Origin: Dipteris shenzhenensis
Lineage: Eukaryota
Direction: 5' to 3' (one strand)
Assembly: GCA_047967505.1 (NCBI GenBank)
Contig: CM106538.1
Length of the DNA: 64,000 bases
Positions 1-64,000 of this stretch are shown here, one piece after another; positions within the stretch are counted from its first letter, which is position 1, and every line of letters begins with the position of its first letter. A program made the translations under genes and the position numbers. A model generated the notes under the pieces. The model was not told the DNA's origin. It saw nothing but the letters and a program-made list of their open reading frames with translations, and did not search any database.

Positions 1-977
1 GAGAGAGGCCTGAAATGTGAAAATTCAGTCAATTGTTGTGCTGTCCTTTTTGCCCATTTAACCTCATTCCTCCATTTAGTCATATGCCAGTTTCCATACC
101 CCCTAATGACATTTTGTATATGAGAGACGAAACTGTCCCAAGCATAATCCATGTCCTCCTGGGCATGCAAAGGCAAGGGATGAATTGCAAGTCTGATCAT
201 TTGCTGGAAATATTGATGTCGGAGATAAGCACTAGAAAGAGGTGGCAAATCATCCAGTGGCATACCAAGTTGCAGATTCATCCAAAATGGGGCATGATCT
301 GACAAGCCCAATGAGAAATCTATGAGGAGATGAGGGCTAAAATCTGCATATTGTTGTGGGTAAAACAAATACCATCTGTCAAGCCTTGCCCAGTACGTAG
401 TAAATGCATTATGATGAAAAGTATATCCAGGCACTGACCCTTGGAGAAGCAGCCATAAATCTTCAGCCTGCACAGAAAGAAGCATGCTATCCCATTTTTG
501 CCTTTCCGATGATAGCATATGAGATCTTGAAGTGGTGTTATCTCTCGGCAGAGGGGAATTATTAAAATCTCCACAGATAAATGCATTAGATCTCCATGGA
601 TATTTGCTTAAAGAATCCCATAAAGAAGCCCTCATGGCAGAGGTCTGGGAGGCATAGACTGATGCAAACTCAAGAAAATCACCATTGACATTACATTGTA
701 TGACCATCCATCTGCCACTGCTGTCATTGGAGGCTAACTGAGGCTCCAGCTCATGTCTGACCATTATGCATACACCTGAGTAGGTAGTGGTACCAGCATA
801 ATATATATCATAACCGCCAAAGTCATCATGATGACCAGCCTTAGAGTGTTGATTATGCTCTTGCAAACAAACAATATCTGGCTGCATTTTATGTACATAA
901 TTCCAGAAAAGCCTCCACTTTGAGACATTGCAGAGGCTCTGTACATTGTATGTAAAGCACTTAAGTGTTTGATGCAT
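1..977 (-). CDS. LINE ORF2 N-terminus, APE-type endonuclease (partial; absent from the ORF track because it has no stop in the window)
   Basis: Manual translation from the ATG at 977: MHQTLKCFTYNVQSL...DIVCLQEH...SVYA...ICGDFN...GYTF...ARLDRWY...LSDHAP, with no stop before the window edge. Confidence 0.9.
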   Translation of the reverse strand, partial: MHQTLKCFTYNVQSLCNVSKWRLFWNYVHKMQPDIVCLQEHNQHSKAGHHDDFGGYDIYYAGTTTYSGVCIMVRHELEPQLASNDSSGRWMVIQCNVNGDFLEFASVYASQTSAMRASLWDSLSKYPWRSNAFICGDFNNSPLPRDNTTSRSHMLSSERQKWDSMLLSVQAEDLWLLLQGSVPGYTFHHNAFTTYWARLDRWYLFYPQQYADFSPHLLIDFSLGLSDHAPFWMNLQLGMPLDDLPPLSSAYLRHQYFQQMIRLAIHPLPLHAQEDMDYAWDSFVSHIQNVIRGYGNWHMTKWRNEVKWAKRTAQQLTEFSHFRPL

Positions 978-1019
978 GAAAGAGATATATACAGAAAAGT
1001 ATAAGTATGAGACAAGATA

Positions 1020-2231
1020 TCAGAGAGGCAAAGCCTCTGCCTGCATGGGCTGCATGCCTTCATGGTCCATGAAAGATATAGCATTCTCCCCTTCTTCAGA
1101 ATCACATATGGGGATGCCCTTCTTCAAAACCCCCACCCAATTTTGAAGGACAGGAGCTGAAGTGGAAGCTTGTCCTGGTGAGGGAGAAGAGGCATCCCAT
1201 TGACGAGATTGAAAGGGGCGTTGCTTCAATACAACCACCTTCTTAGGCTGTTGAAAACCATCCCTATCTGTTCCCATAGATTCCTTCATCTTCTCTTTTT
1301 CTTTTTCTTTTCCTTTTCCAGCAAGTGATTGCACCTGATTGATTGGTTTGGCATTCTTCGCTCCATTTCTATTTGCTGTCTTAGCTTGCAAATTCTCATT
1401 CTTTTCCCGTGTCTGGGGCGGTAATGCATTAAGAGGGGGCTGATGTAGAACCATTGGGCATTCAGAGGCTAGGTGCCCAAACTTGTGGCAGGCAAAACAA
1501 GCTCCTGCAAACACACCCCATTTCAGTTCAAAATACTTTTTTCCCAATTGCACTCCCTCAACTTTCACTGCGATAGAAGGAGGGGTGGGTGAATCAGTGT
1601 CCCAGAGAATGCAGAACGTGTTGCGGTTTCCCATAGGGCGTGGAGGACAAATGACCTGTCCCAAAGTAGCAGCCAGGCCAGGCAATTCTTCATGCATATA
1701 GTCTGGGAAGTTAACCACCTCAACCCATACAGGACAATGATGTCGTATGAGACTTTGATAATCCTTGTTGGGGGACCAAGGCTTAGCATGAACCATCTGC
1801 TTCCCGTAAAAGAGGGGAGAAAGCTCAAGTAACCTCTGCTTGCATAAAGCATCCGATAAATGCACCTCATAAAAGCCTCTAGATGCAAAATATACTCCCT
1901 CTACAAAGCATCCTCCAAGGATGGACTTAATCCACTGTGCGACATCACTGGCTGCTGGGATTCTTCCTGGAAAGAAAATTATAACCGCGGTTTGAGATAA
2001 TTTCCTAAGAGGATTTATGAGGGAGGGCAATTTCAATTTGTACGTGACCTCTGGAACTGGTTTGCCCCATTCCTGTCGTGACTCCTGAAAGTCATCCTTG
2101 AGGGTATCAAACACATATTGAGCTTCCATAGTAAGTTCATCATCTTGTGCTGCAGGCTGTGAAGAGCGGTGCTTAGCTTCTGCAGTTCTTTCTTTGCGAG
2201 CATATGTACTAACATCCGAACCTGAAGCCAT
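1020..2231 (-). CDS. LINE ORF1 nucleic-acid-binding protein (DUF4283-like region plus zinc knuckle)
   Basis: 403 aa ORF with PVWVEVVNFP and CFACHKFGHLASEC (CX2CX4HX4C), directly upstream of ORF2. Confidence 0.88.
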   Translation of the reverse strand: MASGSDVSTYARKERTAEAKHRSSQPAAQDDELTMEAQYVFDTLKDDFQESRQEWGKPVPEVTYKLKLPSLINPLRKLSQTAVIIFFPGRIPAASDVAQWIKSILGGCFVEGVYFASRGFYEVHLSDALCKQRLLELSPLFYGKQMVHAKPWSPNKDYQSLIRHHCPVWVEVVNFPDYMHEELPGLAATLGQVICPPRPMGNRNTFCILWDTDSPTPPSIAVKVEGVQLGKKYFELKWGVFAGACFACHKFGHLASECPMVLHQPPLNALPPQTREKNENLQAKTANRNGAKNAKPINQVQSLAGKGKEKEKEKMKESMGTDRDGFQQPKKVVVLKQRPFQSRQWDASSPSPGQASTSAPVLQNWVGVLKKGIPICDSEEGENAISFMDHEGMQPMQAEALPL

Positions 2232-2258
2232 GATTCAAAGACGACAAGGCAAGAGGGA

Positions 2259-2696
2259 CTGTACGGAGAAGTAGAGAACCAGAAACAAGCGAGTCACAGG
2301 AGGGTACAGAGAAGCACGAGAGTGAGAACTCGGGACTGTACGGAAAAGAACTGGTTTGTATGGACAAAACCAGGCTGTACGAAGGTACAGTCAGGGCTGT
2401 ACGGGAAAGAGCAGATTGCACGAAAAGGGCAGACTGTACGGGAAAATGAGCGGAGCTGTACGGACGGGGCTGTACGGGAAAGGGCAGACTGTACGGACGT
2501 GGCTGTACGGGAAAGAGCAAAACTGTACGGAGACACAAGCGGAGCTGTACGGACGTACGGAGGTAAGCTGCAAGGAAAAGTACGGCGATGCAGAGAGGCG
2601 GGAGCTACGTTCAAAGCTGCGCAGAGGTAAGCCAACCTTAGCGTAGGTGGTCGTACTGCCGTACGAAAACCGTACGGCGGCCGTACAATTGTACGG
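2259..2696 (-). repeat. Array of CCGTAC(AG) motifs in the LINE 5'UTR
   Basis: About 14 GTACGG on + and several more GTAC cores within about 440 bp. Confidence 0.9.
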
Positions 2697-2761
2697 TCAT
2701 AAAGGGCGACTGCACGGGAGCTTTGGCAAGGGTGAACAGCAGAGGCCCGCTCTCTCTTCTC

Positions 2762-2850
2762 TCACACACCACACGAGTCACACACACACACTCACACACA
2801 CACACACGCACACACACACTACACACACACACACACACACTACACAGCCA

Positions 2851-2895
<45 letters not shown>
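2762..2895. repeat. Compound (CA)n/(CT)n microsatellite
   Basis: Directly visible dinucleotide runs. Confidence 0.97.
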
Positions 2896-2896
<1 letters not shown>

Positions 2897-3665
2897 CATA
2901 TATGTGCATATGCACATATATGTACTTTACATAGATCTATTAAGCTATTTTCTTTTTCATGGCCCTTGACATATCCAATTAGCAGTGACATCCCTTCATT
3001 TGAGATATTTTATTCAGGTTGTAGGTGGTAATTATCAATATAAAGTGAGCCAACTACAAGTCTTTGAGTACCTGTCTTCTAGCATGCAAATGCCTTATTT
3101 GCTTGTAATTTCTTTCATCTTCGTTCTTTTTTCAAACAGGCCATTATCCAATTAGAGAGACTACTGAGCTCTATACTCCATAATGAGCTCAATTAAATGA
3201 TTTGCTTAAAAAGATGTTTTACATTGGGGGACCTTGTTCTTCTTTGAGAGGGTCTTACTTTATCAATTTTTAAATACTGTGCTGTGTAAGATGGTGTATT
3301 ACAGACCACCTCATATATATATATAGCTGATTGTATACCTACTTAGCGTCTTCTGCATGCATGGACAGCAAATCTGCTAGTGAATGTGATGAATTTTATA
3401 AATAGAGTATAGACAAGATGGAGTGGGATCACATAATTTTTCGTAAGCAAAGTACAAATGTTTTTTCAATGTACAAGTCCACATCCACTGCTATAAGTCG
3501 ATTTAGTATAGTGACAAGCTCAAGTTTTAGGATTCATCGCCTTCCATTGAGGTAAATCAGTTGAGGTATTATATTCTGTGTAACTTTAGTTTCGTCTTGG
3601 AGTTTTATTATTCTATCTTATATGGAAGCACCTCTGACATATGTGCCTTCAACCAATTGAACCAG

Positions 3666-3744
3666 CCTGTTCTTTGTCGAAGACTAGTGGAAATGAAGCC
3701 AGATTTAATTCCCTTATTACCATTGATTCAAGCCCTTGTCCCAG
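3666..3744 (+). CDS. Host gene exon a (PVLCRRLVEMKPDLIPLLPLIQALVP)
   Basis: ccag|CCT ... CCAG|gtatct; ends in phase 1. Confidence 0.85.
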
Positions 3745-3890
3745 GTATCTTGTAATGTATCTTTCGTGCTCTTTTGTTTGAACTGGGATTATTGCTTAAG
3801 CTCATAGTCTATATATGGTTACGTTTTCTTTTTTGCTACAAAGTATCACCTAGCTCATTTCTTCAGCAAATAAAATGCCATTGTCAGCAG

Positions 3891-3982
3891 CACTACGGCC
3901 CAAATCAAGTGTCAATGCTGATCAGCTGGATGAGAGTTTTGTACCTTGGCAAGCCTCGATGGTTCAACGTGCTTTTTCTCAG
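3891..3982 (+). CDS. Host gene exon b (ALRPKSSVNADQLDESFVPWQASMVQRAFSQ)
   Basis: cagcag|CA ... CAG|gtcata; phase 1 in, phase 0 out. Confidence 0.85.
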
Positions 3983-4149
3983 GTCATATTGTCCTTGCTG
4001 TGCCATATTCAAAATATTCTGGTATTACCTGTTTCTGACTGATAGAATTATTGAGTATCTTCGCCGGAACAAAAGGTTTGCCAAAGTTGAGACTAGCAGG
4101 ATGGGTCAAAAGCTGTTTAGGTGTGATAATTTGTTTGTTCTTCCTGCAG

Positions 4150-4233
4150 GTAGTATCCTTGTCAACGTCACCAACTTATCACCCTCTACTCGATGCGTGT
4201 TCTGGTTATTTGTCATCTTTCTCACTAGCTCAT
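4150..4233 (+). CDS. Host gene exon c (VVSLSTSPTYHPLLDACSGYLSSFSLAH)
   Basis: ttcctgcag|GTA ... CAT|gtacgt; 84 nt. Confidence 0.9.
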
Positions 4234-4385
4234 GTACGTCCAGTTCGTACTTATTGCTTTGATCAAATTTGTTTAAATATGCATTTCTGTCTGGCTGGGA
4301 TTAAATGTTTTGAATTTAAGTCAATATGTGTGTTGACAAGCTCTTTCTCGGAGGCTTGCTTGTGACTACGTCATTTGTGATTCAG

Positions 4386-4460
4386 GAAAAGGCTGCATGT
4401 ATCATCATTGACTTGTGCTCTGGGCCCCTTGCTCCATGGCTACCTGTGGTGATTGCTAAG
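4386..4460 (+). CDS. Host gene exon d (EKAACIIIDLCSGPLAPWLPVVIAK)
   Basis: ttcag|GAA ... AAG|gttgga; 75 nt. Confidence 0.9.
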
Positions 4461-4559
4461 GTTGGAATCTAGTCGTCACTCCAAGGTCGTGGCTTAAAGT
4501 ATTCTTGAAGAATTCTCTCTTTACTGATCTGACATGTTGAGGTGGTGTGTTGGAAGCAG

Positions 4560-4607
4560 GTGGATCTAGCTTTCGAACTTGTTGAAGATCTTTTGGGCAT
4601 TATCCAG
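4560..4607 (+). CDS. Host gene exon e (VDLAFELVEDLLGIIQ)
   Basis: gcag|GTG ... CAG|gttgaa; 48 nt. Confidence 0.88.
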
Positions 4608-5519
4608 GTTGAATTTCCTGATCCACTTGACTCATTGATTTTACTTACCCCACACTTGAAATGACTGCGAGTCAGTCTTTTTAACCTTTATCATTTCCTT
4701 TCCTTTCCTATCCTCTCCTTGCATTTTGGCTCCCTTTATGACTGCTGAAATGTGGAAAACACTACTAGAGTCATATCAGGATCTTATTTGCTCGACAGGT
4801 TCGGGCAACTTTTAATCCCTCTGTCCCTGTAGCTGGCTTATACATACATACGATTAGTAGTAATGGTTTACAGATTATTACCATATAATGCATGACAGTG
4901 GTTCATAATATGGCATAATCTGCTTTGATATTTATGTATTTTGATGTTTTCTCCTGGCTCTCAAGGAATAATTGTAATCCATGCTGACTGTTTCGTGAGC
5001 TTTTACAGTTTCCATATCAGGTGCATTAGTGATTGAGGCAGTTCTAGTATGTGTACTGTATGGAAATTAGTGTGCGGAATGGTAAGGCACGCTGTGTACT
5101 ATACCATATGTGTAAGTTTACATTACAGATATAACTAAATAACACACAAAGAGACTCAATTTGAAACTGATAAAATTTGAAACCAATTACTAGATTAAGA
5201 TTGTAGCGTTAGGTGTGTGTTATAATTACACATATATATCTAAAGGAAGGGGACACATTTGGACCTCACCCTTTTTTATTTTGATTTTTAAATTTAAAAT
5301 GCAGCCTTACAAAATGCACACACAAAAACAAAACAAAAGAATGTACATCACTAGTAGTCAACTATGATAGAGTCTACTTGATTGATGATGGTGATTATCA
5401 TTACATTCTATGGACTATAGTCAATAGTATATTACTTCTCCGCCTCTCCCTCTCTATGCTAACCTATCTCTCCCCCCTGTCCGTATTTTGGGAAAAAATA
5501 TAATTATTTACAAAGACGG

Positions 5520-7387
5520 TGCACTTTACACATCATATATATTTGTGTCCTCCTCCTCCTCCTCATCAACACCAACATCAGGACATCATGGTGGGTGGGG
5601 GCAATGGAGGCATGAAATCGGCAATAGAGTGCTGTAAGCTGCTCACGGGTGTGGCCCTGTGACTTCTTCTGGTCATAGCTCTGCAACTAACAAGGGCAAT
5701 AGTAACCCCTGTTAGCCGGGCTCCGACTCTGAATAGAGAGGGGGTATCCCCAAGGGTAACTGTGGGTCAACCCTACTGTTGAGTCACTGGCTCTGGGTTA
5801 CGATCATGTTGAGGCCTTGTATCGTGGGGGTCCATGTGATGTGGCAGGAAGAACTCCGTGATAGAGCTCTGAGATGGATCTGTCAAGGGAGAAGTCTGCT
5901 CCTATCTTGGTGTTCGAAGTAGCCTCTTGCGGTGCTTGGTTGCCTCATGGATGAAGGCTGCCAAGCATCTTTGGTCTGGATAGGAGAGGAATCTAGACAA
6001 AACCCCAGGCAGTAGAAATGCCCTCGGATCTCGTAGTAAATAGGACACCTGAAGATGAAGTGCTTCTCCATCTCAACCTTTTGTGTGTCACATAATGTGC
6101 ATATGCGCCTCTCCTTGGGTAGGCCCTCTGCTCTCTCGCTCTCGATACGACGTCTATGTGAAGAGACCCGAAACTGCCTAATAGAGATCCTCAATGAGTG
6201 GAGTAAGTGGATCTGTGTGTATCCTGGTGGGTCAATAAAACCCTCCTCCGTGATATGCAAGCAGTGATCTCTGTAGACGCCGAGCTTCATTGGAAGCTCG
6301 CTTGGTCCCAACCAGGTCCGGAATGTGTGTAGTTGTAAAAGATCCTCATGGATTACGTGGTTAACCTCGTGTGACAAGAGGGGAGAAAACAGAGTGTCTA
6401 GACTACACTGGAAGGGAGGGAGTCTATCCATGTGGATCCCTGGTCACTCAAACCATCTCTTTGTGCGTGCATACCAGCATCTTTGGTCACCTCCTGTTGA
6501 GAGTGCCATAGAAGAGGACAATGCTAGCCATGGTAGTCTGTTGCGCAGAGAAGTGTAATCCCCATACTCCCTAACTTGATACAGATACGTGATGACCTGA
6601 AATGCAGCATCTAGCTGTAATGGGGATGACCCAAACTCAGACTGAATGATTTGGTGATGAACGGATGGTTTACCGCGAATCATCCGCAATAGCATGAGAA
6701 CCTGTAGCCGCTCCACATGAGCCCACTCTATATCCGACAAGTCTGGCCCCCAATAAGGGCTGCCATACATCCCTGCTGGGCGGACCAAGGAGTCAAAAAG
6801 CAGCCCCTCGTTCCGTGGATCCTAAAAGTGCGAGCAGAAGCACTGCCTCTCTAGTCTTGCCAATGAAGCGTATCCTCTGTCCAGGATAGCTTGTATCGCG
6901 GTCTCATAGTGAATATGCGTCCAGAAAAGACAACCCCAAGGTACGTGTATGACGAAACTATCTCAACACGTGACCCATCAAACGTGAACTGGTCTTGGTG
7001 CATGGCGGCTCAAGATGTATTGAAGACCATAACCTTGGTTTTACCAAGGTTGACCTTCAAATCATGAGACTCACAGAAAAACTGTAGGGCGTCAAGGTGT
7101 CTCTGGAGCCCCTCTGCTGAGGAAGACAAAAGTGCCACATCATTTGCATATAGCAATATCTGGATCAACGTGCTGGCAAGAGAGCATGCATCCCCCCTTG
7201 GTGTTTGCATCACTGTCTCGAGCTCATCAATGTAGAGGCCAAACAGGGTAGGTGATAAAGGACACCCTTGTTTGACCCCAATAGTGTTAATGATCTCATG
7301 TGTCCACCTAGGCCCTGCATGGACTCTGCCTGAGACTCTCGTATAATGCCATGACAGCCCAAATGATCTCTTGGTCATAACCTAAGA
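5520..7387 (-). mobile_element. RTE-X-like LINE, 5'-truncated, decayed (RT C-half, zinc finger, C-terminal tail)
   Basis: GVKQGCPLSPTLFGLYID, LLYANDV, VNLGKTKVM, ICTLC...HFIFRCPIY; stops and frameshifts. The clade is inferred from motif style. Confidence 0.85.
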
Positions 7388-7388
7388 A

Positions 7389-7676
7389 TTGACTACGGTC
7401 CAAGATACTTGACTCTAGTCAAGTAAGCCTGATTTTGGTCGGAGAGACTTGGTTTGATAACCAAGAGGGTTAATTGCGGTTAACCAGAGAACCATAGAGT
7501 TGACTACGGTCAGAGAGTGTTGACTTCGATCAATGAGACTTGGCATACGCCAAGAGGTTTAACTACGGTTAACCAAGATGTGCCAACTTCGGTTGGAGAG
7601 ACTTGATTATAATTAAGGCGCCTCGGCCCTTGGTCAAATCCCCTTCATCATGATCAAGAGGATTGACCTCGGTCAA
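7389..7676 (+). repeat. Array of about 14 short inverted repeats (hairpins with mostly 4-nt loops)
   Basis: For example cttgac-tcta-gtcaag, cttggtt-tgat-aaccaag, cttggc-atac-gccaag, ttaac-tacg-gttaa, ccaac-ttcg-gttgg, ttgac-ctcg-gtcaa. Confidence 0.9.
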
Positions 7677-8089
7677 CCAGAGAAATGTTTTATGTTGTGC
7701 GCACATGTGTTCAGTGGGGACGCCCACTGTGACTAGGATTAGTCGACAGTTTATTATTTGCATGCAAGCGCTAACAATTAATGGGTGCCACGGTGGTACT
7801 AAGAAGGGTTGATTTCCCAAGCGCTAAGGAGCTTGGCAAGCGACCAGAAGATGTCGTGTGACCAAGGAACATCGAAGACCCTACTACATTTTAGTTAGAT
7901 ATTTTGACACTTGGCATGTTGCCAAAATATTGAGCCATGAGCTCTTTGTAAAAATTGATTCACGTTTTGGATTTTAGAACACAGCTTCCATGCTGAACTA
8001 TTGTACTGAGGTTCCCTCTTCATGAATAAAGCCTTGGGGGGGTCCAGCCCGACGATTGTCCTGGGCCCTAGTGTGTTTGTAAAGAGAGA

Positions 8090-9850
8090 AAGAAAGAAAG
8101 AAATTTTATTAGAGTCTTCGGAAGACCGATGGGTCTATGAGACTGAAAGAAAACCTGATACAAATCACAGTAAGGGTGGAGCTACTAAAACGAGCATCAT
8201 CACCCATGTTGAATCCTAAGTCTGATCATACATAATCAAATACATTTGGATGTAACAATGAAAAGAAAAGGACTGGAGCGGAGCGGAATCCTCCGTATGT
8301 CATGTCGCCCTGGCCAGTGCATAGCCGGTGATGGGATGCTGGCGCCCGTCAAGGGGTGCTATGTGTCTCGGTCTGCTGGACGAGGCTCGACGCAAGACCA
8401 GAGCCACCGTGACTCCCGTGGGACGTATCTTGGGTCTAAACAATGACGGGAGGTCCCCCAGAGTGATCTGTGTGTCCCCTCGATGTCTCGTGTGTCGTGT
8501 TGCGATCGTCGGGTCGGGGTCTCTGTCATGTCTGCAGCTAGAGACTGGACGATCAATGTCACTTGATGGGAAGAACTCTGTGATCCTGCTCCGAGAGGTG
8601 TCTGATGATGTGGCCAAGCCCCGTCGCCTGAGTAAGTGCTCTCTGTGTCGGACCCCCTCGTGAATGAAGGCCGCGAGGCGTCTCTGATGTGGGTAGGCGA
8701 GGAATCTGGAAAGGAGCCCGGAGCTGTCTCTGAAGAGGCAGTGGTAGTGACCGCGGATCTCGTAGTACACTGGGCACCTGAAAATAAAATGCTCCTCCGA
8801 CTCGACCTCCTGACAATCGCACAATATGCATAAGCGATGCTCCCTAGGAATCCCCTTTGCTCTTCCGCTCTCTATGTGGAGACGGTGTGATGATACCGAA
8901 AACTGTCCGATGAAGACCCGTAGTGAGTGAGGCATATGAAGCTCAGTGTACCCTGGTGGTGTGATGAATCCCTTCTCTGAAATACGAAGACAATAATCTC
9001 TGTAGAAACTCAGCTTCACTGGAAGCTCCCTCGGCTCCAACCAGGTCCTAAAGGTGTGTAGCTGCAGGAGATCCTCTCGAATGACCTGGTTGGTGTGTGG
9101 CCCGATCGGATGGTGGATGGGAGAACTGGAGGGGCATCTAAACTGTACTGAAAAGGAGGTATCCTATCGATGTGGAACCCTAGTCTCACAAACCATCTGT
9201 GAGTCCATGCATACCAGCATCGCTCGTCTCCCTCTGCTGCCAACCTCATGGAGGAATCGAGAGCCAACCATGGCAACCTCTGTCTCTCTGATGTGCAGTT
9301 CCCATATGATCTAACCCAGTGTAGATATATAATGGTCTGAAAGGCTGCATCTAGCTTGAGTGGAGAAGTACCAAACTCGGCCTGAATGATGTGATGTGGT
9401 ACAGATGGTTTCCCCCGGATCATTCGTGAGAGCATGAGGATCTGCAGGCGCTCCACCCGTGTCCACTCTATCTCTGACATGTCAGGCCCCCAACAAGGGC
9501 TGCCATACATACCGGCTGGTCAGACCAAGGAGTCGAAGAGAAGAGCCTTGGTCCGAGGGTCCTGGAAGTGGGAGTGGAAGCATTGTCTCTCTAGCCGAGC
9601 CAGTGAGGCGTATCCCCTGCTCAGTCTGGCCTGCATCGCTAGTCTCATCGTGAAGATCGGGTTGGAGAAGATGACCCCCAAGTAAGTGTATGAGGATACA
9701 ACCTCAACTGCTGACCCATCGAAAGTAAAAGTAAACTGCTTCCGTTGCATGCTTGCTCGAGAGGTGTTAAAGATCATGACCTTGGTCTTGCCAAGGTTGA
9801 CCTCCAAGTCACGAAATAGACAAAAAACCTGTAGTGCATCCGGGTGTCGC
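8090..9850 (-). mobile_element. RTE-X-like LINE, 5'-truncated with intact 3' end, nested in the LTR of Gypsy A
   Basis: VNLGKTKVM, YTYLGV, LCILC...HFIFRCPVY; conserved 3'UTR and (TTTC)n tail; degenerate TSD tgtaaag-agaga (8078) / tgcaaaggagaga (9851). Confidence 0.87.
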
Positions 9851-9896
9851 TGCAAAGGAGAGAGTGTTTGCAGTAGTTTTGTCCTGGAGATTGCAT

Positions 9897-9908
9897 TGGT
9901 ATCATAGC
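9897..9908 (+). promoter_or_regulatory. Primer-binding site (tRNA-iMet type) of Gypsy A
   Basis: TGGTATCATAGC, one mismatch to TGGTATCAGAGC, 1 nt after a CA end. Confidence 0.75.
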
Positions 9909-10454
9909 TGAATTTTTTTCATCACTCTTCTTAGAGCGTGACGATCCAAGAGCAGGAGGTTTAGCGATGCCACGTGTAAATAATTCGTGGTAACGTTGAG
10001 ATCCTCACAAGATTTTCTATTGGCGCAGAGTAGCTGTTTATGAACTTGCAAGACAAGCGTTGAGGAGCATTTCCAACGATTTGGTAACCGTGCAAGGCTA
10101 CATAAGCTTGTAGCTGTTGACATTTAGCGGTACATCATTCCAGCATTTGACGGAAGCGTGCATTAGTATAGAGGCTTGGATTGGCAACGCGAAAAGGCAA
10201 CGCAAAGCTAGATTGCTGGTGTAAAGCTTCAAATGGGTCTGAGCGTAGTGCGTGTTCTCGACGCCAGTACTCATAGGCTAAGCAGCCCGCTGAACTGCGT
10301 AAGGCGATGAAGGCAATGTGTGCGGGCCGTGAGCTTCACGTGTGGAGAATTTCTGACGGGATTCGTCACGGTGCTGCAGAAGTGACTAGGCGCACATAGA
10401 AGGTCCCGCGACGCGCGACGCCGACCAAGCCACCCAAGGTCTGAAACCTTAGGC

Positions 10455-10656
10455 TGACGTGGCAGCCAGCATGGTAGCCAAGCTGACGTGGCAGACACTT
10501 GCCAGCTGACGTGGCACTGATGAGGCACACATGTGTGATGGACATGTGGCAGGTGGCATGGCGGCCACACGTGTGAGATGACGTGGCAGATAGGCATGTG
10601 TGTGATGACATGGCATGCTTGCAGAGCTGACGTGGCAGGGTGATTGACACGTGGCA
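10455..10656 (+). repeat. TGACGTGGCA (ABRE/G-box-like) motif array in the Gypsy A leader
   Basis: Five exact TGACGTGGCA (10455, 10484, 10507, 10579, 10628), one GACACGTGGCA (10646) and decayed variants. Confidence 0.88.
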
Positions 10657-11272
10657 GCCAGTTGGCAGACCTGTGGTTAGTGTGACCTTGGTCAAGTTAA
10701 CTGCAGTCAGTTGACCCTGGTTAGAGATCTGGTCAGAGGACAGCCTAACCAGACTGTCTAATTAACTGGACTAGACTGGTCCAGTTAACCAGTTTGGTTT
10801 AGTTAGTGGCCAAGTTACAGACTAACTAGTCTGTCAATCTAACCAGACCCAGGACTAATCTAGTTAGTGTAACCAGCAGTTACTCATCCAGTTACTGTCC
10901 AAAAAAAAAAAGAGTTTTCCTGTCAGTTTTCACCTGTCAAAGGTACACTGTCAGTACTTTATCTGTCAGAAAAGCACAGAAAAAGCAGAAAAATCAGAGA
11001 TTTGCACAAGTATGCCTTTGTGCTCAGAAAAGGGTATCAGATGCATTCTCAGTGTTTTTTTTGCAGTAGCCAGGAAAGGGGCAATACAGTTGTTGATGCT
11101 TTGGCAACCTTGTGGGTTTATGCTTTGAGTTGAAAGCCCATTACTGGTACAAGTTGTGAATGCAATACACCTCTTGCTGAGGTATTTCTTCTGGGAAAGC
11201 AAAGGCTGAGTGCATCAGTTGCTTACATTGTGTGTGTGAGAGAGTTGCAATTCTCAGATTTTGGTTGCAGAA

Positions 11273-11636
11273 ATGGCTTCACAGCAGCATGCCCAATCAT
11301 CCCATGAGGGAATGGGAGAGTCTGACTAGGTACAGCAGGCAGAGGCTATACAGATAAATAAAGAGAATGCCTACAGAGAGTTGATTACGCAGTTGGGAGA
11401 GGCAACAAGCGATGCCTTGTTTCGCAGGATGGTACAACCTCTTTTTGAGGAAAAACCAGAGAAGTGGAGCAGATCAGGAAGAAGTGGTGGGCAAAAAGAG
11501 GAAAAGAGCAGGTCCTCTTCCCAAGAAGAAAAAGGCGAACCATCATCACAGTTCATCCAGTTCGTTTTCTTCTTCTAGCTCTACCTCTTCATCCTCAACA
11601 TCACCTCCTTCTTCTAGATCTTCAAAGCCAAAGAAG

Positions 11637-11667
<31 letters not shown>

Positions 11668-13223
11668 CTAGCAGGAAGGCAGAGACTAAAGAATTCAAGG
11701 ACGGTGGGAAGTCAGTACGATTTGCCACTTACAATAGCCAGTGTGGCCAAGCTGAAAAGACAATGCAGTTCATAAGGCAGTTTGATGCTGCCTTCAGCTT
11801 GGAAAATTTCAGTGAGTCCTCAAAGCTTCGTATGGTTGGTTTACACTTGACTGGTATAGCCAGTGCATGGTGGATAGCTAAAACAGCCAACTATGTAGCC
11901 CCCAGGAAATGGAAGGACTTCAAGAAAGCTTTCTATAAGCAGTTTATTCCCAAACATTTTCCGGATCATGTCCTTATTGGTTGGGAGAGCATTCATATGG
12001 AAGCACAAGATATAGTTGAGTCTTACAAACAGAAATTTTGGGACGCATACTTGCAGGTTTCGCCTTTCAAGAAAATTTCTGACAAGACTCAACTTAGGAA
12101 GTACCGGGCTGGACTCACTCCAAAGATACAGGCCCGAGTGAACACTAAAGATACTAAAGAAATATCAGATCTTATGCATTCAGCCAATGTGGCTAGTCTC
12201 GTGTACACGCAGGATCCTTCTAGTATGCCTTCTCTACAGGTAGGGATACCGGGGGATAAAAAGCCAACGACCCTCAAGTTTGAAACAAGAGAGTTTCCCA
12301 AGGCTCAGAAGAGGGGATTTCAGCCTCGGAAGCCGAGGGGAAACTAGGTACAAAAGAAAAGAGGGTAAATGCTTCAGCTGCGGCAAAGAGGGGCATGTGG
12401 CTGCCCAGTGTCCAGAATAGCCTTCAACTCCGAAGGGGAAAGAGACAGAGAAGCCACGGGGACCGCATAAGCCAATGACAAGAGGAATTCGTGACATACT
12501 GGGTTATGTTTCAAACCCAAAGGAACGAGAATTGCTGCTATCATGGGGCAAAGTCAGAGACCAGCAAGTGCTGATTTTATTTGATCCAGAGGCTACTGAT
12601 AACTTTATATTAGAGGATCTAGCCCTGAGGCTGGGAACAAAGACGGAGGAGTTGGGCAGGGCTCTGGATGCTGACTAGATGTTCTGTGGGACCTGTGCCA
12701 GTCACTCCCTTGATAGGGAAGCTCTGTCTTCATGTACATAGTTATGTGGATCGGGAAGACTTTTTCATTTCTCCACTGAAGCATCATGATGTAGTCTTGG
12801 GTATGCCTTGGTTCCATCACAAGGCAGTAAAGTTGACTCTTCATGAAAGAGTGCTGGAGTTTGTACATAGGGGCAAAGTACATCGTGTGGCTGCTAGGAA
12901 TAGAGGGGAAACTATTCCCATTGTATCAAATAGTTCTGTTGGAAAAGAAATAAAGTCTGTAGTTTCAGCTTACATGGTTTTTGTAAAAGAGAGATATATG
13001 GAAATGCATGCTGAAATAAGTGAGGCAGATTATAATAAATTTCAGTTTCTTGAAAATTTTAAAGATTGTTTCTCTGACGCTTTACCAGGGGAGCTACCCC
13101 TTGAGAGACTTGAGGATCATGGCATATAACTCATTCCTGGCAGTGAGCCACCCAATAGACCCCCATACAGAGTAAGTGTAACTCAGCGAGAGGAGATTAT
13201 GACTCAGGTGCAGGACTTGTTGT
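11273..13223 (+). pseudogene. Gypsy A gag-protease, disrupted
   Basis: Retrotransposon gag-like core (ASAWW...WKDFKKAFYKQF), CCHC knuckle and aspartic protease spread over several frames with stops; (AAG)n encodes poly-K. Confidence 0.85.
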
Positions 13224-13350
13224 CCAGGGAGATGGTCTGACTCAGTATGTTTTTCTCCTATCCTGAAAGTTTCTCTGTCATGTAGAGCATTGACATGTGC
13301 CAAGGCATAGTCTAGGACACTGTGTCCCCCGTTGGTGGAGAAAGATGTCA
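13224..13350 (-). mobile_element. LINE endonuclease C-terminal fragment
   Basis: GGHSVLDYAL...ESDHLP. Confidence 0.7.
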
Positions 13351-13364
13351 TCTTGTCAGTCCTT

Positions 13365-14940
13365 GGAAAGAGGTGTTAAAGATCATGACCTTGGTCTTGC
13401 CAAGGTTGACCTCGAAATCATGGGATAAACAAAAAGCCTGCAGTGCATCTAGGTGTCGTTGGAGTTTCTGGGTGTGGACGACAAGAGTGCCACGTCATCT
13501 GCATAAAGAAGAATCCTGATGATGATCCCGGCAAGTGAGCAACCGGTCACTCCGGAAGCCCCCATGAAAGTCTCAAGCTCATCGATGTAGAGGCCAAATA
13601 GGGTTGGTGATAAGGGACAACCCTGTTTGACCCCTATGGTACTCATGATCTCATCTGTCCAACCTGCGCCTGTCCGAACTCGGCCTGAGACTCTCTCATA
13701 AAGTGCCATGATTGCCCAGATGATCTCCTGATCAAATCCCAGTGTCTGTAGGCGTGTGATGAGACGAGCTCGAGGTACTGTGTCAAAGGCTTTGCGGAAA
13801 TCCACAAAGCAGCAATATACCCTCTCCTTATGTGATCTGGCCTCCTCAATGACACTCCTGAGTGTGAGTATGTGATCCATAGTCCCATGGTCTCGCCTGA
13901 AACCGGCCTGACCCTCTGCTCTGAGCCCTCTCATCTTTGCGAACAGGCTCACTGACACATCCAATACTGTTGCATAGATCTTGGACATCAGATGTCCAAT
14001 CATGATAGTCCTGTAGTTACTCGGGTCCATGGGATCCCCTGCCTTGTGGATGTGGGTGATGGAGTTGAGTGTCCAAGTGCGGGGGAAGCCAAGGCAAACA
14101 GCGTCATTGAATAGCTTTGCTAGGATCGGGGCTAACGTGTCGATCCCATATGCGATAAACTGAGTGCATAGCCCCTCGTGATCCTTAGCTCAGCCATTGT
14201 GCAGTTTCAATGTCGCGTCCTTGACTTCCCCTCTGGTGAACAACGTGCAAGTGGTGGGGCGAGGTGTGTGTATGAGATCTGGAGTAGGGTGGTGTGGGAC
14301 ATCATAAAGATGGCGTGCATACATGTGCCAAACTCTCGTGTCGGTGAGGGGTGATGGAGACCTACGCTCCAGGAATCTCCGCCAAAAATCCTTAGAGTTG
14401 TTGCTGTACAAGATGTTCAGCAACTCCTTCTCATTTCGACGAAGAAATGCCTGCTTCTTTCGATGTACGAGACGTCGGTACTTGCGTACCGTGTCTGGTG
14501 TGTTCGGGAGGTGACATATGGTTTCAAGTCAGAGTTGTGGGCGATAAGCCTTGCACTCCGCATCGTACCAGTTGTTGCAGGGTACAGAACCAAGAGGTGG
14601 TGGTCTAGTGGACCGTGTGGTGTGGGGAAAGATTTGGAGGGCAGCTTCGTGGAGTGTGCGACTAATCAAGGCAACACAGTCCTCTATGAGTGGTATGTGA
14701 TTGATGTAGGTTAGGAGTCTATTTAGGCGTCTAGAGTAGGCAGGGGAGAGGCTGTGATCAAAGTGTATGTCGTGGTAGGTGTCATGCTTCCTATGTGGTG
14801 TGGCTAAGCGTGGGGTGGCGATAGTGAAGAATAGGTATGTGTGATCAGCTTTTGGAGGGAGTGGTGCTACGGTGAAGTCGGTGATACATGAGGTGAAGGT
14901 AGGGGATCCCATGATGTAGTCTACTACACTAGTGCCCCCC
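13365..14940 (-). mobile_element. RTE-X-like LINE internal fragment (end of EN, linker, RT core)
   Basis: NYRTIMIGH, QAGFR, VDFRKAFDTV, GVKQGCPLSPTLF, LLYADD. Confidence 0.9.
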
Positions 14941-14944
14941 TCAT

Positions 14945-15640
14945 GTCAACCCTAGGAGGGGGGTGTCGATGTGTGAGGGTGCTGCGAGCGAGGGCATAAG
15001 TCCTGTGATAGGCATTGGTAGCTGTCGACATGTACATCCGCGGAAGTCTCCTGGTTGTGGCCTTGCGGCAAATAAGTGCCATAGTCATGCGGATGTGTCG
15101 TGCATTTGGTCAAGTAAACCTGGAGGTTTGCATGATTTGTCTCTTAGTGCACTGATGACGAGTTTGGTGTGTCTCTGGCTCTAGCTCTGGTCCTCATGGT
15201 CACCGCCTTTGTGAGCCTTCCCGATCATTGTTTGCTCGGAAAATTTGTGATCATACTTCGAGCAGCGTTTAGATATGTGCCATGATCTCCCCTACGCACT
15301 CTGAGCAACCCCTCCTTGTGCCGTATGGCCTCATGTATGAAAGCTGCCAAACACCGCTGGTCTGGGTAGGGAGCCGAAGCCATCCTTGAAGAGGTAATGG
15401 TACCAACCACTGATCTCATAGTACACCGGGCACTTGAAAGCGAAATGCTCCTCTGACTCGATCTCCTGGGAATCACACATGGTATAGATGCGGCCCTCTA
15501 TGGGTATGCCCTCCGTTACCACTCTCTATATGGAGGGGTTGTGATGAGACCCGAAACTACCCAATCGGGATCCTCATGGAGTGGGGGAGGTGGCTCCGCA
15601 TGCATCTTGGTGGGTCGATGAAGCCCTCCTCCGAAATCTG
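14945..15640 (-). mobile_element. RTE-X-like LINE 3' fragment (zinc finger and tail), decayed
   Basis: CDSQEIESEEHFAFKCPVYYEI and tail homologous to the other copies. Confidence 0.8.
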
Positions 15641-15669
15641 AAAGGGCGCGCTAGGGCCCTTGCTAAGTG

Positions 15670-17412
15670 CGATGCTAAGCTAATTCAAAAATCAAGTTTG
15701 AAAAAATTGAAAGCTCAAAATTCGAATCCAGGTGCCATGGTGGCATTTTGGTAGGGTGCAAAGATGCTAGGGATCTGCATCTATCGAGTTTCCTCTTGTT
15801 GGCGAAAGACGTGGGCAATGTCAAGAGTGACGCCTCGCCTCTGGCGGTCTCTATGAGGAGAGCGGAGATGGGCGGGACCTCGATTGTGTGTGCTCTGGTC
15901 ACGCTTCGTGGCATGCGTGGTCTCCATGTCCCTCACTTAGCAGCGTTGGGTCATCTCTCCCCGCTGATTCACATTGCCCTTATGTCATCTAGCTCTTCCT
16001 CCTCCACCCGCTATGTCTTGGAGCTAACTCAAATGCATAGTATGTTGTTGTACTCGGTCTACCTCAGCCTCCTGCATCATGGTCCCCTGCTGCTCCTCTT
16101 TGATCTGTTGCAATAGTGTCTCTTTGTGTCATCGCATCTCAATCAGATAGAGCCCAAATGCAAACTTGGTCTTGGAAGTGGATCAATCGTGGCATTGGAC
16201 AAAGCCGTGCCCCTCCTGATAAAGGTAATGGTATCATCCATGGATCTCATAGTAGGTTGGGAAAACACCTAAGGAATGCTCCTTTGCTCTCCCTACCTCA
16301 ATCCTCAGTTGATGGAACTCTATCCAGTGGCAATCCTTAGTGCATGTGAGACTCCTCTATCCTCAAGGTACTGAGGTTTGATGATGAGTCCATTCCGTGA
16401 TACTCTCAAGAAGCGGTCGTGATAGAACTGATGAGGAGCCCCCTCCCCCCCCGAAAAAAAAAAAAGTTCGAGACGTATGGAGCTATAGGAGATCCAATTG
16501 TATGATATGGTTATCTTGTCTCGATATGCTCATGCGGTGCATCCATATTATACGAATGGGAGGAAGCTGGTCCATTTGAATACCGTGACTGGCAAACCAT
16601 GTGGATACACGTGCATACCATATTGTACCGCCCCTGCTCTCTGCTAACCGTCTAGATGACTCTAGTAGCCTCAGTAGTCTGCAGTGGGGTAAGGCCCAAA
16701 CTCTGTGGAGGAAAGTCGCTGTTCGAAAATTGGCATCAATCTGGAGAGGTGTCATGGCGAAGTCTGCCTACACTATTTGATGGGGGACTGAGGGCTTACT
16801 CCGAATCATCCAAGACCCCATAATCACCTGTAGCTGCTCAAATCTCCTCAACTCTGGACATCGTGGTCGGCCTCACTAGGGTGTCGAAAAGCTAGTGCTT
16901 CGTTGGCGGATCTTGAAACGCATGAAAGCATTGCCTCTCTAGCCGGGCTAAGGCTCCTTGTCCTCATGTGAGTCGTGCCCTGGTTGAATGGGTCATTGTG
17001 AAAATTGGCCCTATGAAGACTGCTCCCTGATATGTGTAAGACTGCATTATGTCCATTGTCTCACCTTGGTAAGTGAAGCTATGATGGTGGAGTATTGCGA
17101 GTGAGGTGTTGAAGATCATAACTTTGGTCTTCCAAGGTTAATTACCAAGTCTCTCTCTCTTCAAAACACGTCTAGGGCCTCCACATGTCTCTACAGTCCC
17201 TCTATTGAAGATGGTACGAGGACTAGCAATATCTGTATCATCAAATCAGCCAACAGTGATCCCTCAATAATGGATGTGATCTCATCAATGTAGAGCCCAA
17301 AGAGAGTTGGTGAAAGGGGGCATCTCTGTTTCACCCCGATCGTGTTCTCAACCCAATCTGATAAGCCTCTTGGGGCACGAACTCTCCCTCTGACGAACTC
17401 ATATAGGTTCAT
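15670..17412 (-). mobile_element. RTE-X-like LINE, second subfamily, decayed
   Basis: GVKQRCPLSPTLFGLYIDE; MTPLQID...HRVWALPH shared with 53930-55258. Confidence 0.8.
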
Positions 17413-17989
17413 CCTCTTGATGTTGTGACTTCGTGGACTCCCTAGTCCAAATTCTTGACTTAGTGATCTCAGGGTGTGATCATGTCCTTCTTAAGCATGT
17501 CAACATGACCTAGTGATCTCCAACTAGTGACCATGGCACTTGAAGTCTGTCACCCTAGTGAACTTAAGTTTCACTACTAGCTTTGATGGCGCCCTTTGTG
17601 GTCACCTTCAAGCCATCCTAGAACTTCTCCGTTGCCACTACCATTCACTGTGCTAGTGAATATGAACTCAGAGGGGGTTATCCTGCCGTGTCTGTCTTTT
17701 GCTTTGTCTATGGCCCAAAACTGTCATCCAGCAGCCTGTGCACCATAGGAAGGTTTAGGACTACCTCTACTAGGAGGAGGAGGTTCAGGAGGTCATTACC
17801 CAAACCATAGTTTTTGGTCATGTATAAACCAATGATGGAGTATCTAGAAGAAGTTTATGACATTGTGTTTGATGGTATGGTTGGAACAATAATAAGCTCT
17901 CTGAAGAAGCTCATGATAAGAACTTGCTGATCAATCTTTTATAAAACTCATTTAGCATTTGATTTTTCAATACTTGTATTTTATTGCAG

Positions 17990-18085
17990 GCAGTGCACCA
18001 AGGAACTGACCATGCGCGTGCAGCTTTGATCTATGTAATGCTAGGTCTTTCAGGGCATATGGATGATGTTCTCACAATGTACAAG
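17990..18085 (+). CDS. Host gene exon f (AVHQGTDHARAALIYVMLGLSGHMDDVLTMYK)
   Basis: ttattgcag|GCA ... AAG|gtagag; 96 nt; follows a 13,382 bp intron. Confidence 0.9.
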
Positions 18086-18199
18086 GTAGAGTACAATATA
18101 AGTTTTAGATCTACATGAAGAATTAGATTACATGGTTTTGCAATCCTAGAGTCTGACTTTTGTTTATCCTTCTGTTTATTTAAAAACCCCAATAAGCAG

Positions 18200-18429
18200 G
18201 AGGCAAAGCACAAATTGATATTCCTTATAGAGATGCTGGAACCTTTTCTCATTCCTGCCATAACTCCGGTAAAGAATACAATTGCATTTGGTGATGTGTC
18301 AGCAGTACTTACAGAGAAGCAGGAGCATACCTGTGCTTTGGCACTTGATCTTCTCCGAACTGCTGTTAACAAACCAGGGGTTCTTCCTGCCCTCGAATCA
18401 GAATGGAGGCAGGGCCGTGTTATGCCAAG
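18200..18429 (+). CDS. Host gene exon g (EAKHKLIFLIEMLEPFL...LESEWRQGRVMP)
   Basis: gcag|GAG ... CCAAG|gttgtg; ends in phase 2. Confidence 0.9.
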
Positions 18430-18482
18430 GTTGTGTATTCAAGGGATTAGAAAGTTCATGCTATAATGAATGTGTCTTACTA

Positions 18483-18597
18483 AATTCATGTAAACGTGTT
18501 TGTCATTTAAGTGTGTCTTTTTCAACCAAATAAATCAAAAATTCATGTAAATTTGTTTGTCATTTAAGTGTGTCTTTTTCAACCAAATAAATCAAAA
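18483..18597. repeat. Tandem duplication of about 57-58 bp
   Basis: attcatgtaaa..tgtttgtcatttaagtgtgtctttttcaaccaaataaatcaaaa twice, two mismatches. Confidence 0.95.
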
Positions 18598-19123
18598 TTT
18601 CTCTAAGAAATCAAGAAGAGCAACTGCTTTAGCCATGTTACCTGACAATTGTGATACACGTATGCTGATGGCTGCAGTGGCACTCCTTCTTAGGTCTGAA
18701 TAAGAAACAAAGAGGCATGAGCTGCTGCTATTCAGTCCATTGTCTTCTAAAAAGTAGTCGCATTGGCTAATTATTGTAGATGTAAATTAAAACCTAAAAC
18801 CAGCTTTCAGGCTAAAGATTCGTCTCATTTGGTAGTCTAACATAGATGCTGCTCTGGATTTCATTTAAGTACTGTAGTTTTCTTAGTCTTACAAAGTTTG
18901 AATAATATTTTTAGATATTTCTCACCCACTTGCCCCCTAAATTTTAATCGGGTAGACAAGCTTATTTTCAAAATTACAGTTGTCCAAAGGAGTCTCAAAG
19001 TGAGTTCATACAACTCTCATAGTGTATAAAAGAATGCATTAGTGCTTTGTACGCATGTGCCAGACATAATTGCAATAACTTGTTGATATGATAGAAGCCT
19101 TGGATATTTCACAAGTACTAATA

Positions 19124-19159
<36 letters not shown>

Positions 19160-20288
19160 CACTATGCCATCATCTGGTGGTCTCACTTGTTTCCCGCATG
19201 GTGGAGGGACAAGCACAGTGGACTACCTATTGGGTCCCTCGGCCTTTACCTCGTGGATATACGACTTTATTGTGCCCCCTCCCCCACTTGGTGCTGATCA
19301 CTTGTACTTAGCCTTTTGTATCTCTACCACTATGCCAGTCACAAGGAGGGTCCCCCCCACGCCCACTCGTGTACAGGCTCACTTTGATCGTTCCCTGGAC
19401 CCCATCTATGTGAGCAACCTGGCGCAAGGGCTTCCAGCCCTACTACTTGGAGATGATGTAGACCTCGCCCACGCCTCAAACACCCTTGCCACGTTGGTCA
19501 TGGACGCAGCCATCAGGTCTTTCCCCACGACTCGATCTACACGTGCCTTACTAGGGAAGATGCCACAGAATCCTTGGTATGATGATGAGTGCAGAGAGAT
19601 GAAAGCTCACCTCACACGTGAGCAAGCCCTTGGCCACTTGACATCACTTGAGGTACAACGGATCTCACGGTGACTGACATGCCGTAAGCGACGGGCCTTC
19701 CTCACCCACAGAATGGACGAGGTGATCAGCTCATTTCGAGGGGGGGATCCCACCATTGGCTGGGGTCTTCTATCGGAGGGGAAGCTACCTATCCCCATCA
19801 CAGACCCAGATGTTTGGCACACTTATGCATGCTCTCTTTATGATGTTCCGATGCAGGCACCACCTGATATGTCCACTATGCCCAGGCCCACCACTTGCCA
19901 CTTGTTCACTGCACAGAATGTGCGGGCTGCAGTTAGCCGGCTTCATAACCAGAGAGAACAAGACCATGAGGGGCTACAAACTGAGCATTTCGATCATGGA
20001 TAGGAGGTTTTGGATCCGGTCCTAGCGTAGATGCTCAACCATGCCATGTCACGGCTTCCCACCCTCATGGAGTACCACCACCATTTTATCGATACGCAAG
20101 GCGGGTGACCCCATGGATACTGGGAACTATTGCACTTTCATGATTGGCCATACGCTGGCCAAGATCTATGGATCGATACTAGAGAGAGAGATCAACAACC
20201 ATACAGAGGCACATGGGCAGCATGCTCTAGGGCAGGCAGGTTTTCAGAGATAGCACTCCACACTAGACCACATCTTCACCCTGAGGAC
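19160..20288 (+). mobile_element. RTE-X-like LINE fragment (end of EN to start of RT), sense orientation, after a (CT)n tract
   Basis: TCFPHGGGTSTVDYLL, GADHLYL, PWYDDECR, KAGDPMDTGNY, QAGF. Confidence 0.85.
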
Positions 20289-21850
20289 TAACATCTCGTT
20301 TTTTGTCATACCATGCATGATATGGTGTCATCACATAAAGTGCTTTGATGGGACACCTATTCAAAATGTGTGTGGAGCGATAGTGATCCTTCGACAACAA
20401 AGTCCATGGTAGTGATGCTCTAAAGTGGCCTGACTGCCGTGTTGCCTCCTAGTTGCTCCGTTGCCCGTTGCTCCTCCGCCCCTCCCCCTTTCCGCATTGC
20501 CACCTCTCCTCCTCGCCACCCTTCCGCCTCGCAGCTCCTCCGCCCTTACTTCTCCTCCATCCCTCGCCGCTCCTCCGCCCCTCGCCGCTCCTTCCGCCCT
20601 CGCTCCGCCCCTCCTCTTCGCCATTTCGCGCCCCGCCTCTATCCCTTCTGCCTCCCCCGCCAGCGCGGGCCCCCCCTCGCCATTTCGCCTCCCCCTCTAT
20701 CCTTCCACTTCGCCTCTCCCGGCCTCTTCTCTGCCCATCTTCCTCCTCCCCCTGCACCTCCACCCCTTCACTCCCTCCTAAACCACCTCCTCCTAGGGAG
20801 GACAGTGTTTGGGAGGTGGTAGCCAGCATCATGGCTTGGAACATTTGGGTGGCTCGCTGCAGTCTTGTGATGGGTGAGTACCTGGTTCCACCCTCGGCTA
20901 CCCTAGTTGCTATTTGGTAGGATATCATTTACACTCTACGGTCCACCTGGGAGTGTGGGACTCCAGGCTCTAGGGCAACTATCGAGATCTTGGCCTGCAA
21001 GATTTTTCTACATCTTCACCCCGCGAGGGATTCGCAAGCTGTATAGTCCCCCCATTTGGATGTTAGCTCCAGTTCCAGAGATCCCCTAGGCAGTGAGCTG
21101 GGTTTCTCTGGAATAGGCCGGTTCTTTCTTTCAGCGTTTTCCAGGTTTTTTGCCATACTCAGCACCTTCGAGGCTGCTGTCTTGTATGAAATCTTTCAAG
21201 CATTAATAGAAGGTTCCTTTCTTTGAAAAAAAAAAAGAAAAAAAAAGTGTGGAGCACATAAGTGCTTCTATTCAAAACCTATGCGGCAGCCCTTTGCATC
21301 TCCGTTCTCCATGATTGACCTATTCTTCTGCTTAGCCACTTCATGATGGTGAGGAGTATATCCAACCATGCATTGATAAATGATGGCTTTCTCAGCCAAG
21401 AAGTTTGTTAATGCCTTGGACATATACTCCTCCCCTCGATCTGAATGTAGAGTCAGTATCCTACATTCAGATTGATTCTCCACCAAGGCAACAAAGTGCT
21501 TAAACACAATGCATACTTCTGTTTTTTGCTTGAGAGCAAACATCCAAGGAAATCTCTTGAAGACATCTATGAAAGTAGCAAAATGGAAATGACCCCCAAG
21601 AGATTTGTGTCCGCATCGGACCACAAACATCACTGTGAATGAGCTGTTATTGCTTGACAGCTTGGACTGCACCATCCTTAGAAAAGAGAATCCATGCGTA
21701 TTACCCAAAATACAGCCCTCACGAATGTGCTTAGGAGCCTTTTGCAAATGAGATAAGGCATCCATGATCTTAATTTTTTGCAATAACATAAGACTGCCAT
21801 AGCTCACATGCCCAAGTTGAGCATGCCATAACTCTACATCCTGCATGGCA
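20289..21850 (-). mobile_element. Ty1/Copia integrase fragment, interrupted by an L1-derived insert
   Basis: LWHAQLGHVSY, TFIDVF, LHSDRGEEY, YTPHH (21268-21846), continuing as NRCPIKAL..TPYHAWY at about 20290-20370. Confidence 0.85.
20379..21246 (+). mobile_element. Short poly(A)-tailed retroposon: GC-rich segment joined to an L1 ORF2 3' end
   Basis: 9-bp TSD GTGTGGAGC at 20370-20378 and 21247-21255; poly(A) at 21226-21246; MAWNIWVARC L1 C-terminal motif. Confidence 0.85.
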
Positions 21851-23289
21851 CTCCAGAGAGAATAGTTAGTGCCTTACAATTAACTCCTGGGAAGCACTCC
21901 GAAATCATCATTGAGGTTGTCCTGAGCCATTCCAAGCAAATGAAAAAAGGCAACAAACTCAAAGTTCGCGTGCTGATGAACACCCTGCATAGCCAAAGAT
22001 GTGCCCACTTTCAAAGCCAATACTTGTCTTGAGGATCTACCTCAAAATAGTCCACAAAACTCCCTTGCGGAGATGTGTATTGCATACTTAGAATCTCTGC
22101 CCAAACGATCCAGTGCTTTGCTCAATGAGGCATATAGCCACTGACAACTCTATGTACTCGTAAATAGGCAGCAAAATGCCTTTAAAAACAATCCAAACAG
22201 TGACTGAAAATTGCTCCGATCAATGCACAACCTTCCCCTCAGTCAAACCTAGACTGGTTAAGCATCAAATCACTGAAAATCAACTCTGTTTTGAACCAAA
22301 CAGCAAATTGCTGGACTGTATGGGCAGTTTTATGCACTGGGTGTGCAAAAAGCAAGCTGTCCCTTCACAAAAACTGCTCGAAACAGTTTCAAAATGGCAA
22401 GTAGACAGCTTGGAAAGCTCAAACACAGTCCTCAAACGAGTCTACCAGCTGGTAAGGAGCAAAACAGTCCCAAAATTGACCTAAAAACACGTGCTACGTG
22501 TGAAAAACAGGTTCAACCAGCCTTGGAACTGATGCTGCAGTAGGAAAACCTTCACAAAAGTTGTCAACAGCTTGAGAATGCCTTAAGATGTAGGAGACTT
22601 GCCCAGATAATGCTGTTGCAGTTCCAAAACTGTCAAAATAACACGCAAATCTCCTCCAAGAAGAGTCACCCCCTGTAGAAGTTTTGCAGGAGGTGAGAAG
22701 CTGTGAAAAAGCAGTTCTACATGTTCTGGGATTGATAAAAAGAGCTCCAAAAGTACCAAAACTGTAGTCGCTTGCTTAGAAATCTGCTCCAAAGGCTGCA
22801 ATAGGCCTGGACAGCAAGTTGCCTAGGAGGCGCCTTATTTCGCCAGAAAAACAGCTCCAAACAAGCAGACAAAACTGCTCCAGAGAAAGAGAAACTGCTT
22901 CAGAATCAGTCGCCTGCCTTGGGAGCAGCTTGTGGAGCTCTCCTAAGGTGAAAAATGGCGGCTAACAACCTTTGGGGAAAATTTGCAGACTTTGTTCGCA
23001 ATGAAATGCAAGGTTTTCACGACAAAAATGCTCCATGGGTGTGGCAGAGGTGCCGGGGAGCAAGGCAAGCCTGCTTTGATGCCAAACTTTGACAATGGCA
23101 GCAAGTGTGCAAGGGAACATGAATCTGAAGGAAGCTGAAATAAGACTGCAGCAATAACAATGAAAGAGTACACTAGGGTAGTCATAGAGACAAAACCCTG
23201 GTGACTAACCCACAAACTTAACTTCGAACTGAGGTTAGGGTGAAAAAACCTTGTAAAACGGAAAAAGTTCCCCTATCCCCTTATTACAT

Positions 23290-24290
23290 TGGCCATTGCC
23301 TTAGGAAACAATATTTCTAACATTGTTGACTCTAGCATTTGTGATGGTCACATCAGGCTTCAGCATCCAAATGGCTCTCTTTTTCAGTAGAGTTGAAATT
23401 GCTAGCCATCAAGATCAGTCTTGGGTTTGTAGGATCTTTGGCCATTTTGCTAGAGATTGCCCGAAGAAGAATAGAAGCAGGCTTCTTTGGCTCCTAGATC
23501 CCTAACACAAGTTGCTGCAGAGCTTCTGCGGCCCCTGGATCCTAGAGATAGGGGTTCCAATAGTTCTTGCTGCGCCTCAATAGAATTGGGATGGTTGTCA
23601 CTCAGATCCGGTTCCTACGGATCAAGAGGTTCCTGCTGTGGCTCCTAACTCCCTTTAGTGCATGGAGCAGTGCCTCTCTCTATTAGATTAGCAGGTTCCC
23701 CCTATGGATCCTGGCCTCCTTCGTGTATTGAGCAACCCCTTTCTCCTTCGACGCACAGGTTCTCCTTTTTGGCTAGCAAGCTCTCGCTCTTGGTAGAGGA
23801 TCTTGGTTCACCCCTCACTTTTGTGTCATGCTAGGATTTTGCGTTCTCCTTTTCCACCTTAGCTAGCTCAGAGTAATGACTTTTCACCATTAGCTGATTG
23901 TCGAGATTTGGTAGAGTTCGGGCCTTATTCCATTGTCGTCCTTGCCCCGCTAGGTCATATTGATAGAGTGTTGACTTCCACTGGTTTGGGATCCCTATCC
24001 CTGGAGTTTTTATTTCTATTAGGCAAAGGAAAGAAACTCCAAGAGCAAAAAGTTAAGGGTGGAGTACATCATGCAAGGCATGAGAAAATAAACACCCTAA
24101 TAGGGCCAAATCAAGCTCCTATTAGAGAGCTAGGAAAATTGCAAGGTTGAGGCTGAAAGTGCCACCTCAACCTTGTGGAGGACTTCGAGAAGAACGGGGA
24201 GCCACTCTACTCCCTAGGGAAGACAATCCTCTTGGTAGAGGTTGGAGCTAGCCTGATATACCAGCGAAAGTGGTCCTAAGACCTGCCATG
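23290..24290 (+). mobile_element. Highly decayed retroelement, probably L1-like (zinc knuckle remnant)
   Basis: VCRIFGHFARDCPKK knuckle; weak KLQG*-like RT C-terminal remnant near 24135. Confidence 0.4.
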
Positions 24291-25763
24291 AATAACAATT
24301 GTTCCGAACACGCACATGAGAGAAACAATAAAAAATCCAGTCATAGACATGTCAAGTTAGGTAGAAGTTAATCAAATGTTGTAATAGGATTCTTGGTTGA
24401 ACTCATCTTCTAAAGCACCAGATGTTGTAAGTATGTAAGTCAGATTTGATCATTGTGAGGCCACCAAGGTGTGTACAATATCGTGAGACAAAAGATGTAA
24501 ACTTAAGGCTGGCATGAACTTCGTCGTTATTAAAATTGGTGTTAGGGACCATTGCGGTGGACATGGTCTAACTTGTTGGAGGACTAGTGACCACGATGAA
24601 GGATGTGAATCACTGTGCTGGTCACTATGATGTGCTGAATCAAATTGTGAGCCTCTTGGAATATGTGAGCATTCTCAAAATTTGACAATAACAATGATTC
24701 CCTCAATTTACTACAAGGATTTCAAGGATTTAGCAAAGATTGCATGCACGATGCATGAAGTTGAGGCCACAATGGTGCTTGTCTTGGGCCAAGCAAGCCA
24801 TTGCGGTGCTTGACCTGGGCCACATGGCGAAAAGAAGAGCTAAAGCAGGTCAATGATTTGCCGAGATGGTGAGCAAACTACAAGTTTGGGCACTTCTAAC
24901 CGTGCAGACAATCCAGAAATACAATTCACCCACTCTTTGCCTAAAGAAATTGTTGGAAGCCCATCCAAAAAATCCTAAGAAAATTAGGGCTGTTTATGTC
25001 TGTGATGGTCTTGAAGTGTAGAAAATATTTATCACCTAGACATCTATCAAGGGGCAGTTGCAAATGAGCCTTTTCAACTTGAGTGTTAGTGGGCAGTAAG
25101 AATTGTAAACATTTGAGGAGTAACAATTCTGTTATGAAGCCAGATCAACTTTTAGGTGTGCAAAGTCTACTCAATAACCCATTAAGTGCCAGTCTATCAC
25201 TGTCTTAGGTGCAAACCGGAACATGCCCTCATAATTTGTAAAGTCTTTGCGACTAGAGAATAGTGACAAGGGCTTTTTTGAATCTCAGCAACAAGAGGGA
25301 TCCAAATTGTCTACAGAGGATGAAGTCTGAATTGTGCTCCATTCTCTTGATTTCTAGTAGCTCATCTTTGATTTCGGCTAACAATCCGGAAAGAAAGCCA
25401 TCTCTGAACCTTTGGTTCCAGCTCTCATAGATAAGTCTTTGGATCCAAGTAGAACTTTGGCACTCAACCAAGTATTCGTAAACCTAAGAAAAGAAGAACT
25501 ATTACGTTTGTCTGGGATTCAAGCATTTTGAAGTTACATTTAATGATCCAAGATTCTGCTGATGGTAGGTCTTTGTCTCAAAAGAATCCCAATCTTGGTG
25601 AGCCCATAGCATCTTGGTCGTTTGGGTACATTTCATCTGGAAATGTTGGACCATTCCTTAATTTTCTTAAAAGGTATAATCATGAATCTTGCTTAGGCTT
25701 GTTACTATCTTTTTAGTCTTGCATGTCTTAATCATGAGTCCACGAAGGAACTCCGCGTCTAAG

Positions 25764-26870
25764 TGTTGGAAAGGTCACCTCCCCATCTGTAAGCTCCAAT
25801 ATGAGGAGAGCATGGGGGAGGGAGACCTAGGGCAGGATGTGCCCATGAGAAAAGAAAGAGACACATCAAAGAGACCAGCATGGCTGCAATGGACGGAACC
25901 TGTGGAAGGAGCAGATGGCAGGGACAGCAAGTCCTGGATCTAACCTGGCAAGAGGTCAGTCAGGAGCAGCAGACATGGCGGGGGATTGCACAGATAAAGG
26001 CGCCTATGTGGAGGGCATCTGTGTGCAGATGGACAGCCTGCAACGGAGCCTACAGGTGGCGCAACCATGGAAGGGAGCAGCAGCACCTGGGTCGGCCATT
26101 GGCTGAGGCTGGTGGGTCTGGTTGGAGCCAGCAAATCAGGCCTGGAGATGGGCTGGCCAGGGGGGCTGAATCCTGCAATAAATGGACGGCTTTATGCCCT
26201 GGAACAAAGGCTGAAAAAGGGGCTAGAAAAGTGCGTTATATAGGGCCCTGGTTGGGCTGGTAGGGGCAGCCAACCAGGTCGGTTTTTAGGGCAGACAAAA
26301 GTCAGCCAGCAGGCCCTCGACCAGTCGGTCATTTTGAGCAGGCCTTGGGCCTATAAAAGGAGAGTCCTCAGGCCTCATTTCATGATCCAGCAAGTCAGCA
26401 AACATAGGAGCAGTAGGAGCAAGAGAAGCCTGATCTTTGGGCCTACATCCACCAGAGGCAAAGCAGGGCCAGAGTTGCTGCAGACTGAGCTCACTTGGGG
26501 CTGAAGCCTAGGCTGTGTACTAGGGCAGCAAGGTGCTGAGATCTTTGGACGGAAAGTCTACTTACGCTCGAGGTGGAGCACGCGGGCTCGAGTCTAGAGA
26601 TAGCGGGTAGATAGGAGGAGGACCTTGTGGTAAGATCATAGGACCACACCATTGGTGGGACTCTGGATCTATCTCTTTTGTATTGTGTCCATAGCTTTGG
26701 ACAGAAATATGTTATTTCGGTGTTTTCTATATCTGGCTGGTTCATTGTCTATGCTATGCACATAAGTTTAAGAAGTTTGTGATTGCACACCCCACACCAC
26801 ACTGTGTGAGCTCCTGGGCTATTCTGTCAGTCTTCCGCTGTGTGTACCCTTTGTTGGTTGATTTGTAACA
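25764..26870 (+). repeat. 5' LTR (1107 bp)
   Basis: Direct repeat of 28892-30043; TATA-like CCTATAAAAGG at about 26350. Confidence 0.95.
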
Positions 26871-28891
26871 TGGCATCATAGCCCAAGTAGGAGGCTCATA
26901 GGTGTGGGAGGCTGAAGGTAGGGACCTTGCTAAAGGACAACCCTGATTCAGAAGCTCTTGGGAATCGACTTCCACGGCTGGAGGACAGTGTGCTTGCGAG
27001 ATGGAGGGTGACTCAGGTTTAGTCAGGTGCGTTCATAGTTCTGATCTATTGAAGGTGAGTTTGTTCGACTTTGCTGTGTGGTTTATCAGCATAGATGTTG
27101 ATCTCTTCATCCTCTTCAGCCATTGCTCTCCCTTCCTCCTCCCCCAGATTTCTTTCTTTCACCATCCCTAACTTTGGAGAGTGAGGGAAACTGGATGGGT
27201 CACATTACCGGATCTGGAAGGTGAAGATCCGGAGTCATTTAGTGGCTCAAAAGCTGTGGAAATTGACAATGGGAGTGGAGGCGAAGTGGAGGATATGGTG
27301 GACAAGGAGGGGAAGAAACTCTTCCAGTAGATGGAGAGGAGCTCGAAGCTTGGGAAGATAGAGATGCCCATACCCTGGTTGATCATAGGGACTACGGCGG
27401 ACTCTGTGCTTCCTCACATCTAGATGGCCGAGACGTCAGTAGAGGCATGGGTCATTCTTAAGGATCTGTACAAGACAGACAACACATCTCGGATCTTGCT
27501 TCTTTAGCATTAGCTCTACAACCTTGATATGGACGAGGGAGATTCCGTGCATGACCACTTGACGAAGGTCAAGGTGGAAGGGATCAACTCGCCTCAGTTG
27601 GTCAGAAGATGGACTCGTGCCATTTGGCCTTGATGGTACTGGGGAGGCTACCTTGGAGCTTCAAAGATTTGTTATGACTGTGACAGCAGGACAGAGGACC
27701 AAACCTCTGGCTTTTGAGGAATCGGGTCTAGTAAAGGACCAAACCTCTGACTTTTGAGGAATTACTGCTACAGGAAGAAGCTAGGGAGAAGCTCTACAAC
27801 AACGACAAAGATAACAAGGCGCTGCTGGCGAAGGATTACGCTGGCAAAGGGAAGGGCAAGCCTAACGGTGGCAAGTCCAAGAAGGATGACTCTGATGACG
27901 AGGATGGAGTCCGACTCAGATTCAGAGGGTGATACAAAAGCCAAAGCAAATGTTGTAATCGAAGAGTTGTTCTTGGTGACATCTCCATGTGTTACTGAGG
28001 TCAAATATGCTGACATAGAAACCACAGTGATAATGTCTGACATTGAGATGTGGGTTGACGAGGAGTCAGATGCCTTTGTAAAGGTGAAGGACAGCATGGA
28101 GTGCTTGGTATCTTCCAGGTGTGTGGCTGTTGATACGGACACGAGGGTGGATTCCATGGAATACCTTGGGCTTTCATGTTCAGATGGATGATGTACTTCA
28201 GAAGGAGACATCATAGGATTACATAGGCTATTGGTATGTGCCTTGATGAGGTGCATGGTTTGCTTTAAGAGCAAGCACACAGGCAGTACAACGATCTGGT
28301 ATGTACTTGATGATCTTCATTTGAGCCTTTATAGCATGCTGTGGAGAGACTCTGCTCTTCATTTGTCTCAGGTAATGTGAGATTGGAAGGAATTGGCCTT
28401 CTTTGAAGGCAGAAGGGGAAGTATGGGTGCTTCTTCAAATCTCAGACACAGAGTGCTGGAAGGTGACGCACAAGGTGTACTGAAGCCAGAAGAGTACCTG
28501 CTTCAGAGCTTAGCAAGATATTCATTTGTTGTGGACCTTGCCAAAGGAAGGACGGGTTGAAAAAGACCCTTAGAGGATGGTGCATGGAAGACTCTAGGTT
28601 GTTCACTCATTATGAGGGGGACAACTGCAAGATTGTGGTGGTTGGATTGCTCGACTTCAAAGGCAGGAACATGACTAAAGGTGGTGGTGCGAGGAGGTGC
28701 TACCAGAGATGGACTTGTGTACCAGGATGGTGTGCGCAAGTGGAACCAAACCTGGTGGAGCAGGAGCCATTGGATGAAAAGCGAGGAAAAGATTGGACAT
28801 CGAAGTGTTCGAGAGGACTACGACCAGGGAGTTACTGGAGCATCGTCATCGACGTGTTGGCATTGGGCCGAGATGTATCGGTGAGAGGGGG

Positions 28892-30043
28892 TGTTGGAAA
28901 GGTCACCTCCCCATCTGCAAGCCCCCATATGAGGAGAGCGTGGGGGAGGGAGACCTCGGTCAAGATGTGCCCAGGAGAAAAGAAAGAGAGGGGGCTGCCA
29001 CATGGGCAGCACCTCACATCAAAGAGACCAGCATGGCTGCAACGGACGGAACGTGTGGAAGGAGCAGATGGCAGGGACAGCAAGTCCTGGATCTAACCTG
29101 GCAAGAGGTCAGTCAGGAGCAGCAGACATGGTGGGGGATTGCAGAGATAAAGGCGCCTATGTGGAGGGCATCTGTGTGCAGATGGACAGCCTGCAACGGA
29201 CCCTACAGGTGGCGCAACCATGGAAGGGAGCAGCAGCACCTGGGTCGGCCATTGGCTGAGGCTGGTGGGTCTGGTTGGAGCCAGCAAATCAGGCCTGGAG
29301 ATGGGCTGGCCAGGGGGGCTGAATCCTGCAATAAATGGAGGGCTTTATGCCCTGAAACAAAGGCTGAAAAAGGGGCTAGAAAAGTGCGTTATATAGGGCC
29401 CTGGTTGGGCTGGTAGGGGCAGCCAACCAGGTCGGTTTTTAGGGCAGACAAAAGTCAGCCAGCAGGCCCTCGACCAGTCGGTCATTTTGAGCAGGCCTTG
29501 GGCCTATAAAAGGAGAGCCCTCAGGCCTCATTTCATGATCCAGCAAGTCAGCAAACATAGGAGCAGCAGGAGCAAGAGAAGCCTGATCTTTGGGCCTACA
29601 TCCACCAGAGGCAAAGCAGGGCCAAAGTTGCTGCAGACTGAGCTCACTTGGGGCTGAAGCCTAGGCTGTGTACTAGGGCAGCAAGGTGCTGAGATCTTTG
29701 GACGGAAAGTCTACTTACGCTCGAGGTGGAGCACGCGGGCTCAAGTTTAGAGATAGCTGGCAGATAGGAGGAGGACCTTGTGGTAAGATCAGAGGAGCAC
29801 ACCATTGGTGGGACTTTGGATTTCTCTCTTTTGTATTGTGTCCATAACTTTGGATGGAAATATATTAATTTGGTGTCTTCTATATCTGGCTGGTTCATTG
29901 TCTATTGATGAGTCTGCACATCTATGCTTTGCACATAAGTTTAAGAAGTTTGTGATTGCACACCCCACACCACACTGTGTGAGCTCTTGGGCTATTCTGT
30001 CAGTCTTCCGCTGTGCGTACCCTCTATTGGTCGATTTCTAACA
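28892..30043 (+). repeat. 3' LTR (1152 bp)
   Basis: Direct repeat of 25764-26870 with two extra segments of 25 and 20 bp. Confidence 0.95.
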
Positions 30044-30959
30044 CTGAGGCTTCTGCCTGACATGGATGTCCTAGTTATTCCTTGAGCATGCGCTATACTT
30101 GAATGACTTTGTCCTACCTCATCACATGCATGCCTTAACCTCAATAGGTACGATTTGTTGAGATGGTTGACTTGGGTCTGATGCCCAACGCTCGAAAGAT
30201 GCACAAATGACAGAGATTACATCAGCCATGATAGTTCTCTTCAAAAGTAGTATAATGAAAAGCTTAGTTGTAGGAAATGTCCAAAAAATTTAGGAAACTC
30301 TGTTTCCCAACATTTTCGAAATTGGTGCATTTTTGAAACATGGAAATGTTTTGAAAACACCTAATCTACAAGTGTGCTAGAAGGAATGGCAACAAGGGCG
30401 GGTATTAACAGGTGGCGATGGCAGGCTCTTGCAGCAAGGCACTCTGCTCTATGATAGTGACGCATGTAACCCGAGTGCTGCGGCGGGTACATACCAAAGG
30501 CTTGAGAAGGGACATAAGACTTGGAGTAGATGGTTTGCATGTTTGACGATTGATTTGTCACTGCAGTATACAAACCACATCTTCAAGGATCACGCCCTCC
30601 AAGAATCCAATTGCTTGACCATTGGTTGGTTGGTGCTCTCCAATAGCTGCATTTCTAACAGAGTGCCCTCTCTATCCATCAACAATTGGATGGTGGGTGC
30701 ATTCTACGATTGCTTGTGACCCTGCATGGACACATCTAGATTATATTGGTGCACGTTTTGTTTAATTGCTAGCTTATGTATGTGATCGGAAATGTACTTT
30801 GCTCAACCTACCCCCACCATTCCCATTAATTCAAATGGTGTTTCAAAATTGTTTCAAAACCGCCATGTTTCTAGTGTCCTGAAAACATTGTGCGCAACCT
30901 TGATTTTAAGAAGGTTGATCTGCTCTTATGTGTGTGTGGATGTGTGTGCGCGCGCGCAG

Positions 30960-33690
30960 GTGGACTGAGGAGTCAGCTCGAGAATTTCGTGTCTCTGCGG
31001 TTCTGGGCCATGTTCTCTATGCTCTTGATATGAGCTTGGCTCAAAAGGCAGTAGTTTTGTTTTTCCCTGCATGGTTGAAGTATCTCTTGAAAGGATGTTA
31101 TGTTGCGGGCTGCTATAAGACTCTAGAGGATTTTATGAGGTTATTTTTATAGATGCTCAGTACAAGCAAGAACTATTGGAAAAATCCCCTTTGTTTTTTG
31201 GGAACCAGCTACTGCACATGTATCCATGGATGCCCACACAGGATTACCAGAGTCTTATTCGTCATAAATGCCCCGTGTGGGTGGAGCTTGTAGATGTGCC
31301 TTTATACTACAGCCCATCAGTCTTGCCTTATGTAGCTGAAGCATTAGGGAAAGTTGTATGTCCTCTTCACTCTCTAGGAAATGCCAATGGATTATGTGTT
31401 CTTTGGGTTACTGACAGACCCACTCCACGTCATGTTGCTTTACAGGTGGAGATGTAGGGTATATCTTCTCAGCAAGTATTTTTTAAGTTGAAATGAGGTA
31501 ACTTTGCTAGTGCTTATTTTGAATGTAGCAAGTTTGGCCATATGCAATCTGAGTGCCCTCAATTATTATTGAAGCCTCCCCCTGCAACTGCAGCCCCTGA
31601 TGAATCCTCCTTGCCCAGGCCAATTGTCATGCAATGAACTTGTAGTTCAGGTGCCGTTACCCCACCTAATATCAATGATAAGGGTAAAGCTAAAATTGCT
31701 TTTGTTCCTTCTAAATCATTGGATCAAAAAGTTGTGGGAGAGAAAGATGCCTCTTCTAAGTGGCGACAGCCCAAGAAGACATTTAAGCCAAGACCCATGG
31801 CTAGTAAAAGTTGGACAGAGACAGCTTTTGCATCTAAGGATGTTCCTTTGCCTAATGGTTTTGGGGTTGGCAGCCTTTGGTCTACAATTGTTTGTTTTGA
31901 TCCTTTGTTTTGATCTCATATGGTTGTTTCTTCGCTAGATAATCCGGTTTCTCCTTCACTTGGTTCGAATGAAGAGCAGGGAAATGTTTACGAGGGCTGA
32001 GAAATGGAGAGGGTTCCAGGCCAGTCTAGCTGGAAGGAGAATGGTTCTCACCACTGCACATACCCAATTGTCATTTTCTACCTCACTTCATGGTCCCCTT
32101 CTAGAACTGGAATCATTAGAATTTGCAGATCCTTTCTTTGGGGGGGCAAGATGGCCAAGGTGAGGTGGGAGTTTTGTATCAAACCCAAGCAGGAAGGAGG
32201 CTTAGGTGTGATAGATATAGAGCAGGCCTCTCTGAAACTATCCTCAACTTAGATAATTAAAGCAATCCTCCATCCTCTTGAGGATTGGGCCCAAATCCTT
32301 CTAAGGAATGTCAACTCCCTAAGACCTCTGAGAGCTCCCAAGTGGAAAAAGTATCCTATGCTATCAGCTATTTGTAACCTTGAACCCTACAAAGCTAAAG
32401 GCAGTCAATTTTGTCTCTCACTATGGACATCCTTTGAAGGAATTAAAAGCCAAATTGTCTTCTCTGACAAAGGAGCTTTTATGACATTAGATTCAATCTG
32501 GGTCTCTGTTATCTTCAAGGAGGCTGTTCTCTCTGATCAAGACTTTGATAAGGCTATTGTACTCTTCAAAAAGGGACTGCAATGCTGGGGTCAGCTTTGG
32601 AACAGAGCCGAATGGAACAGAGCCGAGCTAAGATGGAAAACCTGGATTGAGATTAGGAGAGAGTTCAGTTTAAACAACCAAAGCTAGCCACTAGTGTTGA
32701 ACAGAATTTACCTCTGGCAGGGCAATCAGTAATGGAAAGGTGGATCATTCTTGGTTTACAGCAAAGAGTTCAGCTGGGTTAGAGTACTTCTTTCTTCCCT
32801 ATCCCCACTCCAACTAGGGACATAGGTGATCTCTTCATTATCCTTAATACTAGGTGGAAACTGCAGGACTCTAGGGACAAATGGAAATTCAGATTCTGCT
32901 TCATTTGGTTAAGCTCAATCTCTGATAAATTGTCTGCCTTGCTTTGGCTAATAATGCATAAAGCTGTGTGGACTAATATTAGAGGACCGAGAATTGGAAA
33001 GGGAAATGGCAAATGCATGAGGTGCCCCTCTATAAATGAAGATATTTTCCACCTCTTTGTTGCCTGTCCTGTTGCTAGAAAGGTGTGAAAATAGTACAAT
33101 TGGAAACAGGGGAGCCAATAAATTGGAAGGCCATACTACTAGGAGACTCTTCAAGGACAAAACATGAGATATGGACACCGATCAGAGCACATGCACTGTG
33201 GTTTATTTGGATAACCAGAAACAACTTTCAGTTTAATCAAATTGAGTTGCATGCTGACTTACTTATTCTCAATTGGTTGCACAGGACCAAAGGAAAATTA
33301 CAGAAATGATAAACTAGTTCAGAGTTGATGCTGTCCTCTTTAATGCTGACCTGCAAGACCATGTTCAAAGCTGCTTTGGGATGGACAGCACTACTCCTTT
33401 TGAAATCCCCCCTAAGTTTACTGGTTTTCTTAAACAGGTCCCTCCTCCAATTGTAAAGACGAAACCAGTGTCACCTAGTGAAGCCTAGACTGCTGCCATA
33501 GATGACTCTGACAATTCTGGTGATTCAGAGGACTTCAACTACTCTGACTACTTTAATGATGATGGCACAGATGATATAGATGATTCATATGTACCTCTCT
33601 TCTAATTCTGCTGCTATGACAAACTCAAAAGCCCTCAAGCTCATGAGTGTCTGTTAGAAATGCTTTGTTAAAGAGACTTCTCCCCATAGG
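30960..33690 (+). mobile_element. L1-like LINE, decayed and internally deleted (ORF1 joined to the ORF2 C-terminal part)
   Basis: DYQSLIRHKCPVWVE is homologous to ORF1 at 1020-2231; then LEKWRG..SLAGR, KQEGGLGV, KCMRC...HLFVACP, LWFIWITRN. EN and RT core are absent. Confidence 0.85.
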
Positions 33691-33693
33691 GAC

Positions 33694-34123
33694 TGTCACG
33701 ATCTGTGACGTATTCCTTTCTCTTTCTAGACTTATGGATGGTTTAATGAATGGACACTTGTGGAAGGGTATGACCTTTCGACGGGACACTTGCCCTTTCG
33801 ACGGGACACTTCTTAATGAGGCACAACCTTTCACAAGAGACATTCTAATGAAGAGACATTCCTATTGTAATGTACCCTCTCATCAAGGGTCACACCCTTC
33901 ACAAGGGGTACACACCTCTTCATGCACATACCCTTTGGAGTTCACACCTTTTCATGTGTGACTCTTCACTCTCTATATAAGAGAGGCCAAATTGTATGGA
34001 TGACAATCACATCCACCCTACAGACATTCAAGCAATATCATTATTCCTTTGCTCTCTGCTATCTCAGTCTCTTTTCTGTTCCTTAGCACAGTTCTAAATA
34101 TAGTAAATCTAGGATTTCTTACA
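33694..34123 (+). repeat. 5' LTR of Gypsy B (430 bp)
   Basis: TGTCACG...CTTACA; TATA box CTATATAAG at about 33973. Confidence 0.95.
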
Positions 34124-34728
34124 GTGGTATCAGAGCAAAATTCGCTCCTGCCTGTAGGAAATGCCCCCCACCTTCTAGCACTGATCTGATACATTTTTGC
34201 CGCTAGAAGAACATCCGTGCACTTAGTGCATGGAAGAGATGGAGAGGATGAGCATAAAATTTTTAAACGCCTAAAGTCATCCTGGCCTCTCCATCTCCCT
34301 CACATCACAAGTTGATGTGAATGGACACGACCAAAATCGTGTCCTTTAAGGTGCTTGGGTTGTCCCAAAACCAAGGGACGCGCCTTTTCCACCATGGGAC
34401 ACACCTTTTGGTGACGAGTCTCGACTTCTCACTCATGGGACATACCCCATCGTGGGCAAAGGGACATACCTATTCATGCAGGGTCGCATCCCTTTTAACA
34501 ATAGGGACATATCCCCTCATGAACAGGTGCACCTATTCCAAGGGTCACACCCCTTCGAATAGGCACACCTCCTAGGCCCAAGTACCTACAAAAGGGAACC
34601 TAGAGGGGTAAAAAGGGACAAAAATTAAACCCATCCCCTAACCCTAGGTTTACCCTAACTACCCTAGGGTTAACTTAACCCCCAACTTAATATTGGGGCA
34701 AATAACCCTTAGGCAGCCCAACGAATCG

Positions 34729-34975
34729 TCGTACCTTCCAGCCAATACAAAGAACAAAAAACGGCCGTACGGATTTCCCGCAGCCTGCGCCAGCCATCGC
34801 AACCTTCCGTACCAGCCCTGCGCAGCAATCCGTACAAACCTGCGCCATCCGTACCAGCCCTGCACAACAGTCCGTACACGCCTGCGCCATCCGTACAGCC
34901 CTGCGCAGAAGTTCGTACAGACTGCGCCATCCGTACAGCCCTGCGCTGGTACAGTCCTGCGCTGTCCGTACAGCC
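34729..34975 (+). repeat. CCGTAC-containing minisatellite in the Gypsy B leader
   Basis: About 11 GTAC cores, about 8 of them as CCGTAC, in units like ccctgcgc-cat-ccgtacag. Confidence 0.9.
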
Positions 34976-35423
34976 CCTGCATGCGCAGCATCACGCCGCC
35001 GGTTTTCTGCCTTTTTCCGCTGCCAGCCCTTGGCCTCTGTCGCTGCCAGGTTCTGCCCCTTTATAGCCCTGTTGGTGTTGCCTCGCCTGCTCCTTTCCAG
35101 CCTGCAACGGGAGCACAGCTTCAGCCAGCCTTTCGGTCGACAAACAAGGGAACTGCAACAGTTTTCGCCATTATTTTCCTGCTAAATCAGCAACACTTGC
35201 AGCCTCCTCTCGCAATGAAGACAGCCCGTTGACAGCCCGGACCAGACCAGCCTCGAGCACTCCTCGCAAAACACTGCAACATGGACCTCCGGACAACGAT
35301 TTGCAGCCTTCTTCTACGCAATCATTTGGCAGATTAAAGAATTGCCAGGTGGAGTCTTTCCAATCTGCTTTTTCAGGATTCTTTTTAACAAATTACAGCA
35401 AATGAAAGAATCCACATTAAAGC

Positions 35424-36068
35424 ATGGAAACCCCTGGTAATTCACCCGGCCATTCAAGGACACCTCAGGCACCTGCTACTACACAATATCGTGTTCAAAT
35501 TGCACAGCCAGCCCATTTTGGAGCCTTTGCATCTTGGGTCTTCTGTGTCACGTGCCCTCCGAGTGACTTGGATCACATCCTCTACCTTCTGCGTGAGGCA
35601 CCTCAATTACATTTTTTCCTCAGCACAGTACAGGTTGTGTTCCACGAGACACGAAGATATCCGGAACACGATATTCCTCAGGAGTTTGCTGTTCATTTTT
35701 GGAGAGAGTTCTACCCTTCACCTTCGGCATCCCTAGGGTACTCTCCACCTCCTTCAGCTCCCCGATATCCTCCTCTACAGGGTGTACCTTCTCCAAGTCA
35801 GTATTTACATCCTGAAGGCACTCCCTCCCCTGGATATCCTCCTCTTCCGACAGCAGCTCCTTATCCTTTTTCAGATCCGTGGACTCTGCTACCTACCCCT
35901 GTCTTATCACGAGCAGTAACACCTTTTTCAGAATCTCCAGTGTTACCTCCGACAGGACCTCCCTTACCAGATTTCCACGGGTGGTTCCATCCTGCCTCGC
36001 CTACCCCCTCCAATATGAGCAACCTCAGGGAGCAGCCCGAATCCTCTTTCAGGGATGGTACAAACTAG
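35424..36068 (+). CDS. Extra ORF upstream of gag in Gypsy B (214 aa, Pro-rich C-terminal half)
   Basis: ATG-initiated uninterrupted ORF whose end overlaps the gag start by 14 nt; no family recognised. Confidence 0.55.
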   Translation: METPGNSPGHSRTPQAPATTQYRVQIAQPAHFGAFASWVFCVTCPPSDLDHILYLLREAPQLHFFLSTVQVVFHETRRYPEHDIPQEFAVHFWREFYPSPSASLGYSPPPSAPRYPPLQGVPSPSQYLHPEGTPSPGYPPLPTAAPYPFSDPWTLLPTPVLSRAVTPFSESPVLPPTGPPLPDFHGWFHPASPTPSNMSNLREQPESSFRDGTN

Positions 36069-39000
36069 AGCGCAAGTTCGCGCCTCTCTCACAGGGATTT
36101 CCGACATGTCGCACCGCTCGCGTGAAGCCTCTCCCGAGATTAAAGAATCAAGTCCCAAAAAGACCCCTGAAGGCAACACCCAAAGTGAATCTCTATTGCA
36201 ACTTCAAATATCTCAGCTTCAGGACAGCATCTCCGCCGACCTGGTTCAAAAAGTTCAACAACTCCAAGATTCTCGAAGTCCAGCACATACAGAGGACGAC
36301 GTGACGCAACCCGACGACGATGCGGACTCTTTCCCCCCCGAGGTAGAAAATACTGAACTGCGTACTCTCTACCGATTACTTCAAGCTTCCAAAACAAAAC
36401 GACTTGACGTCAAACTTTCGGAAGCCTACACTGGTCAACGTAATCGCCGAACTGTTGACCAATGGCTCGCTAAAATGCGCATGTATTTTGACACTGTTGA
36501 CCTCACGGAAGGGAAAAAGATCGCCTTGGCAGCCTCCCTCCTGAAGGATACAGCATTTCTATGGTGGCAAAGACGCTTAAAGGACGGAAAAAGTGTGTTA
36601 ACTTGGGAACGTTTTGAACACGTGCTCCGTAAGCAGTTTGTACCTGCCAATGCGGACTTCCAAGCACGATCAAAACTTCGACAATTGGAGCAAACGGGTT
36701 CCCTGTCTTCTTATATCTCTCAGTTCACCACATTGGTGCTAGAGATTGATGGTTTAACTGAGGATGATCGCCTTCATGCTTTCATCTCAGGCCTACAATC
36801 CTCGTTACGCATTGATGTTCTTAAAGCCAATATCACCACCACAGATGGCGCTATTGCTTACGCAGAGCGCATTACAGATTTCCTCAACACAGGGAAGCAG
36901 AGTGCTACTCGCACACAGAACTCTCCTATGGCCAAAGGTGCTCGCCCTCAAGAAAACACCAGGTTTCGCAAAAACTTCGGTAATCAAGGTCAGCGACAGT
37001 CTCAAGATCCCCAGAAGCCTCAGAAATCATTTGCTGGATTCCAACAGAAGCACTCCCCCAAGGATCGTGTTTCTTCTTCTTCACAAAGTCATTACCGACA
37101 GCCCCAACATAAAGGTGCGGCCACTGACAAGAAGAACAACTCCAGCTCAAAAGGACTTTGTACCATCTGTACAGGCGACCATAGATGGTTCGATTGTCCC
37201 AAGCGACCAAAGCAAAATTCTAATATGGAACCTAGCACTTCCCCAAAAGAAGATGCTACCTCAGCACAAGACAAGAAAGGCAAAGCTGTTCGAATGGCGA
37301 ATACCATCCACCTGAGCCTTGCCAGCAACCCCGAACCTTCCCTGGCTACTCAAGTACTTTGTGTTCAAGGATCGATTCGTGGAACAACGGTCACCATTCT
37401 CATCGACAGTGGCTGTTCTCATAATTTCCTAGCCAGTTCTGTGGTCGATAAACTTCGGTTGACCACCAGTCCTAGCCTCATGGACTATCAGATTGAACTC
37501 GCAAATGGAACAACTTTCTTGTGCAACACCAGGATCAAAAACTTGTCTTTTCGCATCCAACATTATACGGACAAGTTGAACTTCGACATTATGCCCCTCT
37601 TTCTCGGTACGATGTCATACTCGGACAACAATGGCTCTACGACTATGATCCATCAATCAGTTTTCGCAGCCATACTATCCAGTTTGTCCACCAGGGAAAA
37701 CTTATTGAGCTTTGACAGCCATAAACATTATGATATCCAAACCCGATATCCGGTCTATGATAAGGAGTTTCTTGCTGTTGTACATGCTTATCGCTCTTGG
37801 AAACATTATCTCATGGGTGCCGACTCTGTGGTCAAGACAGACCATCACTCTCTCAAGTACATCTTTACTCAGCCAGTCATGAACGCTCGACAAGCACGCT
37901 GGGTTGAGTTTCTGGCCAACTTTCACATGACCATTGAGTACATACCAGGACTACGCAATGTAGTTGCAGATGCTCTCAGCAAGTTACCTCTAGCATCAGC
38001 CATGGTAATCTCTACATTATCTGTGGATGTTCCGAATTCATTCAAAGGAAAGTATTTCAATGATAAAGACTTCGGCACCGCAGTACAGGTTCTTTCCAAA
38101 GATCAACCTTCGACTTCCGAACAAAAGATTTTCTCATCCTATTCTTATACGGACGACCTTCTGTATTATCAAGATCGCGTCTGTGTACCACATGACAAGG
38201 ATGTTCGACGTCTTTTGTTAAAAGAGCATCATGTAGTTCCTTATGCTGCCCATCCAGGCATCAATAAGACTTATCGGTTACTCAGTGCCACATACTACTG
38301 GCCTCAGATGAAAAGAGATGTCATCAACATGGTTACATCTTGCTTATCATGTCAACAAATGAAAGCAAGTCGACGACTTCCTACAGGACTTCTTCAACCT
38401 CTTCCAGTTCCAACTGAAAGGTGGGAAAGTATTTCCATGGATTTCATTACAACACTACCACGATCCTCCAGAGGTAATACTCAGATTATGGTAATTGTTG
38501 ATCGCTTGTCCAAATTGGCACACTTTGTTGCTTGCAAAAGCAGTGCACAGGCCCCGGACATAGCCAAACTCTTTATACAACACATCTTCCGACACCATGG
38601 ATTACCCAAGAATATCATATCCGACAGAGATCCTAAGTTTAGCAGTCACTTTTGGATTTCACTGTTCGAATCTTTGGGTACTACTCTCTGTTCAGTTCAG
38701 CTTACCACCGAGAATTAGATGGACAGACTGAAAGAGTCAACCAAGTTCTTGAAGAAATGCTTCGAAATTATGTTCAGTCACGCCTCGCAGCCTGGGAAGA
38801 GTATCTACCACTCCTCGAGTTTGCTTATAATAACTCTTTCCATAGTGCCATCAGCATGACTCCATTCCAAGCAGCTTATGGACACACTCCGATTGTACCA
38901 ACAAATTTTGTACTTCAACATCGAGTGGCCCTAGCTGATCAACTGGTTCAAGAAATGCAAGACATTTTACTGCAAGTCAGGGATCATATGCGAAAAGCGC

Positions 39001-39490
39001 AAGAGCGGTATCAACGGTCTGCCAACAAACATAGACGTCACCTGGAATTTAACACTGGTGACATGGTGCTATTATTTGTAGCCCCACATCGCTATAAGAC
39101 GGTTAAGTCTGTGTTTCCTAAGTTGCGACCCAGATACTATGGACCTTTCCGGATCGTCAAGAAAAATTCACCTTTAAGTTATAAATTGGAATTACCACCA
39201 TCATGGGGTAAAATCCATCCAACATTTCATATTTCTTGGCTAAAGACGTACATTCTAGGCGATGAAGTAGTTCCTCCTGTAGGTGATTATGTCCCAGAAA
39301 TCGAAGACGATTATGTTCTCCTTATTCCTGAGCGTATTCTGGACCATCGATAGCGAGAGACTCGACATCGACTTATCACGGAATTCCTTGTTCTTTGGCG
39401 AGATCTGGACGACTCCGACGCTACTTGGCAGTCCGATGAAGACTTACAGCAGTACCCTGATCTTTTACAGCAGTATTTTCAGAATCTACC
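36055..39490 (+). pseudogene. Gypsy B gag-pol: gag, zinc knuckle, protease, [RT deleted], RNase H C-half, integrase, chromodomain
   Basis: AFLWW..WERF gag; CTICTGDHRWFDC; LIDSGCSHNF; YDKEFLAV..WKHYL; HPG..CLSCQ, SMDFI, IISDRD, DGQTERVNQ, YYGPF; PERILDHR*...FLVLW...ATW. Confidence 0.93.
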
Positions 39491-39550
39491 ATGATATTTT
39501 CTACATCGGTTCATTATCTCCACCAGGGTCTTCTTTTGAGTGGGAGGGGA

Positions 39551-39855
39551 TGTCACGATCTGTGACGTATTCCTTTCTCTTTCTAGACTTATGGATGGTT
39601 TAATGAATGGACACTTGTGGAAGGGTATGACCTTTCGACGGGACGCTTGCCCTTTCGACGGGACACTCCTTAATGAGGCACAACCCTTCACAAGAGACAT
39701 TCTAATGAAGAGACATTCCTATTGTAATGTACCCTCTCATCAAGGGTCACACCCTTCACAAGGGGTACACACCTTTTCATGCACATACCCTTTGGAGTTC
39801 ACACCTTTTCATGTGTGACTCTTCACTCTCTATATAAGAGAGGCCAAATTGTATG
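39551..39855 (+). repeat. 3' LTR of Gypsy B, last 125 bp missing
   Basis: Matches 33694-33998, then switches abruptly to L1 sequence. Confidence 0.93.
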
Positions 39856-41468
39856 TACCTCTCACGTGAATGTGGATTATGCCTTGAGGGCATCTGATCA
39901 TTTTCCTGTCTTCATGACCTTGGGTTTTGGCTTGGCAGTGAATGATGTGCCGTTGCCTTCCAAAAGGTATATTGGTGAACAATTTATATCTGCAGCACTA
40001 CCCCTTCTCAGTCATGGTCAAGGGCCTCATTACTAGACTCACTCTGCACTCTTTGGTAGATCTGGATTGCGCATGGAAGCAATTTTCTTTGGGAATGCAG
40101 TTTTTGATTAAAGAGTACGGCAGGTGTTACCTCGGTGATTTATGGGCTAAAGTGGCTGATGCAAAGCTTTAGATTCAACATCTTTCTACTGTGATGCAGC
40201 AACACAGATTGTCTTCCAATGAACAAGCTGATTTTCATGCTGCTCTTAATTGCTTGGCTCAAAATGATCAAAGCAAATTAAGGAAATGACAGCTCTGGTC
40301 CTGCCAAAAAGCCATGCAGGATATGGGCTATTCATCCAAAATCTTTTTTTAAAAGTCTTCATACTTCTCGTAGAATGCATTCTCTGCATCGTGTCTTGCG
40401 TCCAGATGGTTCTTGGACAATAAATAATCATCAGCTTGATGAGGTGGTTCATCATTATTTTGCGGACTTATTTGCTGCTCCTTCGCCCTCTTCATCTGCC
40501 GAATGTGCCTCTCGAACTGTTTTTCTTCAACATGTCCATCCAATCCTGTCTTTGGAGGAGGCTGATTCACTAGAATTGCCATTTACAGATGCTGAACTTA
40601 AAGGGGCATTGGCTAAATTGGGACGGTTCTAAATCACTAGGTTGGGATGGCCTCACGGTGGAATTCTCTACTAAATTTTGGGACCAAATGAGTCCTCTTC
40701 TTTTACGCATGATTAATGATGCTTTGCTATCTGGTATTTTGCCCTCTTCTTGAAAGAAAGGTCTACTGCGTTTGGTTCCGAAGAGGCCTCTATGTTAGCA
40801 TCTTCTGATTGGAGGCGAATCACCTTGATGCCTGTGATTTATAAGATCATCTCTAAAATGTTGGGCTTATGTACCTCACAGATCTTATATAGAGGCTTGC
40901 GGCGTAATATGGATTTGTGCCTCGCAGGCAAATCATGGCTAATATCGTAAATACTTATGTTGGTATCGAATATGCCAATCTTCGCATTGTCCATCTTGTT
41001 TGCATCCGAGGGAGACAGTCCATCATCTACTCTAGACCTGCCCAGTTTCCTGTGACTTTCTTCCCAGACTGGGGACTTTTCTTCGTGCCCATTTTCCTTG
41101 TTTTGCTATTGGCAAGCAGTTTTGGTTGTTTGGGAGATATACTACCACCCCTGACTACATCCAGTTTTTCAGTTGGTGTCGTTATTGGGCCCTATGGTCA
41201 CACACTCACGCCCATACTTCTTGGCTTTATGGACACTTTGCTGTGGATGTGTACCATTTCTTCCGTTCGCTCCTGCTTTGTTCTCTGCAGGATGCACATT
41301 GCATGGGAGATCTTTCGGCGGTCCAGCTAGAAGTGTTTTTTGAGTGCTTTCAGTTCTTTTGTACTAGCTCTTCTTCACTAGAGCAGCTTTTCCTGCTTTT
41401 TCTTTCAGTATTTTATTCTGAGCAGCTATGAATGTAAATGTTTCCTTAATGCAAGATTTCTTCTACCA

Positions 41469-41473
<5 letters not shown>
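39856..41473 (+). mobile_element. L1-like LINE fragment (end of EN, start of RT, jump to C-terminal zinc finger and 3' end)
   Basis: ASDHFPV, DWRRITLMPVIYKIISK, GFVPRRQI, then CPSCLHPRETVHH; ends at a (GT)n tract. Confidence 0.82.
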
Positions 41474-41500
<27 letters not shown>

Positions 41501-41812
41501 AGCTGTCCCACTTTGGGACAGCTAGGAATGTAAATGCTTTCTTAATGCAAAGTTCTTTTTACCCCCAAAAGAAATGTGTATGTGTGGTTTATCCAAATTT
41601 TCACTTTAAAAAAAAACGTGTGTGGTTTATCCAAAACTGATTTTTCCTTTCTTCAAAACATGATTGAATGTCAACAGCAAATTGGAATTTTTGGATTGTG
41701 ACCTCAAGTTCCTCTATGATCGAGCATTAGAGGTCATGCTATGTTGTGTCCAACACATCTTTTACATGGCTGGGGATTTCAAGCTTCTATCACGTTTTGT
41801 TATTTTGAATGA

Positions 41813-41927
41813 TTGAGCAGTGTTAGTGTAAATATTGTGAGTTTCCCTATGTTGAGCAGTGTTAGTGTAAATATTGTTAGTGTAAATATTGAGCAGTGTT
41901 AGTGTAAATATTGTGAGTTTCCCTATG
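41813..41927. repeat. Three-copy minisatellite of about 39 bp just upstream of the large exon
   Basis: ttgagcagtgttagtgtaaatattgtgagtttccctatg twice, with a rearranged middle copy. Confidence 0.93.
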
Positions 41928-41985
41928 CTACGGCATCAACCTTTCTGTTGTTTTCTTAATTTATGGGGATTGTTCTTGTATGCAG

Positions 41986-44900
41986 TGTCTTGCTCTCCAT
42001 TATGGCTCCACATCTACCTCTTCCTCTTGGCATCGATCTTCGTAGAGGTGTGGCAGAAAAAGCTATTGAAAATGTATCTATGGCAGATAAACAGGGAGCA
42101 GTAGATAACTGTATTCCAAAGGTAAATCACAACATGTCAAAAAATACGGAGGAAGAAGCAGCGATGAGGACTGATGCCCAGCCTTGTTGTGATGCCCTTG
42201 AAGATCCAATTCCTTTCCTTCCTACAGAGCTGAAAGTAATAAAATGGCAGAGTTTTGCAAATCCTCCTTCAAATAGTCAAGGCTTTGGCCAGTTTGGTTT
42301 GAAAGGGGAGTCAAAGACTGAAGGGGAAATAAAGGACAGTCTGGCAGTTGGAACCTTGCTACTGGATACTGGTAATTCAAATCTGTTTTTCAATCTTCAA
42401 GCAGAGTACCTGCAACTTGTCAACTACCAGGATCGGGAACTTAGAGCCTCTGAATTCATCCAGTTTGCAATGGATTTACACTCTCAAGAGGATATCAATG
42501 TGGAAGGTCACCATGCTGCGATTGATGCTCTGCTGCTAGCAGCTGAATGCCATTTGAATCCCTTTTTTATGCTTCATCCAACCGACTATCAACAACTGTT
42601 TGATAGGGTTCAAATTGCCAAGAAAAATGCTTGTACACTTGAAGCTAGTAACCGGTCTAGGAGAGTTGATAGGAGGGTAACTGGGATGGACTTAATTGCC
42701 GCCCTTGAAGAAGAAAGAGATAAGGCCGTTCTTGAAATTCTTTTGAAGGCTGCAGAATGGGAGAGTCAAGTGATAGGAAAGGCTTATGGGCATAGCCTTA
42801 TTTCTGAGCAGTCACTATCAAGGGAAGACAATGATAGATTTGGAGGAAATTTAGATTTTGGTGAAGGTCCCACACCAGAAGATGCAACCACTATTGTACG
42901 AAAAAATCAGAAACTTCTGTCCAAATTTTTGGTCATCCAGATACAGAAAGAACGAAATAACATGTATGAGGTTCTTTTGCAGGGGCTTCTTTTCTTGCTA
43001 TACTCTGCCACACAGTTGTCTTGCCCTCCAGAGTTGATTGTGGATATCATTTTAAAAAGTGCAGAGCGGCTTAATGTCTCTCTTATTTCTAACCATAAGC
43101 GACTTAAAGAAGGGCATGCTGATTTAGCATCAGCTGCAGTTCATCGCATACGTAGGCAATGGGCATTGTTGGAAAGATTGGTGATTGCTGCAAGTGGCGG
43201 TGGGTCACAGGAGGATGAGGAAGAGATTGCCTTTTCCAGATTAGTACACTACAAGGATTTGGTGCCAGCTTCTGCTTGGATGGCTAGAATAGCAGAGTTT
43301 TCATCATCATCATTTCCTTTTGTTCGATATGTAGGATGGAAAGGGTTAGCTCGCTTTGCCAAATGTCAACGGCAAACTGGTCTCCTTCTTGCCTCTGATA
43401 TGCTACAATTGTCCTCCTTGTTGTCAATTTTTGCAGATGAGCTGACCTCCTCAACCATTTTAACAGCAGAGAAAACTTGTGAATCATTGCACTTGCAAGC
43501 AGGATTGAGACCTTCTGAAAGTAGCCAAGGAATGTTAAAGCAATCAGGCTCTGATCAGAGTAACCAATGTGATCCTGGAGATGTTTCTACTGTTCTCTAT
43601 CCAGAGCTGGATCTCGTTTCTCCCAGCTTGAGAAAACAGTTTACTCTTTTTGCACAGGCCATGCTCGAGACAGTGTGCTTGCAGCTAAGAGGCATCCCCG
43701 CTTCTTCTGTTCCTGATATCTTGAGCTGGTTTTCAGAGCTCTGCTGCTGTCCATTCTCCAAGCTTGGTTTGGAAAGAATCCCCAGCACACCAGGAGAGTG
43801 TTCAGAGGTCAAGGGATATGCTGCAGCAAATGTCAAGTTTGTTATACTTAATCTATTGGAGGTTATAGTGGGAGAGCATATGGAATCTCTTGTACCAGAG
43901 CTTCCAAGGGTTCTTGGTGTGATTTTATCATTATGCCAGAGCTGTTATTGTGATGTTACTCTACTCGATTGTGTGCTTACGGCTCTCAAGCCAATCATAT
44001 CTTGTGCAGTAGCTTCTGCAGCTGCCTCTGAATTTGAAGTAGACGATAACCCTACTGCCATGACTTTTGAGTCATTGTGCTTTGATTCACTGATGGAACA
44101 ACTTAGGAACGGTCCAGATACAAAGAATGAAGTTAAAGGGCAAGGATCACAGGGAGCATTACTGCTCTTTCTTTCTGGTTCTGTTCTGTCTGATCTTTCT
44201 TCTGCAAGGAGAAATGAGCTCATGCATTTGCTTATGCGGTGGGTGGAATTTACGAGGTACAGCCCTACCACCTCGTATCACAACTATCTGTGTGCATTTC
44301 AAAAGATTCTTGAAGCATGTGAATCACTCGTCCAAAAGGCCTTGGATGAGAGAGGAATTTTTTTCGAGAAAGAAGAAGCATCAAAGCACCATCCTGAGAA
44401 GGAATTAAAAGAGCCTGCAGAAACCTCATATTTTCCCCATTCAAACAGTGATACAAGAACAACCTTATGTTCACAAACAGTTGACAAGATGCAATATGAA
44501 GAGAACGCTCTAGAAAGTATTCAGCATGGTTTTACTGAGGCAAAGACTGTAATGATGCCTATGAATGAAGCTATCTTAAGTGCTGAAGGCCGTGGTATAT
44601 TACCCAAGGGGGATAATCTACTCTTGTTCTCAAGCATTTCTGAACTAGAGGACTTTGAAAAGTGCTTGCAGGCTTTGGTATTTGCGCTTGGAACTCACCT
44701 TGAAACTGTATGGAAACTGCATTCTCATCTGGCAAAGAAACTCACAATCATGGCAGCTGGGTGTTTAATGAGTACCAGTCTCCTGTCGAAGACATATGCT
44801 GGAAATTTTGTTTCTATGCAAAAAAATGTGGGCATGGTTGAGATGAACTCATCTGCAGCTAAGGCAAGGCAGCAGGTCCCTGTTTTCCATGAATCTGTCC

Positions 44901-45686
44901 TCGAAACTGTTGCACAGGCTGTGATGACGTTCCAACATTCTGATTGTTGGCAAGTTGGAGCTTGTACAATGGAGTTTGTTCTGTCCCTTCCAACATCTAT
45001 AAAGTTCTCAGAAATTCTTCTTTCACTGTTTCAAGCTTTGCAGTTTCAGTGCACCCATGCACCAAGGGTTTCCTGGAGACAGTCGGCAATGAAATGGCTG
45101 TCAAGAATACTTACCCGAATAGTCCCTGATAAGCCAAACTTTTTATCTGCTCCCTTGACAGACCTTTTAGGGATTCTCTTGGACCACCCAGAACCAGAAC
45201 AAAGAGCTGGGGCACTTGAACAGCTAGAAAAGATGGTAGAGCCTGAACACCAAGAGAGCGGTCCCAAAGACCGAGAGAGTGGCATGACAGCAGGTATCTC
45301 ACCAACTGAACATAATAACTGGCTACATTGTAGAGAAAAGAGGACCAGCATTGAATTCATTTCAAGCATAGTGGCTGCAACATGGGACAAGGTGACTTCA
45401 CTCGCAGCCTGTGATCCGTCCTTGCGACTCAGAAGGAAAGCTATGGATATACTGCTAAGTTTCATACCCTTAGCACAACCACAACATTTGCACAAGTTTC
45501 TAAGCTCAGTTGATGCCATTCTCCCAGGTTTAGCCAAGTCTTCCTACACCATGAGTGATGCTCCTGTTACCAGGCTGTCACTGGCACTACTTTCTCGTGC
45601 TTGCCTTTATTCTTCAACAGCTGATATTAGCACAATTCCTTCGTGTGTTTGGAGCAGCTTAGAAATTTTATCAAGAACTAAACCCG
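41986..45686 (+). CDS. Host gene exon h (3701 nt; (S)VLLSIMAPHLPLP...LSRTKP)
   Basis: tgcag|T GTC completes the AG|T Ser codon from exon g across a 23,556 bp intron; CCCG|gtatgc donor; lies within the 1252 aa ORF. Confidence 0.95.
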
Positions 45687-45926
45687 GTATGCTCTACCTT
45701 TTGCTGTGGAATCGGTATTAAAATCCCCCACCTTCCCCCCACCCCCTAGAAAAACAAAAGTGGCTTTTTTCCTTGTCTATCCTTTTTCTTACACACTAGC
45801 CATTCTGTTATGCTTTGTGCTCATGTGTGCCAGCACATGGTCATGAAACTACTTGTTTCATTTTTTCAGTTTTTGGTTTCAAAGTGTTACACAATTTTAG
45901 ACATCATTAAGTAATGAAAGTTGCAG

Positions 45927-46006
45927 GAAGTATTCTTGCTGAGGCAGAATCTGCAGTATGTTCCGCTTTGTTGCAGTTGAGAGACCACGGGGAAGATGCA
46001 AAGCAG
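45927..46006 (+). CDS. Host gene exon i (GSILAEAESAVCSALLQLRDHGEDAKQ)
   Basis: ttgcag|GA ... CAG|gtgatt; phase 1 in, phase 0 out. Confidence 0.88.
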
Positions 46007-46707
46007 GTGATTATTTTTCTGCTATCATTAGTATCAGATCCTGCTGTGTCAGAGAGTCAGTGTTTGTTGTAACCGCTTTCAGTAACTAGCAAGAGAAGTT
46101 TCATGAGTAATCTAGATGGATGCTCATAATAGAAAGTGAGTTATGATGCTTGGAATATGGTATAAATGTTTATGTGAACGACATGCTATTCTTCCATCTA
46201 ATAAATTGGCCTGCTTGATTTTTTTCCCGCTTGGACATTTAAATCTATACAAATTTAAAGAGGAGTTAAAAGACTCCATTCATACAACTTGGCTCTCAGA
46301 GGCCAATTTTCTCCGATTAGGTGGGACATACCCCCCATCAGTTCTTGCAAACACCCTAACTTGCCAAGATAGCAGAACTCAAAGTTTGAATGTTTGCAAA
46401 AGAAAGCCTGATATTGCAAAAAACTGCTAAACATACAGGCCGCAGACAAAGCAGGCCTGGCAAACCTGACACTGCCTACTCTCTCTCGAACATTTGAGCA
46501 TCCAGCTGCCAAGCTCTCTAATTTCATTGTGAATGCCATATGTGCACTGTCTGCATCAGCAAAATGTAGGCTTATGTCATTTGAAGTATATGATATACAA
46601 TTATGTTTGTCACAAGGTACTTCTTGAATTTCAAACAAAGGTGCAAGAAGTTGGATTTTCAAGAAAGCTAACATGAAGATGATGCTTGTTAAATTTTTTT
46701 GTTGTAG

Positions 46708-46791
46708 TCAATTCAAGAAGCCTTATCACGACAGACGGAAATACGTCAACCCAGCCCCCAGTTTGCTGGTGTTCATGAAACGATATTGGAG
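46708..46791 (+). CDS. Host gene exon j (SIQEALSRQTEIRQPSPQFAGVHETILE)
   Basis: ttttgttgtag|TCA ... GAG|gtatca; 84 nt. Confidence 0.82.
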
Positions 46792-47301
46792 GTATCATCT
46801 GTTTCTTTATATGGTCGAAATTGAAAGTATTGCAATGTGGTTTGCATTTTTATTTGGTGATAGGAGGCACTATATTAGGTGATCATCAATGTCTTTGTCC
46901 TTTCCTCTTAAAGAGGGGGCTCCTTTAGCAGCTTTGTCTTCCTCAAGACTTCACTGCTCGGTTAAAAAAATGCATGAGAGTAGTTGGGCCTAACTGAGTT
47001 ACTAATTTGTCCTTACAAGTTTTTTGGATTTAAATGTTATTTTTTCCTGGAAATGTAGCAGTGCTTGAAATTGCCTCTTTCAAAAAAATCTCTTTAAAGC
47101 AAGAGCAACGGGTCATGTCGTTCATTGTGCAATGATGTCTTGAGCTACCTGTTGCGTTATGATCTTTGACGTGGAAGATGGCACTGTTATAACTCTCATT
47201 ATGTTCTGGTATTTGCAATGCAATCTCAAAAAAAGCTTGTACGAATGTTTCAAAGTTTGTGGAAATTGAGTTTTACTAATAGGCCTATATTGTCTGGCCA
47301 G

Positions 47302-47373
47302 GTTCTGGCAAGATTAAATGCTGTTCGGATAATGGAAGATAGTTCTATGCTTGCAGCTGAACAGGAAGCCAGG
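47302..47373 (+). CDS. Host gene exon k (VLARLNAVRIMEDSSMLAAEQEAR)
   Basis: ccag|GTT ... AGG|gtcata; 72 nt. Confidence 0.78.
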
Positions 47374-47494
47374 GTCATATTCTAAATTATAACCTTTGTT
47401 GTGGCACTAAGTATTTTTAAAGCATGCAAGGCAGTAATTCTGGTCTTTTGACAGTGGCATTGTGTGTTTGTATGTGTATGTATGTACTGTCAAG

Positions 47495-47612
47495 GAATTG
47501 GAGGAAGCAGAAATTGAACTGGAGCTATTGAAGCAGAAGCAAGCTGCACAGGCAAAAGCTAGATTTGAAGCATGCAAGACTAAACCATCAAGTAATTCGG
47601 TCTCAGCCACAG
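47495..47612 (+). CDS. Host gene exon l (ELEEAEIELELLKQKQ...SVSAT)
   Basis: caag|GAA ... ACAG|gtttgc; ends in phase 1; coiled-coil-like. Confidence 0.85.
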
Positions 47613-47823
47613 GTTTGCTTTGTCATTTTTATAAGAACCTAATCCCCTGATTATTAACCGTCTTGAGATCATAAGTAACCCAGCTGTCGATTTGTCAGCT
47701 CTATTTTTTCCACTTGCCATCCTGTATAGTAGAAGATTGATGTCCAACTTTTGATAGAGCTATCAGAAATGCATGAATATACTTGTTCTCAGTTGATGTT
47801 ATTCATTGTGTTTGGAAATGCAG

Positions 47824-47884
47824 GTTTTCTTCTGACAAATACAGAAAAAAGGCTTGAAGAATTGAGAGCACAAATTCATGCAGA
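47824..47884 (+). CDS. Host gene exon m (GFLLTNTEKRLEELRAQIHAE)
   Basis: tgcag|GT ... GA|gtatgt; no further exon found in the window. Confidence 0.82.
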
Positions 47885-47999
47885 GTATGTATTTCCCTGC
47901 ACTGGTTTCCCATCAATGCTTTAAACGAAAAGGGGGAAATAACCAAGAAAGGATTCCATTAAGTAAAAGAATTCCAATGGACCCATATTAATGGTCTGC

Positions 48000-50237
48000 A
48001 AAAAAAAAAGTATGAACGACAGTTATCTTTCTAACTCCATAACAGAACTGGTCAATTGACTTTTATGACCTGATTTGGATCTCGGGGCACTAATACCACA
48101 ACTCCCTTTATCCAACCTTGTTAACTATGGAGTATATAATTGCACTTGCAAAGAGAAACTCTGTTTACATTGCTGATTTTGTCATTAGCCACCAAATGCA
48201 TTGGTTTTTGTGTCCATACTCAATGATTCGATTGGGTATTGCAAGATGTGTCATTCTCAGGTCCCATGCATGGCCTTGTGCATTTGGATATCCATATTTG
48301 GCATGCAGTAAGACTGGCAGTAAGCTCCCAGAACGAATCTACAAAAGGAGTATAACATCTAGGCAAAGAGGTACTGCATCTGGAGTTATAAGCTGAGGGA
48401 CTCCTCCCATGCATGGCCTTGTGCATTTGGATATCCATATTTGGCATGCAGTAAGACTGGCAGTAAGCTCCCAGAACGAATCTACAAAAGGAGTATAACA
48501 TCTAGGCAAAGAGGTACTGCATCTGGAGTTATAAGCTGAGGGACTCCTCTCTGGATAAAAAATGGCTCCGTCTGAATTTGCTCCCTCATAGAAAACGTGA
48601 GGACCTGACTGTGTCAGCCACACCACAGAACGAAGTGATGTAGCAAGTACATCTCCTCGTTCTGCCAAACATGTGTGCAATACCCTGCCAGATCCTCTAG
48701 GCCTCTCTACAACCCCAAATGTAGTGCTGAGTGGACTGTATTGCTGTGAAGCACCGCAGGCATTTAGATCCGCAACAAAGGTCTGCCTTTAGGTGTTTAC
48801 CGGGACTTCACCGTCCTAGAATTGCAACAAGATTATTGAAATTTGTTGCTTTAGGTAGGATCTTCAAAGTCGTCTTTAGAACTGAGTCTGCTTTGGTATT
48901 GTATGCAAAAGTTCCCCCAATGTGCTCCACTGCAAGCTCCAGATCTAAGCTCATCTAGCATTCCTGAGTGTAAAAGTCGAAGAAGGAAAGTGTCTTGTGG
49001 GGAGACACTCCATATATCCATCAACACTCTCCTGGGTCCCATGGTAGGTGCTGAAGAGGGAATCCATCATAGAGCCAGAGGTGCCATGGATTACCCATGA
49101 TGAGATGGGTGAGGATTTTTGTAACATTGCCGCCCATCACTGCTCTAATAGTATGGAAAATGACATTCTCAATCAGGCCGTACTTCGCCAATCTTACTAG
49201 TCTCCACCACCCTCAATTGCATGAAGGACTATCTCGCCTCCTTGGTACCAAAGGATACGATTACCAAGTAAAGGAATCCAAGATGCCTAGCCAACCTATC
49301 TACCCTCTATTCGGTCGGTTCCGTATAGCCAATCAAGAGGGATAGCTGTGACAATCTGTATCGTACATCTGCGACTGCCTCCTAAGTCTTGTGTGACGAT
49401 GTGCCAATCCCAACAAAGGTACTCTTTGGAGACCCTCGAGGTGCCCATAGTCAAGGCCGGTCTACTCTCCCATTTGGACATTGCATGAATCCCGGGAAGC
49501 CCATTGGACTTTCTAAGCCAGCAAGGAAGTATTCCTTCCAGATAATGGGCCGTCCGGAGTTTTAGAGGGAACCCTCGAGAGGAAAACTCTAATTTGATGC
49601 CACTAGGAGAAGATGGAAGTCTAATGTTGGGGGAACCAATCACCACCTCTATGAGGAGTGCGGCCCTAGATTTGCTAAGTGAAGAAGTCCTTCCAAGGCT
49701 CATTGCTAGGAAGGCTTTCTGTAATGGCCAGCTTACCTAGCAAGGCCCTGCATTGGGTTGCCAAGATCAATAATAATGAGGCCTTTCTAATGTCTAGGTG
49801 AGCCCTCACATGTCTCCAAGGCATCAAAATTTAGCTGGGAAAAAGCCCTTGCAAGGAATTTGGTGTCACTAGGAAGAGGCTTTGAAGGGAGTGTTGCTTG
49901 ATATTAATCCCAATTGGCTCCTTGAAGGGTTAGAGCCAAATACTCTACATATTAGAGTATGTCTACGTTCCACAATGATGTCGCCTTGGAGAACTCTGAG
50001 CTTGTCTTGTGTAAAAGAGATGATTTTTCCGATTGGTGGAGGTAAGGGAGGATCAATCATTGCCATTATATTGTTCAAGGGTGGAAAGGCCGTCTTGAAT
50101 CTCAAGTAGAACGTTCCAACCCTACAAGGGAAGGAAGTTGGCTGAAGGGATAGGGAGAAGCTGGCTGAATGGATAAGGAGAGATTGGCTGAACAGGTTAG
50201 AGGGATTGAGTGTATGATTGATGAGGAGAGAGGGAAA
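48000..50237 (-). mobile_element. Decayed L1-like LINE 5' part (ORF1 remnant)
   Basis: RRHTLICRVFGSNPSRSQL (DUF4283-like start) and a degenerate Cys/His region; the left boundary is uncertain. Confidence 0.6.
48263..48548. repeat. Perfect 143-bp tandem duplication
   Basis: 48263-48405 equals 48406-48548, no mismatch seen. Confidence 0.95.
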
Positions 50238-50268
50238 TGTGTGTGTGTGAGTGAGAGAGAGAGAGAGA

Positions 50269-50748
50269 TTGTTTCTTTGGAGATGTTTAGTGGGCATTTT
50301 TTCAGTAGGGGTCACTTTGGCTAAGCGCAGGATTGCAGCTCATTGTTTGAGATGTTCCAGTTCTTCTGAGACTGCTCCACATCTTCTGTGGTTTTGTCCT
50401 CACTCCAGAGCTCTCTTGGATTGTATTTCACATAGTCTTCATCTGCGTTTCCCTACTCATCGATTTGGGAAATATTTCTGGATCTTTGGGAGGTTGACTT
50501 CAGTGCAGGCTCAATACTCTCTCTTTTGTCATTGGGTTAGATCTTGGGCACTTTGGACTGTTTGGAAACAAAGGAATCAGGTTTTCTTGGGGCAATCATT
50601 GCTCCAACCTTATGAGTTTTTCAAAGCCTCATTACGACAATCTCTGTATGATGCTTGTCGTGAGGATGACTTGGATGTATCTTCTTTAGAGGTGTTTTCC
50701 CACTGCTTCTGATTTTTTTGAATTAAATACAGTGGTTTCACCAAAAAA

Positions 50749-50749
<1 letters not shown>
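50269..50749 (+). mobile_element. 5'-truncated L1 (zinc finger and 3' end) with poly(A) and TSD
   Basis: LFLWR...HCLRC...HLLWFCP...LWTVWKQRN; A7 tail; GTGAGAGAGAGAGAGAGA on both sides (50251-50268, 50750-50767). Confidence 0.9.
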
Positions 50750-50767
<18 letters not shown>

Positions 50768-50794
<27 letters not shown>

Positions 50795-53700
50795 GAAAAA
50801 AAGGTCATTAAAGTCTTTGGAAGACCGATGGGTCTATGAGACTGTGAAAAACCTGATACAATGAGCTGTGGTAGTGGAGCTACTAAACGAGCATCCACAA
50901 CAATCCATAATGCAAAAAATGCAAAATGGCAGTACTAAGTCCTAAGTACAACATAGTCATATCTCGACTATATATATCAATCTCATCATCATCGTTGGCA
51001 TCATCATAGCCATCATCATCATCATCATCGTCATCAACAGGACATCAGGATGGATGAGGCTGTGGAAGTGGAGGCATGAGGTCGGCAATAGAACGCTGTC
51101 GCCCCCTCAAGGGTGCAGTCCTGGTACGTCTCCTGGTTGTAGCTCTACGTCTAACCAAGGCCACTGTGACCCCCGTCGGTTGGGCTCCGACCCTAAACAA
51201 GGAGGGGATGTCCCCAAGTGTGATCTGTGAATCAATCCTCTGTTTGAGCTGTCGGGTCACAGGCTCCGGGTCACGGTCATGTCGAGGTCTCGACTCGTGG
51301 GGGTCTATGTGATTTGGCTGAAAGAACTCCGTGATAGAGCTCTGAGAGGTATTAGTCGAAGGAGAAGTTTGCTCATGTCTCCGTGCTCGGAGTATCCTAT
51401 TGCGGTGTCTGAGCATCTCATGAATGAAACCATTCAAGCATCGCTGGTCTAGGTAGGAGAGGACACGGGCCAACATCCCATAACTATCTCTGAAGAGGCA
51501 GTAGAAACGCCCTCGGATCTCATAGTAAACAGGACATCTGAAGATGAAATGCTCCTCTGTCTGAACCTCCTGCATGTCACACAGTGTGCATATGCGCCTC
51601 CCCCTGGGTAACCGCTCTGCTCAACCGCTCTCGATACGAAGTCTGTGTGAAGAGACCCGGAACTGCCCAAGGGAGATCCTCAGTGAGTGGGGTAGGTGAA
51701 TCTGCTTCTATCTTGGTGGATCAATGAAACCCTCCGCTGTGATATGTAGGAATTGATCTCTGTAGAAGCCCAGCTTCACTGGAAGATCACTTGAGCCCAA
51801 CCAAGTGCGGAATGTGTGTAGCTGTAGTAGATCCTCATGGATAACCTGGTTGACCTTGTGTGATAGGAGGGGAGAGAAAGGAGCATCCATGCTGTATTGG
51901 AAAGGAGGTAGTCTGTCCATGTGGAGCCTTAGTCCTGCAAACCATCTCTCTGTGTGTGCATACCAACACCTCTGATCTCCCCCTGCTACAAGTGCCATAG
52001 AAGAGGACAGTGCTAGCCATGGTATCTTGCTACGCCCGGATGTGTAATCCCCATACTCCCTGACTCGGTACAGATATGTAATGACCTGAAATGCAGCATC
52101 TGGCTGTAATGGGGGTGACCCAAACTCTGCTCGAATGATCTGGTGAGGGACAGATGGCTTGCCACGGATCATCCGTGATAACATGAGGACCTGTAGCCCC
52201 TCCACCCTGGCCCACTCTGTATCGGACAAATCTGGAACAGCATGGGCTGCCATACATCCCTGCAAGGCGGACCAAGGAGTCAAAAAGCAACCCTTTGGTC
52301 CGTGGATCCTGAAAATGAGAGCGGAAGCACTGTCTCTCTAGTCTAGCAAATGAAGCATATCCTCTTCTCAGGCGTGCCTGCATTGCGGGTCTCATGGTGA
52401 AGGTGGGTCCGGAAAAGACGACCTCCAGATAAGTGTATGATGAAACTACCTCAAGAGGGGACCCATCAAATGTGAAATGCTCATCGCGCATGACGACTCA
52501 AGATGTATTGAAGATCATAACATTGGTTTTACCCAAGTTGACCTTCAAATCATGAGACTCACAAAAGGACTGTAGTGCATCCAGGTGTCTCTGGAGCCCC
52601 TCTGCTGAGGAAGACAAGAGAGCCATGTCATCTGCATAAAGTAATATCTGGATCAGTGTGCCCGTGAGAGAGCAGCCTACCCCACCCTGTGCTTGCATTA
52701 CTGTCTCGAGCTTGTCGATGTAGAGGCCAAACAAGGTAGGTGATAATGGGCACCCTTGTTTGACCCCGATAGTGCTCATGATCTTTTCTAGCCATCTAGA
52801 TCCTGTCTGGACTTTGCCTGAAACTCGTTCATAAAGTGTCATGACAGCCCAAATGATCTCCTGGTCGTAACCCAGATCCTGTAGGCGTCGTATGAGGCAG
52901 GCTCTTGGAACGGTGTCAAATGCCTTGCGGAAATCCACAAAACAACAGTAAACCCTCTACTTCCGTGCCCTCGCCTCCTTGATGATACATTTGAGTGTGA
53001 GAATGTGGTCCATGGTCCCATGATCCCACCTGAAACCGGCCTGTCCCGCTGCTCTGAGTCCTCGACACTCCGCAAATCTGCTGACCTTAGAATCAAGTAC
53101 TGATGCATAAATCTTGGACATGACATGTCCAATCATAATGGTCCTGTAGTTCTCCGGGTTCATGGGATGCCCTGCCTTGTGGATGGGTGAGATAGTGTTG
53201 ATGGTCCAGGTGCATGGAAACCCCAAGCAAATGGCTTCATTAAATAGCTTGGGTAAGATCGGGGCTAGGAGGTTAATCTCATATGCAATGAACTCAGTGC
53301 ATAGTCCCTCATGATCCTTCGCTCAGCCATTATGAAGTTTCATTATGGCATCCTTTCACACCCCCCCCCCCCCCCCTAGTGAAGAGGGTGCAGGATGTGG
53401 GGCGTGGCATATGTGATAGGTTAGGGGCTGCCTGATTTGGGATATCATAGAGCGTGCAAGCATAATTAGACCACACCTGAGTGTCAGTGAGTGGTGGGGG
53501 GGACCGTCCCTCTAGAAATCTCCGCCAGAAGTTCTTAGATTTGTTATTGAACAAAATATTTAGTAGCTCCTCCTCGTTCTGACTCACCAAGTCTAGTTTC
53601 TTCTTGTGTACCAAACGGTGGTACTCGTGTAGCGTCTCTGGTTCGCTCGGAAGGCAGATTTTTGTTTCGAATCTGAGCTGACGGCGTAAAGTCTTATACT

Positions 53701-53925
53701 CATCATCGTACCAGCTATGATAGGGTACGGTCCCAGGAGGTGGTGGGCGGGTGGAGCGGGCGGTGTGGGGAAAGGCGTGAAGAGCGGCCTCATGTAGTGA
53801 GCGAGTGACTAGGACAGCACGGTCTTCTAGTAAGGGTATAATGTCAATGTATGCGAGAAGTATGTACAGACGGCCAGAGTAAGTAGGTGAGTGATCGCGA
53901 TCAAAGCGTATATCATGGTAAGTGG
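50768..53925 (-). mobile_element. RTE-X-like LINE, longest copy (linker, full RT, zinc finger, tail, 3'UTR, (TC)n)
   Basis: NYRTIMIGH, DFRKAFDTV, GVKQGCPLSPTLF, LLYADD, YTYL, HFIFRCPVY; several stops and frameshifts. Confidence 0.92.
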
Positions 53926-53929
53926 AGTA

Positions 53930-55257
53930 AGAGTTCAACGGGGTAGAAGGTTGCTCTCGGTTGGGGTCCCTCCCAACCCGGCATGCTCTCTCAATCCTGT
54001 GCTCAGTCGCCCCTAGGGTAGTGGTCATGAAGGTGTGACCCATCTGGTGTCTGCCGTGCTCGAAGCTGCCTCAGTAAGGTCTCCCTGTGTCGGCGCATCT
54101 CCATCAAGTAGAGCCCTATGCACACCTGATCCTATAAATGTATCAATCGCGAGAGTGGGCCAAATCCAGTCCCCTCCTCATATAGGCAGTGGTAGCGTCC
54201 TCATATCTCATAGTAGGCCGGACAGATGCACAGAAAGTGCTCCTCAGTCTCAACTGTCTCCATATCACATATCATACATATCCTTTGCTCTCTGGGTATG
54301 CGTGCGGCACGTCCGGCCTCAATCCTGAGTTGGTGGAAGGAGACTCGCATCTGCCCAATGGCGATCCTGAGTGCGTGGGAGACCCCTCTGTCCTCAAGGT
54401 AAAGTGGCCTGATGATAAACCCATCTTTTGATACTCTCAGGAAGTGGTCATGGTAGAACTGAATCTTAGTGGGGAGCTCTTGGTACCCCCCCCATATCCG
54501 TGATGTGTGAAGCTGTAGGAGATCTAGCCATATGATACGGTTGATCTCGTCGTGCGGGAGTCACTTGGGGGGTGCATCCATACTATACTGAAAGGGGGGG
54601 AGCCTATCTAGCTGAATACCATGCCTCGCCAACCATGTGCCTATGCGTGCATACTAGTGTCTGCGTCGCTCTCTGCTAAGCGTATGGAAGCCTGTAAGGC
54701 CACTCTCGGTAGTCTCAAGTGAGGTAGGGCCCAAACTCTGTGGATGTATGTCACTGTCTGGAAGATGGTATCAATCTGAAGGGGTGTCATCATGAACTCT
54801 GCCTGTATGATCTCATGTGGGACTGAGGGCTTACTCCGAATCATCCTGGAGCCCATGAGAACCTGCAGCCTCTCAAATGTCCTCCATTCCGCTATTGGGA
54901 GGTCACACCCCCAAAAGGGTGCAGCATACATGGCCGTCGGTCGGACAAGGGTGTCAAAAAGCCAGCCCTTCGTCGGAGGGTCTTGGAAGTGGGCTTGGAA
55001 ACACGGTCTCTCTAGACGGGCCAATGCGCCCCGTCCCTGTGTGAGCCGTGCTCTAGCGGCGTGGGTCATCATGAAGAGGGGTCTTGAGAAAACCACACCC
55101 AAATGTGTGTAGGACTGCACCATCTCCACTGGGGCATCTCTGTATGTGAAACTGTGTCGGTGAAGCACCGCCCGTGAGGTATTCAAGATCAAAACCTTGG
55201 TTTTCCCAAGGTTGACTATCAAGTCCCTCTCTCTACAGAACACCTCCAAGGCTGAGA

Positions 55258-55258
<1 letters not shown>
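53930..55258 (-). mobile_element. RTE-X-like LINE 3' half, second subfamily
   Basis: VNLGKTKVL, YTHLGV, LFDTLVRPTAMY; homologous to 15670-17412. Confidence 0.85.
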
Positions 55259-55260
<2 letters not shown>

Positions 55261-55312
<52 letters not shown>

Positions 55313-56620
55313 AGAAGAAGAAGAAGAAGAATGTATTACCGTCCTCTGGGGGCCGAAATACCGACCCATGGGACCCATAAAAGTCACGATACAAGTGTCT
55401 CCTTCCTTTTATGAAAGGGGGGGAGAACAATTATTTTGAAATACATTGAGTAATACAACATTCACGATATTTAAGAACCTTGGCAATATAGTTACCCAGA
55501 GTGGCTATATGGCTATGTGAGAGCAAGCTTGCTAGGGTGTCGTGTTCCTCTGTAATATTGTTAAAGTCCCTCCTTATGCAAGCATACCGTGTGCATGTAA
55601 GGAGGACATGTGCTTCTGTCTCTACTTGTTCTTGGTCACACAGCTTGCAGACTCTTTGTTCCCTTGAGACATCTCCCCAAGCCATCCCCCTCTGCTCTTT
55701 CTCCCTCCATTCCTAGCTACAGCACCTCTTGGAGCTTCTCTTAACCTTCAGTTGCACCCTCTATACCTTCTCCCTCTCTCTGCCTCTATCGGAGCTACTC
55801 TCTCCCTCTAAGCTGCACTTTCTAGTCCACTATTGCTGTTGTGACCTCTATACAAGCATGGTGAGGAGACCATACATGTACTCTGTGTCCCATAGGAGCA
55901 AAAATGCACTGGGAGAATGGGTGCCTTGCACTTACAGCTTGAATGATTGGATAGTCATGAGAGGATCTGCCAAGGGTCCACATAAGCTTCTCAAGAGAAA
56001 AAGAGGTGATCTTTTGCATGAATGGAAGGGCCGCATCATGAAGTTCAAGCTTGGGAAGAAAGGATGGCTTGCAAAGGTGCAACACATATGGCCATAGTTA
56101 TGTATTTTTGTGCATTTTCTTCCTCCTTGGAGTAGGTGTCCCAATAAATGGGATTGACATGCGTACAATAGTTCTCATACTTAGCCCTTTTTCCAGCTGA
56201 TTGCCATTTTTGCTGCAATATTCCCAACAAAGCTTTATGAAATGCCTTCTCATCCATTTCCCGAATGACATCTCTAGGTAGGATGTTACTCTCCATCTTT
56301 GGAACCATCTTTGAATGTCTTGCCACCAACCAGAGAAAGAGAGGCTGAGAGAGGTTGAGCAGGTGAGGGGGGGCTGAGGCGGAGAGCTTGAGCGGAGGGG
56401 AGGCGGAGTGGGTGAGGGGTGGCTGAGGCAGAGAGGCTGAGCAGAGGGGCTAGCTGGGGGGGCTGAGTGGAGGGGCTAGCGGGAGAGGCTGAGGCGGAGA
56501 GGCTGAGCGGAGGGGCTAGTGGAGAGGCTGAGCAGAGGGGCTAGCGGGAGGGGCTGAGCGGAGGGGCTGAGAGGAAGAAGGGGAACTTTTGGAGAGAAGG
56601 GAAGGAGGAGTGGTGCTTAG
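55261..56620 (-). mobile_element. RTE-X-like LINE, third family: 3' end with (TTC)n(TC)n tail, adjoining a GC-rich repeat segment
   Basis: REQRVCKLCDQEQVETEAHVLLTCTRY zinc finger; 3'UTR differs from the main family; internal structure is uncertain. Confidence 0.65.
56341..56575. repeat. G-rich minisatellite (gaggctgagcggaggggctagc-like units)
   Basis: Repeated GGCTGAG / GGGGCTAG units. Confidence 0.9.
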
Positions 56621-57350
56621 AAGAGAGAGAGAGAGAGATTATTTAAGCCTTCGGAAGACCAAAGGGTCTATGAGACTAAAGAAACCGGATACAATGAGCT
56701 AAGGGGTGGAGCCACTAAGTAGGCATCAGCACCCATGATGACTACAAAAAGTCAGAAACCATAAACATGATCATAACGGCATCAATACAAAGGGATGAAA
56801 CTCTCTGGTCTCAGAAGATGGGAGCTGGCGAGTTGTCAACCTTGAGAAGTGGGCATCCTAGTATGAGGTTGGTGTGGTGGCCTCAAACCTTTGATGGAAT
56901 GATGGTGGCTATCAAAATGTGTGGCCTGCTGTGGTCCTGTGGCTATGGCCTTGCGACGAACGAGCGCTATTGTTACTCATGTGGGTTGTGTCTTCGGTTT
57001 GGGGAGCATGGAGGGAAGGTCCCTAATATGATATGCGCCTCGGTCTGCTCGCAAGCCTGTCGGACCTCTAGCTCGGGTCCTTGTGTTTGCCATCTCCATG
57101 AATCCTACTGGTTGGTGCTGCTTGGTTGGAAGAACTCCGTGATCATGCTCTAGGAGGGTCTAGATGTATACCTTGATCTCTCCTACGTGTCCTAAGCAAC
57201 TTCTCCCTATGTCAAGACACCCTCGTCGATTAAAGCTGCCCAAGCAACTTTGATCTAGGAGGATAGGAGAATGGATAGGGGCCTAAAAACATCCTTCAAG
57301 AGGCAATGATAGGCGACCCTTGATCTCGTAGTACATGGGGCATCTGAAAG
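56621..57350 (-). mobile_element. RTE-X-like LINE short 3' fragment with conserved 3'UTR and (TC)n tail
   Basis: FRCPMYYEI, SMITEFF, VTIALVRR; 3'UTR matches 8103-8220 and 50806-50900. Confidence 0.85.
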
Positions 57351-57377
57351 CGGAGACACACAAACACACACACACAC

Positions 57378-57577
57378 TTTTTTTATATAGTGAAAACTTT
57401 TGATTGATTATATTAAAAGAGTAACGACCTCAAAAATGAGGCAGCCAAAAGTACATCAACTGAAAATCTCAGTGTATGCTAGATATACATCATGATCTAT
57501 GCAGTGCGTTTGCAAGCAATCAAAGAAAGATTGCTGCAGAGAATGCTTAAAAAAACAAAATAGGGATCACCAAAGAC
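57378..57577 (-). mobile_element. Very short L1 3' end with poly(A), in a (GT)n tract
   Basis: Homologous to 57665-57775; T7 on + next to (CA)n. Confidence 0.75.
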
Positions 57578-57593
57578 ACTCACACACACACAC

Positions 57594-59575
57594 TTTTTTG
57601 AAGTAAAATCTTTGAGTGCTTTATATTACAATATAGCTAGCTAGAACAAAATGGTAAGTGGAAACATATATACATCCTGATCTATGTAGTGAGTTTGCAA
57701 AGAATCGAAGAGCGATTGCTGCAAGGAACAACGGAAAAAGACAAAAGTAGAAAAGATCGGATCACCAAAGACTCTGTGATTCCTAGCTTTCTAGAGAGTC
57801 CAGAGTGCCTAGTAGCGAACCCAGGTAAAGAACAAATCAAAATCTGGCCATTTAGGATGTATCTCAAACAACCAGAAATGCTTGCCAAAAACAGCCTGAG
57901 AGAATCTCAATCTCAATCTGTCGCGAAGGATACCCAAGAAATTCTGTCTTAGAGTAATTCCAAAAGATATGAGATACAGATTCGCGGGGAGCTAAACACT
58001 GATGACAAATAGCAAGAGCAATATGTCTGCAAGGTAAAAGCTGTCCTGACGGTACAACCCCTAGCAGAACACGCCATAAAAAAACATGTTGGCGTAATGA
58101 AAGCTTAGAGTGCCAAATCTGCTTCAATCTCTTTCTCCACCATTTGAGTGGACGGTGCAATGCCCAAATCTGATTAGCTCTGTCTGACACCCAAGGTGGC
58201 GATAACAAAACTTTATATAAAGAAGAGACTGTTATATGAGACAGCTTCAATCAAAGCACGAATAGATGAGTATAAAGGAAGCTCTAAGGCTGAAATGGCT
58301 GAACCATTCGAGTAATGACTTGCCATACTGGACGATAGTGCATGCCCAACCCATATTTTGCAGTAGCCAAAGGGAAGGATAAATTAATGCCATCATCATT
58401 GATAACATCTGCAACAACTGAAATCCCTTTTATATTAAGAAAATAAGAGCGTCGAGGCTCCTGCAAAGCCAAGGGAGTAGAGAAATCCACAAAGTATATC
58501 TCCGACATCAAGGTAATGGTCCTCCAATCAACCACCATTTTGGTGATGATCTTGTATATCACCGGCATCAAAGTAATGGGCCTCCAATCAGCTAATGACT
58601 CACAAATGGGCTTCTTGGGAAGAAGTTTAACCAACCCTCTCTTCCAAGCAGCCAGCATACATTGATTTTGCCAAGTAGTATTGATCATTTGCAGCAAAGG
58701 CATTTTCAGCAGATCCCAAAATGCCAAGAAAAATTCCACCGTGAGACCATCCCAGCCAAGAGATTTCCATCTACCATAGGATTTAACAGCATCACTTAGC
58801 TCTTGTTCAGTGTGAAAGGAGCTTCCAAATCCAAGGCCTATGTCAGAGAGACAATTGGAATGACATGCTGTAATTATTTTTCCCTTACTAGAATAACCTC
58901 TTGTGAGGGTGAATCAGCTTTTCCAAACTGAGAAGAAAAATGTCAAACACAAGCTGCAGCAAGCTCTGCCCTGGAAGAAGTCCAAACACCATCTGATAAC
59001 AAAGCCTTTCAAATATTTTGAGAAGACCTTCTGTAATGCAGCCCTTTAAAAAAGGCTTTAGAGGAGCAGCCTTTATCCAAAAAGGCTCTTTGTCTTGCAC
59101 GTGTTTCCCATTTAGCTATTTTCCTGCTGTCATTGTATTGCAGATAATATTTTGCCTGACATAAAGTCTGGTTTTCCTGATAAAAAAGATTCCTGAGGTG
59201 ACTCAACTCTGTCAAAGACTGACACTGAGATTTTGCCTAAGCAACATTATCCCTCAAGGTCTTCACATAGCTTTTGCCATAACTACGAATGACAGCTTGC
59301 ATTTGTGTAACAAAGGCTTCCCAGGCAAAATCAATACCAATGGTAGATTGTTGAGATAGTGGCTGAACCGCATCTTTAACTAGATTCTTGTATGCTTCAT
59401 GCTGCAAATAACTGTTGTTGACAATGAGCAATCTTCTGTGAACAAGCCTGTCATCAGGTATCTCATGGAGAGCAATCCTCAACCACAAAGGGGCATGATC
59501 AAAATGTGTGAACGTGTATCCACCCATAAATTGACAGTGAGAGAATCATAATGCTGAGGATCATAATCATTTGCC
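57594..59575 (-). mobile_element. L1-like LINE, internally deleted (end of EN, linker, start of RT, jump to C-terminus)
   Basis: FDHAPLW, DGLTVEFF, DWRPITLMPVIYKII, VFLWR...ICHQC...SHIFW; poly(A) then (GT)n on the sense strand. Confidence 0.87.
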
Positions 59576-59584
59576 CCAACCAAC

Positions 59585-59765
59585 TCCTCTCTCGCTCAGC
59601 CCCCGCTCACTCAGCCCCCCCCTCGCTCAGCCCCCGCTCAGCTCAGCCCCCCTCACTCAGCTCAGCTCTCCCGCTCACTCTCCCGCTCAGCTTCCCCTCG
59701 CTCAACTCTCCCGCTGCTTGCAGCTCCAACCTCACTCAGCTCTCCCGTCGCTTGCAGCTCCGACT
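59585..59765. repeat. C-rich minisatellite (gctcagcccccgct-like units)
   Basis: Repeated GCTCAGC / CCCGCT units, reverse-complement-like to 56341-56575. Confidence 0.85.
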
Positions 59766-60143
59766 TTTTTTTTTTTTTTTTTGGCCCCCCGCTTGCAGCT
59801 CCGACCTCCTGCAATCTCTTCTTTTCCCGCTGCTGCCTCCCCCATAATGAAGGGAACAGGGGGATGAGGACAAGAGACTAGGTGGGAGACCCTTCGGTCC
59901 AAATTTACATACGCGTGGAGATGGGGAAGCGGAACGGTGACAAGGGGAAAACACAAAAGCAACTTAGTCTGGAGGACTTCAACAAACGCAGCAACCGGAG
60001 TGGTTTGATAGTGGACAGCACCACGGCCCAGAAGAAAGGGGCCCACCCAAAGCCCATGCCGCTCACCACATCCTCGACCTCTATGGTTACCCCCACTATT
60101 TCACCACCATCATCTGCCTCATCATCTACGCCACCTCTCTCCT

Positions 60144-62718
60144 TGTAAGAAAACAATACAACGTCTGTGCTCAACAGATAACAGGATCTCGTATGCAAGA
60201 GAGAAAAGCAGATAGTATGGAGAATCAAAAATTTGATTACTGTAGAACTGATACAATAGATGGCGCTGCCTCCCAACTGTGCACTCCTGTGAAAGAAGCT
60301 TCGATGGCGTGCTGGAAACAGTAGAGGACGGAGACTGGATGCTAAGGAATCAGGGTTGCTGTAGCCAGTGATGAAATAGGCTTCACGGGCTTGCTCTATA
60401 ACCAAGCTACTCAAATGCCTTCTCCTCATATGGGGGGCTTACAAGTAGAGTTAGCTGGTTCCCGCGTAGTTACACGAGAGTGGAGCATTGATATCTAACA
60501 CCCCCCCTCAATGTCCACCCGCAAGTGAACTTACTTTTTCGGCCCAATGCCAAGTCGATGAAGATGCCTCTCCAGCAAGTCTCTTCCAAGAGCCTTCGTG
60601 AAGATGTTCGCAGCATTCTCTGTAGTCGGACAGTACACCAAGTCGACCTCTCCATCCATGATGAGCTCGCGTACAAAGTGATATTGAATCTCAATGTGTT
60701 TTGTGTGAGTGTGGAACACAGGGTTCTTTCCAATTGCCATGCAACTCTGATTGTCACATGATAACTGCGTTGGCTTGTTCTGCACTGCACCCATGTCCCC
60801 TAAAATCCTCCTCAACCATACTGCCTCGCAAGAAGCAAAGCATGCTGATTTGTACTCAGCCTCGGTAGAAGAAAGAGCAACTGTGGGTTGCTTCTTGCTG
60901 ACTCATGACACAGTGGGAGGGGGGGGGGGGCATGGGGGGCCTCCAGATCCAAGTGAGAAACAGTAATCTGTCACTGATCTCCTACTGTCCACGTCTCCTG
61001 CCTAATCCGAGTCACAGAATCCGGTCAAGATGTTGCCCTTGGTATAGGTGATGCCATAATCAAGTGTGCCTTTGATGTATTTCAGCACCCGCATCCCTGC
61101 CCTCCAATGGTTCTCCCGGGGCTTATTGGAAAACTTGCTTAGTACACCAGTCGCAAAGCTGATGTCCGGCCGCGTGTTGCACAAGTAAATCAAGCTGCCC
61201 ACAAGCCTTCTGTACTTCGCTTTGTCCACCAGTGGTGATGAATCCTCGTTTGAGAGCTTCACGTCAACCTCCATAGGGGTGCCAACTGTCTTGCACTCAG
61301 CCATTCCAAATGCCTTCAGTATCTCTCCAGCATACTTCAGCTGTGAAATGAAGATTTGTTTTGGATTTTGCATCATTGCCGACTGCTACTAGGATGTTAT
61401 TCCCTACCGGTTGTAGAGAGGTATACCAATCCTTCCGATTGGTCATGTGGTGCGATGCACCACGGTCAATAATCCAAGGTTCATCCGCAGGTACATGAAT
61501 TGCCTCCGTGCAAATCTCCTCAATTGCTACGAACAGCTCTACTGGTACTGCCTGCGCGCTGTTGCTAGACTCTTTCTTTACTCCGTTCTTTTGATCTGCA
61601 ATCTTCTTTCGGCACTCATTTTGCTTGTGCCCTGCCTTGTTACAATAGAAGCACTTGATCTTCTTCTTTCTCTTTTTATCATCAGAAGAAGATGGGTTAC
61701 CAGAGTCCTTACCCTTACCTTTCTTTGATCCAGCGTAGAAAGCCGAATCTTCTCCAGTCCTCGTCTTTCGACGCATCTCCTCCTCCAGAAGCATTGCGCT
61801 GAAATCCTCAAAGTTGAGGGGCGGATTTCTGTTCTGCGTATTCAGCCCTGTAACAAGACCGTCGTACTTTGGTGGGAGAATTCGTATGCACCTTCGTGCT
61901 AGATTCTCGCTGGTGATGGTGATGCCAATCGCAGTCATCTGATCGCGCAGATTCTTCACCCTGGTGATGAACTTCTCTGCCGCTTCAGACTCGGATAGTT
62001 TCTCGTTCGTGAGTCGAGTCTCCAGATTTTGAATCCGCGTCTGATTCGTGGTCTCGTATTGATTTTTCAAGACCGTCCATGCCTCCTCCGCTGTGGTGAC
62101 ATGTTGAATAAACGCCATGACAAAATCACTTACACTGCAGACAATAGAACACAGCGCATTTGCATTTCTTCTTGTCCACGTGAGAATCTCATCCGCAATT
62201 GGTACTATCTGTTGTTCTGCATTGGCTGGATCCGGTCTCGGAACCGGCTTCATGTCCACCCTAGTAGCAGTATCCCAAAGCTCGTATGCGCTTAGGATGG
62301 TCTTCATCTTGAACTTCCAGAGTAGATAGTTAGTGCCGTCCAACTTTCCGCTTTCGCCGAACGGTGGGATTCGCAGTCTTGCGGGCTGGGCATCTCTTAC
62401 AATCTGCTCGCAAACAGAAACACACTACCAAATCTTCTTGCTAGAGTCCAAGCTCTGATACCATGTAAGAAAACAATACAACGTCTGTGCTCAACAGATA
62501 ACAGGATCTCGTATGCAAGAGAGAAAAGCAGATAGTATGGAGAATAAAAAATTTGATTACTGTAGAACTGATACAATAAATGGCGCTGCCTCCCAACCGT
62601 GCGCTCCTGTGAAAAGAAGCTTCGATGGCGTGCTGGAAATAGTAGAGGACGGAGGATGGATGCTAAGGAATCAGGGTTGTTGTAGCCAGTGATGAAATAG
62701 GCTTTATGGGCTTGCTCT
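60144..62718 (-). mobile_element. Ty1/Copia element, internally deleted (gag-protease joined to RT C-half and RNase H), 5' LTR truncated
   Basis: LTRs 60144-60500 and 62464-62718; PBS TGGTATCAGAGCT (62451-62463, minus); PPT TGAGGGGGGG; CFYCNKAGHKQNEC, WIIDRGASHHM, IFISQLKY, SSTEAEY, KHIEIQYHF. Confidence 0.93.
61297..62343 (-). CDS. Copia gag plus protease start (348 aa)
   Basis: DGTNYLLWKFKM, EAWTVLKNQY, CCHC knuckle, IID(R)GASHHM. Confidence 0.88.
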   Translation of the reverse strand: MDGTNYLLWKFKMKTILSAYELWDTATRVDMKPVPRPDPANAEQQIVPIADEILTWTRRNANALCSIVCSVSDFVMAFIQHVTTAEEAWTVLKNQYETTNQTRIQNLETRLTNEKLSESEAAEKFITRVKNLRDQMTAIGITITSENLARRCIRILPPKYDGLVTGLNTQNRNPPLNFEDFSAMLLEEEMRRKTRTGEDSAFYAGSKKGKGKDSGNPSSSDDKKRKKKIKCFYCNKAGHKQNECRKKIADQKNGVKKESSNSAQAVPVELFVAIEEICTEAIHVPADEPWIIDRGASHHMTNRKDWYTSLQPVGNNILVAVGNDAKSKTNLHFTAEVCWRDTEGIWNG

Positions 62719-62881
62719 TACATAGCCACCAGTCGTAGTCGATTAGACCCAATTGGGTGACCGACCCAGTCCGCCCAAAACGGCCGACTGGGGCTCGGTC
62801 CTGAAATAGGCCACCGAACACACAATAGAATCGTGGCACAAAATAGAGCAATTGACCTACGGCCATCTGGGATCATCTGGG

Positions 62882-64000
62882 GCCACCCCACGCTTAGCCA
62901 ACACCACATAGGAAGCACGACACCTATCATGACATACACTTTGATCACAGCCTCTCACTGGCCTACTTTGGACGCCTAAACAGACTCCTAACCTACATTG
63001 ATCAAATACCACTCGTGCTGCCGTGATTAGTCGCACACTCCACGAGGCTGCCCTTCAAATCTTTCCCCACACCACACGGTCTACTAGACCACCATCTCTT
63101 GGTGTTGTACCCTGCAACAACTGGTACGATGCGGAGTGCAAGGCTTATCGCCGCTAGCTCTGACTTGAAACCAGATGTCACCTCCCAAATACACTAAACA
63201 CGGTACGCAAGTATCGACGTCTCGTACGTCGGAAGAAGCAGACATTTCTTCGTCGAAATGAGGAGGAGCTACTGAACATCTTGTATAGCAACAACTCTAA
63301 GGATTTTTGGCGGAGATTCCTTGAGCGTAGGTCTCCATCACCCCTCACCGACACGAGAGTTTGGCACACGTATGCACACCATCTTTATGATGTCCCACAC
63401 CAGCCCACTCCAAATCTCATACACACACCTCGCCCCACCACTTGCACGTTGTTCACCAAAGGGCCGAGTCAAGGACGTGACATTGAAAGTGCACAATGGC
63501 CGAGCTAAGGATCGTGAGGGGCTATGCATTGAGTTTATTGCATATGTGATCGACACGTTAGCCCTGATCCTAGCAAAGCTATTCAATGACGCTGTTTGCC
63601 TTGGCTTCCCCCGCACTTCGCCATATGCACCTACATCAGGATATCCCAGACCTTTCATCCCGCGGGAAAGTTCTCCTTGTTTGAGACTTCAACGCCAGGA
63701 TGAGTACGCGACAGGCACCACTCCTGGACTTCCGAGACGACTCTATGATGCTACCAGACATGGACCTAGATGGAGCAGGTATGACTAGGACCTCATCGGA
63801 CCGACACGGGCCTGTTACACCATATGGACACGCGCTCCTTGATTTGGGTAGGATGCATGATCTCATCATCTACAACGGGCTCGACCTATGGCCCTCCTCA
63901 GGTGGTTTTACTTGCTTCCCACATGGGGGGGGGCACTAGTGTAGTAGATTACATCATGGGATCCCCTACCTTCACTTCATGTATCACCGACTTCACCGTA
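62882..64000 (+). mobile_element. Two abutting RTE-X-like fragments in sense orientation (linker 62882-63617, then EN region 63618-64000)
   Basis: Closely similar to the reverse complement of 14077-14940; GGFTCFPHGG, SVVDYIMGSP. Confidence 0.88.

Follow-up and report, generated by a model that had tools for sequence, protein, structure and literature searches.

Fourteen short inverted repeats with matched arms form a fossil tandem array in the 5′ LTR of a degenerate Ty3/gypsy-type element

Introduction

Tandem repeats in the long terminal repeats (LTRs) of retroelements are usually read as enhancers, and enhancer repeats of LTRs classically lie upstream of the poly(A) signal. Tandem-repeat arrays of this kind are known from the U3 region of LTR retrotransposons and retroviruses, examples being the BII boxes of tobacco Tnt1 and the 13-bp repeats of Tto1. 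Clusters of W-boxes (TTGACY), inverted pairs included, occur in plant stress-responsive promoters. At the level of RNA, HTLV RxRE and HERV-K RcRE are structured response elements that are located in the 3′ LTR of complex retroviruses.

Here we describe an array of short inverted repeats in an LTR that is contained in a 64-kb window (the whole stretch of DNA that was analysed, 64,000 nucleotides, numbered from its first letter). The array conserves self-complementarity instead of a motif, which is the signature usually accepted as proof of a functional RNA stem.

Results

LTR setting and host element

The element that hosts the array is of Ty3/gypsy type, lies on the plus strand, and is degenerate and truncated; the array sits in the upstream portion of its 5′ LTR, on the U3 side. 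The features of this element and of the two LINE copies associated with it are as follows.

5554–7382, minus strand: LINE A, a 5′-truncated non-LTR element that adjoins the array and hides the 5′ part of the LTR
7389–7676, plus strand: the whole array, 14 short inverted repeats at intervals of about 20 bp, with purine-rich linkers between them
7677–8081, plus strand: remainder of the LTR up to the insertion point of LINE B
8082–9863, minus strand: LINE B, a 5′-truncated non-LTR element inserted in the LTR, with a microsatellite-like tail at 8082–8103; its homology to a reference LINE copy ends at 9852
9864–9895, plus strand: right copy of the target duplication (9864–9872) and the last 23 nt of the LTR, with the CA end at 9894–9895
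9897–9908, plus strand: primer-binding-site-like 12-mer with one mismatch, following the CA and a T
9909–11263, plus strand: long leader with two further palindrome-rich zones (10431–10660 and 10661–10900)
11385–12347, plus strand: open frame of a Ty3/gypsy-type gag (Retrotrans_gag and Ty3_capsid, both E 1.3e-9)

The first-pass annotation of this DNA had merely asserted a Gypsy LTR and a U3 context for the array. Both now have a footing in (i) the CA end, (ii) the primer-binding site with its single mismatch, and (iii) the Ty3-type gag on the same strand, and these three features allow the segments 7383–8081 and 9873–9895 to be identified as at least the last 722 bp of the 5′ LTR. The 12-mer at 9897–9908 was compared with the primer-binding-site motif for initiator tRNA-Met. 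The only other matches to this motif with at most one mismatch in the window are two exact ones, at 34125 and 62452 (minus strand), and by our own arithmetic about 0.3 chance matches are expected in the window. The interruption of the LTR by LINE B is flanked by a 9-bp target duplication (8073–8081 and 9864–9872), the two copies of which are identical at 8 of 9 bases. An AATAAA hexamer at 8025–8030, 349 nt downstream of the array, puts the array on the U3 side, the assignment to U3 being a putative one derived from position. Further downstream, more LINE pieces cut the element off behind a protease-like frame.

LINE A carries a reverse transcriptase frame (7010–7381) and is homologous to another LINE copy over 5554–7382. 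As this homology stops at 7382, the array was rejected as a part of LINE A. It was also rejected as coding sequence: the LINE frame that ends at 7381 aside, no open frame of at least 100 amino acids runs across it. A search for a second copy of 7383–8082 within the window returned LINE-related matches only, and thus no second LTR. Neither a target duplication nor a 3′ end was found for LINE A, which covers the LTR's own 5′ end. Further gypsy pol pieces on the plus strand were sought by tblastn with the pol of the other gypsy element of the window, which matched only itself. Ten open frames between 15 and 33 kb gave no Pfam match. The window may be of plant type, for which there are two leads: a weak match to DUF4283, below the Pfam cut-off, in the first frame of a LINE, and Atlas neighbours that mostly belong to Streptophyta.

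Geometry and composition of the array

The array is a fossil one that spans positions 7389–7676 of the plus strand, where 14 short inverted repeats follow one another in tandem about every 20 bp. Tabulated from the sequence, the 14 dyads each have a 4-nt centre, and the centres follow one another at distances of 20, 20, 21, 20, 30, 20, 20, 19, 24, 20, 14, 27 and 19 bp, that is, mostly at 19–21 bp. The individual units, all on the plus strand, are given below under the names U1 to U14 (unit U3 is not to be confused with the U3 region of the LTR).

U1, 7389–7402, plus strand: loop TACG from 7394; three Watson–Crick pairs, then a mismatch, then one Watson–Crick pair
U2, 7406–7425, plus strand: loop TCTA from 7414; eight Watson–Crick pairs
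U3, 7429–7442, plus strand: loop TTTG from 7434; reaches five pairs only with two G·U on the plus strand
U4, 7448–7465, plus strand: loop TGAT from 7455; seven Watson–Crick pairs
U5, 7468–7485, plus strand: loop TGCG from 7475; seven pairs, the closing pair being U·G
U6, 7500–7513, plus strand: loop TACG from 7505 with a C-G closing pair; four Watson–Crick pairs and one G·U
U7, 7520–7533, plus strand: loop TTCG from 7525; C·A mismatch at the closing pair, then four Watson–Crick pairs
U8, 7539–7554, plus strand: loop ATAC from 7545; six Watson–Crick pairs
U9, 7559–7572, plus strand: loop TACG from 7564 with a C-G closing pair; five Watson–Crick pairs
U10, 7583–7596, plus strand: loop TTCG from 7588 with a C-G closing pair; five Watson–Crick pairs
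U11, 7602–7617, plus strand: loop TATA from 7608; six pairs, one of them G·U
U12, 7616–7631, plus strand: loop CTCG from 7622; G+C-rich and degenerate, 4 of 6 Watson–Crick
U13, 7637–7664, plus strand: loop CATG from 7649; dyad of 12 positions with two mismatches
U14, 7663–7676, plus strand: loop CTCG from 7668; five Watson–Crick pairs

Units U1, U7, U12 and U13 are degenerate. We placed the centres by eye and where pairing was best, a procedure that somewhat inflates the pairing; those of U3, U12 and U13 in particular were picked for best pairing.

The first-pass annotation had reported about 14 short inverted repeats at a period of about 20 nt, which is confirmed together with every coordinate and every arm and loop string that it listed. 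Its title, in which these hairpins bear UNCG-type tetraloops, describes 6 of the 14 loops (TACG three times, TTCG twice and TGCG once) and overstates the case for the other eight, two of which are CTCG and six unrelated. The UNCG loops are closed by a C-G pair in four of the six cases (U1, U6, U9 and U10, with only three contiguous pairs in U1), and by a U·G pair in U5 and a C·A mismatch in U7 in the remaining two. All UNCG loops of the array can descend from one duplicated unit. The proposal of two interleaved classes, A and B, captures a partial alternation: the order along the array is A B A B A A A B A A B A B A, and U2 fits both classes.

The spacers had also been described as purine-rich, and purines do occupy 71 of the 102 linker positions (70%) on the plus strand. 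The observed-to-expected ratio of CpG is 0.76 in the array versus 0.45 in the 64-kb window, and the loop CpG is intact in all eight class A units listed (U1, U5, U6, U7, U9, U10, U12 and U14), old as the copy is. A repeat finder gives 75% likeness for the neighbouring units U6 and U7, while the array as such is not called by Tandem Repeats Finder.

Density of hairpins

Hairpins with a 4-nt loop and at least five Watson–Crick pairs number six in the array, compared to a mean of 0.27 and a maximum of three in 1000 dinucleotide shuffles, none of which reached six. Once G·U is allowed on the plus strand, at least five pairs are present in ten distinct units. In a scan of the 64 kb, the best four segments of 288 nt all overlap the array, which is thus the densest region of the window.

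Arm covariation and neutral models

Over the first five stem positions of the 14 units, 60 of 70 cells are Watson–Crick, six are G·T, one is A·C and three are other mismatches. Permutation of the right arms among units leaves 40.1 ± 3.4 Watson–Crick cells, and 60 was reached in 0 of 20,000 permutations. The result is the same when only ten units are used, one per distinct left arm (42 of 50 cells versus 24.2 ± 3.5 permuted, 0 of 20,000). The arms of each unit pair with each other and not with the arms of other units. Pair counting on the ungapped 14-unit alignment yields 94.3% standard pairs versus 74.1 ± 2.8 in shuffled alignments (0 of 500), and 15 cells that are changed on both sides versus 3.7 ± 1.5 (0 of 500). 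All five stem pairs show at least one such two-sided change, slid controls have at most 52.9% standard pairs, and RNAalifold, unguided, predicts the same 5-pair hairpin.

These data bear on the possibility that short palindromes clustered here by chance, or that the array is an artefact of unit picking. The selection of the centres of U3, U12 and U13 for best pairing speaks for it. However, no shuffle out of 1000 attained the observed number of hairpins, the region is the maximum of the window, the helix emerged from RNAalifold without guidance, and the slid controls collapse. We therefore rejected this explanation, which we regard as extremely improbable.

Among the 14 units there are 13 distinct arm pairs, and the differences between arms are nearly all transitions. 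Compared to the commonest arms, those of U10 have both sides changed at three positions, and the difference between U4 and U8 includes a mirrored length change. The differences within the recent paralogue pairs U5/U9 and U6/U7 are unmirrored. Our hand estimate is about six mirrored events versus about ten single ones.

Since the units are paralogues, cell counts and shuffles overstate the number of independent events, and neutral histories were therefore simulated. In the first simulation, units arose by tandem duplication on a coalescent or a star tree with 90% transitions, and runs were accepted only at the observed arm diversity. It gave 30.4 ± 8.3 (coalescent) and 39.5 ± 4.3 (star) paired cells, and 60 was reached in 0 of 3000 runs with either tree; without the outlier U12, the fraction of runs reaching 57 of 65 cells was 0.0003 (coalescent) and 0 (star). 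In the second simulation, a G+C-rich palindrome decayed irreversibly, at rates that were specific to each position, mirrored, and matched to the derived frequencies seen in the array, which resulted in 40.1 ± 4.4 paired cells, with a fraction of 0.0007 of 1500 runs reaching 57. In the unit set of both simulations, U4 was anchored from outside.

These simulations model the explanation in which one palindrome was duplicated in tandem and its copies then underwent independent neutral C-to-T and G-to-A decay, the symmetry stemming from a shared context of mirrored sites. Several observations agree with it: the arm differences are nearly all transitions, the window is depleted in CpG (observed/expected 0.45), and in a comparator LTR, as we read its arms, the differences occur at positions of CpG type (CCGAG versus CCAAG). 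Nevertheless, the simulated histories yield 30–40 concordant cells versus the 57–60 observed and attain the observed level in at most 0.0007 of runs, permutation gives a mean of only 40.1 of 70, and the loop CpG is kept in 8 of 8 class A units in an array with a CpG ratio of 0.76. We consider this explanation very unlikely. The first-pass annotation had claimed that the stems differ among units and yet remain paired, and had named C-to-T decay of one ancestral palindrome as the history that would undo its reading. The claim holds beyond both the permutation and the simulation nulls (60 of 70 cells versus 40.1 ± 3.4; at most 0.07% of runs), so that decay of one palindrome does not fit.

The comparator is an unrelated plant LTR present on three contigs of one metagenome (L003 5361–5803, L016 5058–5622 and L022 3639–4058), which carry plant DNA, with a wall-associated-kinase-like frame in L003. 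This LTR has a tandem array of a 37-bp unit that contains a quasi-palindrome; the array starts about 65 bp inside the element, and a TATA-like box follows it. Here the arms have not stayed paired. Watson–Crick cells number 70 of 98, with 12 G·T and 10 A·C, in 14 rows of which one is mis-anchored and which come from loci ascertained with our own search pattern.

There is strong reason to conclude that the pairing in the array was actively preserved or regenerated. The single changes are as expected if an array that was once near-perfect decayed neutrally, the copy being old enough for two LINEs to have inserted in it.

Strand preference and the reading as RNA hairpins

The fraction of standard pairs is 94.3% on the plus strand and 87.1% on the minus strand, and G·U exceeds A·C by 6 to 1 (p about 0.06, one-sided). 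When the hairpins are folded singly as 20-mers, the summed energies are −74.5 kcal/mol for the plus strand and −56.8 kcal/mol for the minus strand, the plus strand being better in 12 units, tied in one and worse in one. With the special-tetraloop bonus and dangling ends turned off, the sums are −42.7 versus −42.5 kcal/mol for 7-nt arms and −25.3 versus −22.8 kcal/mol for 5-nt arms. As the advantage vanishes under these settings, the plus-strand preference is attributable to the UNCG loops, the purine linkers and a few G·U pairs. Furthermore, the UNCG loops and the purine linkers were inherited by the tandem copies, so the 12 units that favour the plus strand are not independent observations.

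The strand preference that the first-pass annotation had attached to the UNCG hairpins is therefore present in the single-hairpin sum, where it is weak and mostly due to the UNCG loops. The folding of both strands, which the annotation had put forward as a check, produced no plus-strand preference over the whole array (−91.2 kcal/mol, z −3.21, for the plus strand versus −93.2 kcal/mol, z −4.39, for the minus strand). In the whole-array context, the pairing probability exceeds 0.6 in only 8 of 14 units, stems of 5–7 bp being marginal. A scan of 7000–11500 with Rfam 15 at E values up to 1 found no match in the array and one chance-level match at 10656–10751. Overall, the sense strand is mildly favoured, which falls short of a demonstration.

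That the array worked as sense-strand RNA hairpins is the best single reading of these data, which we adopt tentatively and at somewhat below an even chance. In addition to the hairpin density, the matched arms, the failure of the neutral models, the LTR context and the unpaired arms of the comparator, it is favoured by (i) six G·U versus one A·C, (ii) the higher share of standard pairs on the plus strand, (iii) the lower summed energy of the plus-strand hairpins, and (iv) the 70% purine content of the linkers. It is weakened by the equal folding of the whole array on the two strands, by the restriction of UNCG to 6 of 14 loops, by the origin of the plus-strand advantage in the UNCG bonus and dangling ends, and by the borderline p value of the G·U excess, as well as by the lack of an Rfam match, by class B loops that match no known stable tetraloop, and by the reliance on a single copy.

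Readings at the DNA level

One alternative is an enhancer array in the DNA of the LTR promoter, with palindromic sites for dimeric or paired transcription factors set two helical turns apart. We rate it as unlikely, if a serious contender. The commonest arms form inverted W-box-like TTGACY pairs, and the 288-bp array contains 8 of the 68 TTGACY sites of the 64-kb window, the other 63.7 kb containing 60. The location upstream of the LTR poly(A) signal is the classic place of enhancer repeats, the 20-bp period fits, the near-equal pairing on either strand is what double-stranded sites predict, and there is a second array, made of an ACGT-core word, in the leader of the same element. A factor, however, needs a fixed word, and the 14 units display 13 distinct arm pairs. 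The TTGACY sites of the array occupy 5 of 14 units and one linker, the other nine units having TTAAC, CCAAC, TTGGC and other arms. Mirrored substitutions at all five positions are, in addition, unexpected for decaying or drifting sites, and the array of the comparator LTR decays unmirrored. Short plant motifs also match often by chance, and TTGACY is not enriched over the whole window (68 versus 88 ± 9 expected).

A second alternative is a mutational by-product, in which one palindromic unit was amplified and template switching on the nascent or the complementary strand, by a DNA polymerase or by the reverse transcriptase of the element, then copied arm onto arm repeatedly. As one arm is copied onto the other, units would diversify and stay self-complementary without selection. 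Template switching is described as capable of both creating perfect stems and fixing existing ones in one event (PMC8794818). Mirrored changes of this origin are alike on both strands, so that no strand preference is predicted, which fits the weak one seen; the other non-coding parts of the same element are rich in short palindromes of varied loop sizes, and the difference between U4 and U8 involves a mirrored change of length. On the other hand, template switching would have had to act very frequently to leave 14 near-perfect stems of 5–7 bp within 288 bp. It predicts no excess of G·U over A·C, which stands at 6 to 1, it leaves the purine linkers unexplained, and no event has been reconstructed from the single copy. 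Such an origin appears to us not probable, though far from negligible.

Further palindromic zones and other elements of the window

Short palindromes are enriched in three other zones of the element: 7677–8080 (7 versus 2.9 ± 1.7 in shuffles, 7 of 300), 10431–10660 (10 versus 3.4 ± 1.8, 2 of 300) and 10661–10900 (10 versus 2.8 ± 1.6, 0 of 300). The leader zone 10431–10660, which Tandem Repeats Finder does not call, is a loose array of an 11-nt ACGT-core word (CTGACGTGGCA and variants) that resembles plant ABRE or G-box sites. The words of the zone 10661–10900 are similar to the array arms. This zone forms one large compound fold-back on either strand (−90.9 kcal/mol, z −5.0, on the plus strand and −87.3 kcal/mol, z −4.1, on the minus strand) with perfect stems of 10 and 8 bp, and it may be a leader RNA structure or a product of the same palindrome-making process.

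Elsewhere in the window, a gypsy element at 33688–39855 has 311-bp terminal repeats that are 98% identical and a gag-protease-RNaseH-integrase frame for which no RVT_1 match was reported; its exact primer-binding-site word at 34125 lies 127 nt past the end of the repeat that BLAST delimits. A copia-type element on the minus strand (60141–62718) has a gag frame at 61297–62424, repeats at 60141–60397 and 62461–62718 that are 95% identical, and an exact primer-binding-site word at 62452–62463 (minus strand), just upstream of the gag frame. An open frame of 1253 amino acids, measured from stop to stop, extends over 41960–45721 on the plus strand and has no Pfam match at E 0.001. Read on their own strand, the LINEs of the family present in the window terminate in a pyrimidine microsatellite, (TC)n or (CTTT)n in type, and not in poly(A), as seen at 8082–8103, 50760–50805 and 56625–56640.

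Searches for relatives and precedent

A covariance model of the 14 units retrieved only its training units from the window, the best match outside the array scoring 13.7 bits (E 1.3). A scan of metagenomes with a 17-base gapped word derived from U4 and U8 returned at least 120 stretches. We attribute these to chance, as the best match in a BLAST comparison of 7000–11500 with 128 loci had an E value of 0.23. A scan of viral contigs gave eight matches, which are likewise chance. Two loci that had looked dense in hairpins, L034 and L040, were rejected because their density is that of a simple ATGC repeat. No relatives of the gag were found in the protein collection, which was searched with the whole protein at near lengths and with residues 115–320 at longer lengths, or in the viral contigs.

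The literature was searched at the level of titles and the beginnings of abstracts for UNCG loops together with retrotransposons, and nothing relevant was among the matches listed. The matches listed for palindromic tandem repeats in plant LTRs included no such array, those for LTR RNA stem-loops with covariation included none on LTR elements, and those for W-boxes together with LTRs described no such array.

Discussion

If the array worked as RNA, the following mechanism can be envisaged. In the active period of the family, what was kept would have been the capacity for stem-loops, and not one fixed DNA word, most likely in the sense strand of the element RNA. The transcript would have carried small hairpins in a row, with unpaired purine linkers between them, and this row would have been near the RNA end, since the 3′ end of the genomic transcript is where U3 lies. 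There, it could putatively have served as a repeated docking or stabilising module for a protein. After insertion, the copy would have undergone neutral decay, and 10 of 70 stem cells are now broken, six of these being G·U.

In its widest form this proposal describes a streptophyte LTR family whose U3 held at least 14 mini-hairpins in a multivalent row, each covarying independently, some of them capped by cUNCGg and all of them set among purine linkers. This would amount to a type of cis-acting RNA module that is undescribed for retroelements, and it might offer docking sites to Gag or to a host protein in control of export, stability or packaging. We put this forward as a doubtful but possible extension of the hairpin reading.

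The evidence base is one old, broken copy of an LTR family, and the present value of the array is accordingly that of a lead. If other copies of the family confirm it, the array may prove to be a structured RNA element of plant retrotransposon transcripts that has gone unrecognised or, alternatively, provide a clear natural case of copying, for example by template switching, that mimics compensatory evolution. The latter outcome would bear directly on the use of covariation as evidence for RNA structure.

Comparison with known systems

An RNA-level parallel in an LTR is offered by RxRE and RcRE, multi-stem RNA elements that lie in U3/R at the 3′ end of genomic RNA and bind several protein copies, a feature of theirs that is putative here. 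Those elements are single large domains served by an element-encoded adaptor, whereas the present array consists of many tiny independent hairpins, and no adaptor gene was seen in the surviving gag-protease remnant. At the level of the single hairpin, U1, U6, U9 and U10 share with c(UNCG)g RNA tetraloops a UACG or UUCG loop that is closed by C-G on the sense strand. The array differs from a series of such tetraloops in that only 6 of 14 loops are of this type, U5 and U7 lack the C-G closure, and the class B loops are unrelated.

Hairpins produced and maintained by template switching resemble the array in their multi-base mirrored changes and perfect short stems (PMC8794818). The work on them concerns RNA genes compared across species, in contrast to the 14 neighbouring stems of 5–7 bp found here.

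With W-box clusters the array has in common its eight TTGACY sites in 288 bp, several of which form inverted pairs. It departs from them in that 9 of 14 units carry other arms, and it is the symmetry that is conserved and not the word. Finally, the array is similar to the U3 tandem-repeat arrays of LTR retrotransposons and retroviruses in its short direct repeats, in the head-to-tail arrangement of its units, and in its position in the upstream part of the LTR, before the poly(A) signal. Unlike those arrays, it is built of units that are themselves inverted repeats, that hold to no fixed word, and whose two arms have changed in mirror image of each other.
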